From the IMG/VR virus record IMGVR_UViG_3300008954_003475, positions 157,879 to 221,878 of that record: a stretch of 64,000 bases of DNA; one strand, given 5' to 3'. The translations under genes were made by a program, and so were the position numbers. Every line of letters starts with the position of its first letter. The stretch's first letter is position 1. This document shows positions 1-64,000 of this stretch, piece by piece. The notes below the pieces were generated by a model. The model was not told the origin of the DNA. It did no database searches and saw only the letters and a list, made by a program, of their open reading frames with translations.

Positions 1-717
1 CAGCCTATTTACATAAGAGTCTTCAGATTCGTCTGACTCAAAGAACTTTTGTTCTAAATTCATATTTAAATACAAATTATGTATAACAGAAATATCATCT
101 CTTATTTTGACATTCTTCTTAAGTATGTCATCCACAGGTCGTGAAATTGGTATACCGCCTATGGTCGGCACAGGAACAGCTTCTGGCTCAGCTTCGGGCT
201 CAGCACCTGGCTCACTCAGTGTTATGGAAATATCTGAAAAATCATCTTTAACAAAATTAGAAAAACCATATGCTACAACAAACAACTGCACGGGCTCTTC
301 GAATGGACTAATGCTATCTAAGTCTAAACTAAAACCTGAAATAATCTCCGAAAGCTCTTCAGCTACAGCCTCAAGGCCCCCAGACGCAAACGCCCCTCCT
401 AATGATTCTGTTAAATCTTTTATAGAAAGACCGCCCTGTTCGGTTGAATCTTCCTCTATCTCGACATACTCAGGATCATCCTCATCTTCTGATTCACCAC
501 CAAAACTAGGAACCCACTCAGCGCCCTGCAAATCCTCTTCGTCTTCGTATGCGCCCTCATCTTCTAACTCTTCATCTTCATCTGCAGCGGACATCAGAAC
601 TGCCATCTCTACTGCTCTGTTAAGGTTAGAGTGTAAATTCCCCAAAGAAACAAGAAATTCATCCAGGTTGTCATCCCCTACCTGACTTATAACCACCTGT
701 ATCTTCTCGTTGTCCAT
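1..717 (-). CDS. Acidic hypothetical protein, 3' end runs off the window (missing from ORF track)
   Basis: Manual translation from ATG at 717 (MDNEKIQVVISQVGDDNLDEF...) stays open to base 1; GGAGG RBS just upstream; very D/E-rich. Confidence 0.8.
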   Translation of the reverse strand, partial: MDNEKIQVVISQVGDDNLDEFLVSLGNLHSNLNRAVEMAVLMSAADEDEELEDEGAYEDEEDLQGAEWVPSFGGESEDEDDPEYVEIEEDSTEQGGLSIKDLTESLGGAFASGGLEAVAEELSEIISGFSLDLDSISPFEEPVQLFVVAYGFSNFVKDDFSDISITLSEPGAEPEAEPEAVPVPTIGGIPISRPVDDILKKNVKIRDDISVIHNLYLNMNLEQKFFESDESEDSYVNRL

Positions 718-726
718 GCGCCTCCT

Positions 727-2076
727 CTACTCTCCAAGCTTTTTAACTTTCTCTACCCTATCAATCCTATCTTTATCTTGTAAAGTAATAGGATGAAAAA
801 GACTTTTATAATCATCTCTTATTTCTTTTATTAGTAAATCAATCCAGCCGCAAGCTTCTTTGATATGTTCCGACTCAGACCTTGTTGCGGCAATAAGTAT
901 TTTACTAGACTCAGAACAAATAGACATCTTTCCTTTATCCATTTTATTTATTTTATCTAAGATTGAAAGATTCCCAAAGTCAATACCATCAACGAGCGGT
1001 TCGTCCTCTAATTCAAAAAGTGATAATGCCTCTCTTAATAAGAAATTATTATCTATATTTTGATTAAATGCCCATACTGGCTTTGAGGCTATTGCTTTGT
1101 AATAATCATTATTTATACTAAGATTAAAAAATTCTTTTTCCATAATACTATTTATGGAAATACCGTTATTTGTCCAAAGATCTAAATACAAAAGATTTAT
1201 AGCCTCATTTCCAATACGGCGAATTGGAGTGACCATCGCAACTCCTCTTTTGATATTTTTTTTATTTACTGGCCTCTTATTTTTGCCAAAAAAAACCTTA
1301 TCTTTTGTAAGAACTCTTTTTAGACAATAGCTATCCGGATATTTGTCTACTACGTTTACTAATGGATAAATGGTATGAACAAAATTATTATGCCCTAATG
1401 TTCCATTTATTAACAAAGGAACTTCTTTAATCCCATTGTTATAATGATTAAAAAGTTCATACTTAATATCTGTAAAAAAATTATCAAGAGATTTTCTTAA
1501 TTCATCATATAACTCAAAAGACATTTGACCTATCGCAAGAAGGGGTCCAATTTTTTTTGTTTTATGATAAATAAATCTAGAAAGACAATATAACAAGATC
1601 TGTATTCTTGCCCGCTTTTTCGCCAAACTAACGCCCTCTGTCTCGGACAGGCTATCTATTCCTGCCGGTATTATTTCATCGGCATTCTTTAATTTAGACT
1701 TTATATATTCATTTTGTAATAAATTAATTTCTTTTATTTTTATATCCAATAAATATTTATACAAATCTTCATAATACTCATTCTTCTTTTTCAAAGAAGA
1801 TATATGACGATCAGAAACAAGTCTTGTTTTTGTTACTATATTTTTGGAAAAGTTCCTTTCGAACTGCGACCTATCTGTCTTAAACAAAGACATAGCATGC
1901 TTTAATTCATCTAGATCTTTAAAGCTATTTTTTTCAAAAGGATAATCAATAAAATCTTTTTCTATTGAAATCAATCTATACTTATATTCTTTATTTGTTC
2001 TCTCTTCCAATAAGGAAATTTTGTATCTAGAAATATCCTTTTCATCTTTTATATATTTTAAAAAATCATCATTCAT
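727..2076 (-). CDS. Hypothetical protein (449 aa)
   Basis: Long ORF in the co-directional gene run; no motif recognised. Confidence 0.8.
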   Translation of the reverse strand: MNDDFLKYIKDEKDISRYKISLLEERTNKEYKYRLISIEKDFIDYPFEKNSFKDLDELKHAMSLFKTDRSQFERNFSKNIVTKTRLVSDRHISSLKKKNEYYEDLYKYLLDIKIKEINLLQNEYIKSKLKNADEIIPAGIDSLSETEGVSLAKKRARIQILLYCLSRFIYHKTKKIGPLLAIGQMSFELYDELRKSLDNFFTDIKYELFNHYNNGIKEVPLLINGTLGHNNFVHTIYPLVNVVDKYPDSYCLKRVLTKDKVFFGKNKRPVNKKNIKRGVAMVTPIRRIGNEAINLLYLDLWTNNGISINSIMEKEFFNLSINNDYYKAIASKPVWAFNQNIDNNFLLREALSLFELEDEPLVDGIDFGNLSILDKINKMDKGKMSICSESSKILIAATRSESEHIKEACGWIDLLIKEIRDDYKSLFHPITLQDKDRIDRVEKVKKLGE

Positions 2077-2078
2077 TT

Positions 2079-2876
2079 TTAATCAAGATATTCTGCCAAT
2101 AAGTCTTTTATTATTTTATATCTATCAAGCTTCTTAAGCCTCATGCTTGCGGCCCAACCGGTGAGGCCCACCTTCTTTGCTGCATCTTTTATAGAAAAAC
2201 CCTCAAGGCATACCATCTTTAATATTTCAGCTGTCTTATTATCTATTATCTCTGATAATCTTTCTATAGCAATCTCAAGATCGATCCGGTCATAGACGGT
2301 GGTGGTGTCTGCATACAAACTATCCGTTTCTGCCAAAGAGCTTTGAAACTCGGCATACTCTTCTCCGCTTCCAGGATCTGTTTTCGGCATAGAACTGAAA
2401 ACAAGTTCTTCTCTAGATTTTCTATAATTTGGCTTATACTCCTGATTGCACTGTTCGCAAAGATGTCTTGAAACAACAGAATTGTTTTTTGGATTTCTTA
2501 TCTTCTTAAGAGCTATAAGGCCACCGCATTCGCATAGGTCTCCAGCTATTTTCTCATAAAGACTAAAGGCATCATTTGACAACTTATTAACACTCTTTAT
2601 TTTTGAAACTAATTTATTTCTAAGATGCGTATGAAGAAAGGTGCTAAGCTTAACATTCTTACTTGTGTCAAAAGCATTTATACCCTCTATAATTATTATA
2701 GATAATTCTTGCTTTATATCTTCAAAGTTATATCCTGGCATATATGTTTTAGATGCCCACTTGCAAAGCAATGGATCAATTCTTTCAAGAACCCTGTTAT
2801 ACCCTTGCTTGGTGGTGGTATTAACATAAACATCTTCATCATACATTCTAACCACACCTTCATATTCACGCTTCAT
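2079..2876 (-). CDS. Sigma-70 family RNA polymerase sigma factor with Zn-ribbon insertion
   Basis: Region 2-like EDIKQELSIIIIEGINAFDTSKNVKLSTFLHTHLRNKL; region 4 HTH LEGFSIKDAAKKVGLTGWAASMRLKKL; CEC...CEQC between them; start set at MKREY (GGAG RBS). Confidence 0.8.
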   Translation of the reverse strand: MKREYEGVVRMYDEDVYVNTTTKQGYNRVLERIDPLLCKWASKTYMPGYNFEDIKQELSIIIIEGINAFDTSKNVKLSTFLHTHLRNKLVSKIKSVNKLSNDAFSLYEKIAGDLCECGGLIALKKIRNPKNNSVVSRHLCEQCNQEYKPNYRKSREELVFSSMPKTDPGSGEEYAEFQSSLAETDSLYADTTTVYDRIDLEIAIERLSEIIDNKTAEILKMVCLEGFSIKDAAKKVGLTGWAASMRLKKLDRYKIIKDLLAEYLD

Positions 2877-2884
2877 ATAAACTC

Positions 2885-3649
2885 CTATTCTGCCCAAGCA
2901 TCTTGGCATATCGGCTTGTAATCACACCACCTGCAAAGTGCCGATGGTTTTTTAACCCAGGTTGAATCAGTATCGATAAAACCTGCTCTTTTTATAATAT
3001 TCTTCTCACAACTCTTTAGATCATCCATTGTGAACGTGTAATCATAAGACTTGCAGTCATGCTTTAACATGATGAAAGAACCATGAACAATCTTAACATC
3101 TTTAAACCTTCGCCTTAAAGCTTCCGAATAAACAAGCAGCTGAAAATCTGTCAAGTACTTGGCGTTCTTGCTAGTCTTATAATCAACAACTCTATATTCT
3201 CCCGGGCCGACCAAGTCAACCCTGTCAATAAAGCCTCTAATCAAAGTGTTCTGATCTGTTTTGAAATTAAATGGCATCTCGATACCAATAACATTGGGAG
3301 TGCCTTCGGCTCTGATCTTATCCAAATAAGTTTGCATAATGCCCCTGAGACAAACTAGCCCTGGAGTGTCCCCATTTGGAGTCCAAACACGTTCCTCAAG
3401 AAGATTTATATCAAACTCTTTAACGGCAGTCTTGAAACATTCTTTCATCAGAATAGAATATTGATTCTCGCCTATTTTTTCTTCTTTTATTTTTTTATGG
3501 AAAAGCTCTAAAACCCTATGCGCGCAAGAGCCAAACTCTGTAAACCCCCACTTTTGCTGGGGTAAATCAGGCTTTTCTATATATCTATAATGATATTTCT
3601 TAGGACACTTCTCATAGGTATCCATTGATGATACAGATAATTTTAACAA
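2885..3649 (-). CDS. PD-(D/E)XK RecB/Cas4-like exonuclease with 4Fe-4S cysteines
   Basis: CPKKY N-terminal Cys, FGSCAH, GFIDRVD, VVDYKTS, QLLVY, C-terminal CRWCDYKPIC. Confidence 0.85.
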   Translation of the reverse strand: MLKLSVSSMDTYEKCPKKYHYRYIEKPDLPQQKWGFTEFGSCAHRVLELFHKKIKEEKIGENQYSILMKECFKTAVKEFDINLLEERVWTPNGDTPGLVCLRGIMQTYLDKIRAEGTPNVIGIEMPFNFKTDQNTLIRGFIDRVDLVGPGEYRVVDYKTSKNAKYLTDFQLLVYSEALRRRFKDVKIVHGSFIMLKHDCKSYDYTFTMDDLKSCEKNIIKRAGFIDTDSTWVKKPSALCRWCDYKPICQDAWAE

Positions 3650-3671
3650 AACAAACTCCTTAAAAGATTTT

Positions 3672-4547
3672 TTAGAACAACTGACTCATAGCCCGATCCT
3701 GTATCCACCTATAAACAAATTTGGATCCTACATTCGGGCCAACACTTAACTCTGTCCGCTCTATCTTCTGAATTGATTTAATCCATCTAGACTCTAAACT
3801 TTCCCAGTAATAAGAAATATATATTCCAGTCGATGGATTGTAATAACTTCTAACATAGTTCCCCGTCACAATAGGCTCTTGTTGCCCAAGTCTTTCTTCA
3901 TAGAATTTACTTGTGGGCCCAAAAGTACTATAAGGACGATTCACTATCTTGACAACTTGATTTTCAAATTTAGCATCAGTTGATCCATCTATGATTATAA
4001 ATCTAGCACTTGGATCAAATTCTACATTATCATTTGGCGTTGACTCTACAGTCTCTATACTTATGGGCGAAGATTCTGAAAAGTTAACAAAAGGAATAGA
4101 AGTCTTTTTGTCATCCAACATTACTCCTCCAGAGTCTGTTCTGGAGGCTTTTATCTCTAAGTCTGAAAACGCAACAGCTACCTCTTGAGCTTCATTTCCA
4201 TCAGCATCAAATGACAGACTGTCTACAACCTCTGCCCCATAAGAAAGAATAGAAATACCTTCATCTCCTAAGTACCTCGGACCATCAAGATCAGTTGAAT
4301 CTGTTTTGTACTCTTCTTCAAGAATAGCAGATGAATCATCTAAAGATATAGCAATTGCTTTCAATGTAAAAGCAGAACCATTTGTTGGCAGATACACATT
4401 GTCAACCGCTATTAAAGAAGTTTCGTCCGGGTCTGTTCCGTCCAAAGTATAATATACCGTTGCTGGATTGCTTGTTGAAAAAGAAACATATTCTGGAAAA
4501 CCAGAAATATATTCAACAGTGCTTTCTTCTAAAGTTAATACTATCAT
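3672..4547 (-). CDS. Hypothetical protein with N-terminal Fn3-associated/CHB_HEX_C-like domain
   Basis: ATVYYTLDGTDPD motif followed by TLKAIA. Confidence 0.6.
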   Translation of the reverse strand: MIVLTLEESTVEYISGFPEYVSFSTSNPATVYYTLDGTDPDETSLIAVDNVYLPTNGSAFTLKAIAISLDDSSAILEEEYKTDSTDLDGPRYLGDEGISILSYGAEVVDSLSFDADGNEAQEVAVAFSDLEIKASRTDSGGVMLDDKKTSIPFVNFSESSPISIETVESTPNDNVEFDPSARFIIIDGSTDAKFENQVVKIVNRPYSTFGPTSKFYEERLGQQEPIVTGNYVRSYYNPSTGIYISYYWESLESRWIKSIQKIERTELSVGPNVGSKFVYRWIQDRAMSQLF

Positions 4548-4580
4548 ATTATCCTCACATGTTATGAGAAAATTAGCAGA

Positions 4581-6686
4581 CTATCGAGTTATAAACTCAA
4601 GTTCGCTTTCCCCATTAATCTTTGTAATATTAACTACATTGTCAAACTTTTCTTTCAAAGATTCATCATGAGTAATTACCAAAATCTTATATTTATCCTC
4701 TAAAGATTTTATTACATTTACAAACAGAGTCTCTACACCAAACCTATCCAGCGGAGAGTTGACTTCATCTAAAAGCAAAAACTCTAGAGAAGAACCGCCA
4801 TACCTGCTTGATATATCACTTAGCGCAACCCTAAGGGCCAGAGAGATTCTGAACTTCTCTCCACCGCTGAGTGACTTAAAGTTTTGTAAATGTCCATCTT
4901 TTCTTACTTTAAGATCTAAAGTTTCAATGATAGAGGTTCCATCTGCCCCAAGTCTTTGTGTTTCCAAAACAATAATAACTGGCTCATTACATATTGATGC
5001 CAATATAGTATTTGCGCTCTTCTCAAGATCTTCTATAACAGCGTCTAATAAAATCGTCTGAATACCTCCCTTGCCAAATATCTTTGCAAGCTTATCAAAC
5101 AACGCGGATCTCTCCATCTTTTTAGCGACCTTGTTTTTATCAGACCTCATTTTAGATTCTTGCTCTTTAAGCAGAGAAGCTCTTTCCGTCAGCCTTCCCA
5201 TCTTCTTGTCTTCCTCAGACACATCCTCTACAACACTATCCTTTTCCTCTCTAAGTTGTCCCAGCTTTAACCTTAAGCTTTGAAAATCTTCATTCTTAAT
5301 AGATTCCAAAATATCCATATTAGTTTTTAATTTAAACTTTGCCTTATCCAAAGAGGAATCAACCTTCTCCAAAGACTTATTAGCATCTTCCAAACCAACT
5401 ACAACCAAATCTAACTTGTAAGTTAATGATCCAATATTTGTATCAATTTCTTTTAATTCATTATTATCTTTTCTTATTGCAAGCCACTTATCAACCTCCT
5501 TCTCTAAAGATCGAACTTCCTTGTTGGCCTCTCCAGATTGAAACTTATAGTGCTTAACCTTAAAATTGTGATCGCCCTCTAGCTTTCTAAAAAGCTTATT
5601 ATCAATAGTTTGATTGCAAACATAACATTCATCAGAAGAAACGTTTATTTCCCCCAACGACTTAAGAGCCTCTTCCGAAGATGCCTTTTGCGACTTATAA
5701 TGAGTAAGTTGCGCTCTTAGGTCTTCAATCTTTCCATCTGGAATCTCTATAGCTTTTCTGTTTTTTATTTTCTTTTTTAAAGTATTTATCTTTTTATCAA
5801 TTTCTTTTTTATCAACTTTATATTTTTCTACAGATTCTGCAGCAGAAGATGATTTATCAGAAAACTCTTTACATTCTTGTTTTAAAATCTTTATTTGATC
5901 AATAACCTTATCATATGTGTCCGTATCAAGAGACTTCTTTATAACCGTATATTTCTTGCTCAAAGAATCAATCTGCTCAAATAAGACTTTCTTCTTTGAG
6001 CTAAGCTCATTAGCCTTCTTCTTTGACTCTTTGATTTCAATATTTGTAGTTTGAAGCTTTTCAACTACCGAATCATATTCTTCTACTGACTTCTTTAAAA
6101 CCTTACACTCTATATTGATATCTCTGACCTTTTTTCTAGCAGCTTTTTCATAATCATCCCACCTAGAGATATCAACAATAGACTTTAAAATCTCCTTCTT
6201 TCTTGAAGGATCTGACTCTGCAAATTCAGAAATATCATTCTGCCTAAAGTAAACAGAGTTTATAAAGGTTTTATTATCTAATTTTATTGTTGATTCAATC
6301 TTATCATTTGTATCTCCAGATGTAGAGCAAGATATATCTTGCCACTCGCCAGACTTATCTAACATAGAAAACTCAACTGTTGAGGTTGAATTTGCGCGAT
6401 TTCTGAATCTTTCAACAAGATAGCTTTCTCCATCATGCTTAAACTCAAGAGACACAGAGCAGGTTGTCTCGCCCCATCGAATTATATCATCCATCATGGC
6501 TGCTCTAGACTTGTTGAACAAACACCAAAGAATTGCCTCAAAGATCGCGCTCTTGCCCGAACCGTTAGACTTATTGTAATTCCCTTCTGTATTCCCAATA
6601 AGAAGTGCTGAATTAAATTTAGAAAAATCTATTTCACTATCTTTGTGAGAAAAGAAGTTTTCCAATCTAAGTTTAGATGGTATCAT
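4581..6686 (-). CDS. sbcC: SbcC/Rad50 (T4 gp46-like) recombination ATPase
   Basis: Walker A NGSGKS, coiled coils, Zn-hook CYVC, signature LSGGEKFR, Walker B LLLDE, ITHD. Confidence 0.93.
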   Translation of the reverse strand: MIPSKLRLENFFSHKDSEIDFSKFNSALLIGNTEGNYNKSNGSGKSAIFEAILWCLFNKSRAAMMDDIIRWGETTCSVSLEFKHDGESYLVERFRNRANSTSTVEFSMLDKSGEWQDISCSTSGDTNDKIESTIKLDNKTFINSVYFRQNDISEFAESDPSRKKEILKSIVDISRWDDYEKAARKKVRDINIECKVLKKSVEEYDSVVEKLQTTNIEIKESKKKANELSSKKKVLFEQIDSLSKKYTVIKKSLDTDTYDKVIDQIKILKQECKEFSDKSSSAAESVEKYKVDKKEIDKKINTLKKKIKNRKAIEIPDGKIEDLRAQLTHYKSQKASSEEALKSLGEINVSSDECYVCNQTIDNKLFRKLEGDHNFKVKHYKFQSGEANKEVRSLEKEVDKWLAIRKDNNELKEIDTNIGSLTYKLDLVVVGLEDANKSLEKVDSSLDKAKFKLKTNMDILESIKNEDFQSLRLKLGQLREEKDSVVEDVSEEDKKMGRLTERASLLKEQESKMRSDKNKVAKKMERSALFDKLAKIFGKGGIQTILLDAVIEDLEKSANTILASICNEPVIIVLETQRLGADGTSIIETLDLKVRKDGHLQNFKSLSGGEKFRISLALRVALSDISSRYGGSSLEFLLLDEVNSPLDRFGVETLFVNVIKSLEDKYKILVITHDESLKEKFDNVVNITKINGESELEFITR

Positions 6687-7852
6687 ACTTCTCCCATTAT
6701 TATCTTAGCCTCTTTAATCAAAGCTTTTTCGTATTCTTTTTCAATGCCTTGTGAATCAACAAAGGCCTTAAACATCGAAAAATCATCTTTATGATCTAAT
6801 ATAGAATTATCTCTGACAAGCCTTTGCACAATTGTTTCTATACCAATTTTCGAAACATGGAAAGCTCCAAGATTATAAAGAGCTGATTGAATCAACTCCT
6901 TATCCATAGCTGGCAGGACCTTTTCATCAACTGCAAACTTGAACCTAACAATCTTATCTTTTACATCATGTTCTTCCAAAGAGTTATCGATAGCATCATT
7001 TATTTCCGAAAAGTCAACCCCCGATAAGTTGACAGAAGCATCTAGCAAATCTCTTACCGGAATTTTACAAAACTTTGCTTTTTTCTTTGAAATATCATAA
7101 TCAACAAAATACTTATCTACCCCTGCATCTCCAAAGTTAGATCGCTCCATAGAACCTGTATACACACACACGGGCGCTTGCTTGCGCAAAACCCTAAACT
7201 GGTGCAGGTGGCCCATCATAGTAATGTCGCAACCCTTAAAGGCTGATGGGCTTGCCATGACTTCTGTTCCGCCATAATCATTATAGCTTCCTTCATAAAA
7301 GAAGTTGTGACCGACAGATACTATTGGATCATCATTTGAAATTGACCCTATAAGCTCTCTGACCTGTGAATCATATGCTTCGGATTGCTCCTTTGTGTTG
7401 CTTCCCTCGTACATCTTTCTATCTCTATAAGGAAGCAAAATCAAGTTTACCTTTTGATTCTTTGCATTACAAACCTCTACAACCTCTGGCTCAAGCAGCA
7501 TTCTAACGTTTGGATATTCTGCTGCAGATAAGGAAACTATAGAGCTTGTAAAGCTCGTTCCACTCTTCTTATAGTCATGGTTACCCATGATTACAAATGT
7601 TGCTATATTTGCATTCGACAACCGCTTCAACGCCTTGTCCACAATATTCATATGCTCAATGCTCGGATCTCTTTGTTCAAACATATCTCCCGTCTGAACA
7701 AAGACATCAGCTTTTGTTTTAATTGTATGGTCAATTATATAATTAAGAGTTTTCTCATAATCATCAACCCTAGTATTTCCGCCTGCCCCATTCGACCTTC
7801 CAAGGCCAAATACAGCACCGATATGAGTGTCTCCACAAACAACTATTCTCAT
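6683..7852 (-). CDS. sbcD: SbcD/Mre11 (T4 gp47-like) nuclease
   Basis: GDTHIG, GDMFE, GNHD, GHN, GHLH, YTGSMER metallophosphoesterase motifs; adjacent to SbcC. Confidence 0.92.
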   Translation of the reverse strand: MRIVVCGDTHIGAVFGLGRSNGAGGNTRVDDYEKTLNYIIDHTIKTKADVFVQTGDMFEQRDPSIEHMNIVDKALKRLSNANIATFVIMGNHDYKKSGTSFTSSIVSLSAAEYPNVRMLLEPEVVEVCNAKNQKVNLILLPYRDRKMYEGSNTKEQSEAYDSQVRELIGSISNDDPIVSVGHNFFYEGSYNDYGGTEVMASPSAFKGCDITMMGHLHQFRVLRKQAPVCVYTGSMERSNFGDAGVDKYFVDYDISKKKAKFCKIPVRDLLDASVNLSGVDFSEINDAIDNSLEEHDVKDKIVRFKFAVDEKVLPAMDKELIQSALYNLGAFHVSKIGIETIVQRLVRDNSILDHKDDFSMFKAFVDSQGIEKEYEKALIKEAKIIMGEV

Positions 7853-8388
7853 TTGTTAGAATACCTCCTACGTATAGTAACCTTTACTTTCTTAAGTAAT
7901 TTCTTTGCAGCTTGAACATTCTTTCGATCAATAGTCTCTAGATATTCATCTGTCTTTTTCATAAGCTTTTCTACCCATTCAATATCATCTGAATGCATAG
8001 CCTGTGTTCTTCTAAACACATGTGACAACTCCAAGAGTTGTGAGAAATTTGAAACATGCTTTTTTCTAGCAACCTTTGTAACTTTGGCTGGATCAACAAT
8101 CTTTGATAGCTCAATCAAAGATGTAGAAAAATCAACCCCTTTACATAGAATATAAAAGTCTATGACATTATTCGAAGCACCACAGCCAAAGCAATAAAAA
8201 TTATTATTGTCCTCATCTATATAAAGCGAACCAGTCCTTTCGGAACCACTCTTGTGTTCCTTGGATGGACACTTACACCTGTGCGTAAAATTGCCACTGT
8301 TCACTTGCTCTAAAGCAATTGAAAACTTGCTGGCTAATTCTGTTATACTTACAGCTATGTTTATTTCTTCTTTCGAATATTTAATCAA
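7849..8388 (-). CDS. Stand-alone CHC2 zinc-finger (DnaG primase Zn-binding-domain-like) protein
   Basis: CKCP..EH...FYCFGCGASNNVIDF...GVDFSTSLIEL; no TOPRIM domain in 179 aa. Confidence 0.75.
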   Translation of the reverse strand: MIKYSKEEINIAVSITELASKFSIALEQVNSGNFTHRCKCPSKEHKSGSERTGSLYIDEDNNNFYCFGCGASNNVIDFYILCKGVDFSTSLIELSKIVDPAKVTKVARKKHVSNFSQLLELSHVFRRTQAMHSDDIEWVEKLMKKTDEYLETIDRKNVQAAKKLLKKVKVTIRRRYSNK

Positions 8389-9476
8389 GATAAAAACCTA
8401 TTCCAAAATGAAGTCTTCTTCTTTCCTGGTTTAATTTTATCAATTTCTTTTTGAATATCAGTTATAAATGGCGCTCTAAAAAGCATTGGCTTCGATAGGG
8501 TTCCGTCTAAATACAGCCCTGTTCCAACATCTGTTATCTTTTCTGCACCGCCTCGATCAAGAATAACCCTACTGTCAACAGCTGATGCTACTTTTAACGC
8601 CACTCTTCCAGAGAAGTTCGCTTTAATTAATCCCGATATTACTCTACACGATGGCCTTTGTGTTGCCAAAATAATTGAGATCCCTGCGGCTCGGCCCTTT
8701 TGGGCGACAAGACACAAGGTCTTTTGTATATCCTTATCTTGCAAAACAATGTCTGCCCACTCATCAACGATAACAACAACGGGCTTCATCCTGTTTCTAT
8801 GATCTGCTCGCTTATTATATTCAATAACACTTCTTGTTCCAGACTTTTGCAGATATGAAAATCTTGTCTCCATAAGAGATCTAACCTCTTCTATAATCTC
8901 CCCAGCATCTTCTGCAGAGTTAACAATAGATTTTACAGAAGATAGATTCTCATACGCTCCAAACTCTACCATCTTGGGATCTACCAAATATAATATGGCA
9001 TCCGATCCCAATAGAGAAAGGATAAAGCTGTGAAGCAAGACGCTCTTTCCAGAGCCTGTCGTTCCCCCTACAAGTAGGTTCGGTAACGAATTCAGATCAA
9101 CAAACGAAAACTCTCCTAATGAATCTACTCCCAAGGCAACTGGTGCATAATAATTCTTTGGAAAAGAATTAAACACCTGTTCAAAGCTGGGAGAAATTAT
9201 CTCTTCCCTTTGCATTTCAATTCTATAAATTCCATCCTTCATAACTGGAAACCCAGTAGGATGGGAATGTGAAGACATTGCCATACCAATATCTACCAAT
9301 ACTCTATCGAGTCTTGATGATCTAATTCCATTGGCTAACTTTATATCATATACATCAAAAAATCTCTTTTGATCTAGTTTAACAGAGTTAGCCTTTATAC
9401 CAAAGGATTTAAGCAGTCCAAATAGCTTTTCTTCCTTTTTTGGTTCAAATATCTCTATCACTCCGGACGTTTTCAT
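8385..9476 (-). CDS. FtsK/SpoIIIE-family P-loop ATPase
   Basis: LVGGTTGSGKS, LVDPKMVEF, VDEWAD, GRAAGI..ILATQRPS, SRVILD..GAEK; no N-terminal TM or gamma domain. Confidence 0.9.
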   Translation of the reverse strand: MKTSGVIEIFEPKKEEKLFGLLKSFGIKANSVKLDQKRFFDVYDIKLANGIRSSRLDRVLVDIGMAMSSHSHPTGFPVMKDGIYRIEMQREEIISPSFEQVFNSFPKNYYAPVALGVDSLGEFSFVDLNSLPNLLVGGTTGSGKSVLLHSFILSLLGSDAILYLVDPKMVEFGAYENLSSVKSIVNSAEDAGEIIEEVRSLMETRFSYLQKSGTRSVIEYNKRADHRNRMKPVVVIVDEWADIVLQDKDIQKTLCLVAQKGRAAGISIILATQRPSCRVISGLIKANFSGRVALKVASAVDSRVILDRGGAEKITDVGTGLYLDGTLSKPMLFRAPFITDIQKEIDKIKPGKKKTSFWNRFLS

Positions 9477-9663
9477 TAAGGCTCCTTATTTCAGATAAAA
9501 TATCCTGAAGGGCTTCGCGGCACCCTACAAGACCAATATAGACACCGTTGGAGGATGGAGCAACAGAAAATTTCTTGCTTTCATCTTCGATCTTTCTGAT
9601 TCTTTTATTTGCCTCAGCTATCTTATCCAAGATAAGTTTTATAGCTCTATTCTTAAATGTCAT
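9445..9663 (-). CDS. Hypothetical protein
   Basis: 72-aa ORF tiling between neighbours. Confidence 0.6.
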   Translation of the reverse strand: MTFKNRAIKLILDKIAEANKRIRKIEDESKKFSVAPSSNGVYIGLVGCREALQDILSEIRSLNENVRSDRDI

Positions 9664-10026
9664 TTAATTTTTAGATTTAATCTTTGGATTCTTTTTAAGC
9701 CTATTGATTTCTCGCCTTAACTCTCTAATTTCTACTTCTAATTTTACATTTTCATCGCTAAGCTTCAAGCTTGATCTTAATGCCAAAATGATTAATCCAA
9801 ATATTCCTTCGCCGGGGTTTACCCCGTCTAGCTCATCGGCTGCAACAAGCAGTCTGTTTAAAACAGAAACAACATTATTATGATAGGCAGGCGTTTGATT
9901 GTCTGGATGTGTTTTGTCTGCAAGTAACTGCTTAAAGTCATTAAACGCTTTCTCCACATCGCTTTGCGCCTTAACCTTCTTGGCATCTATATATTTTGTA
10001 TTCGTTGGAACTTTTACGTCTGACAT
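9664..10026 (-). CDS. Hypothetical protein with C-terminal coiled coil
   Basis: ORF; start set at MSDVK after a GAGGA RBS. Confidence 0.65.
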   Translation of the reverse strand: MSDVKVPTNTKYIDAKKVKAQSDVEKAFNDFKQLLADKTHPDNQTPAYHNNVVSVLNRLLVAADELDGVNPGEGIFGLIILALRSSLKLSDENVKLEVEIRELRREINRLKKNPKIKSKN

Positions 10027-10349
10027 ATGTAATCCTCTTTTAAAATTAACATAATATACAAGCCGCATCTTTTATGCATTCGCAAAAAGGCCTGTATTTT
10101 ATGTAGCATATCTTCGTCAATAATACTAAATTGTTTATATAAAAAGTTAATTATATTAACACACTTGTTATAGTCATAGCAGGGTGAATCGAATAATCCA
10201 CAAGCATTCTCTAAGAATCCAAAGATCTTATCCTTGTATGCCTTTTCTATCTTTGACAAATCAACCAAAGCATTTGAGGTTGACTCGCAATATATAAAGT
10301 TATCAGGATCTGTATATCCATTACAACCCAAGATTAAATAGGCATTCAA
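10014..10349 (-). CDS. Hypothetical protein
   Basis: 111-aa ORF tiling between neighbours. Confidence 0.6.
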   Translation of the reverse strand: MNAYLILGCNGYTDPDNFIYCESTSNALVDLSKIEKAYKDKIFGFLENACGLFDSPCYDYNKCVNIINFLYKQFSIIDEDMLHKIQAFLRMHKRCGLYIMLILKEDYICQT

Positions 10350-10390
10350 AATTAGACTCCGGCATTCTGTGCTATTTATATTTTACTGCT

Positions 10391-12637
10391 TTACGCCCAA
10401 ATCCACTGCAGCCTTGCCCCTACAAAATAAAGATGACTTGTATTGAAAAGCCCCGCTGATGTAGTGTCATCTATTTGGTCTACCCAGAGTCTAAATTGAA
10501 ATAATCCACAATTTGAACCATCTACCTCTATTTCTTTTGAGGAAAAATCACTAATAGCATGGTACCACCCCATAGAAGAAAATGCTGATGTATAATCATG
10601 TAGGTTTTCTCTTACAATTCCTGATGACGGATGATTGTTGGTCCACACAGTGCCTGTAACAAGCTCTCCATTTGCAAATTCATGCATAGAATCATTTGAG
10701 GTTGGTGCATTATGATATAGTTTTACTCTAAACACTGGCTCAACCACCTGTGCTGATAAATCCATAACAAAATAAGCAGTTATCCTACAATTCAATGGGG
10801 CAGATGCTGAAAATCCAGCCACACTGTCTGGGCCAGGTGTGGTCGCATGAGCGCCGGTCATCACCCCTGATGCTGTTAGTGCTTGACTCAGAGGTATTGG
10901 AACTGTAGTATAATATTTGTTTGCGCCACCATTGTTGTCCCTCAAGGCTCTCATCCCAGTCTCTCTGCTGCCATCATTTACGATAATCGTTTCAGCAAAC
11001 TTTCCATAAATATCTTTGGACGGAACCCAAGACTCAGCCCCAACCCATTGGGTTGCCATGTGCGAACCACCACCGCCAGACCCTGTTGCTGTAATGGTGA
11101 TTGTATCAGCACCAACAGAGGCCGAGTCAGAAGAGACTAGATCTATACCACTTCCTGCTACCAGAGTCAATGTGTCTGACGAAGAAACGGGAGAAACAGG
11201 AGATCCGCTGTGAGTGCCTCCGCTTGAATCAACTCCGATTGAACTATATAAATTCTGATCTACATTTGGAGAAGCATTTGTAATGGTTAAAGTATCTCCA
11301 GAAATCGCAGTGCTTATGCTAGAACCGTCTCCAGCAATAGTTAAGTTATCTGTGGTTGAATTGGCAGTGGCAGTGCTTGCATCATCCGCAGTAAATGTTG
11401 CCCACAAGTCTTGATCCGATCCAATAGAGGAATCAATATACACATCGCCTGTAGACGAATCCCATACCATAACATCGCCAGTACTCGCTGTTAAAGTATT
11501 TATTCTAATCGGAGGATTGCTTGTGTCTTGTACATGCAAAGCTCTTCCTGGAGAGGTCCCTATGCCAACCTTTCCATCCCCCAATATCTTAAGGATATTT
11601 GCTCCGGTCCCACTGCCATCATTATCTCCATACCAAACATTGAAAACTGCATTTTCAGGACTTCCATCTGCACTAGATAATCCGTATATCGTCCAGTCAT
11701 AACTACCCCCTGTTGGGCCAGCTGTGCCTTCCGTATTTGTAAAAGAGATTCTCCCACCCCATTGGCTTTCTTCATGAATTAGAATTGAGGGATTTGTACC
11801 AGAGTTAGTCGCACCAACTGTAAGAAAGCCCTGAGGATCTTCTTCGCCTATGCCAACCTTACCACTTTGCAAAACAGTCATAAGAAGAGTTCCGGAGTCT
11901 TGACCGCCGCTGCCATCCTGCGGGGTTACGCCCATGTTCGCACCTGTCGGACCTACAATGTCAAAGCTCTTGGACAAAGTGGAGTAGTCATTGCCATTGT
12001 TATCAATAACAACACGGACACTTCCGAAGCTTTCAAGACTCAAGGTGTCAACGCTAGAGTGTAAGTTTCCAAGCCTTGCATAAGTAGAATCAGATACATC
12101 TATATAAACCTTGGAATTATCGGCCACTATAACTCTTCCTGAGTCATATTCATACACGAATCCCGAATCGCCCCCAAAGGCTCCATCTTCATTGTATTGA
12201 ACATGAGTATCGGAACCGCCTGCCGCCATAGATAAATCAAGATAGAAATCCCCTGCGGCATCCATATATGGTATACAAGGGTTTACACCCCCTGCGGCTA
12301 TTGCTGCATCAATCTCTGACTGACTATACCCTTGAACATTTTTGGCCTGAACAGCTGCGGTTGTACCGCCAAAGCCTCCAAGGTTGCCATGCATCAACTG
12401 GCCTCTAACATGCTTGCGTCCCGATGAAGTATCTGGAGATAAACTGACCCTTGCAGCATGTCCGTCGATGTGTTGACCATCATGAACATGGCCTCCTAAG
12501 GAGGGGTGAAACTCATCATCCTCAGGGGCTACAACTCCGGCATACTCTCCTCCATAAAGGGAGTTTGCAAACTCTGCAGTTACAACGGTAACTGCCGTTG
12601 TATGCTTAGTTAATTTTGCATCACTATCTACTGACAT
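10391..12637 (-). CDS. Putative tail fibre / virion structural protein
   Basis: GKVGIG repeats, QDLWATFTAD..DNLTIAG and QNLYSSIG..DTLTLVAG fibre-shaft motifs, G/S/T-rich; N-terminus paralogous to the next gene. Confidence 0.7.
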   Translation of the reverse strand: MSVDSDAKLTKHTTAVTVVTAEFANSLYGGEYAGVVAPEDDEFHPSLGGHVHDGQHIDGHAARVSLSPDTSSGRKHVRGQLMHGNLGGFGGTTAAVQAKNVQGYSQSEIDAAIAAGGVNPCIPYMDAAGDFYLDLSMAAGGSDTHVQYNEDGAFGGDSGFVYEYDSGRVIVADNSKVYIDVSDSTYARLGNLHSSVDTLSLESFGSVRVVIDNNGNDYSTLSKSFDIVGPTGANMGVTPQDGSGGQDSGTLLMTVLQSGKVGIGEEDPQGFLTVGATNSGTNPSILIHEESQWGGRISFTNTEGTAGPTGGSYDWTIYGLSSADGSPENAVFNVWYGDNDGSGTGANILKILGDGKVGIGTSPGRALHVQDTSNPPIRINTLTASTGDVMVWDSSTGDVYIDSSIGSDQDLWATFTADDASTATANSTTDNLTIAGDGSSISTAISGDTLTITNASPNVDQNLYSSIGVDSSGGTHSGSPVSPVSSSDTLTLVAGSGIDLVSSDSASVGADTITITATGSGGGGSHMATQWVGAESWVPSKDIYGKFAETIIVNDGSRETGMRALRDNNGGANKYYTTVPIPLSQALTASGVMTGAHATTPGPDSVAGFSASAPLNCRITAYFVMDLSAQVVEPVFRVKLYHNAPTSNDSMHEFANGELVTGTVWTNNHPSSGIVRENLHDYTSAFSSMGWYHAISDFSSKEIEVDGSNCGLFQFRLWVDQIDDTTSAGLFNTSHLYFVGARLQWIWA

Positions 12638-12655
12638 TAGAATCCTCTATAGTAT

Positions 12656-15600
12656 TTATGGAAGTGTATCAAAATTGCCATCCCAATATAGTCCATTTTC
12701 AATAAGCTCTACGTTTATAACTGCAGATGATAAATTTGGTCGAGCCCCATCAGGCTTAGGAGAGTAGACTCCAGCGTTGTAATTTTCTCTTATAATAAAT
12801 TTCACAGTAGGATAATCAGGAAAAGAAGAAGCAGAAGACGATGTCCACGGCGGGGAAGCACTTTCGTCAGTTGGTCCATGAGTTATGATGAAACTGAAAT
12901 CATGCGATGTTCCTATTGCGTCTGGATCTGTCCCGCCCATAGTAACCGGATACCCTCCGGCACCTGTAGGATAATAAAAAAATGTAAAATGAGCGACTTC
13001 AACACCGCCACCTTCGCTGGCAAGTCGTGGCAAAAATACCCCTTTTGCGCCAAACATTGTAGCATTCTGCATCCCCCCGCCGCTCTTCCACGCTTTGCAG
13101 TGTAGTAATCCTTTTACTTCAAACATATAGGCATGGCCCGTCTTTAACTGAAGGCGGGTACCTGCCCCATCTGCTGTAAGCTCATAAAACGGCAAACCAT
13201 TAGAGTCTAAATGCGGACCAAAACTAGAAACAGTTCCTAGGTTTGGAACCGTAGCTGGCGCATCTACCGTATAAGACCAGTGACCTCTGGCTACAAAATT
13301 GCTTCGTTGTGCAGACCCAGCACCGCAGTTCATAAGAGGCGCACCTCCCATGGTGGTTACAGCTCCAGTGGCCGGCTCTCCCGCTGCTGCTGCAGCCTCT
13401 ATATCAAAGGGCATCCCGCTTTGAGCGGCCATACCAAAGTGATGAGCCCTTGCCCCTGCTCCATATGCTATTGCATGCTTGGTTGAATTAGCTGGCGTAT
13501 CAAGCGATAATGATATTGTATTTCCTTCTCCATTAAGTATAGAGCAATTATGATTGTTAGCCGTTATTGTATTTTTATATCCACATAAAACAGAATTAAA
13601 GTTTGTGCCTTGCGCTATGACATTTGATGCGCCACCCCCAATGAAGGCATGATTACTATTTGCAATGACATTGAGTTCTCCACCGACAATCGAGTTTTTG
13701 GTAGATGCCTCATCTATATAATTTCCTGCACCACCTCCTACAAAGCACATCTTGGCTCCATTGTTAATATAATTTCCTGCACCACCTCCTACAAAAGACT
13801 GGTCTGCATCGGACAGGTAGTTTCCATCCCCACCAACTATAACTCCATCTTGGGATTTATTTATATAATTATTTTTACCAGCACCTATAAAAGAAAACGG
13901 CGCAGAGTCTCCCGTCTCTCCTATCTCATTGCTTTGGCCAGCACCTACAAAAGAGTGAGTGCTGGCTTTTATTTTGTTTTCTTGTCCTGAACATATAGCA
14001 GCATATCCGGAAGGAGTAGCTCCATTGCTGATTACATTTAAACTGCCACCAGCTATTACTGAAAAACTGCCTTTGGTTATTGAACAATCTGATCCACCAA
14101 CTATGCTTGCACTGGCAGACATAGAAATGGCCGAGTTTAACCCTGCCCCTATAAAGGCTGAAGAAGATTGGTTTGAATTTGTCCCACTGATTCCACAATT
14201 ATTTCCTCCAGAAATAGCTGCACGAGAAGAGTATGCTCCTACAGAATTAGACTCACCACCCGAAACTGTAGAGTGTTGCGAGCTTATAGAGTTATCCTGA
14301 CCCCCTCCAATCGCGGAGTGTTGCGAGCTTATAGAGTTACTCTGACCACCAGCTATTGTTGAATAAGTAGATGCAGACTCTATGTAGCATGAGCTACCGC
14401 CGCCTATAACAGAGTGAGTAGATGCTCCATAAATACTGTTAGTCTGACCGCCGCCTATAACAGAGTGAGGAGATGCTCCATAAATATTATTTTGTTGACC
14501 GCCGGTTACAGAAGAATGAGGAGATACTTCGTGTACGTTATTGCTCTGACCTCCAGTTACAGAAGAATGAGTAGATGTTCCATAGACATTATTTCCCTGG
14601 CCTCCACCTACAACAGAATAAGGAGATGTTCCATAGACGTTATTATTCCGACCCCCACTTACGGTCGAATAAGAAGATGCTTGATTTAAGCCATCTACTC
14701 CAATATCGTTTTGATACCCGCCGGCGACTACTGAATATTCAGAACCATCTAAAATCTTATTTTCATACCCGCCACCTATGTTTGAATAATCTGGCTTAGC
14801 CCCTACTGAGTCATCAATTATATTTGACTGCCCACCACCAATAGATGCGTGGGCAGCATTAGCTTGGTTTCCTTGCCCGCCGAGAACCGCCGCCCAATCG
14901 GAATCTGAGTCATTGCTATCTCCTCCGGCTGTTGCAGAACAATACCCATCAGCAGTGTTGTAACTGCCTCCGCCTATGGCTCCAAAATCCCCACCTGAAG
15001 AATTGCCTTGACCACCGCCTATAGCCGAATGTGTTACATTTACAGTATTGCCTTGACCACCGCTAACCGTTGAATAGTTTCCAAGCGCATTATTACCACT
15101 GCCTCCGCCGACAGTTGAAGAAAGTTTGGATGCAGTATTGCTGCCGCCTCCGCCTACAGTTGAAGAAGCTTCGGACGCAGTATTTCCTGTACCTCCGCCT
15201 ACAGTTGAAGAAGCTTCGGACGCAGTATTTCCTGTACCTCCGCCTACAGTTGAAGAATTGCCGCTAGCAGTATTGGCACTTCCGCCACTTACAACAGAAT
15301 GGCTTCCGGAAGCTGTATTGTTCTGACCAAAGGCCGCAGAATAACTACCTCTGTTTGAATTAGTATCAGTACCATCCCATTGTAGCCCGCTAGCAGAGCC
15401 TGCTCTAAATGCAGCAGTAGATTTGTCGAATATGATTCTGTTATTGCCCTCAGTTCCGCCGCCCGCATGCATAGACTCAAGCGATTCAGATCCAAATACA
15501 AAATCATATCCATCGTCTGCATCCCATAAGCCGTCCGAACCTTCTACGCGCTGCCTTATAAGCATATGTTCGCCTTCGGTAGTATGCGGAGTATGAGCGC

Positions 15601-16033
15601 TCGATGGGCTTTCTATCTCGTGAAACGTAAAGTCTTCACGCACAATTCTCAGATCTAGATAATAATACTTAAGACTATCTGTGTCACTTATTATGTATTC
15701 AGGGATTGCATCATCAGGAGCCTCTCCGGTGGACGACTCAGCCCATCTTTCTACGTTGTTCTTATAGACAGCAGCAGCAGAAGAATCGCGAGAGCCCAAG
15801 TTGGCATGCTGCAACTGATCTTCTACATGATCTTGCAAATGAATCTTTTGAAGGTGACCATCAGCATGATCTCCATCGTGTACGTGTCCGCGCACACGTG
15901 GATCATTCGGATCTAATGATGCGGCCTCTCCCGAACCATATAGACCTCCAAAGATTGAATTTGCAAAATCAGATGTAACTACAGTAACTGTAGATTCAAA
16001 CTTTGTAAGTGTTGCATCACTATCTACTGACAT
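12656..16033 (-). CDS. Putative tail fibre / adhesin with long Gly-rich beta-roll repeats
   Basis: Many S-x-[VI]-x-GG-x-x-N repeats of 15-17 aa; FDKSTAAFRAG..QWD motif; YGAGARAHHFG; shared N-terminus with 10391-12637. Confidence 0.75.
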   Translation of the reverse strand: MSVDSDATLTKFESTVTVVTSDFANSIFGGLYGSGEAASLDPNDPRVRGHVHDGDHADGHLQKIHLQDHVEDQLQHANLGSRDSSAAAVYKNNVERWAESSTGEAPDDAIPEYIISDTDSLKYYYLDLRIVREDFTFHEIESPSSAHTPHTTEGEHMLIRQRVEGSDGLWDADDGYDFVFGSESLESMHAGGGTEGNNRIIFDKSTAAFRAGSASGLQWDGTDTNSNRGSYSAAFGQNNTASGSHSVVSGGSANTASGNSSTVGGGTGNTASEASSTVGGGTGNTASEASSTVGGGGSNTASKLSSTVGGGSGNNALGNYSTVSGGQGNTVNVTHSAIGGGQGNSSGGDFGAIGGGSYNTADGYCSATAGGDSNDSDSDWAAVLGGQGNQANAAHASIGGGQSNIIDDSVGAKPDYSNIGGGYENKILDGSEYSVVAGGYQNDIGVDGLNQASSYSTVSGGRNNNVYGTSPYSVVGGGQGNNVYGTSTHSSVTGGQSNNVHEVSPHSSVTGGQQNNIYGASPHSVIGGGQTNSIYGASTHSVIGGGSSCYIESASTYSTIAGGQSNSISSQHSAIGGGQDNSISSQHSTVSGGESNSVGAYSSRAAISGGNNCGISGTNSNQSSSAFIGAGLNSAISMSASASIVGGSDCSITKGSFSVIAGGSLNVISNGATPSGYAAICSGQENKIKASTHSFVGAGQSNEIGETGDSAPFSFIGAGKNNYINKSQDGVIVGGDGNYLSDADQSFVGGGAGNYINNGAKMCFVGGGAGNYIDEASTKNSIVGGELNVIANSNHAFIGGGASNVIAQGTNFNSVLCGYKNTITANNHNCSILNGEGNTISLSLDTPANSTKHAIAYGAGARAHHFGMAAQSGMPFDIEAAAAAGEPATGAVTTMGGAPLMNCGAGSAQRSNFVARGHWSYTVDAPATVPNLGTVSSFGPHLDSNGLPFYELTADGAGTRLQLKTGHAYMFEVKGLLHCKAWKSGGGMQNATMFGAKGVFLPRLASEGGGVEVAHFTFFYYPTGAGGYPVTMGGTDPDAIGTSHDFSFIITHGPTDESASPPWTSSSASSFPDYPTVKFIIRENYNAGVYSPKPDGARPNLSSAVINVELIENGLYWDGNFDTLP
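15147..15256. repeat. Exact 45-bp tandem repeat (about 2.4 copies) encoding STVGGGTGNTASEAS
   Basis: CCTCCGCCTACAGTTGAAGAA starts at 15147, 15192 and 15237. Confidence 0.9.
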
Positions 16034-16042
16034 TCCAATCCC

Positions 16043-16327
16043 TTAGTCTAACTTTTTAAAATGCTTTTTGATTTTATCACTAACCTTAAATTTTACAGAC
16101 TTATAAGGTTTTAATACCATCTCCTCTTGTGTCTTTGGGTTTCTAACAGGACGCGAAGCGTGTGTGTACAAATAATACTTTCCAAACCCTACGATAGAAA
16201 CTTCGCCATCTTCTTCTAATGATTCAATAATTGTATCAATTAATGAATCAATAACCTGCAAAGCTTCTTTCTGAGACAAGAGAGTTTTTGCCGCGACCTT
16301 TTTTGCTAAATCTTTTTTATTTACCAT
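16043..16327 (-). CDS. hup: HU/IHF-family DNA-binding protein
   Basis: MVNKKDLAKKVA, EVSIVGFGKY, RPVRNPKTQEEM, VKFKVSDKIK. Confidence 0.92.
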   Translation of the reverse strand: MVNKKDLAKKVAAKTLLSQKEALQVIDSLIDTIIESLEEDGEVSIVGFGKYYLYTHASRPVRNPKTQEEMVLKPYKSVKFKVSDKIKKHFKKLD

Positions 16328-16396
16328 ACTTATAACCCTTTTAAGCACAAGTGTGCATGCGTATATAACGATACAATCTCAAATATTAATAGTACA

Positions 16397-16609
16397 TTAT
16401 ATCATATCATCTTCGTCAAAAGATCCTGCATGCTTCTTTGATTGCTCGTAATCAGCCTCCAGGTCTTCTCTTTTGTCAAAATAGTACCTATAGACTCTTG
16501 CTAAGTCAGACTCGTCCATTCCTGTCGGATCAATGCCGTAATTTTCATACATCTCATCAACTTTTTTTTTAATCTTTTCTACTTCTGTTAATGACACCGA
16601 TCTCTCCAC
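16397..16609 (-). CDS. Small acidic hypothetical protein
   Basis: 70-aa ORF, GTG start with AGAAG/GAG upstream. Confidence 0.6.
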   Translation of the reverse strand: MERSVSLTEVEKIKKKVDEMYENYGIDPTGMDESDLARVYRYYFDKREDLEADYEQSKKHAGSFDEDDMI

Positions 16610-16618
16610 CTTCTACTC

Positions 16619-16999
16619 TCAAGAATTATCTGCCTTTTTAACTATATGTCTACATATATCAATCATGTCTTCTTTTGACATTTTTAGCTTTAATGCATTC
16701 ACACAGTATGCGCACCATACAACATTTCCTTTTACATAACCTAATTTTGGATTTACACAATCTAAAGACATCTTAAACGGATCATGCGTTCTATCTTTAT
16801 TTTCTTTTACAATATTTAACTTTATATCAGAATAAAAACATCTTCCGTTTTGTACTTCAAATAAATCCATTATATACTCTTTTGTTATATCAAAAGATAT
16901 ATCTTTCTTTTTAGCCCTATTACGAGCGTTTTGAACAGCTCTTCCAAACATAATGCTTGGATAGTCTAAACATTTTTGCCGCCAAACACCAACGCTCAT
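16619..16999 (-). CDS. Putative HNH-like (beta-beta-alpha-Me) endonuclease
   Basis: ISFDIT..GRCFYS..SLDCVNPKLGYVKGNVVWCAYCVNALK. Confidence 0.6.
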   Translation of the reverse strand: MSVGVWRQKCLDYPSIMFGRAVQNARNRAKKKDISFDITKEYIMDLFEVQNGRCFYSDIKLNIVKENKDRTHDPFKMSLDCVNPKLGYVKGNVVWCAYCVNALKLKMSKEDMIDICRHIVKKADNS

Positions 17000-17250
17000 T
17001 CTTCCCCCAGGGGTTTGTTAAACACATTAACCATTATCTTTTCGCCATTCTTTGCGGCAGCTGCCTTAGCAACCGTCCTAATAGCATTGGCTATGCGCCC
17101 TTGTTTTCCAATAACTTTTCCAACATCATCTTTGCCGACCTTAACCTCAAAGAGCCGACCCTTGTCTGACTCTGCCTCTGTAACACTTACGGTATCTACA
17201 TCATCTACGATGCTTGTAACCATAGTCTTTATTAATGCTTCAATACTCAT
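16996..17250 (-). CDS. khpA: KH-domain RNA-binding protein KhpA (UPF0109)
   Basis: DDVGKVIGKQGRIANAIRTV with GxxG loop; 84-aa single KH domain. Confidence 0.9.
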   Translation of the reverse strand: MSIEALIKTMVTSIVDDVDTVSVTEAESDKGRLFEVKVGKDDVGKVIGKQGRIANAIRTVAKAAAAKNGEKIMVNVFNKPLGEE

Positions 17251-17251
17251 T

Positions 17252-17773
17252 TTATCTCTCCTCTATTTCAATAGAATGTAATAATCCTTCTTCTTTTCTT
17301 GGAATCAAGATCTCAAGAAGCCCATTTTCCATGGAAGCATCAGCTTTTGATAAGTCAAATGCAGGATTTATAAAATATTTTGTTTTAAAATTCCTTCTAG
17401 CAATACCACGAACTATTATACCATGTTGAACTCCAATCTTTGGAGACTTAGCTGGATATTCATCTTCATCATCTTTTGTAATAAGACCAGAAGGCTCTGT
17501 AGTATCTACTTTAGATCCCAACCCATTTATATGAAGTTCATTGTTTTTAATGGCAACCTCAACATCATTCGGAGAATATCCGGCTAAAGCAAAAGCCATA
17601 TGAAAACCTTTATCATCACACCACTGGTCACACCTTGGAAACTTTCCGGCAGATGAAACCTTTTTGTGAGAGGATATATCTCTAAAGAATTCATCATCTG
17701 ACCATAAAAGGTCTAAAAGCCTGCCCGGTATAGATACTCTATTCAGTGTTTCTTTCATCATCTTTCTCTCCAT
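17252..17773 (-). CDS. Small heat-shock protein Hsp20 (IbpA-like)
   Basis: FALAGYSPNDVEV, RGIARRNF, ADASMENGLLEILIP alpha-crystallin motifs. Confidence 0.88.
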   Translation of the reverse strand: MERKMMKETLNRVSIPGRLLDLLWSDDEFFRDISSHKKVSSAGKFPRCDQWCDDKGFHMAFALAGYSPNDVEVAIKNNELHINGLGSKVDTTEPSGLITKDDEDEYPAKSPKIGVQHGIIVRGIARRNFKTKYFINPAFDLSKADASMENGLLEILIPRKEEGLLHSIEIEER

Positions 17774-18071
17774 CTTCTAACATAGTGTCAAAGTAAAAAC
17801 CAATTGCAAAAACCGCTTCTACAATATTTGATATTGACCAACTAAACAAACTTGAAATCGAAGCTCCCCATAACGGATTTATATCCGAATAGAAAGAAGC
17901 TACTAGCCCAACCCAAAATCCAAGACACATTGGGCAATTAACCATCTTTCCTAAGAAGGTTGACTTTTCAGATACAAAATCTCTAACTGGCTCAAATATA
18001 TCACTTGATGCAAGTATTGTCGTTAGACCTGCGCATCCAAATATAAAAACAATTAAATCAACTATATTCAT
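17739..18071 (-). CDS. DUF1360-like membrane protein
   Basis: IFEPVR...GKMVNCPMCLGFWVG with hydrophobic helices. Confidence 0.7.
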   Translation of the reverse strand: MNIVDLIVFIFGCAGLTTILASSDIFEPVRDFVSEKSTFLGKMVNCPMCLGFWVGLVASFYSDINPLWGASISSLFSWSISNIVEAVFAIGFYFDTMLEDGEKDDERNTE

Positions 18072-18151
18072 ATATAACTCCGACTAATTTATATATACTT
18101 AAAAAACGTATTAATATCAATTAATTTTTAAGTATACAAGCATTAAACATC

Positions 18152-18180
18152 CTTATAAATAATCTAAATATTTATGTCAA
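18152..18180 (-). promoter_or_regulatory. Sigma70-type promoter for the DUF1360-hsp20-khpA-HNH unit
   Basis: Minus strand TTGACA-N17-TATAAG in the intergenic region. Confidence 0.7.
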
Positions 18181-18223
18181 GCTTTTGCCCGGAATTTTCT
18201 CGTAAAAAGCAGAGAAACAAACA

Positions 18224-18922
18224 CTATTTAGAATTACGGTAAGCGGCCACAGAGATAGGCCATAAATCTGTGGCTATATCCAGACAAGCTTTAGCCACCT
18301 GCTGAATCTCCCACTGTGCCCCTTCATGCGTCCTAAGATCAATAAACTTCAAAAGATTATTAAGATTTGTTGTCCCATAATACTCAGTATACATATTCTG
18401 CGGAAGAACCCCTCTAGCCTGCTCTCTGCAAACGCCAGCTTCAATCAGCCTGTTATATAGCTTAATACTTATATCATTGTGCAGCCTAACAGCCTCCGAC
18501 GCGACCTGCGCTGAATATGTATCTCTCGGATAGCTAACCAACGGATTGATGAGGTCACTCTCAACACTTGCCTGCCTATTTGATTTATGCTGTGTTCTGA
18601 ATTCTTTTGGCTCATAAAATTTAATATTTATATTGGTATACCTTCTGGATATCTCATTAAATGACCAAGTTCTGTGTCTATGATGTTGGCTGCGAATAAA
18701 CAAAGGAACACGAAAACGAAAGGTAACAACATTATGTTCTAAGGTAGAAGTATGTTTGTTCTTAATCAAGTAACCAATAAGCTTCTCGTCCTTAGCGTCA
18801 AGTGTATTCTTTTGTTCTCCAAAAGAAACCCTTGCGCTGTTTACAACAGTAAGGTCGCTACCCATATAATCAACAAGCTCTACCTTGCCAATCCCATCAT
18901 TATACAGATCAATCCTCGCCAC
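18224..18922 (-). CDS. thyX: FAD-dependent thymidylate synthase ThyX
   Basis: VVNSARVSF, HTSTLEH, RSQHHRHRTWSFNEISRRY, REQARGVLP. Confidence 0.95.
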   Translation of the reverse strand: MARIDLYNDGIGKVELVDYMGSDLTVVNSARVSFGEQKNTLDAKDEKLIGYLIKNKHTSTLEHNVVTFRFRVPLFIRSQHHRHRTWSFNEISRRYTNINIKFYEPKEFRTQHKSNRQASVESDLINPLVSYPRDTYSAQVASEAVRLHNDISIKLYNRLIEAGVCREQARGVLPQNMYTEYYGTTNLNNLLKFIDLRTHEGAQWEIQQVAKACLDIATDLWPISVAAYRNSK

Positions 18923-20120
18923 GCTCTCCCCTTCCGGTACAGGTCAAGAACAACTGTCGTTGTTCATCAAACATAATATTTGCAGCCTCCGTAACGTCTT
19001 TCGCCGTTACACTTTCCAGACTCTTCATATAATCCTCTATATCTGGGAGGCCAAAAAGCTTTCGCTTAACCGCCCAATAACAAAGACTATAGCTATCTTC
19101 CATGGCAGAATAAAATGATGATCTCATTTTATTTTTGGCTCGCTGCACTTCTTCTTCCGTTGGTAATTCTATTTTAATCCTAGACAACTCGGTGTCCACA
19201 GTTTCAACTGCTTCCTGAACATTGTCTTGTCTTGTTGATAGCTCTATCAAACTTAATGCTCCATGCTGCCAATCGTTATAAGCCGTAGACACTCCATACA
19301 CTAAGCCGCGCTTCTCCCTGACCTCTGTGAACAGCCTACAGTCCATCCCTCGTCCCATAATGGTCATAAGCACCTGTATAGCCCCCTCATGTTCAGAGGC
19401 TGTGTTTGCCGCTGGCATACCCATCCATACATAAGTATGTTCTATACCATCCTTTGCAAGCTCTAAATATCTGCTTTCATCATAAGTCGTATCTTTAAAA
19501 TTATATGATCTCTTTATTTTTCCATTTGGCTTTCCAAAATATTTTCTAAGCAATTCCTTTGATTGCTTTTTATTTAAATTACTACAAAGAGAAACAACAG
19601 CATCTTTTCTTTGACAGAATTGAGAATGGAATCTTCTTACTTCATCACAAGTAAACTCTTCAATGCTTTCTTGAGTTCCAATAACAGGTATCTGAATATA
19701 ATTATCAAAGAAGTTCTTTGAAAAGTTTTGCCAAATAAACATCATTGGATCATCACCTGATGAAATCTCTTCCTCCTTAACTACTTCTTTTTCCTTTAAA
19801 AACTCTTCCTCTGGAAAGATTGGATTGAAAACCATATCAGAAAGAATTTCTATACAGGGTTCTAGATTTTCATACGGAACGGTTATGTAATATGCAACAG
19901 ATTCATGTGAAGTAAAAGCATTTGAATGACCTCCAAGAAAAGCTATCTCTCTTTGCAGTTGCACACTGTCTCTTTTCGCTGTGCCTTTAAACAAAGAATG
20001 CTCAAGCATATGGGCCATGCCTGAGCTATATCCGCCAATGGGTTCAACTCTTGAACCAGCATTGAAAGCAACCATTATCGTTGCTAATCTACTATGTGTC
20101 TTAGAGGTTACATGAATCAT
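18909..20120 (-). CDS. M16-family (pitrilysin/insulinase) zinc peptidase
   Basis: AHMLEHSLFKGT (HxxEH), NAFTSHE, LFTEVREKRGLVY; start moved to MIHVTS because a terminator lies at 20139-20173. Confidence 0.9.
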   Translation of the reverse strand: MIHVTSKTHSRLATIMVAFNAGSRVEPIGGYSSGMAHMLEHSLFKGTAKRDSVQLQREIAFLGGHSNAFTSHESVAYYITVPYENLEPCIEILSDMVFNPIFPEEEFLKEKEVVKEEEISSGDDPMMFIWQNFSKNFFDNYIQIPVIGTQESIEEFTCDEVRRFHSQFCQRKDAVVSLCSNLNKKQSKELLRKYFGKPNGKIKRSYNFKDTTYDESRYLELAKDGIEHTYVWMGMPAANTASEHEGAIQVLMTIMGRGMDCRLFTEVREKRGLVYGVSTAYNDWQHGALSLIELSTRQDNVQEAVETVDTELSRIKIELPTEEEVQRAKNKMRSSFYSAMEDSYSLCYWAVKRKLFGLPDIEDYMKSLESVTAKDVTEAANIMFDEQRQLFLTCTGRGERGED

Positions 20121-20138
20121 TAACCGCCTCCTTAAGAT

Positions 20139-20173
20139 AAAAAAAGGGTGGAGACATTGTGTCTCCACCCTTT
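20139..20173 (-). terminator. Rho-independent terminator after the VWA gene
   Basis: AAAGGGTGGAGAC-5 nt-GTCTCCACCCTTT perfect stem followed by a T-run on the minus strand. Confidence 0.85.
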
Positions 20174-20176
20174 ATA

Positions 20177-21319
20177 CTACCGATTTTTTTGTTCAATAAC
20201 TACTTTCTTTCCATACGGAAACTCTACATCCTTATCTTGGTCACAGACTGCCCACAAGACTCTTGTTTTAGGTCTATCTGGAAACGGAGCGTAACCATCT
20301 GTAAATACAACCAGACCGTCATACTTCTTTTCGTCTGCTAACTCAATCACAGGATGAAAGCAAGTCCCGCCTCGACCCTTTATATCAATCTTTCTTGCTT
20401 TCTTACCGAAAGGTTCAGGGTCGCCATAGATTTGAGTATCGAACTGAACAAAGTCCACTTTTACATGGTCAATCATTCCATTTAACTCAGTAGCAAAATA
20501 CTCAAGCTGTGTATCAGATACAGAACCTGATGTATCGAAGGCCACTAGCAGCTTGCTAGTATAGTTTCTCTTTGTGCCTGGAGAGGCAATACCATAGCGC
20601 CTATTAGGACGCATACGGGTATGCTTCCGACCCATAAGAATCAACTTATTAATAAACCATCTAACTTCCTTTTTCCAATTAACAATTGGCTTATTAGCGG
20701 CAATAATCTGTGCAGCAAGGTTTCCGGCAATATTGCCCCAGCCCTTCTTCTCCTGCTCTTTAATCGCCTTTTCTGCAATGTTTCTAATCTTTTCTTCTAC
20801 AATATCATCATCGAATTCATCCCACATAGAATGGTCGTCAACAGTATCTCCTTTGCCCTCAATAAGAGTATCGAAGTCTTTGCCTTCGCCTTCACACTCT
20901 TTCTTCAACTTCTCGTAATACCATTCCGAAGATTGATTAGACTCCAAGTTGAACTGATGCGGATACAAAGCACCTTCTGGAAGGCCCTCAATATGACAAT
21001 TGATAGCACAGTCAGCTGCAATATTGTATCCTCGCGGATTATATGCAAAGTGCTTTGCGCGTGTAAGATGATGAAGCAAAATATGCAAAGCCTCATGCTT
21101 CAATACACTACGCAACTCTGTTGGAGACAGAGTGTCAATAAAGTCTGGATTATAATACAAGGCTAAGTCAACCCTGCGAATAACTCCAACCGCCAAAGTC
21201 GGAACCTTCTTTGTTTCCTTTTTATTCAAATGGAGGAAAACCTCTCCATACAAAGGCTGGAATGTTACGAGTTTAGAAATCGCTGATTCTAGCCTATTTT
21301 TCACTTGGGTATTAGCCAT
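20177..21319 (-). CDS. DUF2201-type metallopeptidase-like + VWA domain protein
   Basis: LKHEALHILLHH (HExxH), NIAADCAIN, DDHSMW, FDTSGS MIDAS, GRGGT, VFTDG. Confidence 0.88.
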   Translation of the reverse strand: MANTQVKNRLESAISKLVTFQPLYGEVFLHLNKKETKKVPTLAVGVIRRVDLALYYNPDFIDTLSPTELRSVLKHEALHILLHHLTRAKHFAYNPRGYNIAADCAINCHIEGLPEGALYPHQFNLESNQSSEWYYEKLKKECEGEGKDFDTLIEGKGDTVDDHSMWDEFDDDIVEEKIRNIAEKAIKEQEKKGWGNIAGNLAAQIIAANKPIVNWKKEVRWFINKLILMGRKHTRMRPNRRYGIASPGTKRNYTSKLLVAFDTSGSVSDTQLEYFATELNGMIDHVKVDFVQFDTQIYGDPEPFGKKARKIDIKGRGGTCFHPVIELADEKKYDGLVVFTDGYAPFPDRPKTRVLWAVCDQDKDVEFPYGKKVVIEQKNR

Positions 21320-21385
21320 AATATCCTCCTAAAGACTTGAGACACCTGATTCCCTGTGCCTCCCTGTGGGGATGAAGTTTTGTGC

Positions 21386-22462
21386 TTAAGAAGAAAGGTA
21401 AATCTTCTTCAAGTGCTCACGGAAATCTTCATCATTCTGCCATTCCATAACAATCTTCTTGCTCTTTTGACCGCCAAGAAGTCCGACCCAAGCCTGCGAT
21501 GCAACATCACAAGGAAGCATCATAAAGAATTCTCTCAAATTCTTCCGCTGCTTTTCCTTAGTCTTAGTCAAAGACCGTTCGTTAACCTCTGCAACAACAG
21601 AGCGAGAAAGAGCCGCGACAACCTCAATGTCATTACATGCGGCTTCAACCTTATCCTTCACCTTCTCAAAGCTGTCAAGAATATCGGAAGGACGCAGTTG
21701 AGAGAATTCGTTAGTCAGAAACTTCTGAAACATAACAGCAATCTCTCTGCCTACCCAACCCTTTGTAACCTGAGTTAGCATACCATCATCAGTCCGCGAG
21801 TCAAGCCCCATTCCAATAAGAGTATCACTGAAGGCAACCCAACTTCTACGAGAAGGATAAATCCTTCCTGCTTCGAGGTTTCCAACAGGAGGGTCTAGCA
21901 GGTTTTGATTGCGGTTAATAAACTCTACCACAGCCTCATGCACATCGGTTGCTCTGGCCCATTCCATCCACTCATTAGCAGAAGGGTCAAAGTCAATATG
22001 AAACCACCTATCATGCAAAGCTGGGTCTAGCTCAACAACATCGTAATCATCATCGGAGTTAACCGCAGCTACAACGCGCCAACCATCCGGCAGCCTTTCT
22101 CCGTCCAAACGTCGGTCTAGACAGATTTCGAACACAGCTTGCAGTACATCCTTTGATGCTCGATTCAATTCATCAAAGAACAAGATTCCTTGACTACCCT
22201 GTGCCCGAGGCCACCACTCTTGCTTAAGAAAGCGAGTAATGTTTTCTTTAGCATCGAGATATGGCATACCCTTAATGTCGCCAACCTCACACTGTGAAAG
22301 GCGAACGTCCCAAAAACCACAAGGCTTTCCGCTCGCTTCCTCAATTTCTTCTGCAACCTGACGAACAACAGAGGACTTGCCAACACCATGCTTCGCATGA
22401 AGCATGATAGACTTATCCATCGGCATTGTTTTCAGAATTTCCTTAGTCTGATCAATATTCAT
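21386..22462 (-). CDS. MoxR-like AAA+ ATPase
   Basis: HGVGKS, DVRLSQ, LFFDELNRA, DPALHDRW, PSRRSW; upstream of a VWA partner. Confidence 0.88.
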   Translation of the reverse strand: MNIDQTKEILKTMPMDKSIMLHAKHGVGKSSVVRQVAEEIEEASGKPCGFWDVRLSQCEVGDIKGMPYLDAKENITRFLKQEWWPRAQGSQGILFFDELNRASKDVLQAVFEICLDRRLDGERLPDGWRVVAAVNSDDDYDVVELDPALHDRWFHIDFDPSANEWMEWARATDVHEAVVEFINRNQNLLDPPVGNLEAGRIYPSRRSWVAFSDTLIGMGLDSRTDDGMLTQVTKGWVGREIAVMFQKFLTNEFSQLRPSDILDSFEKVKDKVEAACNDIEVVAALSRSVVAEVNERSLTKTKEKQRKNLREFFMMLPCDVASQAWVGLLGGQKSKKIVMEWQNDEDFREHLKKIYLSS

Positions 22463-22555
22463 TTTTTCTCCTTTTCAATAAGAAAGCAACTTTATGGAGA
22501 ATTATCCCCACACCAATCCATAGTTGATGTAAAATCATAATTAAAAAATATTACC

Positions 22556-22921
22556 TCACCCTTCATCTGAGATATTAGATGATTCATCTGGAAGATCTGA
22601 TATAGCTTCTTTGATACCAGTTAATCTTTCCTTAAAGTTTTTCAGAGATCCAACCAACTCTTGCAAGGAGTCTGCGTCATACCCTGCCGTATCTGTTGCA
22701 TCTGTTGCACCTGACACACCCCCTGTCATTTGTGGTGTTAGAAAGGTGGACAACGTATCCTTTATAGAGCTAAGACCATCTGCACCAAACAAACCATCTT
22801 CGCCATCCATCAAGCTATCAGCAAAGCTTGTAGCTTCTTCAAACCTCGTCTCTATATTGGACAGCCTTTCTTCAATTGAAGAAAGTTTATCTAAAACTTC
22901 TTTTTGAAATGTCTTTGACAT
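22556..22921 (-). CDS. Hypothetical coiled-coil protein
   Basis: 121-aa ORF with GGAG RBS. Confidence 0.65.
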   Translation of the reverse strand: MSKTFQKEVLDKLSSIEERLSNIETRFEEATSFADSLMDGEDGLFGADGLSSIKDTLSTFLTPQMTGGVSGATDATDTAGYDADSLQELVGSLKNFKERLTGIKEAISDLPDESSNISDEG

Positions 22922-22932
22922 ATTATATACTC

Positions 22933-24033
22933 CTATTTCTTTGTTCCAAAAGCATGTGATTCCTCTAACGCAGAAGGCGTCAATCTTACGAAAAGAGAAT
23001 TCTCTCTTAAACTATTTATACTTAATGCGTTTGCATAAGTCATGGCCGACCTTAGCCCTCCGCAAAACTCTTCTAATATATAGTAAGCCTTGCCTTTCAA
23101 TGGAACATATGTCGAAACACCCTCTGCGCAGGTCCCCGGTCTTAACCCGCCTCTTCTGTCATCTTGAACTTCTTTAGACGCCATTCCTCGATATACTTTC
23201 ATACTCTTTCCTTCTATGACAGCAATCTCTCCCGGTGACTCTAATGTTCCCGCAAAAATCCTACCAGCCATTACCGCATCTGCTCCGGCAGCAATGCTCT
23301 TAACTAAGTCTGCTGGATACCTTATTCCTCCATCTGCAATAATAGATACATTAGAAAGATTAGAGTCTGCCAATTTAGCCTTATAGCAATCCACAACAGA
23401 TGCCAAGGTAGGGATGCCAACGCCAGTCATAATTCTTGTCTTACAAATAGAGCCACCACCGATGCCCACTCTTATCGCATCTGCCCCGGCATTGGCAAGA
23501 AAACGAAAGCCCTCCCCTGTGGCAACATTCCCAACCAACAGTGGCAACTCTCCATTGGTTTCCTGCTTAATCCAATCAATCATATCTCTCATTATAGAAG
23601 AATAACCATTAGCTACGTCTATAGCGATCCAATCTATATCTTTCATAAACAAATTATAAAGAGTTCTAAATCTTTGCTTTTCTTCCTTGCCTATCCCAAT
23701 GGCTATAGCAACCGGAGAATAACCATCATCCGTATTCGTATTGTTATATTCAACTATATGCTTTAGTTCTCCAGCTTGTTCCGAAGGAGACATAAATCTG
23801 TGAACAATGCCCATAGCGCCTCGCCTACCGAGAGACAGGGCCATTTCAGAGCCTGTAACAGTATCCATTGGAGAGGATATTATCGGAACATTCAAAGTGA
23901 ATGGACCTAATTTAGATGCCAAATTCGGATCAAGCCTAGACTTTACTGTTGAGTATCTAGGAACCAACATTACATCATCAAAGGATGGCGGCTCTCCAGA
24001 TTCATTTAAAGATAAGGGTGTCCATGTTTTCAT
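22933..24033 (-). CDS. IMPDH/GMP reductase family protein (no CBS domains; flap resembles GMP reductase)
   Basis: [46 protein letters not shown]...[11 protein letters not shown]. Confidence 0.9.
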
Positions 24034-24653
24034 CGTTGTGCCTCATAATATTCTTGAAATGCATCGGCAAAATCTTCTGTATCAGAAGGCCAATATCTAG
24101 CTATACACATCCTGTCCCACCAGTAATGGGACATTTCATGAGCAAGTAATGCATCATTAATGTCGGAGTTTATATTTGCCACTAATAAAACCGAATTCTT
24201 TTCAATTTCCAACGTAGAATCGTAATACCCCCAAAGAACTGTGCTTTTTATACCAGACTCTACAAAGTAATCCGAAAATCTGCCTCTATCATAAAGCACA
24301 CTTCTATCTACAACAAAGATATGTATATTATAATTCTCTCTACAATCTCTATATGGAATATCTTTTGCTCTAAGAAATTGTTTCAATACAGTCCAAGAGT
24401 CTTTCATAATATACTTTACATGCTGCGGACTATGATGAACATACAAAGATTTATCAACACCTCTATCGGAAGCTTGATAAGACAATGTAAACTCAACACT
24501 CCTATCTGACAACTGTATATCACCACTCTCTTGTTCTACAGTTTGTATGTCAGATAGAAAACTCGGCTTGTATGCATCAGCATAACAAAGGGTTGGAATT
24601 ATTAATGTAGCTAATAAATAACTAGCGCTCTTTAATCTTGAAGTTACGTTCAT
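24030..24653 (-). CDS. Secreted putative zinc metallopeptidase
   Basis: N-terminal signal-like hydrophobic stretch; LLAHEMSHYW (HExxH) and downstream EDFA. Confidence 0.55.
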   Translation of the reverse strand: MNVTSRLKSASYLLATLIIPTLCYADAYKPSFLSDIQTVEQESGDIQLSDRSVEFTLSYQASDRGVDKSLYVHHSPQHVKYIMKDSWTVLKQFLRAKDIPYRDCRENYNIHIFVVDRSVLYDRGRFSDYFVESGIKSTVLWGYYDSTLEIEKNSVLLVANINSDINDALLAHEMSHYWWDRMCIARYWPSDTEDFADAFQEYYEAQR

Positions 24654-24813
24654 TTGAGGTTCCTCTGGATTGACCAAGAACCTCAATCTTCAAGTTCTTG
24701 TTCATCCTAAGCATTTCTACATGCTCTAAGGGAACCCTTCCATGCAAGTAAACAGCCTTGGTATCAAGGTTGGTTACTCTAATCCTTAAGTTAATATATT
24801 TATCTTTATTCAT
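24622..24813 (-). CDS. Small basic hypothetical protein
   Basis: 63-aa ORF tiling between neighbours. Confidence 0.5.
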   Translation of the reverse strand: MNKDKYINLRIRVTNLDTKAVYLHGRVPLEHVEMLRMNKNLKIEVLGQSRGTSNERNFKIKER

Positions 24814-24821
24814 AAAATCAC

Positions 24822-25736
24822 CTATTCACTGCTATCAACCATGCTCTGCAATCTGTTCGCAAGATAATAATGTCCAGAAGCAGAAGGCATCAGCCAAGGA
24901 AGATTGTCCTTAGAGAGACAGTCTAGTAGATTGGACACGACCTCTCTGTCTGTACAATCTACAAACAACATAACCTTCCTTTCCAATGCGTCAACCTCTT
25001 TCTGAACAAAAGCTGCCAAAGCTACAGATTCTCTCTTCGTATCCCGCTCAAGCCTTTTAACTCTGTACTTTTTATCTGAAATTTCTCTAGAGAACTTATT
25101 AGTTATACTCCTTTTGATATTCTTGGGAGAAGACTTTGCAATCTTCTTTAAAAGATTATCTGAAAGAGCACTATTATCAAAAGCACTCTCTAAAATATGA
25201 AGCTTTGTATTGACAGCGCCCTTTTCGCGCTTCACCTTGCTCCATACATAATCATAAAAAGCAGAGTCTGTTGAGCTACACATACCTGCATGATGCCAAA
25301 TCATATACAGTTTGTGCTTATCTTCTTCCAAAGCAAACTTGCACATTTCCGATAAATAGTCAAAGTTTTTATCGACCTGTGGAAGCAGTCTGACTCTAAG
25401 ACGATTATCTTCTTCATCCTCATTAACCTTAATAAGGCTATACATATCTGTAACAAACTTTAAGCAAAAGTCCTGTGTCAAAGACTCAATCCTTGTAGTT
25501 GAATTGCAGACTCTCTCTGCTATGTTTAGCAACTCGTCTCTTGTGTCTGGATAATTCTTCCAAATAAATCCAAACGTAGCGTTTGTAATAATCTTTTCTG
25601 CATCCTTACTTTTCCAGTAGGAATCAATATCGTTAATCGCATTTGGAATAGCATAGTTCATCACCGTTGTGATGAAATCATCATTAACATCAAACTTGCT
25701 ATCAAAGGTTACTTGTTTAAATACTTTATTAGACAT
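24822..25736 (-). CDS. Helical-repeat hypothetical protein (paralog family A)
   Basis: C-terminal FVDCTDREVVSNLLDCLSKDNLPWLM aligns with 39558-40436. Confidence 0.7.
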   Translation of the reverse strand: MSNKVFKQVTFDSKFDVNDDFITTVMNYAIPNAINDIDSYWKSKDAEKIITNATFGFIWKNYPDTRDELLNIAERVCNSTTRIESLTQDFCLKFVTDMYSLIKVNEDEEDNRLRVRLLPQVDKNFDYLSEMCKFALEEDKHKLYMIWHHAGMCSSTDSAFYDYVWSKVKREKGAVNTKLHILESAFDNSALSDNLLKKIAKSSPKNIKRSITNKFSREISDKKYRVKRLERDTKRESVALAAFVQKEVDALERKVMLFVDCTDREVVSNLLDCLSKDNLPWLMPSASGHYYLANRLQSMVDSSE

Positions 25737-25744
25737 ATTGTCTC

Positions 25745-26476
25745 CTATCGTCCAGCGGTGATTCTTCGTTCAAATTGACGAGAAATCCAGTTATTTTTAA
25801 CATTTCTATTTGCAACAAGCATTGGCAAATAATCAAGAGGAATCTTCTCTAACAACAAAGAGAATGGCCCTCGGGCAATTTCTTTTGTGAATCCCTTTAG
25901 CTTGCTGTAATAATAAGGCGCTCTTGCAAGACCTTCGTATCTAATGTCTGCAATCTTATCGTCTAACATTTCATCTAGACACTCAACGGGGCCTAACCTA
26001 TTGTAGTAAATCTTTCTAACCTTCTTACACTTATGCCCCTTCAACTTTCTAAGAGCTTTAATGCTACAAAAGGTTACAGCCATCACCTGACTATCGCCAC
26101 TTCCATTTATTGCAACTTCATCAATAAGTGAAATATCTGTATAAAGACCCTTTTGTATTACCAAGGACTTTGCCAAGTCTACATCAGATTCCTTTAGAAT
26201 CTTATCCCCTATCTCTACATGCATTGGAAGCATGTAGGCTAGAACCTTTTGAGCCATCCAATAACCACGATTCCAACTTCTAGTGCGATCTGAGTCTGCA
26301 AAGACAATCTCAAAAAGATTTGAATCTAAACAAACTTTTTCTAAGTCACTCTTTTTCACAGAAGAGCAAACAGCTTGCATCTTCTCATCCAAATCTGACC
26401 ATGAAGCTGACGCAGAAAGCTCTTCAAGATCATTAGCAAGTTTCTTCAAACTAGGACTCATTTTTGTTTGACTCAT
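25745..26476 (-). CDS. HEAT/LRV-like repeat hypothetical protein (paralog family A)
   Basis: KKVRKIYYNRLGPVECLDEMLDDKIADIRYEGL aligns with 45482-46288. Confidence 0.7.
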   Translation of the reverse strand: MSQTKMSPSLKKLANDLEELSASASWSDLDEKMQAVCSSVKKSDLEKVCLDSNLFEIVFADSDRTRSWNRGYWMAQKVLAYMLPMHVEIGDKILKESDVDLAKSLVIQKGLYTDISLIDEVAINGSGDSQVMAVTFCSIKALRKLKGHKCKKVRKIYYNRLGPVECLDEMLDDKIADIRYEGLARAPYYYSKLKGFTKEIARGPFSLLLEKIPLDYLPMLVANRNVKNNWISRQFERRITAGR

Positions 26477-27308
26477 CAGTCACTCCAGTGTTTAATACAT
26501 TTAAATCAGCTACTCTAAAACCAGATGCATTCTTGTGTCCACCGCCACCAAACTCAGCAGCAATCACAGATACATCATCACCATCTTCTTTCGACCTAAG
26601 CGAAAACCTATAACTCTCTCCATCATAATAATACGCAGCAGCAAAAGGCTCTCCGTCTGCTAACTCTGATGCCATTTCTGATTGAAAAAATGGAGCGTTA
26701 ACAATGGGAACTTCTTTGCCTAAAATATTTGTTCTATAAGAATTTAACAAAAGAGATCTAATCAAGTTTCTCTTGTACTGCAAGATTCCTTCTCCCATAT
26801 TCTTTACGCGTTTCCATCTAATAGATTCTGCTGCATCTAAATAACTATGTAGCATATCCCAATTATCAAATGTTTTCTCGAAAGAATCTACGGCAGACAG
26901 CACTTCTTCTGTAAATGGAAGTTCCCACTTCCACAAGTCTCTATCTTCAACATACTGAATAAGGAGAGGAACATTATCATCTGGAAACAAATAATCCCAA
27001 GCCAAATATGCTCCAGAATGATTCATATCAAAATAACAAAACTCTAAATCTCCCGAATGTTCTTGAGCCGACTTATGATGATCTAACACAACAAGGCTGC
27101 TAGCCTCTTGTTCCATTTCCAGCATTATAGCCCTATCATATGAAAAGTCAACAATAAATACATCACGATCTTTAACGCAAGGTCTTTCCTCGCCATGAGT
27201 AACAGGGATATATTCAGCACTCGCTCCAAACTTTCGCCTAAAAGCCCATGCTGCACCGAATCCATCGGGACAATTAGCATGGTATAAAACCATTATTTTA
27301 TCTGACAT
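26451..27308 (-). CDS. DHH/DHHA1-family phosphoesterase
   Basis: YHANCPDG, VDFS, LDHHKS, EDRDLW, FSLRS, GGGGHKNASGF. Confidence 0.9.
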   Translation of the reverse strand: MSDKIMVLYHANCPDGFGAAWAFRRKFGASAEYIPVTHGEERPCVKDRDVFIVDFSYDRAIMLEMEQEASSLVVLDHHKSAQEHSGDLEFCYFDMNHSGAYLAWDYLFPDDNVPLLIQYVEDRDLWKWELPFTEEVLSAVDSFEKTFDNWDMLHSYLDAAESIRWKRVKNMGEGILQYKRNLIRSLLLNSYRTNILGKEVPIVNAPFFQSEMASELADGEPFAAAYYYDGESYRFSLRSKEDGDDVSVIAAEFGGGGHKNASGFRVADLNVLNTGVTDESNKNES

Positions 27309-28324
27309 TAAATTACCTCTGGTGAATACGAAAACTTAACATACTCTACAAGGGGTGAGTTGTTTCGTATTGTTGTTTCAACAAAGCTTATCATTTCGTC
27401 TAAGCTTAAGAACCTAACCAATCTTCCACCATAACTGAGCTTAAAATGCCCTAATTCATTTATTATATCACACTTACTTATAACAAGGTTTGTTGTCCCT
27501 GTTATGTTAACTGCTCTAATTAGCATATCCAGATTGAGCCAATTAACCTTTCTTCTTCTTCCGGTCGTGACTCCAAACTCTTGACCTAAATCTGTAAGAG
27601 CCTTTAACACAGGATCTTCAAGCAATCTATTTGGGAACCTTGGGTCCTCTCCGCTCTTTGTATCATAGATCTTTGCAACGCCCCAAACCTTATTAATCTT
27701 CTGAGTTGGAAAGCCTATGCTGCAAGCTCCATAAGGCAATGTGATACTTGATGTTACATAAGGATAAAGTCCATTATCAATATCAAGCCAAACACCTTGG
27801 GCTCCTTCACATAACAGATTGCCATTTAATTCTTCATTCCAAACAAAGTCTTTGTCTAAAACATCAACGGCAAGAGTTCCAACCCTTGCTGCTTTATCTG
27901 CATAACAAGGGGCTATGCCTCGACCTGTTGTGCCAAGCTTTGCTGCCAAATGTTCTTTATCAAAAGCTATATGTTCCTCTGTAACAATATGGCAATTTGG
28001 AGCCACCTTTACTAATGACGTATCAAAACCACTTTTTGATAAATAGTCAATCTCTTTATAAAAAGATTCTGGATTCAAAACACATCCTGGGCCTATAAGG
28101 GACTGAACTCCATGAAAAACTCCAGATGGAATCAAGTGAGTTTTGTACTTCTCTCCTTCTACGAATACGGTGTGTCCAGCATTATTTCCACCGCCCCAAC
28201 GGGCAACTATATCATAATAATTAGAACCATCTTCATTCTTTGTAGAAGCTAACTGACTGGTGACTTTTCCTTTAGATTCATCCCCCCAAGCTAGTCCTAC
28301 AACTATATCTGCTATATCAATCAT
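27308..28324 (-). CDS. purA: Adenylosuccinate synthetase (short form)
   Basis: GLAWGDESKGK, GGGNNAGHT, HLIPSG, EGAQG..LDID.G.YPYVTSS, EFGVTTGRRR. Confidence 0.93.
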   Translation of the reverse strand: MIDIADIVVGLAWGDESKGKVTSQLASTKNEDGSNYYDIVARWGGGNNAGHTVFVEGEKYKTHLIPSGVFHGVQSLIGPGCVLNPESFYKEIDYLSKSGFDTSLVKVAPNCHIVTEEHIAFDKEHLAAKLGTTGRGIAPCYADKAARVGTLAVDVLDKDFVWNEELNGNLLCEGAQGVWLDIDNGLYPYVTSSITLPYGACSIGFPTQKINKVWGVAKIYDTKSGEDPRFPNRLLEDPVLKALTDLGQEFGVTTGRRRKVNWLNLDMLIRAVNITGTTNLVISKCDIINELGHFKLSYGGRLVRFLSLDEMISFVETTIRNNSPLVEYVKFSYSPEVI

Positions 28325-28904
28325 CGCTATCCTCTTCGCTTCCATTAAGAATGTTTATAACCTTCTTAATTTTACTGGGACGGCGAAGAAAAGTAATACC
28401 CTCTTTATGAGTAGAAACAGTTGCTGTGAATGTAATCATTTCACCTACATTAAAGCTATGTGCCTTAGATGTTTTGAAATACCACTTCCAACCTCTTTCG
28501 TCAACACAGATGATAGCTGGCATAGGATATTCGGTATTCATCTTTGCTTCTGCAATCTTATAAATACCAAGCGGTCCAAGATCTAATCTTGCTCCAACCT
28601 CAACATCAGGCTCGTCTAACATGGTTGCTTTCACAATTGAGTCAACCCATCTATTGAGAGATCCAATCCACTTCTCAGTTAGTCTATGAGGATTTTCTGT
28701 AACAACAGAAATGCTTGATTTAAGAAACTCATTGTTTGGACTTTCTTGTAGCTTTACAGCAAGAAGGGGAATAACCATAGGGTTTAATTGCTCTAGGTTT
28801 TCTTGACCTACTCTGGCGGTATCAACCCCGCTCTTCTTGCGTCTATTGGTGGCAGACTTTCTGGACTTCTTTTTCTTTCGTCCATCACTAAAGATATTTA
28901 TCAT
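28317..28904 (-). CDS. Hypothetical phage protein with possible C-terminal OB-fold
   Basis: EFLKS...LTEKW helical motif; VGEMITFTATVSTHKEGITFLRRP. Confidence 0.6.
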   Translation of the reverse strand: MINIFSDGRKKKKSRKSATNRRKKSGVDTARVGQENLEQLNPMVIPLLAVKLQESPNNEFLKSSISVVTENPHRLTEKWIGSLNRWVDSIVKATMLDEPDVEVGARLDLGPLGIYKIAEAKMNTEYPMPAIICVDERGWKWYFKTSKAHSFNVGEMITFTATVSTHKEGITFLRRPSKIKKVINILNGSEEDSDD

Positions 28905-28977
28905 AAGAAAACCCCGCACCTATCTGGTACAGGGTATTCGATGAAAAAACTATATTAGTTTATTTTATGTATGTTGC

Positions 28978-30486
28978 TTATAGCCTACGACTTGTACGAC
29001 TTGGCGGATATCCTGCTGCGGCTCTTTCTCGCGGAGTCATTCTTCTCCACTCTCTTTTTTGCTCCCTAGTCATATTATCCCAGTCTCTTCTTTGACCTCT
29101 TCTTGCCTCTTCTCTAAGATATCGCCGTTGTCTACGAGTTGTAGTACCTGAATCTCTAAGGTTGTTATTCACAGCAGATCTCTCTCTATCTGAAAAAGAA
29201 CTTCTCTGCTCCGGAATAAGCTGGCGTCTATAAGTAATAGGGATCCACAGCTTTGCGTCTACTGCTGCATTTCCAATCGGAGGTTTCGGATCTGTTGTAT
29301 TTTTCTTTTTATTGGTAAAGAAAAATACAGGAATCATTCTATTCTCTGCTGTATCATGAAATGCCCCTACGGAGCCATCCCTATCTCCGTTTGTCTTACC
29401 TTTAATCTCCGCTGCAGGATAGCCTCTAAAGCTACCACTCTGTCCCGCTTGTCCTGTCTGCCCTGCGCCACCAGACTCAGGCGTAAAGGTTGAAAGGGCA
29501 ATGCTGAAAGCACTTCCTGTATTGTCGTTATCATAAGCTGTTCTGACAGCAGCTTTGTTTGCGCCTCTTCCCAATACTGCAGTTGCAGTTGCTTTATCTA
29601 GAGGAAGATCTAATCCTGTTCCGTCAAATAATTTCGTTCTGGCCTCAAGAGGAAAGGACTCTGTTGCGGGGAACATGAGATAGCTTTCAAGCATCCTATC
29701 TCCATCTGTACCCTGTATCCCTCCGGTGTCCAGCCTTCCTGATAACATCCGTAAAGCTTCTTCTGCTGTTTCCGGAAGAGCACCCTTATCTGCTTTGGCC
29801 CAAGCCTGTTTAGATTTAGGTCCAAAATACCCATCGGGTACCAAATCTTTATCGCTATCATCTTTATACCCAAGCTCTTTAAGCTTCTCCTGAACAGCCT
29901 CTGCTGCATCTGATTTAAACAGCTTACCATCTTTCTTAAAAGGAGTAGCGGCCTGTGCAGCTTGTTGCTGACCGCCTTGCTGATCGCCTTGCTGATCGCC
30001 TTGCTGATCGCCTTGCTCCGAACTTCTACTGCTTAAGTGATGCCAGTCTCCAGGCCCGTCAGTCTTTTCATAAACAGCAGATGCCGCCGTGGAGCTCCAA
30101 CTCCCTTTAGGTAACTTTTTCCAGTCATAAAAGGAACCGCCACGGTTTCCTGCATTTAAACCCATGTAAATCCATCCTGACGGACCACCTGTACCTCCAT
30201 ATGCCTCTGCTTTGGCTTTGTCCCATTTCTCAACATCACCTCTGGTTAAACTATTTTCTGTATCAATGGTTAAAAGCTGCATCTTACCGGCTTGATTTCC
30301 CGTGCCTGCCCATACTGCATGTAGCTTTCCATCGGCCCCTTGCTTTACATGATAACTGTTGGGTTCTGGATCATCTTGTATACCCTTAGTAACAGCAGTC
30401 TTTACAAGCCCCTTTACAATCCTTGCCTGAGACTTGTAGCCTAACTTATAAAGCTCTTTAGCCAATGTGTTTAATTCATTATTCAT
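28978..30486 (-). CDS. Tag-family putative virion/ejection protein with peptidoglycan-binding-like domain and Arg-rich tail
   Basis: N-terminal ELNTLAKELYKLG...LVKTA; VQEKLKELGY..VPDGYFGPKSKQAW; GTGLDLPLD domain; Arg-rich C-terminus. Confidence 0.7.
   Translation of the reverse strand: MNNELNTLAKELYKLGYKSQARIVKGLVKTAVTKGIQDDPEPNSYHVKQGADGKLHAVWAGTGNQAGKMQLLTIDTENSLTRGDVEKWDKAKAEAYGGTGGPSGWIYMGLNAGNRGGSFYDWKKLPKGSWSSTAASAVYEKTDGPGDWHHLSSRSSEQGDQQGDQQGDQQGGQQQAAQAATPFKKDGKLFKSDAAEAVQEKLKELGYKDDSDKDLVPDGYFGPKSKQAWAKADKGALPETAEEALRMLSGRLDTGGIQGTDGDRMLESYLMFPATESFPLEARTKLFDGTGLDLPLDKATATAVLGRGANKAAVRTAYDNDNTGSAFSIALSTFTPESGGAGQTGQAGQSGSFRGYPAAEIKGKTNGDRDGSVGAFHDTAENRMIPVFFFTNKKKNTTDPKPPIGNAAVDAKLWIPITYRRQLIPEQRSSFSDRERSAVNNNLRDSGTTTRRQRRYLREEARRGQRRDWDNMTREQKREWRRMTPRERAAAGYPPSRTSRRL
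29974..30017. repeat. 12-bp tandem repeat encoding QQGD
   Basis: GCCTTGCTGATC x3 plus a partial copy. Confidence 0.85.
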
Positions 30487-30508
30487 TATTTATATCACCC
30501 TATTGATT

Positions 30509-32833
30509 TTAGCTTGGATTCTTTCCGCGCCACTGTTGTCTACGAGCATCTCTTGCGGCTCTATTGCGCTGTTGTATAGTTGTTTGCAGTGGCCCCGTTT
30601 GATTTTTCATAGCCTTTCTAACAGCTCGTCGTTCTTGATCTGTATGATAAGGAAGACCTTGTGCAAGCTGCTGTCTAAAGCGTACAGGCACCCACTTTCC
30701 TTCATAATTAAATAAAGGCTCATATCGTGTTGAGTTTGCCGGAAGATGTGTTGCCACAGTTCCCGCTCCTGCTCCGGAAACTCTCTCGGCAGGAATAACA
30801 GGAACATCGCCTGCTTGACCGCCGAGACCACCACCGAGTCCACCGCCGTCACCTCCGAGGTCTAACGGAGTACTAAATGCGGATAATGCAAAGTCAAGTC
30901 TTCCTTCTGCATTGTCTTTGTCATAAGCTTCTTCTACAGCCGTCTTGTTTGTTCCCTTGCCCAATACAGCAGCTGCGGTACCTGGATCCAAAGGAAGGTC
31001 CAAACCTGTTCCTTGAAACAATGCTGCTCTAGCCGGAAGATCTGCCTCTCCACTATATATAAGATACTTAGAAAGAGGCTTCTCTTCTCCGGTTTGTGCG
31101 GCTCCTCCAGCTTCGGCTGTATCGGAAGATCCACCGGCAGTTCTTTCTTCACTCTTACCTTCATCAAGTGCTTTTAAGGCCAAACCAGGAGATGATGGTC
31201 GGCCTCCTTTGTTTGCTTTGTTCCAAGCCTGTTGAGATTTTGTTCCCCAATCATTATCAATGTCTAACCTGTTTCCATCATCGTCTGTGAAACCAAGGTC
31301 ATTAAGCCTTCTTTGAACATCACCTATTGCAGAGTTACCCGCCGACCAACCGCTGGGAGATGATCCTGATCTTCTTGATGTTCCCGGGTCTGTTCCTGCT
31401 CCTGTTCCCGGGTCTGTTCCTGCTCCTGCAGAACCATCAGCAACTATTACCCAGCTACCGTCTTCCTTATCCGCAACACCAAAGCCAGGAACATCAGCCA
31501 TCATACTCTTGTATTGGCTGGCTGCTGACCAACCATCCATTTTTCTATATTCTGGATAAGCATGGTCGGTGTCTGGAAATCCATTTACCGGAATGCTATC
31601 AGATGAAGACGCGTTATTTACCTCATCGCTTACCCAGGTATCGGTTGCGCTATATCTCTTCGATGTCCACCTCGCATTACCTGTTAACTGTTTGTTAAAC
31701 ACAATACGGTGTAAATCGCCTCCGATGATTCGCCATCTAATGGGATTTGAACCCCATTCTTGATCAAGAGCATACTCACTTACTCCAGCGGCGACCCGTT
31801 CCTCCACAGTTGCTGCCTCAGAAACCGTCCCAGCAGCCGCATGTGCTGCGGCTTGTTCGGCAACTTGTCTGTCATTTTCTCTTACAAAGTCATCCCAATT
31901 TGTCTTGGCACGGTCGGCGGCTCGGGCAGCATCATCCTTGAAGGCACTTGAAGCTCCACTCAACATTATTGATTTAAACCAACTGCCGCTGGAATGGCCC
32001 GGCGTATAGGAGATCGCTGGCTCTTTCGTCGCCCCAGTGTCAAGCAGGCTCTCAGGGAGTCCTTCGCGGTAGTCGTCGGCGGCGAATGCGGCCCACACCG
32101 CTCTAGCAACCGCTGCTGCTTGCTCCTCATCACCCCCTGAATAAAAGTTCACGGTTGCCATTCTGTCGATTGCGTTAGTATATTCCTCAAGAGCTTTACC
32201 CAGCTTGTTCTGGCCTACGCTTCCATCCGAGGTGTAATTCCATGGAGCAGCAGTCTTTACAAGCCTCAAAGTCTCATTTGCTTGTTTTTCATACCCAGAC
32301 TTTCTCAAGGCTGTTGCAAGTTTGGTTAATTCTTTTTGTTCTGTATTCATAATGGTTCCTACCTTTGGTATCCTTCTTCTTTTTAATCTTCCAGTCTCCA
32401 AGAAACTAAAGTAATCTTCTGACTCAGTTTTAAACGGAATATTAATAGGTTTGGATCTTTCTCTTCTGTCAATATTAGATGGTGGTTTATCCTCATCAAT
32501 ATCAATAACCGATGGACCTCCAAAACCTGTGATAAATGATGCTTCAAAATCTTGCTGTTCGTAGCTAGACCTTGGTCTATAACCTTGCGCTCCGGGAGGA
32601 CTTCCGCCGGGAATGTCCGTTAAGCCCAAAGCTTGTTTGTGTATCTCTTGGAGTTTATTCTTTTTTGTCAACTTTTTGCCCTCGTCGGGTTCGTCGTCAG
32701 CATAATTATAAACTAACTCATGTGGATGAGAAGGAGTCCTTATAACATCCGGAGTCCTCTCTTTTATTACCGGTCCAGATTCATAATACGAAATTAAATC
32801 AAGGAGAGATAAACCCCTCTTCTTTTTTTTCAT
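30509..32833 (-). CDS. Tag-family putative virion/ejection protein with peptidoglycan-binding-like domain (possible internal start at 32350)
   Basis: Internal ELTKLATALRKSG...LVKTA; VQRRLNDLGF..IDNDWGTKSQQAW; GTGLDLPLD domain; basic tail. Confidence 0.7.
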   Translation of the reverse strand: MKKKKRGLSLLDLISYYESGPVIKERTPDVIRTPSHPHELVYNYADDEPDEGKKLTKKNKLQEIHKQALGLTDIPGGSPPGAQGYRPRSSYEQQDFEASFITGFGGPSVIDIDEDKPPSNIDRRERSKPINIPFKTESEDYFSFLETGRLKRRRIPKVGTIMNTEQKELTKLATALRKSGYEKQANETLRLVKTAAPWNYTSDGSVGQNKLGKALEEYTNAIDRMATVNFYSGGDEEQAAAVARAVWAAFAADDYREGLPESLLDTGATKEPAISYTPGHSSGSWFKSIMLSGASSAFKDDAARAADRAKTNWDDFVRENDRQVAEQAAAHAAAGTVSEAATVEERVAAGVSEYALDQEWGSNPIRWRIIGGDLHRIVFNKQLTGNARWTSKRYSATDTWVSDEVNNASSSDSIPVNGFPDTDHAYPEYRKMDGWSAASQYKSMMADVPGFGVADKEDGSWVIVADGSAGAGTDPGTGAGTDPGTSRRSGSSPSGWSAGNSAIGDVQRRLNDLGFTDDDGNRLDIDNDWGTKSQQAWNKANKGGRPSSPGLALKALDEGKSEERTAGGSSDTAEAGGAAQTGEEKPLSKYLIYSGEADLPARAALFQGTGLDLPLDPGTAAAVLGKGTNKTAVEEAYDKDNAEGRLDFALSAFSTPLDLGGDGGGLGGGLGGQAGDVPVIPAERVSGAGAGTVATHLPANSTRYEPLFNYEGKWVPVRFRQQLAQGLPYHTDQERRAVRKAMKNQTGPLQTTIQQRNRAARDARRQQWRGKNPS
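31380..31427. repeat. 24-bp direct repeat x2 encoding GAGTDPGT
   Basis: GTTCCCGGGTCTGTTCCTGCTCCT occurs twice in tandem. Confidence 0.85.
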
Positions 32834-32834
32834 A

Positions 32835-33962
32835 CTATCTCCTTACTAGGGGTGCTTCTCCGTTACTGAATATTCCAGAAAGAAGATCTGCCGCTTTCTC
32901 TATTCTGTCAAACTGTGCGTTAGCAACCGAATCAAAGGCTGCATCTTCATCAAAATCAATATCTTCATGCTGAACTCTAAAGGCGTCCTCTCTTGTTCGA
33001 CGCTCTCTGGCTTGTGCTATTCCACTATCTACATCTGTTAACAAAGCTAAAGCATCTTTTGGATTAGAAGGAAGAGCGCCCTTCCCTGCTTTAGCCCAAG
33101 CCTGCTTAGATCTTCTTCCAAAATCATTATCTGTTGCTAACTCTTTCTCTTCATTATCTGTATGCCCTAGCTCATTAAGTCTGACTTGAACATGCTCCCA
33201 TGTTGCGACCTCTGGCGTTTGAGCAGCACCTCCAGTCTCTCCTGTTCCAGACTGCGCTAAAGCAGTTCCTTGCGGAAGTTCTTTGCCCATTCTTTGAGCA
33301 TAATTCTGAATCTCACTCCAGTGACTAGCGAGATCTGGACTGGTTCTGATCCTCTCCTGATGCTCTTCGTCTCCCGATATATAAGAATCATACCATGACT
33401 TTGCTACCGCCCCAACATCAGAAGAACCTCCCGATGTTCCGCGACTTGTACCTGCCGACTCCATCCAATCAACAGTGTATTGAAGCATTCCTGCCATATC
33501 TCCTTCTTGTGGGTTTTCCTTTCCTGGGTAACCGGCCTTTGGTCCTAAAGATTTCCAATTTCGTGCTAAGTCGTCTCTTCCTATATGAGAAGTAAACGAC
33601 TCCCATCCTTTTTGCAAATCTCTACTCCATTTTGGATTCGACAAAGAAACCTCTACAAGATTAGCTTCATCAAACTGGGCCCATTTACCTTCTTTTGCTT
33701 TATCAAAAAAGAATTTCAAAATAGCTCTAAACACATTTACTCTATCACCTGTAGATAAATTTGCAGCGGTATCTGCCGCCGTCTTCAAGGCGCGAATAGC
33801 AGGCCTGAAGTTATCACCAACCTCTTCTTCATAATGCTCCCGATCCTCTTCTTCCGCCACTTCTTCCTGGGCAGTCTTTAAAAGATTGTCCAGCCTATCA
33901 GCTAGGTCTCTGTGACCAATGCTGTCTAAGTGATTTGCTAATTTAACTAATTCTTTTTGCAT
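32835..33962 (-). CDS. Tag-family protein with peptidoglycan-binding-like domain and conserved C-cap
   Basis: MQKELVKLANHLDSIGHRDLADRLDNLLKTA; VQVRLNELGH..TDNDFGRRSKQAW; DRIEKAADLLS. Confidence 0.75.
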   Translation of the reverse strand: MQKELVKLANHLDSIGHRDLADRLDNLLKTAQEEVAEEEDREHYEEEVGDNFRPAIRALKTAADTAANLSTGDRVNVFRAILKFFFDKAKEGKWAQFDEANLVEVSLSNPKWSRDLQKGWESFTSHIGRDDLARNWKSLGPKAGYPGKENPQEGDMAGMLQYTVDWMESAGTSRGTSGGSSDVGAVAKSWYDSYISGDEEHQERIRTSPDLASHWSEIQNYAQRMGKELPQGTALAQSGTGETGGAAQTPEVATWEHVQVRLNELGHTDNEEKELATDNDFGRRSKQAWAKAGKGALPSNPKDALALLTDVDSGIAQARERRTREDAFRVQHEDIDFDEDAAFDSVANAQFDRIEKAADLLSGIFSNGEAPLVRR

Positions 33963-33976
33963 TTTAATATCCTTAT

Positions 33977-34534
33977 TTATCTAGAAAAGGTGCCTGGAAC
34001 GTATGTTGTAAATTCACGCGACATTAACTCTGCTAACTTATCAATTCTTTCCTGTGCAGAATTGGCTGCAAAAACTTGATCAAAAGCTTCATCGCTATCG
34101 AGGACACCCTGCTCTTCCAATCGAGCTTCTCTGTCAGCATTGTAGGCCTCAAGAATCTCCTCTTTCGTACCAGTTTGTGCCGATGTTTCTTCAGGAACAG
34201 GTGGAGGCTCATCAGATGCTACCTGCCCCTCGGCATCCTCACCATATTGATTTACGTCTGGTTCGGCATAACCGCCGGGGTTTGGGTCTCGTTCAAGCGA
34301 AACTGAATCAAGATTCTTTTGTGCGATCCATGAATTTCTCAATCGTTGATTCCATGTCCCATCATCTTCACCCTCGTGCCGAGGATACTGCAGCTTTAAA
34401 TCCTCGATCTCTTCGGCAGTAGGAGCTACTGCACTACTTTGCGCACTCTTTAAAATTACATCCAACTTATCAGCCAAGTCTCCATGCCCGATGTTGTCTA
34501 AGTGATTTGCTAATTTAACTAATTCTTTTTTCAT
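33977..34534 (-). CDS. Tag-family acidic protein with conserved C-cap
   Basis: MKKELVKLANHLDNIGHGDLADKLDVILKSA; ERIDKLAELMSREFTT. Confidence 0.75.
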   Translation of the reverse strand: MKKELVKLANHLDNIGHGDLADKLDVILKSAQSSAVAPTAEEIEDLKLQYPRHEGEDDGTWNQRLRNSWIAQKNLDSVSLERDPNPGGYAEPDVNQYGEDAEGQVASDEPPPVPEETSAQTGTKEEILEAYNADREARLEEQGVLDSDEAFDQVFAANSAQERIDKLAELMSREFTTYVPGTFSR

Positions 34535-34548
34535 TTTAATTTCTCCAA

Positions 34549-35502
34549 TTATCTTCTGAAAACTCCCGTAACATTAGTTGTAAATTCACGAGACATTAAC
34601 TCTGCTAACTTATTGATTCTATCATGAACCGATTCTGAAGCTTCCTTCTCTACTTCAGGATCAATAGGGCTAAACTCTACATCTAATTCTTCATCAGAAG
34701 AGCCTTCAGAGTCCTGCCAGCCACCAGTGTCACCACCTTCTGATCTCAACCTCTCTAAAATTTTATCCTTCAACTCTACCATTCTCATTATAAAGCTAGG
34801 GCCTTTTGGTTCTTTTCCGGCATCGGCAAACTCTTTGGCCGCCGCTCCTCTCGCCTCATCTTGAGCCTGTCTATCAAGAGCTTTGTCATCCGCACTCTTT
34901 GTCAAACTTAAAGAATCACTTCCCTCTTTTTTATTCAAGATACCATCAAGCCTATCGGCCAAGTCTCTGTGACCTATGTTGTCCAAATGATTTGCTAATT
35001 TAACTAGCTCACTTTGCATTTTATAGCTTCCTTTAGATCCCAGTTTGATAACATTATCAATACGATTCTTTTTATTAGTAGTATTTTTTGAAGCTTCTAA
35101 CTGCAATCTTTGATTGATCATTCCCTCTGCCGCTCTCTCTGCCGCTTCTGCAACACCTTCGCCGCCTGGAAACTCTCCTTTCTCTGCATCAAAATCTTCT
35201 ATATGACCATATTCATGAACCAAAGTTTTTGCTATTTGAGCTACCAAATACTTTATTTCTTCATCAGTAGCGTTTGGAGGAAACTTGTTTATAACAAAGT
35301 GTATCTTATCTATCTTCCCATCATTGTTTACATCTTCGGAAGAAACATAAGCTGCGGCGTTTGGATCGCCGGAAGCAGGTGCCGGACCCCATTCGCACTT
35401 ATTGCTATTCAACATAGACATTATCTCGGGCTTTAAACCAAGAGTTTGAAGACCCTGTTTGACCTTCGGCCAATATGGAGGTTGCGCTGTTTTCTTCAAC
35501 AT
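34549..35502 (-). CDS. HExxH metallopeptidase-like domain fused to a tag-family module
   Basis: MLKKTA; LVHEYGH followed by EGVAEAAE; internal MQSELVKLANHLDNIGHRDLADRLD; C-cap DRINKLAELMSREFTT. Confidence 0.7.
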   Translation of the reverse strand: MLKKTAQPPYWPKVKQGLQTLGLKPEIMSMLNSNKCEWGPAPASGDPNAAAYVSSEDVNNDGKIDKIHFVINKFPPNATDEEIKYLVAQIAKTLVHEYGHIEDFDAEKGEFPGGEGVAEAAERAAEGMINQRLQLEASKNTTNKKNRIDNVIKLGSKGSYKMQSELVKLANHLDNIGHRDLADRLDGILNKKEGSDSLSLTKSADDKALDRQAQDEARGAAAKEFADAGKEPKGPSFIMRMVELKDKILERLRSEGGDTGGWQDSEGSSDEELDVEFSPIDPEVEKEASESVHDRINKLAELMSREFTTNVTGVFRR

Positions 35503-38500
35503 GTTTTATACTCTCCTAATAATAGATTATTATTCAAAGAAAATTTATCAAATAGGTTATATAATTCTTCTGATTCCTTTATCATATCTTGATCAACCAA
35601 AAGATTATACAATGGAACAATCTTTTGCATACCCAGCTTTGTTAATCCAAACTCTTCCATAATTTCAGCAAATCTAAGATTAACAATCTTTGCCCTGATA
35701 TCCTTTAACCTGCTCTTGCTTATACCACTTTGCCTAAGAGCTCTCTCGTTGCCGCCCAAATACCTTAGAAGGCCTGTTACTGTGTCTTGTTCTGGACCGC
35801 CATAAGGAAGCTCTGCTTCGTGAAAAACTTCTTTAACTAACCTTTCACCTTCAAGATACTTATCTCTGCTTAATTCAACGTCTCTTTTTTCTTGATCAAG
35901 CCTTCTGGCATCTCTTTCTCTCTCTCTTCTTGTGCTTATTATTGCACCATTTTGGGCTGGAGTCAAAGAATAATTGTATCCACCCTTCTTTTGTATCGGC
36001 ATTAAAGACTTAACTTTTTCAATACTTTTATTATCTGCTGGAATCCTAAATACATTTAATCCCAATATAGTATCGTCCTCTGCTTCTAACTTCTCCGGAA
36101 GCTCTTGATATATCCTTTTTCTTTTCTTTAAATTCTGTATAGAATTTCCACCTGACTTCAATAAATAAACATATTCCATACCCATTCTTTTTGCGGTCTT
36201 CATAGCGTTAACAATAATTAAATATGGATAATTTTGAGAAATAATCTCAAGATGTTTCTTGGAATCTTTCAGTTCAGGCTCTGAATATTTTTCTTTTAAG
36301 CCATGAAGACTTGTCGGTATTAGCCCAAGGTTATCCAGCCTATCCCTTATCTCTTTTGCTCTATCTCTATAAAGCTCCGAAGCTTTAGCATAAGCTTCGG
36401 CCTTCTCACTTTCGCTAGACTTATAACTTCCACTTATTTTCTCAAACTCTTTGGCCTTACTAGAATATTCTAAAAAGTCTACTGAATCCATTATCTCTAT
36501 AGTCTTTTTGGTAAAATCATCTGGCGAATCTTCCAACCTTGCCTCAAGCTCAGGAGTAAGGCTTTCATCAGCACGAAGCTCTTTCAGTTCCACATAAGCC
36601 CCGCCCTCTCCGTCTTTATAATTCAACTCAAACCTAGCACCTGTATTGCTTATGTAAGATATAGACCTATAAGCTTTCTTTGTTGGAGGCATCCTGTTAA
36701 AAACCCTGTCCAATACAACCGGATAATCTGATTGTATTTGTTCTATAAGAAGTTTCTCTTCAGGAAAAGAGGCAAGGGCCCAGGCCGAAGTAAACCCGGA
36801 ACTACCCAGGTTAGTATGTCCAACAAAATCTGCAGCACTAATGTTGTTTTTGTTTATGTCATACATTATCGGGGTCGGTGTTTCGTTGTCTTGCGTTAAC
36901 TCATATCTATCTACATCTGCATCTGTCAACTCCATTGGTCTTTGCTGACTTTGATAACCAGAATATTTTATCTTAGAATCAGGAAATGCTTCCATGTCTA
37001 TATCATTATGAGATCTGCTATGTATATCTTGTGCTTCATCCAGATGATCAATCTTTTCCAATCTTTTTAAAGCATACCTAAAAGGCTCGGGTATCAAAGC
37101 ATATTCTGATCCCCTGCTATACCTTGAGTAAAAATGATCAAAGTATGTTACTGAATCTTTGTTGCTTATAACAGCTTCCAAAACCTTTCTGTCTATCCTT
37201 CTTCTTAGATCACTAACTAGACGACCTGTAAATTTATAGCTGCTATCCAAAAAACACTTGTAATATTCTTCTATATTTTCTTCTATTTTCTTTGCAAATT
37301 CTATGGTCAACTCTGTTTTTAATTCTTCATCATCTATGTGATACAAGCTATCAGTTAATTTTTCACAGGCAGATTTGTCCATTCTGTTTAATATTAAATT
37401 GAAAACTTTTCTTTTTCCATCATCATCTAATTCTTGAGCAAAATATTTAAAAGACTCTGCCAACTTAGCTGGATCCATAGCTTCCAACACAGATCCCTCA
37501 TCTACACTTTCTCTAAAAATCTTATTCAGATCCAACTGTCTAGCTGTATCGTTCACTCTTCCTTCTGGATTGTTCATATGATTTATAAAATCATTAGGAC
37601 TTACTGTCAACAAGCTTCTATAGGCTACCTCTACATATTTATCGCGTATACTCTCTAGATCAACTGGCGCTCCAAACCAAGTTCTTATTCCAAGAAATCT
37701 GTTAGGCATCTTCTCTGCCATAAGAAGAAACACACTATCTGCTAAGTCTGGAAACTTTTCATTTAATTTATTATAAAAGAATGGATTAAAAATATTATTC
37801 TCTAAAAACTCAACATCATCTGATTCTTTTGCCATTTGCAACATATGATTAACAATTGCCTTCTCATGTTTTGGCATATTTTTATCTATTGCTAAATCAT
37901 ATACTCTAGTTAAGTTGCCAGAACTTATAGCCTCCTTCACTTCATCTATATATATCTTCGTACCCCTTTCGCCTTGTGGACTCTGACGACTTGAATTGAA
38001 TATAATTCTATCTAATCTATTTAATCGATCCTGTCCCAATATACTTTCAAAAGCATTTATAAGACCCTCTGACATTTCTTCTTTCTCATAGAGATAATGA
38101 TTATTGTCAAACAAATCAATAAACAAGTCTATTTTATCTCTTGTCGCATCAAAGACTGCTTGCTTTGAATTTAAATCAAAACGACTAATTCCAGATAAGG
38201 TGTTATTTAAATCATTAGACTCTCTCCAACCGGACTCTCCTCCGCTCATTCTATCTGCTACATTGTTTATCATAAAAATATATTTATTTACAAAATATGG
38301 CTCAAGTTCTCTTACGCTAAAGAGCCTATAGTTACTATGAGAAGGCCCTTCGTCTGTCTTTGCATCTAAAGCTTCTTTTACTTTTCCGTAAGAAAAAATT
38401 GTATTTAAAACAACCTGACCTTTCTGACCATGCCTGCCTGATGACAAATGCCTAATTGCTGTTGGGAACTTATCTCCATAAAGATCACTGTGCAATATTC

Positions 38501-38780
38501 CAGAAAATAGATCTTCTGCGTATCCTATTCTTTTTTGTTCTTGCATGTTTGCGTTTAATATCCAAAAGATTATAGCACCAACATGCCTTATCCCATGAAT
38601 ATCTCCATCCAAAAGCTCTTGAAAGGCTGCCTCTAAATCTTCACCTTCGCCCTGCTCTTCCTCTGATTCAAAATCAGAGAAGCTGCTTGATAACATATTT
38701 TGAACAAATTTTGCTTCCAAAGTTTCATTCGCTACTTTGAATAAAGTAAAAATATTATTTAATCTAGAATTTTTAATCAT
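35496..38780 (-). CDS. Large (1094 aa) putative internal virion protein
   Basis: LFKVA near the N-terminus, LLIEQIQSD motif, divergent tag-like C-terminus; heads the tag-family cluster. Confidence 0.65.
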   Translation of the reverse strand: MIKNSRLNNIFTLFKVANETLEAKFVQNMLSSSFSDFESEEEQGEGEDLEAAFQELLDGDIHGIRHVGAIIFWILNANMQEQKRIGYAEDLFSGILHSDLYGDKFPTAIRHLSSGRHGQKGQVVLNTIFSYGKVKEALDAKTDEGPSHSNYRLFSVRELEPYFVNKYIFMINNVADRMSGGESGWRESNDLNNTLSGISRFDLNSKQAVFDATRDKIDLFIDLFDNNHYLYEKEEMSEGLINAFESILGQDRLNRLDRIIFNSSRQSPQGERGTKIYIDEVKEAISSGNLTRVYDLAIDKNMPKHEKAIVNHMLQMAKESDDVEFLENNIFNPFFYNKLNEKFPDLADSVFLLMAEKMPNRFLGIRTWFGAPVDLESIRDKYVEVAYRSLLTVSPNDFINHMNNPEGRVNDTARQLDLNKIFRESVDEGSVLEAMDPAKLAESFKYFAQELDDDGKRKVFNLILNRMDKSACEKLTDSLYHIDDEELKTELTIEFAKKIEENIEEYYKCFLDSSYKFTGRLVSDLRRRIDRKVLEAVISNKDSVTYFDHFYSRYSRGSEYALIPEPFRYALKRLEKIDHLDEAQDIHSRSHNDIDMEAFPDSKIKYSGYQSQQRPMELTDADVDRYELTQDNETPTPIMYDINKNNISAADFVGHTNLGSSGFTSAWALASFPEEKLLIEQIQSDYPVVLDRVFNRMPPTKKAYRSISYISNTGARFELNYKDGEGGAYVELKELRADESLTPELEARLEDSPDDFTKKTIEIMDSVDFLEYSSKAKEFEKISGSYKSSESEKAEAYAKASELYRDRAKEIRDRLDNLGLIPTSLHGLKEKYSEPELKDSKKHLEIISQNYPYLIIVNAMKTAKRMGMEYVYLLKSGGNSIQNLKKRKRIYQELPEKLEAEDDTILGLNVFRIPADNKSIEKVKSLMPIQKKGGYNYSLTPAQNGAIISTRRERERDARRLDQEKRDVELSRDKYLEGERLVKEVFHEAELPYGGPEQDTVTGLLRYLGGNERALRQSGISKSRLKDIRAKIVNLRFAEIMEEFGLTKLGMQKIVPLYNLLVDQDMIKESEELYNLFDKFSLNNNLLLGEYKTC

Positions 38781-38784
38781 ACCT

Positions 38785-39195
38785 TTAACACTTAGGGACG
38801 AACAATCTTGGCTTATTAGGCTTTATATATCTTGTTGATGTTGTAATGATATCAATTCCATCACACCTTATTATAGAAAAGAAATAGTTAAATGCCGATC
38901 TTGAGCTAACCTTTCTAACCTCTATCCATTCTCTTCTCTTAGAAGTAATGTCCGATGACTTTGCAAGAAACATATGAAGAGCAGAGCCGGCACTTGCCGC
39001 AAAGTCTTGTGCTATTATATCATTCAACTGCCTGTTGCTCAAGTCATATAAAACATCTCTATGAGAAAATCGCTCATTGAAATACTTTCTATACTTAATC
39101 CTCGCTGTCGTAGAAACACGAATGGGAAGACTTGTTCTAGGATCGGTCAATGAAGACTCTTCAATCTCTGCTTTCTTGTGTATATCTTTTGACAT
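38785..39195 (-). CDS. Basic hypothetical protein
   Basis: 136-aa ORF, first gene after the terminator at 39236-39267. Confidence 0.65.
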   Translation of the reverse strand: MSKDIHKKAEIEESSLTDPRTSLPIRVSTTARIKYRKYFNERFSHRDVLYDLSNRQLNDIIAQDFAASAGSALHMFLAKSSDITSKRREWIEVRKVSSRSAFNYFFSIIRCDGIDIITTSTRYIKPNKPRLFVPKC

Positions 39196-39235
39196 TATAC
39201 GCCCTTAAAATTCATAATTAATATAAATAATTAGC

Positions 39236-39267
39236 ATAAAAAAAGCCCGACCAAAATGGTCGGGCTT
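39236..39267 (-). terminator. Rho-independent terminator
   Basis: AAGCCCGACCA-loop-TGGTCGGGCTT stem followed by T7 on the minus strand. Confidence 0.88.
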
Positions 39268-39295
39268 AATATAATCATCTTTATAAGATATAAAA

Positions 39296-39565
39296 TTATT
39301 CCATATTTATATGGTATGCCAAATATTTATAGAATCCTTCTTCATCTTCTACCTTAATCTTTTTAGGCATCCTCTCATAGCCATGCCTGATTAAAGAAAC
39401 ATTTTGTTCCCTATAATGAGCTTCGACTCTATCTTTCAGAACGGCCATTATAGCTCCATCAAAACTTAGCTTCAAAGAATCTTCAACCCCTGGGTGTTCA
39501 TCCAGCTTAAATCCTCTTAACTTATTTTTATGAAGTGGCTCGATAAGCCAAATGTATTTATCCAT
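39296..39565 (-). CDS. Hypothetical protein
   Basis: ORF; start set at MDKY after GAGGAG RBS. Confidence 0.6.
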   Translation of the reverse strand: MDKYIWLIEPLHKNKLRGFKLDEHPGVEDSLKLSFDGAIMAVLKDRVEAHYREQNVSLIRHGYERMPKKIKVEDEEGFYKYLAYHINME

Positions 39566-40436
39566 TACTAAGCTCCTCATTGGCTTGGTTTCTTTCCGCC
39601 TCAATGCGTTCAAGCCTTCTTTCTAACTTCTGCTTTGCATAGTAAAAAGGAGTACCCATAACAGAGGCGAGAAGATACTCTGGCAAACTATCAACAAGCT
39701 CGCTAACTACACGTTCATATTTTGAATCAGTAAATTGAAGCAGTAGTTCATCAGAGTTTGAATAAAGCTCTGTATTCTCAACTAAAGCTTTAAGTCCAGA
39801 AACAGAAGAATCTTCACTTCCATCGCTCCGAATTTTTCTAGCTGTTTTCTTTGTAAGAAAACCCTGTTCAACATAAAGCTTATACATCAAACCTCTAACC
39901 GGATACGACGGCTTTCCTTCTTTGGAGAAGAAGATTTGATTCTCTACATGCTCTTTCAAAGAAGCCGAATCAGACTTTGCAAATCCTTTAGAGATTTCTA
40001 CATATGATGGCCTTAAGTAATTATTAGAGTTTTGATAAACAGAAACAGCATTAAACAACGGCTTCCAATCATACCCCTCTATCATATTTGCAGCAGAAAT
40101 CATATAGTCTGCCTGACCATACCATACCTCTCGACTCTTACCATCTTCCTTCAACGAAGCTGTTAAGCCTTCAATCTTCTCTTTCCAAAAAGGTATTGAA
40201 TACAAATCTATCTCTGCCCTTTTAGCAGTAGAAAAAACCTCATTTAATGAGTCACAATTATCAATTGCATCATAGCGATTAGACAAAACATCAGGATGAT
40301 AAATTATCATTCTTCGCATCTTTTCAATTTCATCATCCACCTTATACCCTCTGTAGGTTCTTGCAAAAAGATGTTCAATACCCCTATGTATTAGCTTCTC
40401 CTTTGTCAAACCTATTTCAACAGAATTTTTAGACAT
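39558..40436 (-). CDS. Helical-repeat hypothetical protein (paralog family A)
   Basis: FTDSKYERVVSELVDSLPEYLLASVM aligns with 24822-25736. Confidence 0.7.
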   Translation of the reverse strand: MSKNSVEIGLTKEKLIHRGIEHLFARTYRGYKVDDEIEKMRRMIIYHPDVLSNRYDAIDNCDSLNEVFSTAKRAEIDLYSIPFWKEKIEGLTASLKEDGKSREVWYGQADYMISAANMIEGYDWKPLFNAVSVYQNSNNYLRPSYVEISKGFAKSDSASLKEHVENQIFFSKEGKPSYPVRGLMYKLYVEQGFLTKKTARKIRSDGSEDSSVSGLKALVENTELYSNSDELLLQFTDSKYERVVSELVDSLPEYLLASVMGTPFYYAKQKLERRLERIEAERNQANEELSNG

Positions 40437-40438
40437 AA

Positions 40439-40705
40439 TCACTCCCCATTTACCCAAGCCTTGAATTCATCAAGGTGGGCATTAAGAACTGCTATTCTAA
40501 CTGCATCGTCAAGATTATCCCAAGTTGGAGCAATATCTTTTAATGACATTTCCAAAAAAGAACTCTTCAACTCCTTATGATCTGTATCATAACTTCTGTT
40601 GCAGGTATTTACACCAATGGCAATAAGAAAGTTTAGCACTTCCTCCTTCGACATTACTTCTACTTCCTCTACAATTTCTAGAGGCACACTTTCTACGGCT
40701 GACAT
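40439..40705 (-). CDS. Hypothetical protein
   Basis: 88-aa ORF with GGAG RBS. Confidence 0.65.
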   Translation of the reverse strand: MSAVESVPLEIVEEVEVMSKEEVLNFLIAIGVNTCNRSYDTDHKELKSSFLEMSLKDIAPTWDNLDDAVRIAVLNAHLDEFKAWVNGE

Positions 40706-40775
40706 AAAACTCTCCTAATAAGACGAACCTAGCCTTACTGTTAAGTAATTGGTGGTAAAAGAAAATTAAAAACTT

Positions 40776-42380
40776 TTACGAGTTATCGTTAGTGATCGAT
40801 TCATATATTGCAACTTCCGTAGTTAACAACGTGCCACTAGCTGATGCTGCATTTTCCAAAGCTGATCTCACAACTTTTACTGGATCAATAATTCCGCTCT
40901 TTAACATATCATCAACATAACAATCATTAAAGGCATCGTATCCACTAAACATTTTTTTAGAATTGATTATTTTTTCCATATAAGAAAAGTGTTCAATTCC
41001 AGCATTTGTTAAAATCTGAACAAAAGGTGCCCGTATTGATTTCATTATTACATCAACACCAATCAACTCTTCTGTAATAAGAGAGGTATCATTTTTTAAT
41101 TTTTGCAATACAGGAATACAATGCAAAAGAGCCGCACCGCCGCCGGGGACTATACCCTCTTCTACAGCAGCCTTAACAGCGTTTATAGCATCTTCCACTC
41201 GATCCTTCCTTTCTTTTACCTCTGCCTCTGAAATACCACCGACTTTAAACACGGCCACAGAACCAGATAGTGCTGACAACCTTTGCTTTATAGAGGCTAT
41301 CTCATAAGTCTCAAGGCTCTGCTCCAGCTGTACCCTTAGAGTCTTAATGCGTTCATCTATCTCATCTTGAGGACAAACCCCATCTATGATAGTTGTATCG
41401 GCTCTTGTGACAAGCACTCTTCTTGCAGTACCTAAATGCTCAACAGATATATTTCTTAGTGGACAACCTGCTTCATTAGTAAATAAAGTTGTTCCACAAA
41501 CCGTTGCAATATCTGAAAGCATACCTCTTCTTATATCTCCGAACCCTGGCGCTCTTACGGCACAGGAGTGTAATGCTCCACGCGCCTTGTTAAGAACAAG
41601 GGTCTGCAAAGCCTCCCCTTCAGTAGTCTGAGATATAACCAACAGGGGTCTTGCCTGTTCTGAAACTGCTTCTAATATAGGAAGTATATCATATGTATTA
41701 GATATCCTTCCATCATAAACCAAAATTAATGGATTATCAAACTCTACAGTAAGCTTTTCTAGATTTGTAGCAAACGTGGGCGTTATATATCCTTTATCAA
41801 AGGTCATACCTTCCGTATATACTACAGCTGTTTCAAAGCCTGGAGCATCTTCTACAGATATCATTCCATGATCTCCAACAGCCGAAACAGCTTCTCCAAT
41901 AGTTGTGCCAAGACCTACATCATTATTTGAAGATACAATCGCTACATTCCTTATAGTCTCTTCATCATCAACAGACTTGCTAATATCCTTTAACTTTTTA
42001 ACAACTGTATTAACAGCTTTGTCTATCCCTCTTTTGATCAAGACCGGATTGTGACCAGCTGCAACCATTTTAGCCCCCTCTGTAAAAATAGATTGAGCTA
42101 AAACAGTTGCAGTGGTTGTTCCGTCACCTGCCGATGCATTTGTGGACGAAGCTACACTCTTAATGAGTTCTGCCCCCATGCTATGCATCTTATCCTCTAG
42201 AGTTATAGATCTAGCGACTGTAACTCCATCCTTGGTAATGAGTGGTGGGCCAAAGCTTCTTTCTATAGCTGCATGACGCCCCTTCGGTCCAAGCGTTGCC
42301 TTCACAGCATTAGCCAATACATCAAGCCCATCTTTAAGACCATTTCTTGCATCAGCGCTAAACTTAACTTCCTTGCCCAC
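40776..42380 (-). CDS. groEL: GroEL-like chaperonin
   Basis: [53 protein letters not shown]; lacks the GGM tail. Confidence 0.95.
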
Positions 42381-42390
42381 CTTGCCTCCT

Positions 42391-42663
42391 TTACTCTGCT
42401 GTTGCAGCGGTATTTGTCTCGTTCGTACCAGCAGTTTCGACCGTACCAGTGATCGTGCCAGTGGCCTCTGTTGCTTCTCCCGTTACACTTGCCGTATTTG
42501 ATACCGCAGTAGTCTCCGCTGTAACTTCTTCAACAACACTTGCGGATTGACTGTTTGTTTCAAACGTATAATTGCCCCAAACTGTAGCGGCAACAACCGC
42601 CCCGGCCACAACTACCGCATGAACCTTGTACTTACTTATAAAATCTCTTACTTGACTTGACAT
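42391..42663 (-). CDS. Membrane-anchored Thr-rich small protein
   Basis: N-terminal hydrophobic helix followed by a T/E/A-rich tail. Confidence 0.65.
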   Translation of the reverse strand: MSSQVRDFISKYKVHAVVVAGAVVAATVWGNYTFETNSQSASVVEEVTAETTAVSNTASVTGEATEATGTITGTVETAGTNETNTAATAE

Positions 42664-42761
42664 AATATCTCCTTATTATATTTTACCCACAAATGGTTGC
42701 TTCCACAAGTGGTTCCTTTACGAAGGGATTATTGTACTCAAGGCTCAAAAAAACTCAACAA

Positions 42762-43427
42762 CTATTGAAAATCTGCTTCTGATTTCAACCTAACTATTCC
42801 GTCTTTTATAGAAACCCATGTTTGATGAGAAACCCAATCGCCACAATTTACATATGTCTTAATAGTTTGCTTATTATCTAACCAAATTATAGCCTCTGGA
42901 TGATGAGAGTGTCCCATTATAATCACATCAACATCATCATTCCACTTTAATATATCCCAAATCCTTCTTAGCTTTCTCTTTTTTAATTTATACTCAACAA
43001 ACCAAGTTGCCAAATCTAAATTAAATCTTCTCTCAAGCCAGTCATGACAGATAGATATAATCTTCATAAGAAAATCTTTTTTAATGATACCCTTCTCATA
43101 CCTGTCGCCATGCTCTATTCTTATCAATCTTCCGTTATCTTCAAATTCATATTTGTCAACAAACTTTAGATTATAAATACTCAACCCAATCAAGCCTTTT
43201 AGCGAATACTCATGATTTCCAACTACATAAATTATTTCTTTTGAAAAATCAATAGCTTCAATAATTTCCAAGAACCTTTTGGTAAAGGATGGAATCTTTA
43301 TAAGATCTATAATATCACCAGCCAGTATAAGCTGATCATATTCGACCTTTTTCAGAAAGGTTATTAACTCTTCTGCTTTATAATTTTTACTACCGATATG
43401 TATATCGGAAATAACCACTCTTTGCAT
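42762..43427 (-). CDS. Calcineurin-like metallophosphoesterase (LpxH-like)
   Basis: SDIHIG, GDIID, GNHE, EHGD, GHSH, NCGDW. Confidence 0.85.
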   Translation of the reverse strand: MQRVVISDIHIGSKNYKAEELITFLKKVEYDQLILAGDIIDLIKIPSFTKRFLEIIEAIDFSKEIIYVVGNHEYSLKGLIGLSIYNLKFVDKYEFEDNGRLIRIEHGDRYEKGIIKKDFLMKIISICHDWLERRFNLDLATWFVEYKLKKRKLRRIWDILKWNDDVDVIIMGHSHHPEAIIWLDNKQTIKTYVNCGDWVSHQTWVSIKDGIVRLKSEADFQ

Positions 43428-43444
43428 ATTCTACTTCACTAATC

Positions 43445-43762
43445 TCATGTGTCGATTGTTTCGGCATCATCCGATTCTTCTATCTTACTCTCTTTGCCTT
43501 TATTTTCCTCAGCTCTTTGCAGCCTCCTAAGCCTTCCTGAAATGCGCTCTGTTGCAAAAACAATCTCATCTTCATCAAGCTCTTCTGCAAAGAAGTAAAA
43601 GATAGCCTTTCCACCATCAGTGAGTCCCGACTCAAGTGCTTCTAGCTTTAGACGTAATTCATTAATTTGAATCATTTCCCTAAGCAACGCCTGTCCTGAT
43701 TCAAGAACCTTTGGATCTTCAACTCCATCAATCATTTCTCTAAAATCTTCTAGCCTTGGCAT
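43445..43762 (-). CDS. Hypothetical protein
   Basis: 105-aa ORF with AGGA RBS. Confidence 0.65.
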   Translation of the reverse strand: MPRLEDFREMIDGVEDPKVLESGQALLREMIQINELRLKLEALESGLTDGGKAIFYFFAEELDEDEIVFATERISGRLRRLQRAEENKGKESKIEESDDAETIDT

Positions 43763-43864
43763 TATATATTCCTAAATGTTTAAAAGTTAACAGTATAGTA
43801 TTACTACTAATAATATTGTAAAATTTGATTAAGCGTTTGTGCTTTATAAGTTGTTAAGGTTAAA

Positions 43865-45334
43865 ATGAAAAAAGATCTAAAATTATTATCATCAAAGTTA
43901 AAAGAGTATGGGGAATACGAAGCCTCCTTGTCTGTGAATGAATTGATAAAAAGTATAAGCGAAATACGCGATATATCGTTATTAAAAACTGCCGAAACCT
44001 CCGTGGCATCAGGCGATGTAGGAAGTGTGACTCAAGACTCAACAAACCCAGGTTTGGCAGGGTTTATTGAAGCTACTAGTCAGGAGCCGACCGTGACTGC
44101 TCCAACAAACCCAGGTTTGGCAGGGTTTATTGAAGCTACTAGTCAAGAGCCACAACCCCAACAAGCCTCGCAGTCTTTTGAAGATAATCCAGAGTTTAAA
44201 GCATGGTACAAAATCCTAGAAGATTATGAAAAAGTCCCAGGACGAGTAGAGAAGTTTCATGAAATATCAGACAAAATAATGTCAACAGTACTATCTCCTA
44301 TTTTAGGCCATAAAAAAGACCTAGTAGCGGAAGGCGCTCAAGAACCAAGCGAAGCCCAAAAGAATCATATGGCTTCAAAGATGAGAGAACAAGGCAGAAG
44401 CGTCAATACAGCCATGGAAATGTCAGAAGAAATGCAAGGTGGCGAAGAAGGCCCTTTGTTTATGACTGCATCAAACTTTTATATTAAACAAAAAAAAATT
44501 GCATCAACAAACAATTATCTAGACAACTACCTTTCAAGTATTGATCTGATGAATCATGACTTTAAATTAATATCTCTCGCAGCAAGCGAAGTAAACCCGA
44601 TGGGTATGTTGGAAATGATGGACAAAGAAGAAAGAGGACTATTAGGAGCGGTTGACCCAAGAACAGGGCAAACAAGCTGGGGAGAATTAGCTGGGGCTAA
44701 CAAGATCAAGCCAGCAGGCGTTAAGCCTGGACTTCTCGGCAGAGGAATGGCTGTTATCGGCATTTTGTTTTCTGGACCATTATTGGTTAAAAATTTAGTT
44801 GAAGCTATAAGAAATGGAAATACAATTGTTAATGAATTACCCTTGGAAAAATATGAAATATCAATAACTAGCGCACTCACCGGCCTTAGTGCAAATAAAC
44901 TTATTGGAAAAATAAGAAAAGCAATAAGAGAAAATCAAGAAAATCCAGAAGCTTTATATGAAATACTTGAAATTGCTAAAACATTATCTGCATATTGGCT
45001 TGATGTTATTTTCATGGTAACAAATGCATTAATGGCAATCATAGATATTCTAACACTAGTCGCTATGTTCGCAACGGCCCCACTTCCGATAGTGTCTGCT
45101 GCGGCTGGAGGCATTGGTATGCTTCTATCTATGGGCCTAATGGGATTAGAATTTGGTGCAGAATCTATGGTTCATAGTTATTGGGATGCTCAAAAACTAA
45201 AGATAAAGAAAATTGCAGAAAAAAATATAATATCCATGACAGGCGGGGAAGAAAAATCAGGTCTAATTGCCGGGGCCGAAGCGCCCACTATAACGTCTGA
45301 TACCTTTCAAGTGGCCGCATCATTAACAGGTTAG
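43865..45334 (+). CDS. Tag-family protein with C-terminal hydrophobic hairpin
   Basis: Only large plus-strand ORF; MKKDLKLLSSKLKEYG...LLKTA; two long hydrophobic segments near the C-terminus. Confidence 0.75.
   Translation: MKKDLKLLSSKLKEYGEYEASLSVNELIKSISEIRDISLLKTAETSVASGDVGSVTQDSTNPGLAGFIEATSQEPTVTAPTNPGLAGFIEATSQEPQPQQASQSFEDNPEFKAWYKILEDYEKVPGRVEKFHEISDKIMSTVLSPILGHKKDLVAEGAQEPSEAQKNHMASKMREQGRSVNTAMEMSEEMQGGEEGPLFMTASNFYIKQKKIASTNNYLDNYLSSIDLMNHDFKLISLAASEVNPMGMLEMMDKEERGLLGAVDPRTGQTSWGELAGANKIKPAGVKPGLLGRGMAVIGILFSGPLLVKNLVEAIRNGNTIVNELPLEKYEISITSALTGLSANKLIGKIRKAIRENQENPEALYEILEIAKTLSAYWLDVIFMVTNALMAIIDILTLVAMFATAPLPIVSAAAGGIGMLLSMGLMGLEFGAESMVHSYWDAQKLKIKKIAEKNIISMTGGEEKSGLIAGAEAPTITSDTFQVAASLTG
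44040..44145. repeat. 43-bp direct repeat, period 63 bp (TNPGLAGFIEATSQEP x2)
   Basis: CAACAAACCCAGGTTTGGCAGGGTTTATTGAAGCTACTAGTCA at 44040 and 44103. Confidence 0.9.
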
Positions 45335-45480
45335 ATCTCTAATGCCTTCTCAGAATCTTCTTTGTTGGCATTGGTTCTATCCCACCACTCTAACCACTCC
45401 TTCTCCCATTCCTCTTTAGACACCTGCTTAGAACGGCCACCCTTGTAAGAAAAGAAAAACTCAGTCTTTTTATCGCTCAT
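45331..45480 (-). CDS. Small hypothetical protein
   Basis: Start set at MSDKK; Trp-rich helix. Confidence 0.5.
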   Translation of the reverse strand: MSDKKTEFFFSYKGGRSKQVSKEEWEKEWLEWWDRTNANKEDSEKALEI

Positions 45481-45481
45481 G

Positions 45482-46288
45482 TTACACCTTTGCTTCTGGT
45501 TTAATCTCAATGTTTGCATATTCCAAACGCTTCTTTATATGCTCAGAAATTCTACTCCATCTGTCTCCTAAATCTAGAAAATAAAGTAATTCTTCATCTG
45601 ATAACTTTTGAATCAATGCTAGCATTTCCCAGGACCGATACCAACTAGCTGTATCTTTAACGTCTTTTAGTTTATCAATCCTGCCTCTAACATCTTCATC
45701 CGAAAGAGAATCAGCGGCGCTAATAGCCCGAGTTCTAATCCACGAACACTTGTCGTCCACAAGACTTTCGGCGCAATTATCAATACCAATTCTTTTTATA
45801 ACAACATTTCTAACAGAAGCGTTTGAATCTGAAACTAGATTCTTAAGCCTACTTACTGGCAAAACCTTAGCCGCTCGCAATCTTGCTCTAGAATCTTTTG
45901 ATTTCAACGCCTTACGAGAAGCTTTAAGCCTATCTTTTCCATATGTATAATCAATTGTATAACTCAAGAAGATACCTTCGGCACTCTCTATCAAAACTTT
46001 TCTTGCTCTACTGTTATACTGACATAACTCATGAACAACCGTTCCAAGAATTTGACCATAAGAACGACTGCTTGCGCTGGCGGGATAGCACAGATAAAAA
46101 GGATATTTATTCCAATGCTTATCCGAAACAAGCCTCTTCAATTCTTTATCAGTTAACTCTGAAAGGTAGTTACAAACTCTATCAATCCTTTTCTGTGCGG
46201 TATTCATACCGGTATTTCGGTCAATTGTCTTGTTTGAACTTTTTAAAACATTCAAAAAACTTCTTACAACCTTGCTTTCTTTCGTCAT
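45482..46288 (-). CDS. HEAT/LRV-like repeat protein (paralog family A)
   Basis: RARLRAAKVL..LVSDSNASVRNVVIKRIG..LVDDKCSWIRTRAI. Confidence 0.72.
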   Translation of the reverse strand: MTKESKVVRSFLNVLKSSNKTIDRNTGMNTAQKRIDRVCNYLSELTDKELKRLVSDKHWNKYPFYLCYPASASSRSYGQILGTVVHELCQYNSRARKVLIESAEGIFLSYTIDYTYGKDRLKASRKALKSKDSRARLRAAKVLPVSRLKNLVSDSNASVRNVVIKRIGIDNCAESLVDDKCSWIRTRAISAADSLSDEDVRGRIDKLKDVKDTASWYRSWEMLALIQKLSDEELLYFLDLGDRWSRISEHIKKRLEYANIEIKPEAKV

Positions 46289-46315
46289 TCTTTCCTCATC
46301 TTAAGGTTAAAACAA

Positions 46316-46344
46316 ATTATAGGTGTCCACTATAATATAGTCGA
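46316..46344 (-). promoter_or_regulatory. Sigma70-like promoter for 45482-46288
   Basis: Minus strand TCGACT-N17-TATAAT. Confidence 0.5.
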
Positions 46345-46367
46345 TGCCAATTCGAAGTTACATTTTT

Positions 46368-46409
46368 ATAAAAGTAGAGACAGAAGGATTTTAAGGCCTC
46401 CTGCCTCCG
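46368..46409 (-). terminator. Putative intrinsic terminator after hsp20
   Basis: GAGGCAGGAGG / CCUUCUGUCUC 11-bp stem with two GU pairs, then UACUUUU. Confidence 0.55.
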
Positions 46410-46418
46410 CCAGTCTTG

Positions 46419-46895
46419 TTATCCTATATCAATAACTCTTGCAACTCTCTTATCCTTATCCGGTTCGACTTTTGGAATTTCTAAAGTCAAAACTCCGTCA
46501 GAACAAGAGGCTGTGATTTCATCCTGATTTAAGTGTTCACCTAAAGCGAAAGATCTTTGAAACTTAGATCTCTTAAGCTCCCTTCTTACGAAGGATGCAT
46601 CAGAATATTCATCGTTCTGTCTTTTATCTCCGGACAGTGTCAACACATCGTCCTTTAATTCAACAGCAATATCTTTTTTGGTCATACCTGGAATTGCCGC
46701 CTCTATTACGACCCTATCCTTTAAATCAAGGACATTAACCTTTGGATAAGAACCCTTTACAAAAAAGTCGTCCCCAAAAGTTTTAGCTAGTCCAGAGTAA
46801 CTATCGTTAAAAAATTCGTTAATTAACGAATCAAATGGTGTAATAAGTTCTGCGTGTGAAAAAGCTTTACGCCTTTGTAATCTATTTTTGCTCAT
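46419..46895 (-). CDS. Small heat-shock protein Hsp20 (second copy)
   Basis: YPKVNV, EAAIPGMTKKDI, RRELKRSKFQRSF, DGVLTLEIPK. Confidence 0.92.
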   Translation of the reverse strand: MSKNRLQRRKAFSHAELITPFDSLINEFFNDSYSGLAKTFGDDFFVKGSYPKVNVLDLKDRVVIEAAIPGMTKKDIAVELKDDVLTLSGDKRQNDEYSDASFVRRELKRSKFQRSFALGEHLNQDEITASCSDGVLTLEIPKVEPDKDKRVARVIDIG

Positions 46896-46979
46896 ACTAT
46901 CTCCTTTATGAGTTGTTTTAAACTTAGCCTTATAAGGTCTAAGGGTTAAGAGTGCCCAGCATGAGTCACTCTCAAAGTT

Positions 46980-47007
46980 AATATACTCACTTGCTTTAAT
47001 AAGTCAA
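46980..47007 (-). promoter_or_regulatory. Sigma70-like promoter for hsp20
   Basis: Minus strand TTGACT-N16-TATATT upstream of a structured leader. Confidence 0.55.
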
Positions 47008-47540
47008 GTTATTTTTTTTAAATATTGTCTATAATATTCATTCATAACAGCCGTTCCTGTCTGACTAACATTAAGACAGTAACCGGGACCGGGCATTGGG
47101 ATATAAATAGTATCATTATTAATGACTAAATCACCAGGAACCCCGGTTGATTCATGCCCTAACAATAAGATTGTTTTCTTATCAAACGAGAACTTATAAT
47201 CATATATGCTTATTGCCGTGTCGCAAAGCTCTATAGCCACTATCTTGTAGCCATTATCTCTGGCATATTTAGAAAACTCTAAAGTATTAGAGAATGATTT
47301 TATAGAAACATAGTCATAAAGAGAACCAGATTTTGCTTTTAAAAAGCTTCTGTCTGGAACCTTGCCTATGATAAACACTTCTGATATACCAAAACATGCA
47401 GCGCTTCTTATTAAGAAGGCTACATTTTCATCAAAATCAAAGCTAATAGCGGCCACAGCAGCAGGTATCTCAACAGAGCTAGCCTTCTTCTTATCATAAC
47501 GCTGTCTGCGACTATTAGCTCTATGCTTGTCTAAAAACAT
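47004..47540 (-). CDS. SpoU/TrmH-family (SPOUT) RNA methyltransferase
   Basis: ENVAFLIRSAACFG, LLLGHESTGVP, IPMPG..CLNVS. Confidence 0.88.
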   Translation of the reverse strand: MFLDKHRANSRRQRYDKKKASSVEIPAAVAAISFDFDENVAFLIRSAACFGISEVFIIGKVPDRSFLKAKSGSLYDYVSIKSFSNTLEFSKYARDNGYKIVAIELCDTAISIYDYKFSFDKKTILLLGHESTGVPGDLVINNDTIYIPMPGPGYCLNVSQTGTAVMNEYYRQYLKKIT

Positions 47541-47570
47541 ATTTTCAGCCTACCGAAAGAATTGTTTTTT

Positions 47571-48014
47571 TCAAGTGTTCATATCGACTATTTTATATAC
47601 TCTTCCAAATTTAGAAAACTTCTTTCCATTAGAAATAAGTTCTGCCAAACTTAATAAGAAAGCTCCTTCTTCTTCTTTATATCTCTGACTGCTTACTTTT
47701 CTAACACTCTCCAGCTCTTCTGTCTTTTCTTTCCATATCTTTAAGAAATCAGCTGGAGAGTCTCCGGTCAAAGACTTAAAATATTTATCATAATCAGACA
47801 AAGTTGCTGCGCTATTACCCTCTTTTGCAGACCACTCTTTATCTGATTCTAAAACTTTTTTACTTTTAGATATAGAGGATACTACCATAGATTCGTCTGA
47901 CCTCAAAGACTCAGAAAGAACCCATCCAAAAGAAGTTGTATCGCCAACGCTTTCTTCATGATAAGAATAAAGCTTGTTGATCTTATACTTTTTTATAAAA
48001 TCATCCACCTTCAT
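47571..48014 (-). CDS. Hypothetical protein
   Basis: ORF; start set at MKVDD, overlapping the glnII stop. Confidence 0.6.
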   Translation of the reverse strand: MKVDDFIKKYKINKLYSYHEESVGDTTSFGWVLSESLRSDESMVVSSISKSKKVLESDKEWSAKEGNSAATLSDYDKYFKSLTGDSPADFLKIWKEKTEELESVRKVSSQRYKEEEGAFLLSLAELISNGKKFSKFGRVYKIVDMNT

Positions 48015-49083
48015 TCGTCTCTTCGGCTTTAACCTCATTAACAGGACAAACAGCCTCAACCAAGGTTGTTACAACGCGATAGGGGTCAGCATTACTGTTG
48101 GGCCTTCTATCCTCAAAGTAACCACGACCCTGTCTGTCAACTAACCACGGAATCCTAATGGACGCACCACGATCTGAAACTCCATATCTAAACTCTGATA
48201 TGTCACAAGTCTCATGCTTTCCAGTAAGCCTTCTGTCCAAGCCTTCTCCGTAAGTTGCCTTTGCTCTATCTACATTAGCAGTTTCAGACAAAGTTTCGCA
48301 GGCTGCAACGATATGTTCTACACCACCCTCTGCTCTCATTTGTAAAGTGCTAAAGTTTGTATGTAACCCGCTTCCGTTCCAGTCACCACTTACCGGCTTT
48401 GGATCCAACGTAACCTCTACTCTCTGAGATTCTGCAACTCTATGCAGCAGAAATCTTGTTAGCCATAAATGATCACATGCAGCAACAGCATTTACATTTG
48501 GACCACCAACCTGATACTCCCACTGGCCCAAAGCTACTTCTGCATTTATACCAACAATTGATAATCCAGAGTTAATACATGAACTCAAATGAACTTCCGC
48601 AACGTCTCTGCCAGCAACTTTACCCTCTCCAACTGCACAATAATAAGGACCCTGTGCTTCTGGATCAGTTGTTCCAGCAGGCCAGCCCAAAGGTCTGCCC
48701 TCTCTCCATAAGAAATACTCTTGCTCAAAGCCAACCGCTGGCAGGCTATCTCCATGCTTCAACATAGCATCAATTAGTCTAGCTCTATAATTAGACTCAT
48801 GAGGAGTTAAATCTGTATTTAACACATCACATAAAATCAAAACACCACTTGGTCGATTAGAGTCTACGCAAGCAAAGACTGGCCTTAAAACACAGTCTGA
48901 ATTTACAGTTGTTGCCTGACCTGTACTTGAACCATCAAAACCCCATACTGGAAAGTCTGACAAGTTTAGCTGCCAATTTTCATCTTCTGAATTTACAGTT
49001 ATAACCCTGGTCTTTGACCTAAGCTGTGGAGTTTCGCCACCATCTAACCATATATATTCGCATCGTAATGTTGCTGTTCCCAT
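48001..49083 (-). CDS. glnII: Glutamine synthetase type II
   Basis: EYIWLDG, WGFDGSSTGQA, GFEQEY, INAEVALGQWEYQVG, DWNGSGLHTNFST, RLTGKHET, RGASIRIP, YFEDRRP. Confidence 0.95.
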   Translation of the reverse strand: MGTATLRCEYIWLDGGETPQLRSKTRVITVNSEDENWQLNLSDFPVWGFDGSSTGQATTVNSDCVLRPVFACVDSNRPSGVLILCDVLNTDLTPHESNYRARLIDAMLKHGDSLPAVGFEQEYFLWREGRPLGWPAGTTDPEAQGPYYCAVGEGKVAGRDVAEVHLSSCINSGLSIVGINAEVALGQWEYQVGGPNVNAVAACDHLWLTRFLLHRVAESQRVEVTLDPKPVSGDWNGSGLHTNFSTLQMRAEGGVEHIVAACETLSETANVDRAKATYGEGLDRRLTGKHETCDISEFRYGVSDRGASIRIPWLVDRQGRGYFEDRRPNSNADPYRVVTTLVEAVCPVNEVKAEETNEGG

Positions 49084-49134
49084 TTAATTTCTCCTTCTGT
49101 AAATGTAGAAATATTATTTATACTATAATACTCT

Positions 49135-50025
49135 TCAACTTATATTTTCGAAGGTATTAAAATACCTTTCTAAGTATTTTTCTTCAAGCATAGAATTGAA
49201 TTCCATATCAAAAAACAAGTTTTTAATCGCATCGCAATTTAATCTCGCCTTTGTAAACTCTATTTGCTCTTCATCCTCTTCTAAGTTCATAAGCTTTATT
49301 AACTCATAACTTTTGTCAAAAGCCCTTTTAAAGATTGGGTCTTCAAGTCTTTTACTCAACTCCCCATCAGTAGTCAATATTTTTGTTGCAGTCTTTTTGC
49401 CAATCCCATAAACCCCAGGAATATTGTCAGACTTATCTCCAACCATAGCCTTCCATGCAACATAATCATAATCCGTATTTTCCCTGTATACTTTAGAAAC
49501 AGGGTTGTACAATTTTACGTTATCTGGATAACCATTTAAAATCTGAATAAAATCTGTATCGCTTGAGATTATCACGACTTCATCATCATGATGATACTCT
49601 TCTATCAAAAAGAGAACAAGATCATCACATTCATGGTCGGGATGATAAACTGTTGTGAGAGGATGATGATCCTTTAGCGATTCAATAATTATTCGCTTCT
49701 GCCTTCTAAAAGATTCCCAATAAGCAATCTCGTCTGGATCATCTGTCTCGACCCTCCTATTGCCCTTATAATCTTCAAACATATCTAAACGCTTAGTCGG
49801 CCTACCGTCCAGCGGAAAGTAAACCAAATCAGGAGAAAACTCTTCTATTGTAGACCTAAGCGTTCTAAAAAAGTTATATATAATCTGATATTCACCATCT
49901 GCATTGCCACCTCCCCATTGGAAGCGGCACCTGTGAATCATATTATAGCCATCAATAATCAATACTTTTCGACTATCTTCTTTATCGAAGCAAGCTAATG
50001 TCAACGGAACTCTCCTTAGCGTCAT
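49135..50025 (-). CDS. 5'-3' exonuclease / flap endonuclease (PolA N-terminal or T4 RNase H-like)
   Basis: IIDGYN, YKGNR, ECDDL, SSDTDFIQ, GDKSDNIPGVYGIGKKTA. Confidence 0.9.
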   Translation of the reverse strand: MTLRRVPLTLACFDKEDSRKVLIIDGYNMIHRCRFQWGGGNADGEYQIIYNFFRTLRSTIEEFSPDLVYFPLDGRPTKRLDMFEDYKGNRRVETDDPDEIAYWESFRRQKRIIIESLKDHHPLTTVYHPDHECDDLVLFLIEEYHHDDEVVIISSDTDFIQILNGYPDNVKLYNPVSKVYRENTDYDYVAWKAMVGDKSDNIPGVYGIGKKTATKILTTDGELSKRLEDPIFKRAFDKSYELIKLMNLEEDEEQIEFTKARLNCDAIKNLFFDMEFNSMLEEKYLERYFNTFENIS

Positions 50026-50659
50026 TAATTGTCTTCTTTGTACCATGCACTTCAAACATTACAACAATATCCTTGGTCTTATCTGTAACCTTACATAACG
50101 TGCAATCATTACATGTAATATCCTTCTTCCCAGGCACATCATGACGAGCAGGACACAAGACACCTTTTTGTCCAAGAACGTCGATACTCTTAGGAATATC
50201 CTCACCATGAATAGCTACGGTGGTTGACCAACCCATAGCCTTAGCCTTCTCTATATCTTCAAGAGAATTGCATGACGCTCTGAACCACCCCTTTAACGGC
50301 TGCGCAGATTCGGATTCCCAATCATGTGTATAGCCAATATTGATCAACCCTTCTCGCTCAACAAGGTGACACTCATCAATGGTGCCTTCTACGTCACCAA
50401 CTATATCGCCAGCAACTCTGTGTCTGACAACCTTACAGTTCTTATCCCTGGAAGCCAAAGCTTCCTTTAAAGTTTTAATTTTAATTCTTCCATCCTCAAT
50501 CTTTTTACCCAAGATTCTAAGATAGAACAACCCCCAAGCATAACACCCTCCTGTCTTGAATGAACAAGAATCAGGACACGTATCCAACGGAGAATATGAT
50601 GCAACAATCTTTCCAATCTTTGAATCAGAAGATTTAGATACCCAATGTACTAAACGCAT
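49982..50659 (-). CDS. Gp88-like Cys-rich phage protein
   Basis: TCPDSC..GGCY, RHRVAGD, YTHDW, RASC, CPA..CNDCTLC, FEVHG. Confidence 0.65.
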   Translation of the reverse strand: MRLVHWVSKSSDSKIGKIVASYSPLDTCPDSCSFKTGGCYAWGLFYLRILGKKIEDGRIKIKTLKEALASRDKNCKVVRHRVAGDIVGDVEGTIDECHLVEREGLINIGYTHDWESESAQPLKGWFRASCNSLEDIEKAKAMGWSTTVAIHGEDIPKSIDVLGQKGVLCPARHDVPGKKDITCNDCTLCKVTDKTKDIVVMFEVHGTKKTINDAKESSVDISLLR

Positions 50660-50728
50660 AATTTACTATATACCTTTGTTTGCTCTTTGTTAAGAAAATA
50701 TACCGGTGCGTTGAAAAAAAACAAGTCT

Positions 50729-50773
50729 AAAAATAAAAAAAGTAGCCGTAGGCTTTTTGTGCCTACGGCTACT
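50729..50773 (-). terminator. Rho-independent terminator
   Basis: AGTAGCCGTAGGC-7 nt-GCCTACGGCTACT perfect 13-bp stem followed by a T-run on the minus strand. Confidence 0.88.
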
Positions 50774-50792
50774 CTCTAAAGACTTCTAGCTT

Positions 50793-50996
50793 TTACTCAC
50801 CAAGATATTGGTTAAGGAAATTGCGCAAAGCCTGTGCTTCACGAATAGTGATGCTTACAGACTGATCCTGAATGCGCCAATCATCAGACAACACTGTTAC
50901 TTCAAGTCGGTTGCTACCTGCTTGCTTGCGGGAATCACCATTTCGAAGATTCATTCTAACACTCTTTGTTCTATGCGAACGATTAATAAACGACAT
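50793..50996 (-). CDS. Small hypothetical protein
   Basis: 67-aa ORF with AGGAGG RBS, followed by a terminator. Confidence 0.65.
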   Translation of the reverse strand: MSFINRSHRTKSVRMNLRNGDSRKQAGSNRLEVTVLSDDWRIQDQSVSITIREAQALRNFLNQYLGE

Positions 50997-50999
50997 TTT

Positions 51000-51152
51000 T
51001 TAGTCCTCCTTGTTAAAGATCATAATTCGATCTGACTTTGTGGTCGTACTTGTCTTTCGACTTTTATTATTTACAGGTTTAGATTCTGTATCCACTACGG
51101 TATCATTAGAATCAAGACGCACCTCTGCATCACGCTTATCGCCTTTGCTCAT
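51000..51152 (-). CDS. Small hypothetical protein (50 aa; not in ORF track)
   Basis: MSKGDKRDAEVRLDS... with GGAG RBS; fills the gap between neighbours. Confidence 0.5.
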   Translation of the reverse strand: MSKGDKRDAEVRLDSNDTVVDTESKPVNNKSRKTSTTTKSDRIMIFNKED

Positions 51153-51173
51153 ACACACTCCTTTCAGTGTTTG

Positions 51174-51485
51174 TTAATTCTCTTCATCAAGAAGAGAGGG
51201 ATCAAGACCCCAAGATCTATTGAGGCCGATTAAATAAAATGGTTTATTTCGAGGTTTAAAAACAGTAGGCATTATATGAGACGAGTCAGAGATCATGCCT
51301 AAAATATCTTCAATTGATTCATTAATCTCTTCCGCCTCTTCTTCGCCTAAAAAGTTTAATGAGCTAAACAATAAGTTTGCAGACAATAAGGCTCCGTCTT
51401 CCGGAGAAACTTGATTCTCTTCAAGCACTTCCAGTAAAGAGTTGAAGATTTCTTCAAGACGTTCTTTGCTATCAGAATTCATCAT
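51174..51485 (-). CDS. Acidic hypothetical protein
   Basis: 103-aa ORF; ATGA overlap with the upstream gene. Confidence 0.6.
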   Translation of the reverse strand: MMNSDSKERLEEIFNSLLEVLEENQVSPEDGALLSANLLFSSLNFLGEEEAEEINESIEDILGMISDSSHIMPTVFKPRNKPFYLIGLNRSWGLDPSLLDEEN

Positions 51486-51769
51486 CCTTCACCTAAAAAG
51501 TCTGGCTTATATTCTTCTAAAGAAACAATGTATTCGATAGTTGTGCGATTTTCATCAGCATCAGCTGTCTTATAAATGATGTTGCAAGTTTCTAAATCTA
51601 TATCCAAAACAACTCCGCGAGTTGCTTTTTCATCATTAGAAAATTTAACCCTAATAGAATCCCCTTTGCTAAAGTCTTTGATGTAAAAACACCTGTATTG
51701 GTCAAACGGCTTACCCATTAATTCTTTATCCATAATCTTATCTAGTCCAACATTCTTCATTTTAACCAT
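51482..51769 (-). CDS. Hypothetical protein (SH3-like beta fold possible)
   Basis: KGDSIRVKF..TRGVVLDID pattern. Confidence 0.6.
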   Translation of the reverse strand: MVKMKNVGLDKIMDKELMGKPFDQYRCFYIKDFSKGDSIRVKFSNDEKATRGVVLDIDLETCNIIYKTADADENRTTIEYIVSLEEYKPDFLGEG

Positions 51770-51840
51770 CCTGCTATCTCGATAGCAACATTACATTGTA
51801 TAATATATAATTAGCAACTATATAATAGTACTTAAAAAGA

Positions 51841-52029
51841 CTATTCAATACGAGAAGGGTCTTGATATATATCATGCATTCCTGCAATAATAGCTACCAT
51901 TGTCCAATCATATTTGTTTAAAATAAAACTCCAAGCGTCTTTTGCTCCATGAGGAGCATCAACGACCTTTGACAAAAGGTTATTATCAGAATCTTTATAC
52001 AATACTGTCCATGTCATTCTAACATCCAT
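51841..52029 (-). CDS. Small hypothetical protein
   Basis: 62-aa ORF, IVAIIAG.H-type phage motif. Confidence 0.55.
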   Translation of the reverse strand: MDVRMTWTVLYKDSDNNLLSKVVDAPHGAKDAWSFILNKYDWTMVAIIAGMHDIYQDPSRIE

Positions 52030-52052
52030 AAGTTTATATCACTCTTTGTAAA

Positions 52053-52138
52053 TGGTAGGGACGGTGGGACTCGAACCCACAAGGTCTTTGACCGACAGAT
52101 TTTAAGTCTGTTGCGTATACCAATTCCGCCACATCCCC
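52053..52138 (-). tRNA. tRNA-Leu(UAA), type II with encoded CCA
   Basis: GGGGATGTGGCGGAATTGGTATACGC-ACAGA-CTTAAAA-TCTGT-variable arm-GTGGGTTCGAGTCCCAC-CGTCCCTACCA. Confidence 0.95.
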
Positions 52139-52152
52139 ATTATAGTCACTTG

Positions 52153-52794
52153 TTAGATAACGTCTACAGTTTTATCATACTGCTCTAACACTTTCTTTTT
52201 TACAACCTTATGAAGACCAGGGTTTACCATTAAAGCATTAGGAAGCAAAACATGACGAATATAATTCCGCATGTATGCTATATCCTCATTGCTTGGGTCA
52301 GTAAGGAACGGAACCCCTCTTCTCTTACACCACTCTGTAAGATCATCCTTTCTTGTGGAAAGAAATGGACGAATAAAATTGTCTCGCTTATACGGAATAA
52401 GTCTTGAGTTTCCATGAAGAGAGGTGAAGATCCATGTTTCAACAGCATCATCAAGGTGGTGACAAGTGATGATTGGAATTGGAGAAATACAATGCTGATG
52501 GTGCCAGCTTGCGAACCACCCATAGCGTTCTGACCGCCAGTAAGCCTCTCTGGACTCCCCTGGCTCAATCTCTCTTAGAACGCCGCCTGTGACGAGAGGA
52601 ACGCCTCTATCGTCGCAGTATTTACGAACGAACTGCTCTGCAACTTGAGCATGATCTGTTCCGTGGTTAAAATGCAGAGCAGTTATTTCTCTTTTCGTAT
52701 TATTAGAAAGGAAGTCGATAGCCGCCATACTGTCCGGCCCGCCAGATATAGCAATAGCGATTTTATTTGGAATGTTACCAAGCAGTTTAATCAT
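52153..52794 (-). CDS. tilS: tRNA(Ile)-lysidine synthase TilS (catalytic domain only)
   Basis: AISGGPDS PP-loop, HFNHG, HHLDDAVET, IRPFL, DPSN..RNYIRH. Confidence 0.9.
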   Translation of the reverse strand: MIKLLGNIPNKIAIAISGGPDSMAAIDFLSNNTKREITALHFNHGTDHAQVAEQFVRKYCDDRGVPLVTGGVLREIEPGESREAYWRSERYGWFASWHHQHCISPIPIITCHHLDDAVETWIFTSLHGNSRLIPYKRDNFIRPFLSTRKDDLTEWCKRRGVPFLTDPSNEDIAYMRNYIRHVLLPNALMVNPGLHKVVKKKVLEQYDKTVDVI

Positions 52795-52891
52795 AACAAA
52801 TTCTCGCACTAAGGCTTACTGTTGAATAGCCGATGCCAAAATGGTATTTAGAATTATGGAATATTTTATTAAAGGTAAATCTTATATCTTT

Positions 52892-53179
52892 TTAGTGCAT
52901 AACCCCACCGTCGTCACCTCCAGAGTAAGAAGATACGACCATAGCTGATATAATCTTTTCAATAGCTTCGAGTCTTTTTGACTCGACTTCTGTTCTTACT
53001 TGCAAGAACAGATATTGTCTTTGTAATAGCTCAAATTCTTTTGTGTTTAGCCCAAAGGCCCGCTCTGTTGAATTTTTATTGATTTTAAACAATAAATAAC
53101 TCAATATAGTTAGATTGAAAAAAGAGGTTAGAAAAAAAATAGTAGGCAATAATATCGTAAGATATGTTGAGTTATCCAT
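52892..53179 (-). CDS. Hypothetical membrane protein
   Basis: N-terminal TM helix followed by a coiled segment. Confidence 0.6.
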   Translation of the reverse strand: MDNSTYLTILLPTIFFLTSFFNLTILSYLLFKINKNSTERAFGLNTKEFELLQRQYLFLQVRTEVESKRLEAIEKIISAMVVSSYSGGDDGGVMH

Positions 53180-53181
53180 AT

Positions 53182-53502
53182 TTAGTCCAAATATTCTGAT
53201 ATAGCTTCTTTTATAAGATCTAAATCTTCAACGTCAAGAGCTTCAATTAAAATGTCAGATATTCCTGCTTTAAATTCTTCATTTTTTGAATTTACAAGAA
53301 TACTTTTCAAATCCTCTAGAGAAGAATACTTAGCATTAGGTATTGATTCGTCTTCATTAAAGTATACTTCATCACAAGAAGGTTCACTAAGATCGCCCCC
53401 TACGCTATACAGTTTATGAATTAAAGAATCAATTTCTAAAGATTCTTTAATCAACTCCATTTCAAACAATTCTTTAGATAATTTTATCAGGTCTTCTAAC
53501 AA
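53182..53502 (-). CDS. Small acidic protein with divergent tag-family N-terminus
   Basis: LEDLIKLSKELFEMELIKESLEIDSLI; TTG start with GGAG RBS. Confidence 0.6.
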   Translation of the reverse strand: MLEDLIKLSKELFEMELIKESLEIDSLIHKLYSVGGDLSEPSCDEVYFNEDESIPNAKYSSLEDLKSILVNSKNEEFKAGISDILIEALDVEDLDLIKEAISEYLD

Positions 53503-53587
53503 TGTTTTCTCCGTTTCTATTACTTAGGCAACATGTCTTTGTAAACCGTTGCTTCAATTTAGCTTAATTGAATAATAGAAGCAGTTT

Positions 53588-53842
53588 ATGTGTAAGTTTA
53601 AGAGAGTTATGTTAGTAAAAACCATATTAAAAATTTCTATAATTTTCATATCTTTATTTATAATAACAAATAAATATATTGTGGACACAGAAGAGCTTGT
53701 CGAAAAGTCTGTCGAAAGCTCATATGTTCAACGAGAACACGTCCCAAATGAGGTAAGAAAAGTTGAAACTTTGCCATACATAGAGTCGATAGGAAAGGTT
53801 CCTTTAACACGTCCTGTTTTCAAAACAAATATAAAAATGTGA
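53588..53842 (+). CDS. Possible small membrane-anchored protein
   Basis: Plus-strand ORF filling a 340-bp gap; N-terminal hydrophobic helix. Confidence 0.4.
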   Translation: MCKFKRVMLVKTILKISIIFISLFIITNKYIVDTEELVEKSVESSYVQREHVPNEVRKVETLPYIESIGKVPLTRPVFKTNIKM

Positions 53843-53845
53843 ACA

Positions 53846-54169
53846 TTAATTTTCAATCAAAGAAGTTTGTCTTTCAAATGCTGCATAAGCATCACAATGT
53901 ATCTTATCTACAAACTCTAGAAATAAATCCGAAGTAGGAAACACTATCGTAGATACAATAGCGCCACCCGTTGGCTTTGCTATGCAGAATGTTAAGACCG
54001 GGAAGGGTGCTGGTTCAAAGTTATTTCTTCCAACGGTTGATACAAACCCTTGCATCTCTTCTTCGTCAGAGCCGAATGGAATCGTTAACAATATTCTTCC
54101 ACCAAGATTCTGTTGCTCTTCCCATATTGATTGGGGCGTTTCTTCATTAAGCTTTGAAGCAAATGTCAT
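53846..54169 (-). CDS. Hypothetical protein
   Basis: 107-aa ORF with AGGAG RBS. Confidence 0.6.
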   Translation of the reverse strand: MTFASKLNEETPQSIWEEQQNLGGRILLTIPFGSDEEEMQGFVSTVGRNNFEPAPFPVLTFCIAKPTGGAIVSTIVFPTSDLFLEFVDKIHCDAYAAFERQTSLIEN

Positions 54170-54170
54170 T

Positions 54171-54464
54171 TTATTCTCCTATTTTTATTTTATCAATTAA
54201 AAACAAAATGGGATAAGCTGAAACTTCAGATAACTCAACTATTTCCCAATTAGCTATATCATTGATTACTTCTTCATATTCTGATTTTTTAAAACTTCTA
54301 TATCTATGATAAAAGCTAAGACCCTGATTGACAGCCCTAATGGCATCACCTCTTCGGGGCCAAGTCTTTCCAATCTTTGTCCACTTCTTTTTTGATACAG
54401 ATGATAAATATAATTTCGTTTTTAAATGTCTTATTTTATATCCAAGAATCTTTTCTTTTTCCAT
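54171..54464 (-). CDS. Basic hypothetical protein
   Basis: YKIRHLKTKLY..WTKIGKTW phage-type motif. Confidence 0.6.
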   Translation of the reverse strand: MEKEKILGYKIRHLKTKLYLSSVSKKKWTKIGKTWPRRGDAIRAVNQGLSFYHRYRSFKKSEYEEVINDIANWEIVELSEVSAYPILFLIDKIKIGE

Positions 54465-54505
54465 AGCAATCCCTATAGAGATTGTACCTATAAAGAAAAC
54501 TATGT

Positions 54506-54760
54506 TTACTTATTTTCTTCTGTAATTACATTTCCTATAACACCGGAAAATTCTTTATTATTTAATTTAGATGTATTATTTTTTAAAGATTCTTTTATAA
54601 ATTTTGAAAATCTTTTATGAGAAAATCTTTTAAGACCTTCATGTTTTTTGAACCATTCTATAAAATCTTCGTCAAGATCAAAATGAAGAGTGCTGGTGCC
54701 ATTATCATTTTCGATAATTTTTGAAATTTTAAGTCTGGCTATATGTTCTTGGTTAGACAT
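54506..54760 (-). CDS. Hypothetical protein
   Basis: 84-aa ORF. Confidence 0.55.
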   Translation of the reverse strand: MSNQEHIARLKISKIIENDNGTSTLHFDLDEDFIEWFKKHEGLKRFSHKRFSKFIKESLKNNTSKLNNKEFSGVIGNVITEENK

Positions 54761-55314
54761 GTATCTCTTTCCTCTGTAAAAATTTCATATAATGATCTTG
54801 ACTCTTTCGTTAAAGATGCAAGTCCCAATTTCTTTTCCCATTTATCTATTACCGCAACACCTTCTTTTACAGAAGAGTAGTCAACCGCTTCTAGTTCAAC
54901 AACGTCTCTTCCGTCCGAAAGAGTATAGTAAGAAACGTCACAATCTTCAAAGTTCCAAATCCAAGCCTCTTTGTAAACTTGAAAAGATCTTTCATAACTG
55001 CTAAGTGTTAAAAATTCTACTATTGCAGAATCTTCGTTATCAGTAACATTTAAATTGATTTCTTTTCTAACAACATTTTCTCGCTCTTTGCGCTTTAATG
55101 TTAGCTCATATCGACCGCCGCCTTTTCTAAAGCGAACAAAGTCATTACCATTACCATTAGGCTTAGTGTAATAGTCATCACACGACACTACATATATTAC
55201 CTCTGGCATCTCTATGTCTTTAGCCTTTGCAACGACAACTTCTATTCTTTTTAAGAATTCTTCCTTGGACAATTCATGTGCCCAATATTTATATTCTATT
55301 TCTTTGTAATCCAT
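54739..55314 (-). CDS. CYTH-domain protein (class IV adenylate cyclase / triphosphatase fold)
   Basis: ExE.K motif KEIEYK, DDYY, VRFR, ELTLK, RKEIN, VELE. Confidence 0.82.
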   Translation of the reverse strand: MDYKEIEYKYWAHELSKEEFLKRIEVVVAKAKDIEMPEVIYVVSCDDYYTKPNGNGNDFVRFRKGGGRYELTLKRKERENVVRKEINLNVTDNEDSAIVEFLTLSSYERSFQVYKEAWIWNFEDCDVSYYTLSDGRDVVELEAVDYSSVKEGVAVIDKWEKKLGLASLTKESRSLYEIFTEERDTCLTKNI

Positions 55315-55322
55315 ACAAACTC

Positions 55323-55676
55323 CTAATATTGCTTATAAATAGCCAAGCCATTTTCTACAATATAATCATTTATACAAACCATATTTCCAGACATATCTAA
55401 CCATATATTTGCAAGATATCTTCCATACTTGCCCTTGCCATCTTTTATGGTTTGTATAACAACTTTTTGATTTAATACTAAAGATCTTAAAAAATCTCTA
55501 GATTCTCTTCCCTGTTCTAAGGTTTCTCCTCTTAACTCTGGAGCGTTAATTCCATAAAGTCTAATCTTTACTTTTTCTTTTTTAATAAAAAGCCCAAGAT
55601 CAACTGTGGCAGTCACGGTATCTCCATCATATACGGAGGTTATAAATGCTTTATAGTGGTAAAGGCTTTCTATCAT
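55323..55676 (-). CDS. Thermonuclease (SNase-like) protein
   Basis: VYDGDTV, IRLYGINAPE, GKYGRYLA. Confidence 0.88.
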   Translation of the reverse strand: MIESLYHYKAFITSVYDGDTVTATVDLGLFIKKEKVKIRLYGINAPELRGETLEQGRESRDFLRSLVLNQKVVIQTIKDGKGKYGRYLANIWLDMSGNMVCINDYIVENGLAIYKQY

Positions 55677-57325
55677 TCTTTGTAATCTCCAAGTTCTCTA
55701 GCTGACGGGTCAATAACGTCTGTCCATTTTGGCATCCAAAAATGAGGAATTAAGTTATCGTGCTTACCGTCCTTGAATAAACTATTGAAAATCTTTCGAT
55801 AATAATAGCTTTCTTTTAGCAATGGTTTGCAATGTATTATTGCCCTTGAAGCTTCTTCAAATTCTTTATCAGTAACCATTGTATCAATATATTCCTTAAG
55901 AGACTTATGCCAAGAACTTTTTATACTGCTAACCCCATCTGAGAAAGCACATTTGTGTCGCCACAAAACATCTATAGGCAAAAGATCATCTTTTTCAAAA
56001 GCTTTTCTCAATAAATGTTTTTCAATCCTGTTGATCTTATCAAAGGTTTTCTGCTCTGGAGGAATACTCATATAAAAGTCAACAAAACCTTTGTCCAAGA
56101 ATGGAGTTCTTGCTTCTAATCCATTAGAGCTTATACTCCTATCTGATCTTAATCCATCAAACAGATATATCTCTCGGAGCAGCCTGGATGATTCGTTGTG
56201 AATGTCCGCAGGTGTTGGGGCATTTAAGTTGTAAACATAGCCACAGCAAGCCTCATCGCTTCCATCTCCATTGAAGATCACTTTACAGTCTGTATTCTCC
56301 TTAACAAACTTTGACACAAGATAGTTTCCAACACTAGCTCTGACCGTTGTTGTGTCAAATGATTCAATCTTATATATAACTTCCTCTATTGCGCTCAAAA
56401 ATTCTAGCTCTGATAGCTCAACCTCATTATGGTCACTGTCGATATGGTTGGCAACTTTTTTTGCATATTCCAAATCAGGGCTTCCATTCATGCCTATACT
56501 AAAAGTTTTAACTGGAGACTTATCCTCAAGGTCTGGAAACATTTTCCACTCATCATCAATAAGCCTGTATCCCTTTTTCATATGACAAACTAAAGACGCT
56601 ATAAGACTTGAATCAAGGCCTCCCGATAACAAGCATCCAATCTCCCTATCTGACATCAATCTTTTCTCTACAGCTTTTACCAGGCTTCTCTTTATGCCTT
56701 TTAGAATTTCATCTTCCGAAAGATTATTATCTATATTATATTCACAACAATAATGTGAAGTAAATGATTCTGGATCTTCTGAACTCCACCATGTTCCTGG
56801 AGGCATGGGTATTATTGTGTGACAAAGATCGACCAAAGCCTTTGCTTCTGATGCAAAAAAGATCTCTCCGTTAATATCTGTTTGTCCAAAAAATGCTGGC
56901 CGGACCCCAAATGGATCTCTTGCGGCATAAAGTATATCTGTATTTCCATCGTATAAGGTGAAGGCAAAGACTCCATCTAACATGGGTAGAGTTTTTTCTA
57001 TTCCAAACTTTTTATAAAGATGCAATATAATTTCACAATCAGAGTTAGAGTATGTATCAAAGCCAAAGCGTGACCTTAACTCTTTATGGTTATAGATTTC
57101 TCCATTACAAACAATAGATATCTTTGAATCCTCTGGCAAAAACAAAGGCTGATCTCCAAGGTCAGATGTATCAATAATTGAAAGCCTATGAAAGAAAAAG
57201 ATAACATCAGAAGCTACTTGGGCATGCTTTGAGTTATCCGGACCTCTATAGTTTATTCTATCAGAATGTTCGACCAGATCTGCTGTCGAAAGTGTATTCC
57301 CAAGGTATGATAAAAAACCGCACAT
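55673..57325 (-). CDS. asnB: Asparagine synthase B (glutamine-hydrolysing)
   Basis: N-terminal MCG, RGPD, HRLSI, CNGEIYNH, ARDPFGVRP, LLSGGLDSSL, TTVRAS, EARTPFLD. Confidence 0.95.
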   Translation of the reverse strand: MCGFLSYLGNTLSTADLVEHSDRINYRGPDNSKHAQVASDVIFFFHRLSIIDTSDLGDQPLFLPEDSKISIVCNGEIYNHKELRSRFGFDTYSNSDCEIILHLYKKFGIEKTLPMLDGVFAFTLYDGNTDILYAARDPFGVRPAFFGQTDINGEIFFASEAKALVDLCHTIIPMPPGTWWSSEDPESFTSHYCCEYNIDNNLSEDEILKGIKRSLVKAVEKRLMSDREIGCLLSGGLDSSLIASLVCHMKKGYRLIDDEWKMFPDLEDKSPVKTFSIGMNGSPDLEYAKKVANHIDSDHNEVELSELEFLSAIEEVIYKIESFDTTTVRASVGNYLVSKFVKENTDCKVIFNGDGSDEACCGYVYNLNAPTPADIHNESSRLLREIYLFDGLRSDRSISSNGLEARTPFLDKGFVDFYMSIPPEQKTFDKINRIEKHLLRKAFEKDDLLPIDVLWRHKCAFSDGVSSIKSSWHKSLKEYIDTMVTDKEFEEASRAIIHCKPLLKESYYYRKIFNSLFKDGKHDNLIPHFWMPKWTDVIDPSARELGDYKE

Positions 57326-57730
57326 TTAATTGTCCTTTTGTAATATAGAAAAGTTAAAAGCATCAAAGATATCATAACCATTTTCTGTTGCTAAAATATC
57401 AGTTTTCAACATTGCAAGCTCTATATTAGGTTCGCGAAAATTAATATGATCAAATCTTTTCTGCCTACTTCCTCTGACTAGACAAAAAACTTCTGATAAT
57501 TTATCTCTAAAACGCTCTGTATTTCTAAACTCTACGGGGTCTGTATAGATAGGGAAAACGACCGTTGCTATTTCTGCTCTTCTTTTCCAGGTTGGCTCTG
57601 TATTTCTAAAGTAGATTTCAGAATCTATTTCATCAGACCTATGAGCGCCAATATAAAAGTCAAAATGATGTTTAGAAAAAACGCTATACATCATTTTAAC
57701 CCAAGGCATTAGAGAGGGTGTATTACTCAT
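57326..57730 (-). CDS. Hypothetical protein
   Basis: 134-aa ORF tiling between neighbours. Confidence 0.6.
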   Translation of the reverse strand: MSNTPSLMPWVKMMYSVFSKHHFDFYIGAHRSDEIDSEIYFRNTEPTWKRRAEIATVVFPIYTDPVEFRNTERFRDKLSEVFCLVRGSRQKRFDHINFREPNIELAMLKTDILATENGYDIFDAFNFSILQKDN

Positions 57731-57732
57731 CT

Positions 57733-58107
57733 TCAGTTAGGCAGACTTCCGCTTATAAGCTTGTTGCAACATGAACATATAAATGGGCTAGCCATAACTG
57801 TTTCGTTATCTGAATAATCAAAGGTTACTTCATCATCGACATTTATCTCTTTGATTGCAATAACTTTGTGACCGTCTATTTTGCAGGAGGGGTTACAACT
57901 GTGGTTTATAAATGCGCCGATTTTGTCTTCAATATGCTTATTTTTTGCAACCTGAATAGATGTACGAGTCGGCCTATGTAATACTTCTCCACTCAAATAC
58001 AGAACCGTATCATTAGCATCAAACTTTCGTTTAACAAAGATACCGCTCTGTCCAGGCTTATTTGCTATTGGGGCTATACAAAGACTGTTTAGGTCTAAGT
58101 CTTTCAT
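57733..58107 (-). CDS. SET-domain protein with post-SET-like cysteines
   Basis: GIFVKR, FINHSCNPSC, DEVTFDY, FICSCC. Confidence 0.85.
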   Translation of the reverse strand: MKDLDLNSLCIAPIANKPGQSGIFVKRKFDANDTVLYLSGEVLHRPTRTSIQVAKNKHIEDKIGAFINHSCNPSCKIDGHKVIAIKEINVDDEVTFDYSDNETVMASPFICSCCNKLISGSLPN

Positions 58108-58108
58108 T

Positions 58109-58618
58109 TTAAGAGTCCTTGTTGTATTGTGTTACTTTTATTCCATAATTTTTAAGAAGAGCAACCCCTTCATCGTCATATTTGTTTATATAAATAATAT
58201 GTTTTATATCTGAATTTATTATAGCCTTTGCACACATAATACAGGGAGATAGTGTGATATACATTTTCTTATCTTTTGGAAAATTAAAATCACATTTAAG
58301 CAAAGCATTTACTTCAGCATGTATAAAACCAGAGCAATCTTTTTCTTGAGAGAACCTCCTGTTTGGACCTCCCTTTTCATCGCCATTATAGCCTATTGCC
58401 AAAACTTGAGTGTTGTCCAGAGTTACAATGACAGCCCCAACTTTATACTTTGTATCACACGATCTTTGTGATATTGACTTTGCAAAGTTAGACCAAATAT
58501 AATCCCAGCTTGGTCTAACATTAGCGGTTGGGCAGTTAGTTGGGCAGCTCTCAGGATTTTTTAGTATCGTCTCTTGACGCCAACCATATTTGTATGAATC
58601 TGTAATTCCATCAGACAT
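58109..58618 (-). CDS. dCMP deaminase
   Basis: KVGAVIV, IGYNG, HAEVNAL, LSPCIMC. Confidence 0.9.
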   Translation of the reverse strand: MSDGITDSYKYGWRQETILKNPESCPTNCPTANVRPSWDYIWSNFAKSISQRSCDTKYKVGAVIVTLDNTQVLAIGYNGDEKGGPNRRFSQEKDCSGFIHAEVNALLKCDFNFPKDKKMYITLSPCIMCAKAIINSDIKHIIYINKYDDEGVALLKNYGIKVTQYNKDS

Positions 58619-58684
58619 TTAATTCTCCTATAATAAACTTAAGATGGTTATACTTTTATGATAAACACAAATCAATTTTTATAG

Positions 58685-59011
58685 CTAAAAGGCTATAGAC
58701 TCGCCACAGCCGCAGGTTCTAGTTGCCCCTGGTACGTTTAATTTTATTCCAGATTTAAAGGGACTTTCTTCATAGTCAATTTCCATTCCATTTAAAAAAA
58801 GATATGATTTTTTATCTATACAAATCTTTACTGAATCAAATTCAAAAACCTTATCAGCCTCGGAAGCTTCTGATATAAAATCAAAAACATAAGTGAAGCC
58901 AGAACAGCCGCCGCCCTTTAGTCCTATCCGCAAATAAGAATCTTCACATTGAGTTCTTTTCATAAGGTTATGAATCCTATCAGCTGCGAAGTCTGTTATT
59001 GTAATTGCCAT
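58685..59011 (-). CDS. iscA: IscA/HesB-family Fe-S cluster assembly A-type carrier
   Basis: GGGCSGFTY, LNGMEIDY, CGCGES. Confidence 0.92.
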   Translation of the reverse strand: MAITITDFAADRIHNLMKRTQCEDSYLRIGLKGGGCSGFTYVFDFISEASEADKVFEFDSVKICIDKKSYLFLNGMEIDYEESPFKSGIKLNVPGATRTCGCGESIAF

Positions 59012-59883
59012 TATAATATCCTTGTAAATAACGAAGAATTATCAGAAAGCTTTAAATGTTTCTTGAATTTTACAACATTTCTCATAACGCCCCAAGGCGG
59101 ATAACGCAAACCAAGCTCTTCGCCCATAAGCCTTGCAGCTTCTAACTGTTTGCTCTCAGCCAAATTATATACATCATCAACTGCAAATCCCAAGTTTTCA
59201 AAATCTTCTTTCAACTCTTTCAATCCATCAACCTCTATCAGCATCAGGCGTAGCTGCCAAAGGAATAAATCTAAAACTTCATAGTAACTCATTTCTTTGA
59301 TCAAAACGGGCAAAAACTTCACACCTAATGCGATATGTCTGGCTTCGTCCTTTTCATATAGCCTTAAAAGGTTGCACAAGACTGGGTCAATATCGCTTTG
59401 TATTACAAGCTTAAAGATGGTGATTGCTATTGGCTCAACCATAAGCTGCATACCCAACAGCTTTTTGGGCAAACTATTTGTGTTTAAAACAAAGTTTAAA
59501 GCTTTAGAGGCATTTCGAGGCAAAGGCTCGGGCTCAACACCGATGTAATTAAGATAATCTCGCATAACATAAAAATGTCTTGCTTCATCATGAGCCTGTG
59601 ATGTTGCTGCCATTTTGGCTTCAAAGGAATCAATCTTTAAAGCAAGTTCTGCAGATACATTCCAAGCCGCATATTCTCCCCAGAATATTACAGAAAATAT
59701 ATTTTTTATAGAATCTATCTGTTCTTTAGAAAGGCTCGGACTCCCATGTTCTTCTATTAATGAAGACAGGATGCTCTTACCGTCCCAAATATTATTTTGA
59801 CCCTTGTGATACAACCCCTCTAAAACCCTAGAGTACTCAAGGTTATTATCGGATAATATATTATATGGTAAAAGATGCTTCAT
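59011..59883 (-). CDS. Ferritin-like diiron protein (AurF / aldehyde-deformylase-like)
   Basis: GEYAA...DEARH...VEPIA...DEARH paired E / ExxH ligands. Confidence 0.8.
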   Translation of the reverse strand: MKHLLPYNILSDNNLEYSRVLEGLYHKGQNNIWDGKSILSSLIEEHGSPSLSKEQIDSIKNIFSVIFWGEYAAWNVSAELALKIDSFEAKMAATSQAHDEARHFYVMRDYLNYIGVEPEPLPRNASKALNFVLNTNSLPKKLLGMQLMVEPIAITIFKLVIQSDIDPVLCNLLRLYEKDEARHIALGVKFLPVLIKEMSYYEVLDLFLWQLRLMLIEVDGLKELKEDFENLGFAVDDVYNLAESKQLEAARLMGEELGLRYPPWGVMRNVVKFKKHLKLSDNSSLFTRIL

Positions 59884-59905
59884 AACACTTTATGCTTATA
59901 CATTA

Positions 59906-60142
59906 CTAACTTTTGATATTTAAATGTCTATGCTCATTGATAAGGTCTATCATATAGACTTTATACCTAGCCTCTGACATGCCGCCTATTACATGCTCAA
60001 GCTGTTCGTCACTTAGTTCGAAACTAATATCTGTCACAATCTCTTCAAGCATAGCATTTTTTTCTTTAAGCTTCTCTATCTGATCTAAAGACTTCATATA
60101 ATTATCAGATTGAAGCTGAAACCATCGCTTATAATCATTCAT
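59906..60142 (-). CDS. Small protein with internal double-glycine leader-like motif
   Basis: ELSDEQLEHVIGG followed by a 24-aa tail. Confidence 0.6.
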   Translation of the reverse strand: MNDYKRWFQLQSDNYMKSLDQIEKLKEKNAMLEEIVTDISFELSDEQLEHVIGGMSEARYKVYMIDLINEHRHLNIKS

Positions 60143-60440
60143 CCTTTCCTCTTATTTTTACCCACAAACCCCATGTTGCCGGAACCATAATTGGATGCAA
60201 ACAAAGCATCCAGCTGATTGGTGCGCCTGTTATAAACCAGGGGTTTACATGCTTTCCAAGCCAAAGAAACAGGATCGGAAACATTATATCTTCAATTACT
60301 TCCCAGATTATTATAATGACAAGCAAAGCTGTGCCATGCTTTTTTAATATACCTAATAAATAAGATGGTTTAAAATGTTCCAACTTATGCTTGAGCCTGT
60401 TTTTTATCCAGACAAAAGGCTTTAAAAATGATTTAAACAT
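60135..60440 (-). CDS. Hypothetical membrane protein
   Basis: Two to three hydrophobic helices. Confidence 0.6.
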   Translation of the reverse strand: MFKSFLKPFVWIKNRLKHKLEHFKPSYLLGILKKHGTALLVIIIIWEVIEDIMFPILFLWLGKHVNPWFITGAPISWMLCLHPIMVPATWGLWVKIRGKDE

Positions 60441-60446
60441 TGTATT

Positions 60447-61499
60447 TTAGAATGGTATATTTTTCTTAGAAGTACAAGGTATAGTTGCAACTAATCCTTT
60501 TGTGTATCTAGAGTTTATTTTGCTATCTGGCTCACCAATAAGCTCTTTTAATCCTTTAAACTTTTCTGCATAGTCAACAAGATAAAGCGCATATTCCTTT
60601 TTAAAATATTTCATATCTGAAAACTTTTTAAACAAAGAATGAAAATGCGTAACCATAGTCTTTAAAGTGTTTATAGAAGAAATCTTCTTTCCATAAATTG
60701 TTTCAAGCTCAATTATTTTATTGCCATATTCTTCGTAATTTATATTTTTTGTATCAACATACAGTTTAAAGATATAATCTGTTAGTTTTGGTCCAAAATT
60801 AATACTGTATCTATCTGAATATTTATAGGCCCTAAGAGCGCCAAAGACCCTCATTGCAATTGACGTTCTTTCGAATGGCTCTTGGCTGTTTATGCGTAAT
60901 TCAAAATTAGAAAATGCATCATCAATTCTATCATCATAATACAATACTCCATTGTGCCATGCGACTGCACAGTTGATGAAGTCAAATGATGATAGCAATT
61001 CTTCTACAGAAGATATAGGCTTCTTGATAAATTGAATCTCGCCACCATAGACGGGATGTATCTTTCTGTGTGTAGAAGATCGAAAGGAATTAGCCCAACC
61101 AGTTGATTTGCATAATCCGTCCAAGCCTAGTGGACCACCAATAAAAGTTTTTTGATTATAGGTTGGGTCAGGAGATAAACTTTTTGCTTTAGATCCTAAC
61201 TGATCCTCTTTCTTTCCCACTAGCCAATGATGTTCGTGAGCATTATTATGAATTGGATTCGTATCATCAAACCAAATGTCAATATCACCGAAAGAATCTA
61301 TCATTGCATTTTTTGGAGTTGTTACCAAAGAACGCTTTAAGGTTTCCCATCTAAGATCTGTATCATGAAGATTGAAAGCGCGATACAGAGATAACATTGA
61401 CCCGCCAGCAATTATTGGATCAAGAGAAAGCAGTTTGCCAGGAGGCAGAATAAACTCTACAAACCAATTTATACGATCATTTTCGATGGTTTTAATCAC
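60447..61499 (-). CDS. Putative nucleotidyltransferase (CCA / polyA-polymerase head-like)
   Basis: IIAGGS, GDIDIWF (GG + DxD), IQFI, SFDFINCAVAW. Confidence 0.6.
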   Translation of the reverse strand: MIKTIENDRINWFVEFILPPGKLLSLDPIIAGGSMLSLYRAFNLHDTDLRWETLKRSLVTTPKNAMIDSFGDIDIWFDDTNPIHNNAHEHHWLVGKKEDQLGSKAKSLSPDPTYNQKTFIGGPLGLDGLCKSTGWANSFRSSTHRKIHPVYGGEIQFIKKPISSVEELLSSFDFINCAVAWHNGVLYYDDRIDDAFSNFELRINSQEPFERTSIAMRVFGALRAYKYSDRYSINFGPKLTDYIFKLYVDTKNINYEEYGNKIIELETIYGKKISSINTLKTMVTHFHSLFKKFSDMKYFKKEYALYLVDYAEKFKGLKELIGEPDSKINSRYTKGLVATIPCTSKKNIPF

Positions 61500-61509
61500 A
61501 ATGTTTTCC

Positions 61510-61626
61510 TTATGATAATCGGTTTAAATATTCTTTTATAAGAACAAGTTGCGCTTCGTCTAAAGTTGTAATCTCAGGATGACAAATATAGCCGCGAAGC
61601 CAAAATACAAATTCACGTTCAGTCAT
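61510..61626 (-). CDS. Small phage protein (38 aa; not in ORF track)
   Basis: MTEREFVFWLRGY...LDEAQLVLIKEYL; start overlaps the upstream stop. Confidence 0.55.
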   Translation of the reverse strand: MTEREFVFWLRGYICHPEITTLDEAQLVLIKEYLNRLS

Positions 61627-61897
61627 TACTGCGCCCCCAATGGGTAGATCTTTCTCTTAGCCTATCAAGAATCCAAGTGTCTGGCTCTCCAGTTCTGCAC
61701 TTAGCTATGCCGTATGGCATTTCCTCTGCGTAATAATCAAATAATTTATAATACGCCTCTGTTTCGCAGAAGAAAATATGTTCCGCATCAACCTTAGATA
61801 CATCTAATAGAATTAAAGAAACATATATTATTTCTTCTGGAGTTAAAACCTCCAAAAGTTCTTCATCAAAACATAAATCAAACTCTGTATTAATCAT
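61619..61897 (-). CDS. Hypothetical protein
   Basis: MPYGIAKCRTGEPDTWI phage-type motif. Confidence 0.6.
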   Translation of the reverse strand: MINTEFDLCFDEELLEVLTPEEIIYVSLILLDVSKVDAEHIFFCETEAYYKLFDYYAEEMPYGIAKCRTGEPDTWILDRLRERSTHWGRSND

Positions 61898-62246
61898 TAT
61901 CCAGCTTTATACCGTATGGTGCAGAATACATTTTAACATATCTGTCTTCACAAAACAGAAACCAATTAGAATACCCAACCTGTTGATTGTGCGGCACGGC
62001 ATAAAAGGTCGCTCTTGTCCATACATTATCTTCTGGAGCGTAGGTACAGCGAATCTTTAGAGTAAGACTGTTTGGAACAGTGCCCCAATAAAGACTTTCG
62101 CAACCTGCTTGATCCATATTGACAAGAGTGCCGTCTATACAGGGGCTTTCTGAAACTGCAATATAAGTTTCTTTAGAAATCTTATAAGGAGAAATCTTAT
62201 GAGAATTGCATCCAATCAAAAACAGCAGGGGCAAAGCTTTATTCAT
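61890..62246 (-). CDS. Putative lipoprotein
   Basis: Lipobox-like LFLIG-C after a short hydrophobic signal. Confidence 0.6.
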   Translation of the reverse strand: MNKALPLLFLIGCNSHKISPYKISKETYIAVSESPCIDGTLVNMDQAGCESLYWGTVPNSLTLKIRCTYAPEDNVWTRATFYAVPHNQQVGYSNWFLFCEDRYVKMYSAPYGIKLDND

Positions 62247-62255
62247 ATCTTTCGA

Positions 62256-62477
62256 CTAACAAAAGCCACCCTCTGTTGGGTTGGTAAAAAGGTGTAAGGA
62301 TAAGATGATTTCTTTTACATTTTTATCATAGTACATCATCATCATATCTTTCTTGGTAACTGCATCCATTTCATCTTCGGAAATTCTAATTTCTCCATCA
62401 CTCTTTTTTACAATTGCAGTTAAAAGTGTAAATAGCATTTCTTTGTCATTAAGAGCGGATCTTTCGTTACTATCCAT
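62256..62477 (-). CDS. Hypothetical protein
   Basis: 73-aa ORF. Confidence 0.6.
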   Translation of the reverse strand: MDSNERSALNDKEMLFTLLTAIVKKSDGEIRISEDEMDAVTKKDMMMMYYDKNVKEIILSLHLFTNPTEGGFC

Positions 62478-62494
62478 TGTGTTGTCTTCCTGTG

Positions 62495-62716
62495 TTATCT
62501 TGCAGAATTTATATCATATTTGTTATACAAATCATTTTTACCAATAATGCTTCCACTGTAATCTGGGTTTACTACCTTTCTGTTGTTCCAATAAATTGTT
62601 TCAACAACATACTTTTCTATATCTGGATAATAAGTCAAAACACGGTGTCCGTAATCTTTATCGTCTAAAGCACGAACTTCTTTCCCAGCCAAACTATCTG
62701 AATCAAACATTATCAC
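62495..62716 (-). CDS. Hypothetical protein
   Basis: 73-aa ORF. Confidence 0.55.
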   Translation of the reverse strand: MIMFDSDSLAGKEVRALDDKDYGHRVLTYYPDIEKYVVETIYWNNRKVVNPDYSGSIIGKNDLYNKYDINSAR

Positions 62717-63206
62717 ACCCTTCTATGATAAGTAAATCAATTTCATCGGCAGCTTTGATATGTCCCATCGAATCTAAATAATTAGAAAGTTTTATAAGGC
62801 TGTGCTTAACCTTTGAAGTAATATCGTTAGGCCGGGAAGAACTATCTTTATTACCCAGAAGAATTGCATGATCTTCTTTTATTCTGGTCAATATTTCGCA
62901 AGGAACGCCAGCCTCTTCAAACCACTTTACTTCACGCTTGCTATGTGCAAGCATTTCTTTTTCCGGAAACCCTTTTTCTTCAAGTTCTTTATGCTCTTTT
63001 AAAAGTTTCTTTTTAATTTTATCGGAAAGAAAAGGAACCGCCTCTTCTTTTTCAAATTCAAAATGACATTCGGGGCAACATGAAGTTTCCTCTTTCGCCT
63101 GTTTTTTTTCGCTGCATGATTCACATGCGGCTTTATTTAAAGAATCAACACTCCAGGTGTATGGTTCGTTCAAATAGGTTGCAAGATTTGTAATTCTATC
63201 AGTCAT
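62703..63206 (-). CDS. Cys/His-containing protein with C-terminal tag-family motif
   Basis: CESC, CCPECH, EH..HSKRE..EDH; SLIKLSNYLDSMGHIKAADEIDLL. Confidence 0.7.
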   Translation of the reverse strand: MTDRITNLATYLNEPYTWSVDSLNKAACESCSEKKQAKEETSCCPECHFEFEKEEAVPFLSDKIKKKLLKEHKELEEKGFPEKEMLAHSKREVKWFEEAGVPCEILTRIKEDHAILLGNKDSSSRPNDITSKVKHSLIKLSNYLDSMGHIKAADEIDLLIIEGCDNV

Positions 63207-63234
63207 TTATAATCCTTCATGTATACCGATACTA

Positions 63235-63432
63235 TTAGTATTTCTCATCCACCCAGCTATAGAACAAACATCCGATTATTATAGAAATAAATCCTGGCAA
63301 AAATGCAAGATGAGTTCTCAGCGTCCACGGTTTGTCGAAGTTTTTGAATGGACCATCGAAAACAAAGAACCATCGATCTGCAAATTCAATGAAAACATTG
63401 CCAATGAATCTACATGCTTTATTCTTTCTCAC
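63235..63432 (-). CDS. Small membrane protein
   Basis: 65-aa ORF with a C-terminal TM helix. Confidence 0.5.
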   Translation of the reverse strand: MRKNKACRFIGNVFIEFADRWFFVFDGPFKNFDKPWTLRTHLAFLPGFISIIIGCLFYSWVDEKY

Positions 63433-63536
63433 TCTGCGCCTCCAGCTATAACAGGATTTGTTGACATTAAAAATTCATTATCAACAAGGCTGCTGATAAG
63501 CCAGCTTGCATTATCATTTTTAATTTTTCTTATCAT
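63429..63536 (-). pseudogene. 35-aa remnant resembling the N-terminus of the 60447-61499 nucleotidyltransferase
   Basis: MIRKIKNDNASWLISSLVDNEFLMSTNPVIAGG vs MIKTIENDRINWFVEFILPPGKLLSLDPIIAGG; stops right after the GG motif. Confidence 0.55.
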
Positions 63537-63554
63537 CAGATTACTTTTCTTTAT

Positions 63555-63788
63555 TCATTTTACCTGCTCAAAATAGGCGTCCATTCTTTCTGCTGTGATG
63601 TAGTGGACGTATTCAAAGAAATACTCCACACGGACATATTCATCACGCCGCCATTTCAGGCAGTAGAGATAGAAGAACAGACCACGAATCCAGTTGGGTC
63701 CAAAGTCCTTTCCAGGAATCCCATCCATGTCTTCCACGTCATAGCCTGGAGCAATCCGCAACAGGTAGAGAATAGAGCGCAGCATCAC
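63555..63788 (-). CDS. Hypothetical protein
   Basis: 77-aa aromatic-rich ORF. Confidence 0.5.
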   Translation of the reverse strand: MMLRSILYLLRIAPGYDVEDMDGIPGKDFGPNWIRGLFFYLYCLKWRRDEYVRVEYFFEYVHYITAERMDAYFEQVK

Positions 63789-63913
63789 TCATTTCCTTGG
63801 TCATATACTGTCGTCGCAAAACAGCCTTCTTCATATTCTGAACCAGCAAACACGATCCATCCGTTTGCTACTCGTCTGATTATAATGTCTGTGTCTTCGA
63901 TGTTAGGTTTCAT
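63785..63913 (-). CDS. Small hypothetical protein (42 aa; not in ORF track)
   Basis: MKPNIEDTDIIIRRVANGWIV...; ATGA overlaps at both ends. Confidence 0.5.
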   Translation of the reverse strand: MKPNIEDTDIIIRRVANGWIVFAGSEYEEGCFATTVYDQGNE

Positions 63914-64000
63914 TTTATTTCTTCTCTCGGATTCTTCGTTAGATTTGATAGAATGAATCCCTTGTGTTCGCCCCAGTCTTCACAGATTTCTGTCTCCCCC

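What the first reader, a model, noticed from the sequence alone, without database searches (positions are those of the whole stretch)
22933..28324. Possible GC-to-AT nucleotide-pool converter: GMP-reductase-like enzyme + PurA, with dCMP deaminase + ThyX
Seen: the IMPDH/GMPR protein lacks CBS domains, and its flap [23 protein letters not shown] has no Arg-Tyr dyad. As I recall it, this matches GuaC flap length and GG position (GMSS....GG.....AEG) rather than the longer IMPDH flap. purA lies 3 kb away; dCMP deaminase (58109-58618) and thyX (18224-18922) are also present. Established: GMP to IMP to adenylosuccinate to AMP, and dCMP to dUMP to dTMP, convert G to A and C to T. Inference: an AT-rich phage recycling the nucleotides of a more GC-rich host.
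Basis: partly seen in the sequence, partly recalled or inferred. Interest (0 to 1): 0.6.

Follow-up and report, generated by a model that had tools for sequence, protein, structure and literature searches.

The report
Phage guanine-to-adenine nucleotide conversion module
A large uncultured marine phage carries a stripped-down GMP-reductase-like enzyme and a minimal adenylosuccinate synthetase that probably turn guanine nucleotides into adenine nucleotides for its AT-rich DNA, and the same pairing recurs in many other uncultured viruses.

Summary
The IMPDH/GMPR-family protein (22933-24033, minus strand) has no CBS subdomain. Its flap has exactly the length of enterobacterial GuaC and lacks IMPDH's Arg-Tyr dyad. 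It keeps the Cys/Thr/Glu triad that GMP reductase needs.

It is not a canonical GuaC. It falls below every NCBIfam cut-off and forms its own clade, outside both the GuaB and GuaC clades.

The PurA-like protein is a 338-aa minimal adenylosuccinate synthetase. It keeps all the IMP, aspartate and GTP motifs and is not a PurZ.

The strongest evidence is gene neighbourhood. Of 80 viral loci with this short PurA, 40 carry an IMPDH/GMPR-family gene within 10 kb. These partners belong to four clades, and one of them is bona fide GuaC. None has a CBS subdomain or the dyad.

The window's contig lacks purB, guaA and de novo purine genes, and so does a 99%-complete relative. The host must therefore supply PurB.

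The host is unknown, so the "GC-richer host" rationale is untested. Salvage of G-rich host RNA through the adjacent DHH phosphoesterase and a class II RNR is an equally good rationale.

It is a new variant of a known kind.

The parts
22933..24033 (-). GMP-reductase-like member of the IMPDH/GMPR superfamily (366 aa, protein P0001). It has no CBS subdomain and belongs to a viral clade of its own.
   Evidence: Pfam PF00478 at 339.5 bits in one stretch. All NCBIfam equivalogs fall below their cut-offs. The family holds more than 110 members at 50-94% identity. In the tree it is a clade of its own with support 100/99.
23434..23466 (-). Catalytic loop [11 protein letters not shown], with Cys197 (= GuaC Cys186) and Thr199 (= Thr188).
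   Evidence: Both residues are invariant in 113 family members.
23119..23187 (-). Truncated flap [23 protein letters not shown] (residues 283-305). It ends in Glu304 (= GuaC Glu289), has no Arg-Tyr dyad, and carries the family-specific invariant Cys302.
   Evidence: Min et al. 2008 (PMC2525682) state that GMPR lacks the dyad and has a truncated flap.
24030..24686 (-). Small conserved protein with a hydrophobic N-terminus and an invariant HExxH motif. Its stop overlaps the start of the GMPR-like gene. A role in nucleotide metabolism is not evident.
   Evidence: Alignment A3 of 10 orthologues. No Pfam, PHROG or NCBIfam hit. The atlas search gave nothing useful.
24822..25736 (-). 304-aa helical-repeat (HEAT-like) protein of unknown function.
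   Evidence: The atlas structure neighbours are HEAT-repeat proteins at TM about 0.5. Orthologues are found in 4 of 9 relatives.
25745..26476 (-). 243-aa conserved protein, probably helical repeats, of unknown function.
   Evidence: Alignment A2 has orthologues in 9 of 9 relatives. No family hit.
26451..27308 (-). DHH/DHHA1 phosphoesterase (285 aa, NrnA-like size). It carries the DHH and GGGH motifs, and its start overlaps the PurA stop.
   Evidence: phrog_4771 at 283 bits. Pfam DHHA1 at 24.6 bits, just under the 25.9 cut-off. The motifs were read. It lies directly downstream of PurA in every clade-A relative examined.
27308..28324 (-). Minimal adenylosuccinate synthetase (338 aa from Met8; an alternative start lies at 28345).
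   Evidence: Pfam PF00709 at 271.8 bits. PurA NF002223 scores 267.8 against a cut-off of 402, and PurZ NF038379 scores 93 against 300. Among solved structures the best matches are PurA (203 bits), against 54 bits for PurZ.
28317..28919 (-). Protein of about 195-200 aa and unknown function, lying upstream of PurA and overlapping it.
   Evidence: orthologues in 5 of 9 relatives.
18224..18922 (-). ThyX, the flavin-dependent thymidylate synthase.
   Evidence: TIGR02170 at 172.6 bits against a cut-off of 87.9. Pfam Thy1.
58109..58618 (-). dCMP-deaminase-like zinc deaminase (169 aa).
   Evidence: Pfam dCMP_cyt_deam_1 at 71.8 bits. ComEB scores 67.7 bits, below its 219 cut-off. The HAE and PCxxC motifs are present.

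Best explanation
The window comes from an uncultured marine jumbo phage. The contig held is 222 kb with 38.5% GC, and complete relatives are about 330-380 kb. The phage encodes a two-enzyme purine interconversion module.

Proposed pathway:
1. The CBS-less IMPDH/GMPR-family enzyme most likely acts as an NAD(P)H-dependent GMP reductase (GMP to IMP plus ammonia). It would work through a Cys197 thioimidate, with Thr199 and Glu304 protonating the leaving ammonia. This step is inferred.
2. The minimal PurA condenses IMP with aspartate, at the cost of GTP, to give adenylosuccinate. This is inferred from a complete set of catalytic motifs.
3. The host's PurB then releases AMP. This follows from the absence of a phage purB, which is shown.
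4. The phage's class II ribonucleotide reductase can pass the adenine nucleotides on to DNA precursors.

The DHH/DHHA1 phosphoesterase that overlaps the PurA stop plausibly feeds the module with mononucleotides from short oligonucleotides (inferred). A dCMP-deaminase-like enzyme and ThyX can do the matching C-to-T conversion at the deoxynucleotide level.

The net effect is to shift salvaged G and C nucleotides towards the A and T that a 38.5% GC genome needs. Whether the surplus G/C comes from GC-richer host DNA or from host RNA is not settled.
For: Architecture:
- There is no CBS subdomain, and the flap matches GuaC in length.
- Cys197, Thr199 and Glu304 are invariant in 113 homologues. These are the three residues shown to be needed in E. 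coli GMPR. GMPR is defined by the missing Arg-Tyr dyad and the truncated flap (PMC2525682). PMC13249884 states that all IMPDHs contain CBS domains.
- The DVANG(Y/H) motif matches GuaC and not GuaB.

Cellular relatives:
- Relatives at 35-41% identity share the GMAS..EVQD..GG...AEGV flap.
- In 5 of 5 genomes examined, this relative is the only PF00478 gene besides a full-length CBS GuaB. It therefore occupies the GuaC slot.

PurA:
- It keeps the equivalents of E. coli D13, N38/H41, T129/R131, R143 and Q224, plus TTGRRR and SKCD. PurZ has Ser in place of D13 and VTKKVRR.

Gene neighbourhood:
- The order PurA, DHH and onward to the GMPR-like gene is kept in 10 of 10 relatives first examined, down to 46% identity.
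- Among the 80 best viral loci with the short PurA, 40 carry an IMPDH/GMPR-family ORF within 10 kb. These partners fall into four clades.
- One clade is canonical GuaC, scoring 400-530 bits on PRK05096 against a cut-off of 397. In L287 it lies directly upstream of PurA.
- None of the 40 partners has a CBS subdomain or the dyad.
- In the most AT-rich group (25-32% GC) a dCMP deaminase lies in the same cluster in 10 of 11 loci.

Absences:
- No PurB, GuaA or PurM/L was found in the contig or in a 99%-complete relative.

Other:
- A class II RNR is on the contig.
- Isolated phages with annotated GMP reductases have loci at 39% GC (Cr30) and 49% GC (XacN1). From my own knowledge, their hosts are about 65-67% GC.
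Against: - No activity has been measured.
- The protein is below every GMPR equivalog cut-off (PRK05096 scores 213 against 397). It scores higher on the IMPDH model (260 bits).
- In the tree it sits on the GuaB side of the GuaC-versus-rest split (95/95), although outside the GuaB clade.
- The basic residue at -3 from the catalytic Glu, which is R in both GuaC types, is Thr here. Of 19 positions that separate GuaB from GuaC, 7 are GuaB-like, 5 are GuaC-like and 7 are neither.
- The whole block of about 20 kb is collinear across the clade, so conserved order within the clade is not by itself evidence of coupling.
- Two clade-A relatives (L211, L212) have lost the GMPR-like gene but kept PurA.
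- A complete phage of another clade (G007) has a GMPR-like gene but no PurA.
- The four or five genes between the two enzymes have no evident link to nucleotides.
- The host GC content is unknown.
Confidence: 0.62

Rival explanations
1. The enzyme is a primitive or stripped IMP dehydrogenase that hydrolyses the thioimidate through the Thr-Glu relay alone. Together with PurA it would give the phage both branch-point enzymes and boost flux from IMP to both G and A nucleotides.
For: Its best profile and structure matches are bacterial IMPDH catalytic domains. It lies on the GuaB side of the tree. It has the GuaB-like K279/Y281 and the C-terminal ESH motif. Min et al. propose an ancestral IMPDH that used only the Thr321-Glu431 pathway.
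Against: It lacks both IMPDH-defining additions, the CBS subdomain and the flap with the Arg-Tyr dyad. Loss of Arg418 lowers hydrolysis about 1000-fold. There is no guaA and there are no de novo purine genes to feed or drain such a branch. In other viruses the same short PurA is paired with bona fide GuaC and never with a CBS-bearing IMPDH. Cellular relatives coexist with a normal GuaB.
Confidence: 0.13
2. The two enzymes are not coupled. They are independent auxiliary genes that merely sit in one collinear core block, each tuning the host pool on its own.
For: The whole 20-kb block is syntenic across the clade. Four to five unrelated genes separate the two. Each gene occurs without the other in some viruses.
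Against: Half of 80 viral loci with the short PurA have a GMPR-family gene within 10 kb, in four different arrangements and clades. By contrast, only 77 of 50,697 phage records hold any relative of the GMPR-like protein. In any case the product of one enzyme is the substrate of the other.
Confidence: 0.1
3. The module serves counter-defence or pool rescue rather than base re-balancing. It would rebuild adenine nucleotides when the host or a defence system depletes ATP or dATP or deaminates adenine nucleotides to inosine nucleotides.
For: PurA converts IMP back to adenine nucleotides. The module is widespread in large phages, which carry many anti-defence genes. This is inference only.
Against: No defence-related neighbour was found. 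The co-clustering with dCMP deaminase and ThyX in AT-rich viruses fits composition balancing better.
Confidence: 0.06
4. The pair acts on a modified purine. One model is ToyE/TubD plus PurA/PurB in toyocamycin and tubercidin synthesis, which turn a 7-deazaguanine nucleotide into a 7-deazaadenine nucleotide. The other is a PurZ-like route to 2-aminoadenine. Either would give modified phage DNA.
For: TubD is a CBS-less NADPH-dependent GMP-reductase homologue working with PurA and PurB on a deazapurine (PMC6112128). The phage clade has a family-specific invariant Cys302 and lacks GuaC's Arg at -3, so its substrate pocket differs.
Against: No QueC or GTP cyclohydrolase I was found in the contig or in two complete relatives. 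PurA keeps Asp13 and the GTP motif, whereas PurZ has Ser. The PurZ model scores 93 bits against a cut-off of 300.
Confidence: 0.04

Closest known systems
GuaC GMP reductase (type 1 in E. coli and human; type 2 in Bacillus and Listeria)
   Same: No CBS subdomain. The flap has the same length as type 1 and lacks the Arg-Tyr dyad. The Cys/Thr/Glu triad, the DVANG motif and the ribose-binding Asp are present. The predicted role is the first step of G-to-A interconversion.
   Different: Only about 33% identity. It falls below all equivalog cut-offs and sits in a separate clade across a 95/95 split. It has Thr in place of Arg at -3 from the catalytic Glu, an invariant GTCAEG Cys, and a GuaB-like C-terminal ESH segment.
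Bacterial IMP dehydrogenase GuaB
   Same: It gives the highest overall sequence and fold similarity of the catalytic barrel (about 37-40% identity, TM about 0.8). The catalytic Cys loop and the C-terminal ESH motif are shared.
   Different: The phage protein has no CBS/Bateman subdomain. Its flap is about 10 residues shorter and has no DRY(F)Q dyad. It lies outside the GuaB clade (100/100).
Uncharacterised cellular CBS-less clade (Desulfobacterales, Bacteriovoracaceae, Chromatiaceae and others; PDB 3r2g from Legionella, deposited as IMPDH)
   Same: Same length class. The flap YRGMAS.EVQD..GG.....AEGV is very similar. It is the only IMPDH/GMPR-family gene besides a normal GuaB in the five genomes checked.
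   Different: 35-41% identity and a separate clade. It has DVAHAH instead of DVANGH, and K-T-A-E-G instead of T-C-A-E-G. Its function is also untested.
Adenylosuccinate synthetase PurA (bacterial, and the short archaeal form such as Pyrococcus, PDB 2d7u/5k7x)
   Same: All catalytic and substrate motifs are present. Its size is like that of the short archaeal form.
   Different: It lacks about 48 residues of the middle helical region and about 50 near the C-terminus, compared with E. coli PurA. It is below the PurA equivalog cut-offs and forms a large viral family.
PurZ of 2-aminoadenine (Z-genome) phages such as phiVC8
   Same: A phage-encoded short member of the PurA family that relies on the host's PurB.
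   Different: PurZ has Ser in place of the catalytic Asp, altered Asp/GTP motifs and uses dGMP. The window's protein keeps the PurA residues and scores only 54 bits against PurZ structures.
ToyE/TubD with PurA and PurB in deazapurine antibiotic synthesis
   Same: A CBS-less GMP-reductase homologue followed by PurA and PurB chemistry converts a G-type nucleotide into an A-type nucleotide.
   Different: That pathway acts on 7-deazapurines and is encoded together with preQ0-pathway genes, which are absent here.

Membership tests
IMP dehydrogenase (GuaB) | CBS/Bateman subdomain inserted in the barrel | tested here: not met
   The Pfam IMPDH match is a single continuous stretch and there is no CBS hit. 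Alignment shows the whole insert is absent.
IMP dehydrogenase (GuaB) | Mobile flap carrying the Arg-Tyr catalytic dyad (DRY[F/G]Q) | tested here: not met
   The flap is 10 residues shorter than in enterobacterial GuaB, with R293-R294 and no Tyr. No Tyr occurs at that position in the family.
IMP dehydrogenase (GuaB) | Curated equivalog score and clade membership | tested here: not met
   TIGR01302 scores 260 bits against a cut-off of 481.5. The protein lies outside the GuaB clade, which has 100/100 support.
GMP reductase (GuaC) | Catalytic Cys186, Thr188 and Glu289 | tested here: met
   C197, T199 and E304 are invariant in 113 homologues. Their requirement in E. coli GMPR is shown in PMC2525682.
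GMP reductase (GuaC) | Truncated flap without the Arg-Tyr dyad, and no CBS (bacterial and animal type) | tested here: met
   The 23-residue flap aligns to Salmonella GuaC without a gap.
GMP reductase (GuaC) | Curated equivalog score and clade membership | tested here: not met
   PRK05096 scores 213 against 397, TIGR01305 scores 196 against 492, and PRK05458 scores 190 against 344. A 95/95 branch separates it from both GuaC types.
GMP reductase (GuaC) | Conserved basic residue at -3 from the catalytic Glu (Arg286 in E. coli and human numbering). Its role in GMP binding is recalled from memory, not checked here. | tested here: not met
   Thr301 in 99% of the family. It is R in both GuaC types and K in the cellular short clade.
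GMP reductase (GuaC) | NADPH-dependent reductive deamination of GMP | not testable with these tools
   This needs an enzyme assay or a complementation test.
Adenylosuccinate synthetase (PurA) | Catalytic Asp13 and His41, the GDEGKGK P-loop, IMP contacts (T129, R143, Q224), the aspartate-binding TTGRRR, and the guanine-specific (N/T/S)KxD | tested here: met
   GDESKGK, NAGHT, TTGRG, KAAR, EGAQG, TTGRRR and SKCD all align to Salmonella PurA.
Adenylosuccinate synthetase (PurA) | Curated equivalog score and full-length architecture | tested here: not met
   NF002223 scores 267.8 against 402. About 48 plus about 50 residues are missing.
PurZ (succino-amino-deoxyadenylate synthase) | Ser in place of the catalytic Asp, altered Asp/GTP motifs, and the equivalog score | tested here: not met
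   The Asp is kept. phiVC8 and PermaG PurZ have GS.. and VT(K/Q)KVRR. NF038379 scores 93 against 300.
PurZ (succino-amino-deoxyadenylate synthase) | Companion DatZ and MazZ genes | not tested
   These were not searched for.
ThyX | Equivalog score | tested here: met
   TIGR02170 scores 172.6 against 87.9.
dCMP deaminase | CDA-fold zinc site (HAE ... PCxxC) and the family profile | tested here: met
   PF00383 scores 71.8 against 25. The motifs are present. The ComEB equivalog is not reached (67.7 against 219), and substrate specificity is untested.
DHH/DHHA1 phosphoesterase (NrnA-like) | The DHH motif, the GGGH motif of DHHA1, and the family profile | tested here: inconclusive
   DHH and GGGGH were read in the sequence and phrog_4771 scores 283 bits. 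However, Pfam DHHA1 scores 24.6 against 25.9 and NrnA scores 21 against 350.

The most novel reading that the evidence does not exclude
The viral clade, and perhaps its cellular sister clade including PDB 3r2g, may be a distinct and unrecognised third kind of enzyme in the IMPDH/GMPR family. It would be a lineage that never gained IMPDH's CBS subdomain and hydrolytic flap. Its pocket is altered (invariant GTCAEG, no Arg at -3), which could give it a substrate or cofactor preference different from GuaC, for example a deoxy or modified guanine nucleotide, or NADH. Together with the minimal PurA it would form a dedicated viral purine-conversion pathway, and its product might be something other than ordinary AMP.
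Probability: 0.12. Interest if true: 0.8.

Novelty: new variant of a known kind. Interest (0 to 1): 0.58.

Why it matters
- It would show that large uncultured marine viruses carry a recurrent, modular way to re-balance purines (G to A). It sits alongside the better-known pyrimidine route through dCMP deaminase and thymidylate synthase, and it links viral genome composition to encoded metabolism.
- It identifies an uncharacterised clade of the IMPDH/GMPR superfamily, with cellular relatives that databases (and one PDB entry) label IMPDH. This clade bears on how the IMPDH hydrolytic flap and the CBS domain were acquired.
- It gives a simple rule for annotating hundreds of viral genes now called "IMP dehydrogenase".

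Tried and rejected
- DNA similarity to known phages found no match. TerL reaches at most 26% identity to isolated phages, so no host can be inferred from relatives.
- The sequencing-run search returned only marine and seawater metagenomes and no host label.
- Whole-record searches of the ENA contigs were not possible.
- The AF2 model (pLDDT 85) searched with Foldseek against the PDB gave engineered CBS-deleted IMPDHs as top hits (TM about 0.8). This cannot separate IMPDH from GMPR.
- Specificity-position counting gave a mixed result of 7, 5 and 7.
- Atlas searches of two intervening ORFs gave no function.
- The 2.5 kb at 54-62% GC at one end of the relative G006, which IMG/VR calls a provirus, gave no Pfam hit that would name a host.
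- The PurZ / Z-genome reading was rejected on residues and scores.
- The 7-deazapurine reading was rejected for lack of QueC and FolE.
- Literature searches found no paper describing a viral GMP reductase plus PurA module. One paper mentions a GMP reductase in deep-ecotype pelagimyophages.
- Read laying, complex prediction and the large representative search were not used.

Full report
**Context.** The window is the last 64 kb of a 221,878-bp linear IMG/VR viral contig with 38.5% GC, estimated 66% complete. Nearly all genes lie on the minus strand (87 of 91 ORFs of at least 250 aa). The contig encodes a large terminase, a DnaE-type polymerase, a class II ribonucleotide reductase and GroEL. The same phage occurs in marine and seawater metagenomes of at least 14 studies and on a 277-kb contig. 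Relatives reach 328-379 kb. TerL is at most 26% identical to that of any isolated phage, so the host is unknown.

**Observation.** The 366-aa ORF at 22933-24033(-) matches Pfam IMPDH/GMPR at E 2.6e-101 in one uninterrupted stretch, with no CBS domain. It aligns without a gap to the 23-residue flap of Salmonella GuaC. GuaB of Klebsiella, Acinetobacter, Listeria, Staphylococcus and Desulfosarcina has a longer flap with DRY(F/Y)Q. PurA, ThyX and the dCMP-deaminase-like gene are confirmed.

**What the IMPDH/GMPR-family protein is.**
- It belongs to a large metagenomic family of about 360 aa at 50-94% identity, often on contigs of 200-380 kb.
- In 113 members, Cys197, Thr199 and Glu304 are invariant. 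These correspond to E. coli GMPR Cys186, Thr188 and Glu289, which are needed for GMPR activity in vivo (PMC2525682).
- That paper also states that GMPR lacks the Arg418-Tyr419 dyad and has a truncated flap, because hydrolysis of the thioimidate must be avoided.
- A recent paper states that all IMPDHs contain CBS domains (PMC13249884). On architecture the protein is therefore a GMP reductase and not an IMP dehydrogenase.
- It is still not a GuaC. All NCBIfam equivalogs fall below their cut-offs, and the IMPDH model scores highest (260 bits against 213 for GMPR).
- Solved structures rank bacterial IMPDH first.
- A maximum-likelihood tree places the family as its own clade (100/99). It lies on the GuaB side of a 95/95 split from both GuaC types, but outside the GuaB clade (100/100).
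- Positions that discriminate GuaB from GuaC are mixed.
- The Arg found at -3 from the catalytic Glu in both GuaC types is Thr here. The motif GTCAEG, with an invariant Cys, is specific to this family.
- HMMER can align DDRRGG with Thermotoga's ADRYGQ, but the Tyr position is R or K throughout the family.

**Cellular relatives.**
- A scan of species genomes found homologues at 35-41% identity. They have the same length and a very similar flap (YRGMASSEVQDDYHGGMAEWKTAEGV). They occur in Desulfobacterales, Bacteriovoracaceae, Chromatiaceae and other groups.
- PDB 3r2g from Legionella, deposited as IMPDH, has the same flap type.
- In five of five such genomes there are exactly two PF00478 genes: a full-length CBS GuaB and this short protein. 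None has a canonical GuaC.
- These proteins also miss all NCBIfam cut-offs. This pattern fits a GMP-reductase role for the short clade but does not prove it.

**PurA-like protein.**
- Starting at Met8 (28324), as in its orthologues, it is 338 aa long.
- It keeps the P-loop with the catalytic Asp (GDESKGK), NAGHT, TTGRG, the Arg143 equivalent, EGAQG, TTGRRR and the guanine-specific SKCD.
- It lacks about 48 residues of the middle region and about 50 near the C-terminus of E. coli-type PurA.
- PurZ of phiVC8 and of a Microbacterium phage has Ser in place of the Asp, and VT(K/Q)KVRR.
- The PurZ model scores 93 bits against a cut-off of 300. PurZ structures score 54 bits, against 203 for PurA.
- It is therefore a minimal adenylosuccinate synthetase and not a 2-aminoadenine enzyme.

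**Linkage within the clade.** The gene order is PurA, DHH phosphoesterase, three to four unknown genes, the GMPR-like gene, MoxR ATPase, DUF2201, M16 peptidase and ThyX. This order is kept in all ten relatives first examined, down to 46% identity. Because the whole block is collinear, this alone is weak evidence of coupling.

**Linkage across other viruses.** The decisive result came from the reverse search.
- Of the 80 best viral-contig loci with the short PurA (out of at least 571), 40 carry an IMPDH/GMPR-family ORF within the fetched 10-kb flanks.
- These partners fall into four sequence types:
  - Type A is the window's type (8 loci).
  - Type B (12 loci) lies about 1 kb downstream of PurA.
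  - Type C (11 loci) is found in contigs of 25-32% GC. In 10 of these 11 loci a dCMP-deaminase gene lies in the same cluster.
  - Type D (9 loci) has the flap of enterobacterial and human GMPR.
- Four type D representatives pass the GMP-reductase equivalog cut-off (400-530 bits against 397). In L287 the reductase lies 46 bases upstream of PurA.
- All four types lack a CBS subdomain and the dyad, and all keep the Cys, Thr and Glu.
- For comparison, only 77 of 50,697 phage records contain any relative of P0001.
- Different GMPR-architecture clades, one of them bona fide GuaC, have thus been recruited repeatedly next to the same viral PurA. This is the best available evidence that the window's enzyme does GuaC's job.

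**Rest of the pathway.**
- No PurB (PF00206), GuaA (PF00958) or PurM/L (PF02769) is found in the contig or in a 99%-complete 332-kb relative. No PRTase passes its cut-off.
- The phage thus encodes interconversion and not de novo synthesis, and it must use the host's adenylosuccinate lyase, as PurZ phages do.
- The invariant Asp234 (the ribose-hydroxyl ligand in this family) and the canonical PurA motifs suggest ribonucleotide substrates. The class II RNR can then make the deoxy forms.
- The DHH/DHHA1 gene overlaps the PurA stop and is always adjacent to it in clade A. It could supply mononucleotides from short oligonucleotides.

**Rationale.**
- Weak hints point towards a GC-richer host. The only tRNA on the contig reads UUA, the phage's commonest Leu codon at 30%. 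A relative's tRNAs mostly read A-ending codons. Isolated phages with annotated GMP reductases (Cr30, XacN1) have much lower GC than their GC-rich hosts (for the phage loci; the host values are from my own knowledge).
- Host RNA is an alternative source that does not need a GC-rich host. It is G-rich whatever the genome composition (established knowledge). This fits the ribonucleotide-level enzymes, the DHH enzyme and the RNR.

**Rivals.**
- A stripped IMPDH remains possible.
- Uncoupled neighbours are unlikely given the recurrence across viral clades.
- Counter-defence by rebuilding adenine nucleotides has no specific support.
- Modified-purine pathways are disfavoured. TubD/ToyE with PurA and PurB are a real precedent for G-type to A-type conversion of 7-deazapurines (PMC6112128). 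But QueC and GTP cyclohydrolase I are absent from the contig and from two complete relatives.

**Novelty.** The G-to-A route through GuaC, PurA and PurB is textbook, and GMP reductase and PurA-like genes have been annotated in individual phages. Five full-text searches found no description of a recurrent viral GMP-reductase plus PurA module, nor of this CBS-less clade. I rate it a new variant of a known kind, of moderate interest.

Noticed in passing
window 48001-49083 (-): A 360-aa glutamine-synthetase-like gene (Gln-synt_N plus Gln-synt_C). Both GMP reductase and dCMP deaminase release ammonia, so a link is conceivable but untested.
   Followed up: no
window 40776-42380 (-): A phage-encoded GroEL chaperonin (phrog_5725, 525 bits). 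A Cpn60 is also present in the 379-kb groundwater relative.
   Followed up: no
window 57733-58107 (-): A 124-aa SET-domain protein lies directly downstream of the dCMP-deaminase-like gene.
   Followed up: no
window 24030-24686 (-): A small protein family with a signal-like hydrophobic N-terminus and an invariant HExxH...E motif (a putative small metallopeptidase). It appears translationally coupled to the GMPR-like gene and is conserved in all clade-A relatives.
   Followed up: partly
window 18909-22462 (-): A conserved trio of a MoxR-type AAA_5 ATPase, a DUF2201 (VWA-like) protein and an M16 peptidase lies between the GMPR-like gene and ThyX. These are the best-conserved genes of the block, at up to 89% identity across relatives.
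   Followed up: no
window 52053-52138 (-): A tRNA-Leu(UAA) is the only tRNA on the 222-kb contig. UUA is the phage's commonest Leu codon at 30%.
   Followed up: partly
whole contig G000 (window = 157879-221878): Gene orientation is almost entirely one-stranded (87 of 91 long ORFs), with GC skew of about -0.2 throughout. The contig also holds giant ORFs of 3319, 2738, 1970 and 1777 aa at G000 46-98 kb.
   Followed up: no
L205 1-2500 (relative G006, 332 kb): The first 2.5 kb have 54-62% GC against about 40% in the rest, with a sharp boundary. IMG/VR classes the record as a provirus. The ORFs there gave no informative Pfam hit. It could be host DNA, a chimera or a mobile element.
   Followed up: partly
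L211, L212 (clade-A relatives): These loci keep PurA, DHH, the unknown genes and the MoxR block, but lack the GMPR-like gene. This is a clean loss within the conserved block.
   Followed up: no
L248, L259, L261, L276, L281, L284 and type-C loci (L251-L286): The short PurA-like gene also occurs on extremely AT-rich contigs (19-32% GC), several of them named GVMAG (giant-virus bins). A dCMP deaminase is often adjacent. The family may therefore extend beyond phages to viruses of eukaryotes.
   Followed up: partly
L107-L111 (cellular genomes G001-G005); PDB 3r2g: A cellular CBS-less clade with a short flap is the only partner of GuaB in these genomes, is below all NCBIfam cut-offs, and is probably an unrecognised GMP reductase family. 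The Legionella structure 3r2g, deposited as IMPDH, has the same flap type.
   Followed up: partly
window 59011-59883 (-): A 290-aa protein gives weak di-iron oxygenase hits (AurF and phenol hydroxylase families, below their cut-offs). It lies two genes upstream of the deaminase.
   Followed up: no
window 4581-7852 (-): An SbcC-like (701 aa) and SbcD/Mre11-like (389 aa, Metallophos) nuclease pair.
   Followed up: no

What the first reader, a model, noticed from the sequence alone, without database searches (positions are those of the whole stretch)
29750..33200. Three tandem tag proteins each carry a divergent peptidoglycan-binding-like three-helix domain
Seen: VQEKLKELGY..VPDGYFGPKSKQAWAKADKGALP (~29750-29905), VQRRLNDLGF..IDNDWGTKSQQAWNKANKGGRP (~31165-31325) and VQVRLNELGH..TDNDFGRRSKQAWAKAGKGALP (~33045-33200). 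Established: PG_binding_1 domains have the pattern vQ..L..lGy...vDG.fGp.T..A and usually accompany lytic catalytic domains. No lytic domain is recognisable in these three proteins. Inference: non-catalytic PG anchors that act during genome injection, e.g. holding an ejection channel in the periplasm, or repurposed domains.
Basis: partly seen in the sequence, partly recalled or inferred. Interest (0 to 1): 0.6.

Follow-up and report, generated by a model that had tools for sequence, protein, structure and literature searches.

The report
Murein-binding modules in phage tag proteins
Three neighbouring genes of an uncultured marine jumbo phage each carry a genuine but off-threshold cell-wall (peptidoglycan) binding domain and no wall-cutting enzyme, inside a hypervariable array of proteins with shared end tags; they are probably wall anchors delivered from the virion, but that is untested.

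Summary
Three about 75-aa segments lie on the minus strand at window 29707-29934, 31133-31354 and 33006-33230. They are 38-43% identical and are the only copies in the 222-kb genome. They are true PG_binding_1 (PF01471) domains, although Pfam's cut-off is missed (22.5 bits, 12.7 bits, no hit; cut-off 23).

- A profile of six family copies finds 458 proteins among 1.84 billion. Of the 70 best, 65 carry PG_binding_1.
- hhalign against the matched stretches gives 99.1% probability.
- AlphaFold predicts three helices, and the 11 nearest of 48,161 PDB chains are all PG_binding_1 domains.
- No lytic domain was found in these proteins or in ten relatives' proteins.

The three proteins belong to five tandem genes that share a 32-aa helical-hairpin tag. 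The array is a hypervariable island in otherwise about 95% identical relatives. Similar arrays occur in 12 other IMG/VR viral contigs.

None of the five proteins has a signal peptide or a membrane segment. The genome also has a separate ordinary endolysin. The injection role is therefore plausible, by analogy with T4 internal proteins, but it is unproven. The domain identity is near certain. The mechanism has confidence of about 0.4.

The parts
29707..29934 (-). PG_binding_1 module of A502 (aa 185-260). Its core DG-x-FG-xx-S motif is the closest of the three copies to the canonical form.
   Evidence: Pfam PF01471 gives E = 1.3e-4 and 22.5 bits on the segment alone, against a cut-off of 23. The AlphaFold model has helices at 9-21, 39-48 and 57-68, with pLDDT 74.6. 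The top 11 PDB neighbours are all PG_binding_1 domains. HMM envelope.
31133..31354 (-). PG_binding_1 module of B774 (aa 494-567). The motif reads DN-x-WG-xx-S.
   Evidence: Pfam gives 12.7 bits, E = 0.15. The family HMM gives E = 2.8e-36. The orthologous module is present in P0024/L001, L018, L023 and P0111.
33006..33230 (-). PG_binding_1 module of C375 (aa 245-319). The motif reads DN-x-FG-xx-S.
   Evidence: No Pfam hit. It is 50% identical to copy A over 64 aa, E = 2e-19. In the full-length model only this part is confident (pLDDT 75-83), and it matches the SltB3 and L,D-transpeptidase PG-binding domains at Z 5.5 and 5.4. The orthologue P0003 lacks the module.
28978..30486 (-). A502 gene. 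It has an N-terminal tag (30391-30486), a Q/G/D-rich low-complexity linker (29944-30021), the PG module, a region of about 70 aa shared with B774, and an Arg/Lys-rich tail (28981-29160; 20 K+R in the last 60 aa).
30509..32833 (-). B774 gene. It has a conserved N-terminal region (32351-32833), an internal tag (32246-32341), a variable middle, the PG module, the region shared with A502, and a basic tail (30512-30691).
   Evidence: The N-terminal region is 92% identical at DNA level in L001 and L002 and is recognisable in L018-L025 and P0111.
32835..33962 (-). C375 gene. It has an N-terminal tag (33867-33962), a helical middle, the PG module, and a C-terminal motif that ends in RR (32838-32933).
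33977..34534 (-). D185, the minimal member of the array: a tag (34439-34534), an acidic linker and the C-terminal motif (33980-34075). It has no PG module.
34549..35502 (-). E317, the first gene of the array. It has an N-terminal zincin-like domain with HExxH (35203-35217), an internal tag (34924-35019) and the C-terminal motif (34552-34644). It has no PG module in this genome.
   Evidence: The HExxH and a downstream G-E are invariant in 5 homologues. The orthologue in L023 does carry a PG-like module.

Best explanation
The three segments are genuine, non-catalytic PG_binding_1 modules. They belong to a subtype with a long loop between helices 1 and 2, and the second half-site is degenerate. 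They sit as interchangeable cassettes in a tandem array of five paralogous phage proteins. Each protein is built as a conserved 32-aa helical-hairpin tag, a hypervariable middle, and a conserved C-terminal element. The host genome is an uncultured marine jumbo myovirus. The proteins are made in the cytoplasm without any export signal, so the most likely way for the module to meet murein is from outside. In that case the proteins are loaded into the virion, with the shared tag as the loading signal. They then leave with the DNA at infection, and the PG module tethers them, or the conduit they form, to the sacculus in the periplasm. Shown: the domain identity, its copy number, the absence of any recognisable lytic or export feature, the hypervariability of the array, and its conservation in related viral contigs. 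Inferred: virion packaging, ejection and murein binding.
For: Domain identity:
- Pfam E = 1.3e-4 for copy A.
- A six-copy profile finds 458 proteins at E <= 1e-3 among 1.84e9. Of the 70 best, 65 carry Pfam PG_binding_1, many together with lytic domains.
- 16 of 20 of the exact matched stretches hit PF01471 on their own.
- hhalign gives 99.1% probability, E = 1e-18.
- The predicted model is a three-helix bundle, and its 11 nearest of 48,161 PDB chains are all PG_binding_1 domains: AP3 endolysin Z 5.0, SltB3, SleB-N, 1lbu, two L,D-transpeptidases, CtpB, SleC, phiKZ gp144 and others.

Non-catalytic:
- Searches found no lytic domain.
- The genome has its own Amidase_2 + PG_binding_1 endolysin elsewhere.

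Delivery from outside:
- There is no signal peptide or membrane segment. The maximum 19-aa hydropathy is below 0.8 in all five proteins.
- The proteins are largely low-confidence, helical or low-complexity.
- The flanks are about 95% identical in L001 and L002. Inside the array only the tags, the C-terminal motifs, the B774 N-terminus and the PG module keep DNA similarity.
- Arrays of 2-6 tagged genes occur in 12 IMG/VR contigs, with the PG module present or absent.
- T4 internal proteins are likewise highly diverse apart from a conserved capsid-targeting sequence (PMC3012670).
- Two B774 orthologues carry glycine-zipper membrane-like segments N-terminal to the PG module.
Against: - There is no proteomic or structural evidence that any of these proteins is in the virion.
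- The array lies about 55-70 kb from the terminase, portal, protease and capsid genes, among GroEL, purA and a DHH phosphoesterase.
- Copies B and C have lost the G of the DG motif. All copies have S for T, and all lack the second G...T half-site, so murein binding may be weakened or lost.
- No cultured phage carries the tag, so nothing is known experimentally about it.
- The one complex prediction that was tried gave no verdict.
Confidence: 0.4

Rival explanations
1. The fold has been repurposed. The three-helix bundle no longer binds murein and serves as a protein-protein or structural module inside the virion or the cytoplasm. The PG_binding_1-fold pro-domain of matrix metalloproteinases is a precedent.
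For: - Copies B and C read DN instead of DG. All copies have S for T and have lost the second G...T half-site.
- Pfam matches only profile positions 3-33 of 57, and hhalign aligns only columns 8-56.
- MMP pro-domains appear among the weaker structural neighbours at Z 2.4-2.6.
- A zincin-like protein (E317) heads the array.
Against: - Hydrophobic-core and motif positions are conserved across diverged copies. Some family members keep the canonical DG-x-FG-xx-T, for example P0065 and P0111.
- A502, B774, C375 and D185 contain no cysteine, so an MMP-like cysteine switch is impossible.
- The nearest sequence relatives are modules of bona fide wall hydrolases.
Confidence: 0.25
2. The proteins act at the lysis stage. 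They stay in the cytoplasm until holin lesions form. They then bind the sacculus as non-catalytic helpers or competitors of the endolysin, or they tether progeny or debris.
For: The lack of an export signal fits holin-dependent access, as for canonical endolysins. The phage's own endolysin uses a PG_binding_1 module too.
Against: - The array is not next to the endolysin, which lies about 165 kb away.
- Hypervariability between near-identical genomes is more typical of conflict or entry proteins than of lysis accessories.
- The tags, the basic tails and the zincin partner are not explained by this reading.
Confidence: 0.15
3. The modules bind a soluble or lipid-linked wall precursor, such as a UDP-MurNAc-peptide or lipid II stem peptide, on the cytoplasmic side. 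In this way they slow or sense host wall synthesis.
For: Only the cytoplasmic location at synthesis, and the fact that PG_binding_1 modules recognise parts of the muropeptide (established knowledge, not tested here).
Against: There is no precedent for this. Three copies in proteins with disordered linkers and basic tails are not explained by it. No evidence from any search points this way.
Confidence: 0.05

Closest known systems
PG_binding_1 (PF01471) modules of wall hydrolases, e.g. Burkholderia phage AP3 endolysin (5nm7), phiKZ gp144 (3bkh), SleB N-domain (6tci), Streptomyces Zn DD-peptidase (1lbu)
   Same: The predicted fold is the same three-helix bundle, and these are its top structural neighbours. 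Sequence profiles match reciprocally. The V-Q...L-N-x-L-G...D-G-x-F-G-xx-T/S...A pattern is shared.
   Different: No catalytic domain is attached. The Pfam score is under the cut-off. In copies B and C the DG is replaced by DN. The second G...T half-site is lost and the end of helix 2 is shortened.
T4-type internal proteins (IPI, IPII, IPIII and relatives) with a capsid-targeting sequence
   Same: A short conserved terminal tag sits on otherwise highly diverse proteins, and the locus varies between close relatives (PMC3012670).
   Different: There is no sequence relation. Here the tag is a 32-aa helical hairpin, and in two members it is internal. There is also a C-terminal motif. Packaging and cleavage are unproven, and the T4 internal proteins are not known to carry PG-binding modules.
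Xanthomonas-type T4SS effectors (X-Tfes): PG_binding_1 + lytic domain + C-terminal XVIPCD delivery domain
   Same: They are modular delivered proteins that combine a PG_binding_1 module with a conserved terminal delivery element. Ten of the 70 best profile hits are of this kind, and they recur in the Atlas structure lists.
   Different: Those effectors carry a wall-degrading domain and are secreted by bacteria. The phage proteins have neither a lytic domain nor an XVIPCD domain.
Encapsulin cargo targeting peptides (e.g. Myxococcus xanthus ...LTVGSLRR)
   Same: C375, D185 and E317 end in a short hydrophobic-G/S-x-F/V-R/S-R C-terminus. This resembles the peptides that bind the inner face of HK97-fold shells (PMC10960027).
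   Different: This is only a resemblance of a few residues. A502 and B774 lack the terminal form. The predicted complex of the C375 C-terminus with the phage major head protein gave no verdict.

Membership tests
PG_binding_1 (PF01471) | Significant match to the family HMM. Pfam's curated cut-off is 23 bits. | tested here: inconclusive
   Copy A scores 22.5 bits, E = 1.3e-4: significant by E-value but 0.5 bit under the cut-off. Copy B scores 12.7 bits, E = 0.15. Copy C has no hit. The match covers only profile positions 3-33 of 57.
PG_binding_1 (PF01471) | Reciprocal profile homology to accepted members | tested here: met
   The six-copy profile finds 458 proteins at E <= 1e-3. Of the 70 best, 65 carry PF01471. 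16 of 20 of the matched stretches hit PF01471 on their own, best E = 3.8e-19. hhalign gives 99.1% probability, E = 1e-18. Caveat: the comparison set was chosen by the query profile itself.
PG_binding_1 (PF01471) | Three-helix bundle fold | tested here: met
   This rests on a predicted model only. The AlphaFold model has pLDDT 74.6 and helices at 9-21, 39-48 and 57-68. Ranks 1-11 of 48,161 PDB chains are PG_binding_1 domains, Z 5.0-3.8. Foldseek's best rows were TtsA and SleB-N but were not significant. The module is again the only confident part of full-length C375.
PG_binding_1 (PF01471) | Typical (not strictly defining) signature D-G-x-F-G-xx-T and a second G...T half-site before helix 3 | tested here: inconclusive
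   The first signature is kept in A (with S for T) and reads DN-x-F/W-G-xx-S in B and C. The second half-site is absent in all three. Family members P0065 and P0111 keep the canonical first signature.
PG_binding_1 (PF01471) | Binds peptidoglycan | not testable with these tools
   This needs a sacculus pull-down or muropeptide binding with purified modules.
Virion-associated peptidoglycan hydrolases / endolysins | A muralytic catalytic domain (lysozyme, transglycosylase, amidase or peptidase) | tested here: not met
   None was found by Pfam, PHROGs or PDB sequence search in A502, B774 or C375. None was found in the C375 model or in ten relatives' tagged proteins. Large parts of the proteins are modelled at low confidence, so a very divergent fold is not excluded.
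Capsid-targeted internal (ejection) proteins, T4 type | A short conserved targeting peptide on otherwise diverse proteins, in a locus that varies between close relatives | tested here: met
   The tag is shared by five tandem ORFs and, more weakly, by three others in the genome. Flanks are about 95% identical in relatives while the middles are scrambled. Arrays occur in 12 further contigs. This is an analogy only, with no sequence homology to the T4 targeting sequence.
Capsid-targeted internal (ejection) proteins, T4 type | Presence in the mature head and release on infection; processing by the prohead protease | not testable with these tools
   There is no cultured relative. The complex prediction gave no verdict.

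The most novel reading that the evidence does not exclude
The five-gene array is a cargo-cassette system of uncultured marine jumbo phages. A conserved helical-hairpin tag, with or without a C-terminal peptide ending in RR, loads hypervariable payloads into the capsid for co-injection. The PG_binding_1 module is one exchangeable payload part that fixes the ejected proteins to the host sacculus. This would be a second, independently evolved counterpart of the T4 capsid-targeting system, and it would have an envelope-anchoring function not described for internal proteins.
Probability: 0.3. Interest if true: 0.7.

Novelty: new variant of a known kind. Interest (0 to 1): 0.42.

Why it matters
The domain itself is ordinary. 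What is unusual is its setting: three copies, no enzyme, no export signal, inside a hypervariable array of tagged proteins. The array is conserved in a cosmopolitan group of uncultured marine jumbo phages.

If the proteins are ejected, they would show how large myoviruses fix their ejection machinery or effectors to the cell wall. The tag would then be a usable capsid-loading signal.

If they are not ejected, a cytoplasmic phage protein family with murein-binding modules needs another explanation. The case also shows that Pfam's cut-off misses a whole phage subfamily of PG_binding_1.

Tried and rejected
- DNA (blastn) and protein (tblastn) searches of the 50,697-record phage collection with the array, B774, E317 and D185 gave nothing usable.
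- The word-based protein search with A502 was swamped, probably by its low-complexity words, and returned nothing.
- A scan of IMG/VR with the A502/B774 C-terminal alignment found no relatives.
- A three-copy profile against PDB sequences returned only chance-level rows and no PG-binding protein.
- Foldseek against PDB gave only non-significant rows.
- PHROGs gave no family for any of the five proteins at E < 0.01.
- Phmmer of A502 and B774 against PDB was blank.
It counts neither for nor against binding.
- A literature search for the tag core found only unrelated papers.
- One search for PG-binding domains in ejection proteins found a single defence-system paper, which I did not follow up.
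I did not resend the letters and obtained the coordinates from the stored HMMs and files instead.
- An MMP-like cysteine-switch latency with the neighbouring zincin was considered and rejected, because four of the five proteins have no cysteine.
Only genetic code 11 was used.
Full report
**Setting**

The window is the last 64 kb of a single 221,878-bp IMG/VR virus record. The record is linear, and CheckV rates it 66% complete. Nearly all genes lie on the minus strand.

The genome encodes these recognisable genes:
- large terminase, portal, a head-maturation protease domain inside an 1,150-aa ORF, a major head protein and a tail sheath, so it is a myovirus;
- two GroEL genes, a family-B-like DNA polymerase, UvsX, SbcC, purA, a DHH phosphoesterase, an M16 peptidase and a glutamine-synthetase-like protein;
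- a TubZ-like tubulin next to an Amidase_2 + PG_binding_1 endolysin.

No record in the 50,697-record phage collection (INPHARED, phage records from GenBank) resembles the region at DNA or protein level. The DNA is held by marine and seawater metagenomes from several studies. Near relatives come from TARA Oceans and JGI marine samples.

**The observation**

The three quoted peptides are present on the minus strand:
- A502 (28978-30486), aa 198-238;
- B774 (30509-32833), aa 506-546;
- C375 (32835-33962), aa 258-298.

In window coordinates these are 29773-29895, 31196-31318 and 33069-33191. The conserved segment is longer than the quoted peptides, about 75 aa (29707-29934, 31133-31354, 33006-33230). 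The copies are 38-43% identical over the whole segment. Copies A and C are 50% identical over the core 64 aa, BLASTP E = 2e-19. An HMM of the three copies finds nothing else in the six-frame translation of the genome; the next hit has E about 8.

**Is it a PG_binding_1 domain?**

Pfam alone is borderline. Copy A scores 22.5 bits (E = 1.3e-4) against a cut-off of 23. Copy B scores 12.7 bits, and copy C has no hit. The match covers only the first 33 of 57 profile positions. A three-copy profile found no PG-binding protein in PDB sequences.

Four further tests settle the question.

1. I added three metagenomic copies from orthologues (P0002, P0024, P0004) and searched 1.84 billion representative proteins with the six-copy profile. 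This gave 458 hits at E <= 1e-3 and 46 at E <= 1e-10. Many hits have 2-10 matched stretches, as expected for tandem PG_binding_1 repeats.
2. Of the 70 best hits, 65 carry Pfam PG_binding_1 (best E = 1e-205). They often also carry M23, Amidase_3, Glucosaminidase, NlpC/P60, CHAP or SLT domains, or the XVIPCD delivery domain. When only the matched 71-aa stretches of 20 such proteins are scanned, 16 hit PF01471 on their own. The profile therefore lands on the PG_binding_1 module itself.
3. hhalign of the phage-family profile against those 20 stretches gives 99.1% probability, E = 1e-18, with 45% identity of the consensus over 49 columns. The comparison set was picked by the query profile, so this figure is not independent of test 1. 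The Pfam scans are independent.
4. AlphaFold2 on the three-copy alignment gives a three-helix model (helices 9-21, 39-48, 57-68; mean pLDDT 74.6). In an exhaustive comparison with 48,161 PDB representatives, ranks 1-11 are all PG_binding_1 modules: AP3 endolysin, SltB3, SleB-N, Zn DD-peptidase 1lbu, 4xxt, 5tv7, two L,D-transpeptidases, CtpB, SleC and phiKZ gp144. Their Z values are 5.0-3.8 with 59-69 aligned residues. These Z values are low in absolute terms, as is usual for a 60-residue domain. The argument rests on the clean enrichment.

In the full-length C375 model the module is again the only confident part, and it again matches the SltB3 and L,D-transpeptidase modules. The ESM Atlas lists for A502 and B774 are filled with PG_binding_1 clusters, though at scores that are leads only.

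The consensus of the retrieved proteins shows a subtype with a long helix 1-helix 2 loop, L-N-x-L-G-Y-x-D-xx-G-x-x-L-xx-D-G-x-F-G-xx-T. The phage copies share this subtype, and it explains why the general Pfam model under-scores them. The phage copies differ from it in three ways:
- DN replaces DG in copies B and C;
- S replaces T;
- the end of helix 2 is shortened and the second G...T half-site is lost.

**No enzyme**

None of the tests below found a muralytic domain:
- Pfam and PHROGs on the five proteins;
- PDB sequence search with A502 and B774;
- the C375 model, which is all-helical with mean pLDDT 53 and gives no hydrolase match;
- ten tagged proteins of related contigs.

The Atlas's own models of A502 and B774 are poor (pLDDT 0.38 and 0.40). 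Much of these proteins is low-complexity or unpredictable, so a very divergent fold cannot be excluded. The phage has a separate, ordinary endolysin about 165 kb away.

**The surrounding array**

A502, B774 and C375 are the last three of five tightly packed genes. The spacers are 1-22 nt, and the first gene overlaps the upstream 1,094-aa ORF by 7 nt. All five share a 32-aa motif predicted as a helical hairpin. It is N-terminal in A502, C375 and D185, and starts at about residue 162-165 in B774 and E317.

C375, D185 and E317 also share a C-terminal helix plus a short tail that ends in R-R or S-R. This motif is found nowhere else in the genome.

A502 and B774 instead share a region of about 70 aa after the PG module, and both have Arg/Lys-rich tails. 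E317 begins with a zincin-like domain whose HExxH and a downstream G-E are invariant in five homologues. The N-terminal 160 aa of B774 is a conserved region seen in most relatives.

Weaker tag copies occur in three other ORFs of the genome. One of them lies directly upstream of the large terminase gene.

**Variation**

Two related contigs (L001 from TARA, L002/L003 from JGI) are about 95% identical to the window from GroEL down to the middle of E317. Inside the array, DNA similarity survives only in islands: the tags and C-terminal motifs (about 92%), the N-terminus of B774 (about 92%) and the PG module (about 76%). The C375 orthologue in L002 lacks the PG module. The one in L001 has a variant of the module right after the tag.

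Twelve further IMG/VR contigs carry arrays of one to six tagged ORFs, usually headed by the zincin-tag gene. The PG module appears in some B774-like genes (L018, L023) and once in the zincin-tag gene (L023). The module is therefore a mobile cassette within a hypervariable, tag-delimited array.

**How it probably works**

None of the five proteins has a signal peptide or a hydrophobic segment. The maximum 19-residue hydropathy is 0.73 or less, and four of the five have no cysteine. A murein-binding module made in the cytoplasm can reach murein in only two ways: after the inner membrane is breached at lysis, or by delivery from outside.

A short conserved tag, a hypervariable payload and variation between near-identical genomes together describe the T-even internal proteins. 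Those proteins share only a capsid-targeting sequence and are injected with the DNA (PMC3012670). The C-terminal tails also resemble encapsulin targeting peptides, which bind the inside of HK97-fold shells (PMC10960027). Two B774 orthologues carry glycine-zipper, membrane-like segments N-terminal to the PG module.

I therefore favour packaged, ejected proteins whose PG module anchors them in the periplasm. My confidence is only about 0.4. The array is not in the structural module, no virion data exist, and the motif changes could mean a repurposed fold.

The rivals are a repurposed protein-interaction module (0.25), a lysis-stage role (0.15) and binding of cytoplasmic wall precursors (0.05).

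Two short contigs of a seawater metatranscriptome lie on B774 (30958-31141 and 31749-31913, one mismatch each). This hints at transcription but does not prove it, because DNA can be present in RNA libraries.

**Verdict**

The statement that no lytic domain is present holds as far as it was tested. The injection role remains a reasonable but unproven inference.

As a domain this is a new subfamily of a known family. As an architecture (tag + PG_binding_1, no enzyme, hypervariable array) it is a new variant. Interest is moderate.

Noticed in passing
window 28978-35502 (minus strand); also G000:C1 132420-132929, 138062-139162 and window 62703-63206: A 32-aa helical-hairpin tag (L-V-K-L-A-N-H-L-D-x-x-G-H-x-D-L-A-D-x-L-D type) is shared by five tandem genes. 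It occurs more weakly in three other ORFs, one of them directly upstream of the large terminase gene. Many metagenomic proteins match only this tag at 70-87% identity.
   Followed up: partly
window 32838-32933, 33980-34075, 34552-34644: A conserved C-terminal helix plus a tail ending in R-R or S-R occurs in C375, D185 and E317 only. It is reminiscent of encapsulin cargo-targeting peptides. A complex prediction with the major head protein gave no verdict.
   Followed up: partly
window 28978-35000 compared with L001 and L002: The array is a hypervariable island. The flanks are about 95% identical in relatives, while inside the array only the tags, the C-terminal motifs, the B774 N-terminus and the PG module keep DNA similarity.
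   Followed up: yes
window 35020-35502 (E317 N-terminal domain; HExxH at 35203-35217): This is a zincin-like metallopeptidase domain with an invariant HExxH and a downstream G-E. It is conserved at the head of the array in many related contigs. Pfam Zincin_1 matches only at E = 0.15.
   Followed up: partly
window 32351-32833 (B774 aa 1-161): This N-terminal region, which precedes the internal tag, is strongly conserved. It is 92% identical at DNA level in L001 and L002 and recognisable in L018-L025 and P0111. One gene caller started the orthologue P0026 at the tag's methionine instead.
   Followed up: partly
L018:11977-14094 and P0111: Two B774 orthologues contain a glycine-zipper, membrane-like segment (hydropathy 1.7-1.9) between the tag and the PG module. 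One of them has a weak Pfam C19orf12-like hit. B774 in this window has no such segment.
   Followed up: partly
window 28981-29160 and 30512-30691: A502 and B774 have Arg/Lys-rich C-terminal tails (20 and 14 K+R in the last 60 aa). These might bind nucleic acid.
   Followed up: no
G000:C1 21459-22397 and 22397-24871 (outside the window): A canonical endolysin (Amidase_2 + PG_binding_1, 25 bits) lies next to an ORF with Tubulin/FtsZ and TubZ-like C-terminal domains. The phage therefore encodes a tubulin.
   Followed up: partly
window 18909-20168; window 40776-42380 and G000:C1 144082-145737; window 48001-49083; window 27308-28345: The phage encodes an M16 (insulinase-type) peptidase, two GroEL genes, a glutamine-synthetase-like protein and an ORF that reads like adenylosuccinate synthetase (purA). 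The purA assignment was not scanned against any family library.
   Followed up: no
L007:1438-1569 (G000:C1 about 137924-138055): A 43-aa ORF lies just downstream of the ORF that carries two tag copies. It gives a weak match to the last third of PG_binding_1 (12.9 bits, E = 0.03), which is probably chance.
   Followed up: no
window 30958-31141 and 31749-31913: Two short contigs from a seawater metatranscriptome lie on B774, each with one mismatch. This is a hint of transcription, not proof.
   Followed up: no

What the first reader, a model, noticed from the sequence alone, without database searches (positions are those of the whole stretch)
28978..38780. Family of unrelated cargo proteins sharing an amphipathic 'KLA..LD..G...A..LD..LK[TS]A' tag: candidate capsid-targeting and maturation system
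Seen in sequence: the same ~30-aa helix motif occurs in 28978-30486 (ELNTLAKELYKLGYKSQARIVKGLVKTA), 30509-32833 (ELTKLATALRKSGYEKQANETLRLVKTA), 32835-33962 (ELVKLANHLDSIGHRDLADRLDNLLKTA), 33977-34534 (ELVKLANHLDNIGHGDLADKLDVILKSA) and 34549-35502 (ELVKLANHLDNIGHRDLADRLDG..LTKSA, plus N-terminal MLKKTA). Outliers are 43865-45334 (DLKLLSSKLKEYG..LLKTA), 53182-53502 (DLIKLSKELFEM..EIDSL) and 62703-63206 (SLIKLSNYLDSMGHIKAADEIDLL); 35496-38780 begins LFKVA. The sequences after the tag differ: PG-binding-like, HExxH, TM hairpin, acidic disordered. Established: T4 internal proteins use an N-terminal capsid-targeting sequence, and phiKZ head proteins carry propeptides removed by the prohead protease. 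Inference: this tag is a portable packaging signal and K-[TSV]-A marks the maturation cut, loading a toolkit of ejected proteins. I know of no named domain for it.
Basis: partly seen in the sequence, partly recalled or inferred. Interest (0 to 1): 0.85.

Follow-up and report, generated by a model that had tools for sequence, protein, structure and literature searches.

The report
Portable helix-hairpin tag on phage proteins
A 30-residue helix-turn-helix motif with no name in domain databases heads a cluster of related proteins in an uncultured marine huge phage and occurs in about 2,000 other metagenomic protein clusters. It ends in the same short sequence that recurs at domain boundaries of the phage's own head-maturation protease, so it is probably a tag for loading and trimming capsid-internal proteins, though this is unproven.

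Summary
The motif is real. Five copies sit in one terminator-bounded operon (28978-35502) and a sixth in 62703-63206. The tagged proteins are not unrelated: they are mosaic paralogs that also share a PG_binding_1-like segment, a 360-aa region and a conserved C-terminal tail.

The motif is an unnamed, portable module. A 34-column profile finds 1,993 representative proteins in 1.84 billion. In the best 167, 56% of copies are at the N-terminus, 35% internal and 9% at the C-terminus, with up to 3 copies per protein. Pfam, PHROGs, PDB and Foldseek find nothing.

Walking upstream on the same contig found a phage-G-like head module. It includes a 1,139-aa prohead-protease polyprotein. 'LLKxAQ[DE]' is invariant at one of its domain/linker boundaries in 16 homologs, and related 'hLKxA[ED]' sites are largely conserved at another. 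The same sequence ends the hairpin. Two further motif genes lie next to the terminase gene.

The HExxH protein has a conserved in-frame internal start exactly at the motif, as in nested protease/scaffold genes.

Verdict: the portable-tag reading is well supported, the cleavage reading has circumstantial support, and capsid targeting remains inference. A plain self-association or docking module is the main rival.

The parts
28911..28935 (-). Intrinsic terminator closing the operon
   Evidence: 10-bp stem with 6 GC pairs and a T tract, just after the stop of 28978-30486.
28978..30486 (-). 502-aa motif protein: divergent N-terminal hairpin, PG_binding_1-like segment, Arg-rich C-terminus
   Evidence: Pfam PG_binding_1 scores 20.8 bits at residues 193-228, below the cut-off of 23.
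30394..30486 (-). Hairpin motif copy (divergent), ends LVKTA
30509..32833 (-). 774-aa paralog of the 502-aa protein; motif at residues 162-195 after an in-frame Met with AGGA 6 nt upstream
   Evidence: Homologs in L002 carry the motif at the same position, about residue 172.
32249..32350 (-). Hairpin motif copy (divergent, internal), ends LVKTA
32835..33962 (-). 375-aa motif protein: N-terminal hairpin, second LKTA at residue 59, PG_binding_1-like segment, conserved C-terminal tail ending VRR
33870..33962 (-). Hairpin motif copy (canonical), ends LLKTA|QEE
33977..34534 (-). 185-aa protein: hairpin, hypervariable acidic linker and conserved C-terminal tail (nt 33980-34069)
34442..34534 (-). Hairpin motif copy (canonical), ends ILKSA|QSS
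34549..35502 (-). 317-aa protein: N-terminal HExxH domain (nt 35083-35502; HEYGH at 35203-35217), hairpin, acidic region and C-terminal tail (34552-34641)
   Evidence: Alignment A3 has H96, E97, H100, D103, E115, E119 and E122 invariant. In the AF2 model, residues 4-140 have pLDDT 80-93. 65 homologs were found, none with a name.
34927..35019 (-). Hairpin motif copy starting at a probable nested in-frame start (ATG 35017-35019, GGAAG upstream)
   Evidence: All 7 HExxH fusions examined have GGAGA, AAGGA or GGAAG 6-7 nt before this ATG, as true starts do. The Gly codon there is GGA in 6 of 6 cases, against 38% genome usage.
35496..38780 (-). 1,094-aa protein of the same operon; no motif, only LFKVA at residues 13-17; absent from the syntenic clusters of L002 and L004
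38785..39195 (-). 136-aa first gene of the operon, conserved in position in related phages
39243..39267 (-). Strong intrinsic terminator upstream of the operon
   Evidence: 11-bp stem with 7 GC pairs and a T tract.
62703..63206 (-). 167-aa paralog of the HExxH-plus-motif module; HExxH is lost; hairpin lies near the C-terminus (nt 62718-62810)

Best explanation
The motif is a roughly 30-residue helix-turn-helix hairpin with consensus M-x-K-E-L-[IV]-K-L-A-N-x-L-D-x-x-G-x-x-x-x-A-D-x-L-D-x-h-h-K-x-A. It acts as a portable assembly tag in a large clade of uncultured marine huge phages.

In this phage it heads a late-operon-like cluster of mosaic paralogs. I infer that these are head-internal proteins of the ejection or core type. 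Proposed mechanism:
(1) The hairpin, possibly together with the conserved C-terminal tail, docks the protein to other hairpins or to the scaffold/core of the prohead.
(2) The phage-G-type prohead protease, itself a 1,139-aa polyprotein, cuts after [LIV]-[LIV]-K-x-A, before Q, E or D. This sequence closes the hairpin and also marks the protease's own domain/linker boundaries.
(3) A small HExxH (zincin-like) domain is delivered to the same place, because its gene is fused in frame to a hairpin protein. That hairpin protein is also made alone from a nested start, as in lambda C/Nu3 or herpesvirus UL26/UL26.5.

Shown: the motif, its portability, the paralogy, the shared site, the head module and the nested-start sequence signature.

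Inferred: virion location, docking and cleavage.
For: Motif and portability.

Tandem clusters of motif genes in other contigs. Conserved position of the cluster in related 131-325 kb contigs.

Head module on the same contig: TerL (GpA_ATPase); portal (phrog_16240, E 5e-52), MCP (phrog_2522, E 1e-69) and a polyprotein N-terminus matching a head maturation protease (phrog_18299, E 1.4e-11). By tblastn that N-terminus matches phage G gp19 (E 1e-24) and annotated prohead proteases. Gene order matches phage G.

Shared site: GLLKxAQ[DE] is invariant in 16 polyprotein homologs and is followed by a hypervariable linker. ILKQAE and LLKxA[ED] precede a second hypervariable stretch.

Site enrichment: 11 occurrences against 1.6 +/- 1.2 expected; [LIV]LK.AQ 3 against 0.09. 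The strict tetrapeptide is found only in the polyprotein, p755 and the cluster among 24 head-region proteins.

Motif genes beside the head genes: a 167-aa protein two genes before TerL, a 366-aa protein with two copies, and a marginal copy in p184 after the portal.

Nested start.

Two-copy protein P0036 folds as a compact four-helix unit in AF2 (pLDDT 82, pTM 0.64).

The DNA pattern is absent from 185,579 cellular genomes.

One of 70 motif proteins hits a PHROG 'virion structural protein' family (E 5.7e-7).
Against: There are no virion data, and no cultured relative carries the motif.

C-terminal, internal and repeated copies do not fit a simple cleavable N-terminal signal.

The hhKxA site follows only about half of the copies in the wider family. 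The canonical family also has a similar string, 'LVKEAD', inside the hairpin, so part of the enrichment may reflect amphipathic-helix composition.

The two canonical window copies are paralogs, so the site counts are not independent.

The operon is flanked by nucleotide-metabolism genes, not structural genes.

Conserved hhKxA strings in the MCP N-arm are uninformative.

The zincin assignment rests on conserved residues only; Foldseek found no significant match.
Confidence: 0.45

Rival explanations
1. The hairpin is a general self-association or docking module: two hairpins pack into a four-helix bundle. It assembles the operon's proteins, and unrelated enzymes in other phages, into hetero-oligomers that work in the infected cell or at the cell wall, not inside the capsid. 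The K-x-A ending is just the end of an amphipathic helix.
For: Copies occur at N-termini, C-termini and internal positions, with 2-3 copies in 46 of 167 proteins. The two-copy 95-aa protein P0036 is predicted to be compact (pTM 0.64). Three cluster proteins have PG_binding_1-like segments. One motif protein hits a PHROG endolysin family (E 5e-4) and one carries a GNAT domain. The operon sits among metabolic genes. The site is missing after about 45% of copies.
Against: This does not explain why the same LLKxAQ[DE] heptapeptide is invariant at a domain/linker boundary of the prohead-protease polyprotein. It does not explain why motif genes flank TerL and the portal. It does not explain the protease-plus-nested-partner gene layout.
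Confidence: 0.3
2. The small acidic hairpin proteins (33977-34534 and the nested product of 34549-35502) are themselves scaffolding or core proteins, and the HExxH domain is a second maturation protease tethered to them. On this reading the hairpin and the C-terminal tail are scaffold-scaffold and scaffold-shell contacts rather than a cargo tag.
For: The proteins have conserved ends, a hypervariable acidic middle and high helix content. The in-frame nested start is like lambda C/Nu3. p190, next to the protease polyprotein, is similarly acidic, has a hhKxA site at residue 35 and ends in a hairpin-like string.
Against: The head module already holds a protease polyprotein with a long C-terminal part that could be the scaffold. 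The motif also sits on large, clearly non-scaffold proteins and enzymes. The cluster is 60 kb or more from the MCP gene.
Confidence: 0.15
3. The hairpin is a divalent-cation or partner-binding regulatory element. It has an invariant Asn and three Asp on one face next to the Gly turn, and it switches the activity of the attached domains.
For: N10, D13, G16, D22 and D25 are the most conserved polar positions. Several family members carry an EF-hand-like segment right after the motif.
Against: There is no match to any known metal-binding family. The His residues of the window subfamily are not conserved in the wider family. This reading is compatible with the other explanations rather than exclusive of them.
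Confidence: 0.07

Closest known systems
T4 capsid-targeting sequence (CTS) of internal proteins IPI-III and Alt, removed by prohead protease gp21 (reviews PMC3012670, PMC9026906)
   Same: A short shared N-terminal sequence sits on several otherwise different proteins encoded in a plastic gene cluster. It is followed by a protease consensus site that is also used on the core proteins.
   Different: The tag here is about 30 aa and folds as a helix-turn-helix hairpin, against about 10 aa in T4. The candidate site is hhKxA|Q/E/D, not (L/I)xE. The protease is of the phage G gp19 type inside a 1,139-aa polyprotein. Copies also occur at C-termini and in tandem. Nothing has been shown experimentally.
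Propeptides of head and ejection proteins in phiKZ-like giant phages (SPN3US, 201phi2-1), cut by the gp175-type protease at S/A/G-x-E (PMC5694885, PMC7411985)
   Same: A huge phage with paralogous families of putative head-internal proteins, whose N-terminal parts would be removed at a consensus site.
   Different: There is no sequence relation (PHROGs gave no hit). The site and the protease family differ, and no shared structured tag is described for phiKZ-like propeptides.
Nested protease/scaffold genes: lambda C/Nu3, Mu I/Z, herpesvirus UL26/UL26.5 (my own knowledge)
   Same: A protease domain is fused in frame to an assembly protein that is also translated alone from an internal start. The shared part brings the protease into the procapsid. 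Herpesvirus sites are also cut after Ala.
   Different: The N-terminal domain here is an HExxH domain, not a serine protease. A separate canonical prohead protease exists in the genome. Internal initiation is inferred only from conserved SD+ATG.
Bacillus phage G (Donellivirus) head module; gp19 head maturation protease (PMC12484599)
   Same: The protease domain matches at 34% identity (E 1e-24). The gene order portal ... protease ... MCP is the same.
   Different: Phage G gp19 is 300 aa and has no long C-terminal polyprotein part. No hairpin motif was detectable in cultured phages.
Pfam PG_binding_1 (PF01471)
   Same: Three cluster proteins contain a V-x-x-x-L-x-x-L-G-[YFH]...D-x-x-[FW]-G...Q-A-W segment that scores just under the Pfam cut-off. 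The first helix of the hairpin, L-x-x-x-L-x-x-x-G-[HY], looks like the first helix of that domain.
   Different: The score is below the gathering threshold (20.8 against 23 bits). The hairpin itself gives no Pfam match and lacks the DG-x-FG loop and the third helix.
Minimal zincin/gluzincin metallopeptidases (HExxH plus a downstream Glu)
   Same: HExxH with an Asp three residues later and three invariant Glu in the next helix. The predicted fold is a small beta sheet followed by two long helices.
   Different: There is no significant sequence or fold match to any peptidase family.

Membership tests
T4-type CTS / internal proteins | Shared sequence at the extreme N-terminus of several head-internal proteins | tested here: inconclusive
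   56% of 220 copies are N-terminal, but 35% are internal and 9% C-terminal. In the window, 3 of 6 are N-terminal and 2 more start at probable nested starts.
T4-type CTS / internal proteins | Removal by gp21 at (L/I)-x-E | tested here: not met
   The hairpin ends in hhK[TS]A followed by Q, E or D, not LxE. The protease is related to phage G gp19 and Rhodococcus E3 gp77.
T4-type CTS / internal proteins | Proteins present in mature heads and ejected | not testable with these tools
   The phage is uncultured and there is no proteome.
Prohead-protease substrates in general | The same consensus site is present in the protease/scaffold itself and in the substrates, at domain boundaries | tested here: met
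   GLLKxAQ[DE] is invariant in 16 polyprotein homologs before a hypervariable linker, and the same string ends the hairpin. Enrichment is 11 against 1.6 expected. This is a sequence signature only; cleavage was not observed.
Nested protease/scaffold gene pair (lambda C/Nu3 type) | In-frame internal start with its own ribosome-binding site, giving a C-terminal co-product | tested here: met
   All 7 HExxH fusions have ATG preceded by GGAGA, AAGGA or GGAAG at 6-7 nt, like true starts of motif genes. The Gly codon is GGA in 6 of 6 against 38% usage. Translation itself was not tested.
Nested protease/scaffold gene pair (lambda C/Nu3 type) | The N-terminal domain is the prohead protease | tested here: not met
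   The prohead protease homolog is a different gene (L044:10001-13420). The HExxH domain has no match to any prohead protease.
Zincin metallopeptidase | HExxH with a third ligand on a following helix; zincin fold | tested here: inconclusive
   HExxH, D103 and E115/E119/E122 are invariant in 14 sequences. The model is confident for residues 4-140, but Foldseek's best E is 0.33 ('Matrixin', BFVD) and there was nothing in PDB.
Pfam PG_binding_1 | Score above the gathering threshold | tested here: not met
   20.8 bits against a cut-off of 23 in 28978-30486, and no hit in the other two. Similarity among the three proteins is significant.
Any named domain for the hairpin | Match in Pfam-A, PHROGs, PDB sequences or PDB/BFVD folds | tested here: not met
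   Only sub-threshold chance-level hits were seen (DUF1902, RNase_3_N).

The most novel reading that the evidence does not exclude
A self-associating 30-residue alpha-alpha hairpin is the general encapsidation tag of a whole clade of uncultured marine huge phages. Any protein carrying it, at either end, is recruited to the prohead core and then released by the phage-G-type protease at hhKxA|Q/E/D. A zincin-like enzyme is co-loaded through a nested-gene arrangement. This would be a structured, transferable packaging signal, different in kind from the short T4 CTS.
Probability: 0.3. Interest if true: 0.8.

Novelty: new variant of a known kind. Interest (0 to 1): 0.62.

Why it matters
If true, the motif would mark, from sequence alone, the set of proteins that a large and abundant group of uncultured marine huge phages carry inside their heads and probably inject. 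This content is otherwise invisible because none of the proteins has a known domain. It would also define the specificity of a prohead protease family (phage G gp19 type) for which no cleavage rule is known. It would add a structured tag to the few known encapsidation signals, which is useful for loading foreign proteins into capsids. Even if the capsid reading is wrong, a domain-sized module present in about 2,000 protein clusters and absent from Pfam deserves a family definition.

Tried and rejected
- DNA and protein searches of cultured phages with the region, the 375-aa and 1,125-aa proteins and a two-copy motif protein found nothing useful.
- Pfam, PHROGs and PDB-sequence searches of cluster proteins found nothing beyond a sub-threshold PG_binding_1 hit.
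- Foldseek with the HExxH-protein model and with the two-hairpin model found no match at E<0.3.
- One of 70 motif proteins hit the PHROG family 'virion structural protein', but I could not tell which. Ten candidates were tried and none matched.
- The 'moraphage' lineage (PMC12619734) was considered as the source. No link could be shown, and its description does not mention the marker genes seen here.
- A shared promoter for the operon and the head genes was sought (TATATTAA and sigma-70 scans). No convincing signal emerged.
- Conserved hhKxA strings in the MCP N-arm were found but set aside, because the whole MCP is conserved.
- Chance or low-complexity origin of the motif is rejected by the profile scores.
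- His-based metal binding is rejected because the His residues are not conserved outside the window's subfamily.
Full report
**Source and setting**

The window is the last 64 kb of IMG/VR contig UViG_3300008954_003475 (221,878 bp; contig coordinate = window + 157,878). The same proteins occur on a 277,573-bp contig. Nearly all genes are on the minus strand.

Nothing in the INPHARED phage collection resembles the region at the DNA or protein level. The window's neighbours of the cluster are nucleotide- and amino-acid-metabolism and replication genes. These include purA, a DHH phosphoesterase, IMPDH/GMP reductase, MoxR plus VWA, an M16 peptidase, SbcCD, an FtsK-like ATPase, a sigma factor, GroEL, glutamine synthetase, asparagine synthase and FEN.

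**The observation**

The motif is present as described in five adjacent genes. An HMM built from these five copies also recovers the copy in 62703-63206, which was not used to build it.

- 43865-45334 gets no HMM hit.
- 53182-53502 is marginal (iE 0.003 among 125 proteins).
- 35496-38780 shares only a pentapeptide.

The five genes, plus a 136-aa and a 1,094-aa gene upstream, form one unit. It is bounded by two strong intrinsic terminators at 39267-39243 and 28935-28911.

**The proteins are paralogs, not unrelated cargo**

By blastp:
- 28978-30486 and 30509-32833 share 363 residues (E 4e-38).
- These two and 32835-33962 share a PG_binding_1-like segment, which Pfam scores at 20.8 bits against a cut-off of 23.
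- 33977-34534 matches the C-terminal half of 34549-35502 (E 7e-19).
- 62703-63206 matches the HExxH-plus-motif part of 34549-35502, although its HExxH is lost.

Metagenomic homologs show a fixed architecture. The hairpin is followed by a hypervariable acidic linker and then a conserved C-terminal tail, R-I-[ND]-K-L-A-E-L-M-x-x-E-F...[FV]-x-R.

**A widespread, unnamed, portable module**

A 34-column profile (A1) searched against 1.84 billion representative proteins gave 1,993 proteins at E<=1e-3 and 92 at E<=1e-10.

The 167 proteins I hold contain 220 copies:
- 124 are N-terminal, usually beginning at Met1.
- 76 are internal.
- 20 lie within 8 residues of the C-terminus.
- 46 proteins have two or three copies.

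The wider consensus is h-h-K-L-A-N-x-L-D-x-K-G-h-x-K-E-A-D-x-L-D-x-h-I. L5, L12, D13, G16, D22 and D25 are nearly invariant.

Pfam on 70 members found one GNAT domain and nothing for the motif. PHROGs gave single hits, including 'virion structural protein' (E 5.7e-7) and 'endolysin' (E 5e-4), and I could not tell which members produced them. PDB sequence and fold searches found nothing.

The KLANHLDxxGH variant occurs in 10 IMG/VR contigs of 45-316 kb and in none of 185,579 cellular species genomes. Motif genes typically lie in tandem, for example four adjacent genes with six copies in L005. The cluster keeps its place between GroEL and purA in related contigs of 131, 232 and 325 kb.

**Structure**

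AlphaFold2 predicts two helices for the motif: residues 158-175 and 179-191 in the 317-aa protein, with pLDDT about 65.

A 95-aa metagenomic protein consisting of two copies and a linker is predicted from its single sequence as a compact four-helix unit (pLDDT 82, pTM 0.64). I take this as a hint that hairpins pack against each other. Contacts were not available to me.

**The HExxH protein and a nested start**

Residues 4-140 of 34549-35502 form a confidently predicted small domain (pLDDT 80-93). H96, E97, H100, D103, E115, E119 and E122 are invariant. There are 65 homologs, all unnamed, on contigs up to 325 kb. No peptidase family matches, so 'zincin-like' is an inference from the residues.

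In all seven fusions examined, the hairpin begins at an in-frame ATG. It is preceded at 6-7 nt by GGAGA, AAGGA or GGAAG, the same context as true starts of motif genes. The Gly codon that forms this sequence is GGA in 6 of 6 cases, against 38% usage. 30509-32833 has the same feature.

In L004 and L019 the HExxH gene is separate from the hairpin gene. The layout is that of nested protease/scaffold pairs.

**The head module and the shared site**

Walking upstream on the same phage passed a 2,121-aa protein, Pol III alpha, a second chaperonin, RecA and a primase. It then reached a head module in this order:
- TerL (GpA_ATPase)
- portal (phrog_16240, E 5e-52)
- five unknown genes
- a 1,139-aa protein
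- five unknown genes
- MCP (phrog_2522, E 1e-69)

Residues 99-243 of the 1,139-aa protein match a head maturation protease family (phrog_18299, E 1.4e-11). By tblastn they also match Bacillus phage G gp19 (E 1e-24), Rhodococcus phage E3 'prohead protease' and BcepSaruman 'head maturation protease'. The gene order matches phage G. A phage G study annotates gp19 as the head maturation protease (PMC12484599).

The strict string [LIVMF][LIVMFA]K[TSV]A occurs in only two of 24 proteins of this region: three times in the polyprotein and once in p755. Elsewhere it is concentrated in the window cluster.

In an alignment of 16 polyprotein homologs (48-100% identity):
- G-L-L-K-x-A-Q-[DE] at about residue 693 is invariant and is immediately followed by a hypervariable Pro/Gly/Ala linker with indels.
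- I-L-K-Q-A-E (about 964) and L-L-K-x-A-[ED] (about 981) are largely conserved and precede a hypervariable acidic stretch.

The hairpins of the window end in NLLKTAQEE, VILKSAQSS, GLVKTAV and RLVKTAA. HExxH proteins begin M-[LI]-x-K-x-A-Q-P, and the polyprotein begins M-[FIL]-K-K-[IV]-[CS].

Across 125 proteins (35.8 kaa) of this phage:
- [LIVM][LIVM]K.A[QED] occurs 11 times against 1.6 +/- 1.2 in shuffles.
- [LIV]LK.AQ occurs 3 times against 0.09.

Further hits lie about 35-45 residues from the N-termini of p190, the gene after the polyprotein, and of 43865-45334.

Caveats:
- The two canonical window copies are paralogs.
- Shuffles ignore helical periodicity.
- The canonical family has a similar string inside the hairpin.
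- In the wider family the site follows 57% of N-terminal and 49% of internal copies.

**More motif genes next to head genes**

A 167-aa protein with an N-terminal copy lies two genes before TerL. A 366-aa protein with two copies lies 6 kb further up. p184, two genes after the portal, has a marginal copy (iE 0.002).

**Interpretation**

The best reading is a structured, portable assembly tag. It brings a set of mosaic proteins and a zincin-like enzyme into the prohead, and the prohead protease separates it from them at hhKxA|Q/E/D.

What is shown is sequence-level only: the module, its spread, the paralogy, the shared conserved site, the nested-start signature and the genomic link to head genes. 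Virion location, docking and cleavage are inferred.

The main rival is a general self-association module unrelated to capsids. That reading explains C-terminal and tandem copies better. It leaves unexplained the shared site in the protease polyprotein.

In function the system resembles the T4 CTS/internal proteins and phiKZ-type propeptides. It is not a member of either family, because the tag, the site and the protease all differ.

Noticed in passing
window 34927-35019 and 32249-32350; L002, L009, L010, L011, L013, L014: In-frame internal ATG with a Shine-Dalgarno sequence sits exactly at the start of the hairpin inside longer ORFs. This suggests nested genes that give a long and a short product.
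   Followed up: partly
window 62703-63206; P0116: This paralog of the HExxH-plus-hairpin module has lost HExxH. A 323-aa metagenomic variant (P0116) has a GNAT acetyltransferase domain inserted between the two parts.
   Followed up: partly
window 60447-61499: A 350-aa protein has a precomputed Pfam hit to PF26128 (Gad2), a family named after an anti-Gabija protein. A homolog sits near GroEL in L019.
   Followed up: no
window 52053-52138 (-): A single tRNA-Leu with anticodon TAA.
   Followed up: no
window 40776-42380 and L042:4998-6653: The phage encodes two Cpn60/GroEL-family chaperonins about 60 kb apart.
   Followed up: no
L017:11360-17725 (just upstream of window position 1): A 2,121-aa Ser/Asp/Glu-rich protein with no family match, followed by a DnaE-type Pol III alpha.
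   Followed up: no
L043 and L044 (contig about 110-139 kb): The head module has the same gene order as Bacillus phage G. However, the protease gene is extended to 1,139 aa with conserved blocks separated by hypervariable linkers.
   Followed up: partly
L019:17857-20182: In a 325-kb relative, the IMPDH gene appears split by a Hint_2/NUMOD3 element (intein or homing endonuclease).
   Followed up: no
window 30392-30407 and 32247-32262: The DNA encoding LVKTA at the end of the two divergent hairpins is identical over 16 nt (cttgtaaagactgctg), although the proteins are only 32% identical overall.
   Followed up: no
P0035, P0038, P0041, P0043: In several metagenomic proteins a C-terminal hairpin is followed by a Lys-rich stretch and an EF-hand-like loop, and sometimes by a zinc ribbon.
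   Followed up: no
L044:13411-13983 (p190): This acidic 190-aa protein lies right after the protease polyprotein. It has MVKEAQ at residues 31-36 and a C-terminal string resembling the hairpin (LNKMASDFSNNGDKFAADM), which is below HMM significance.
   Followed up: partly
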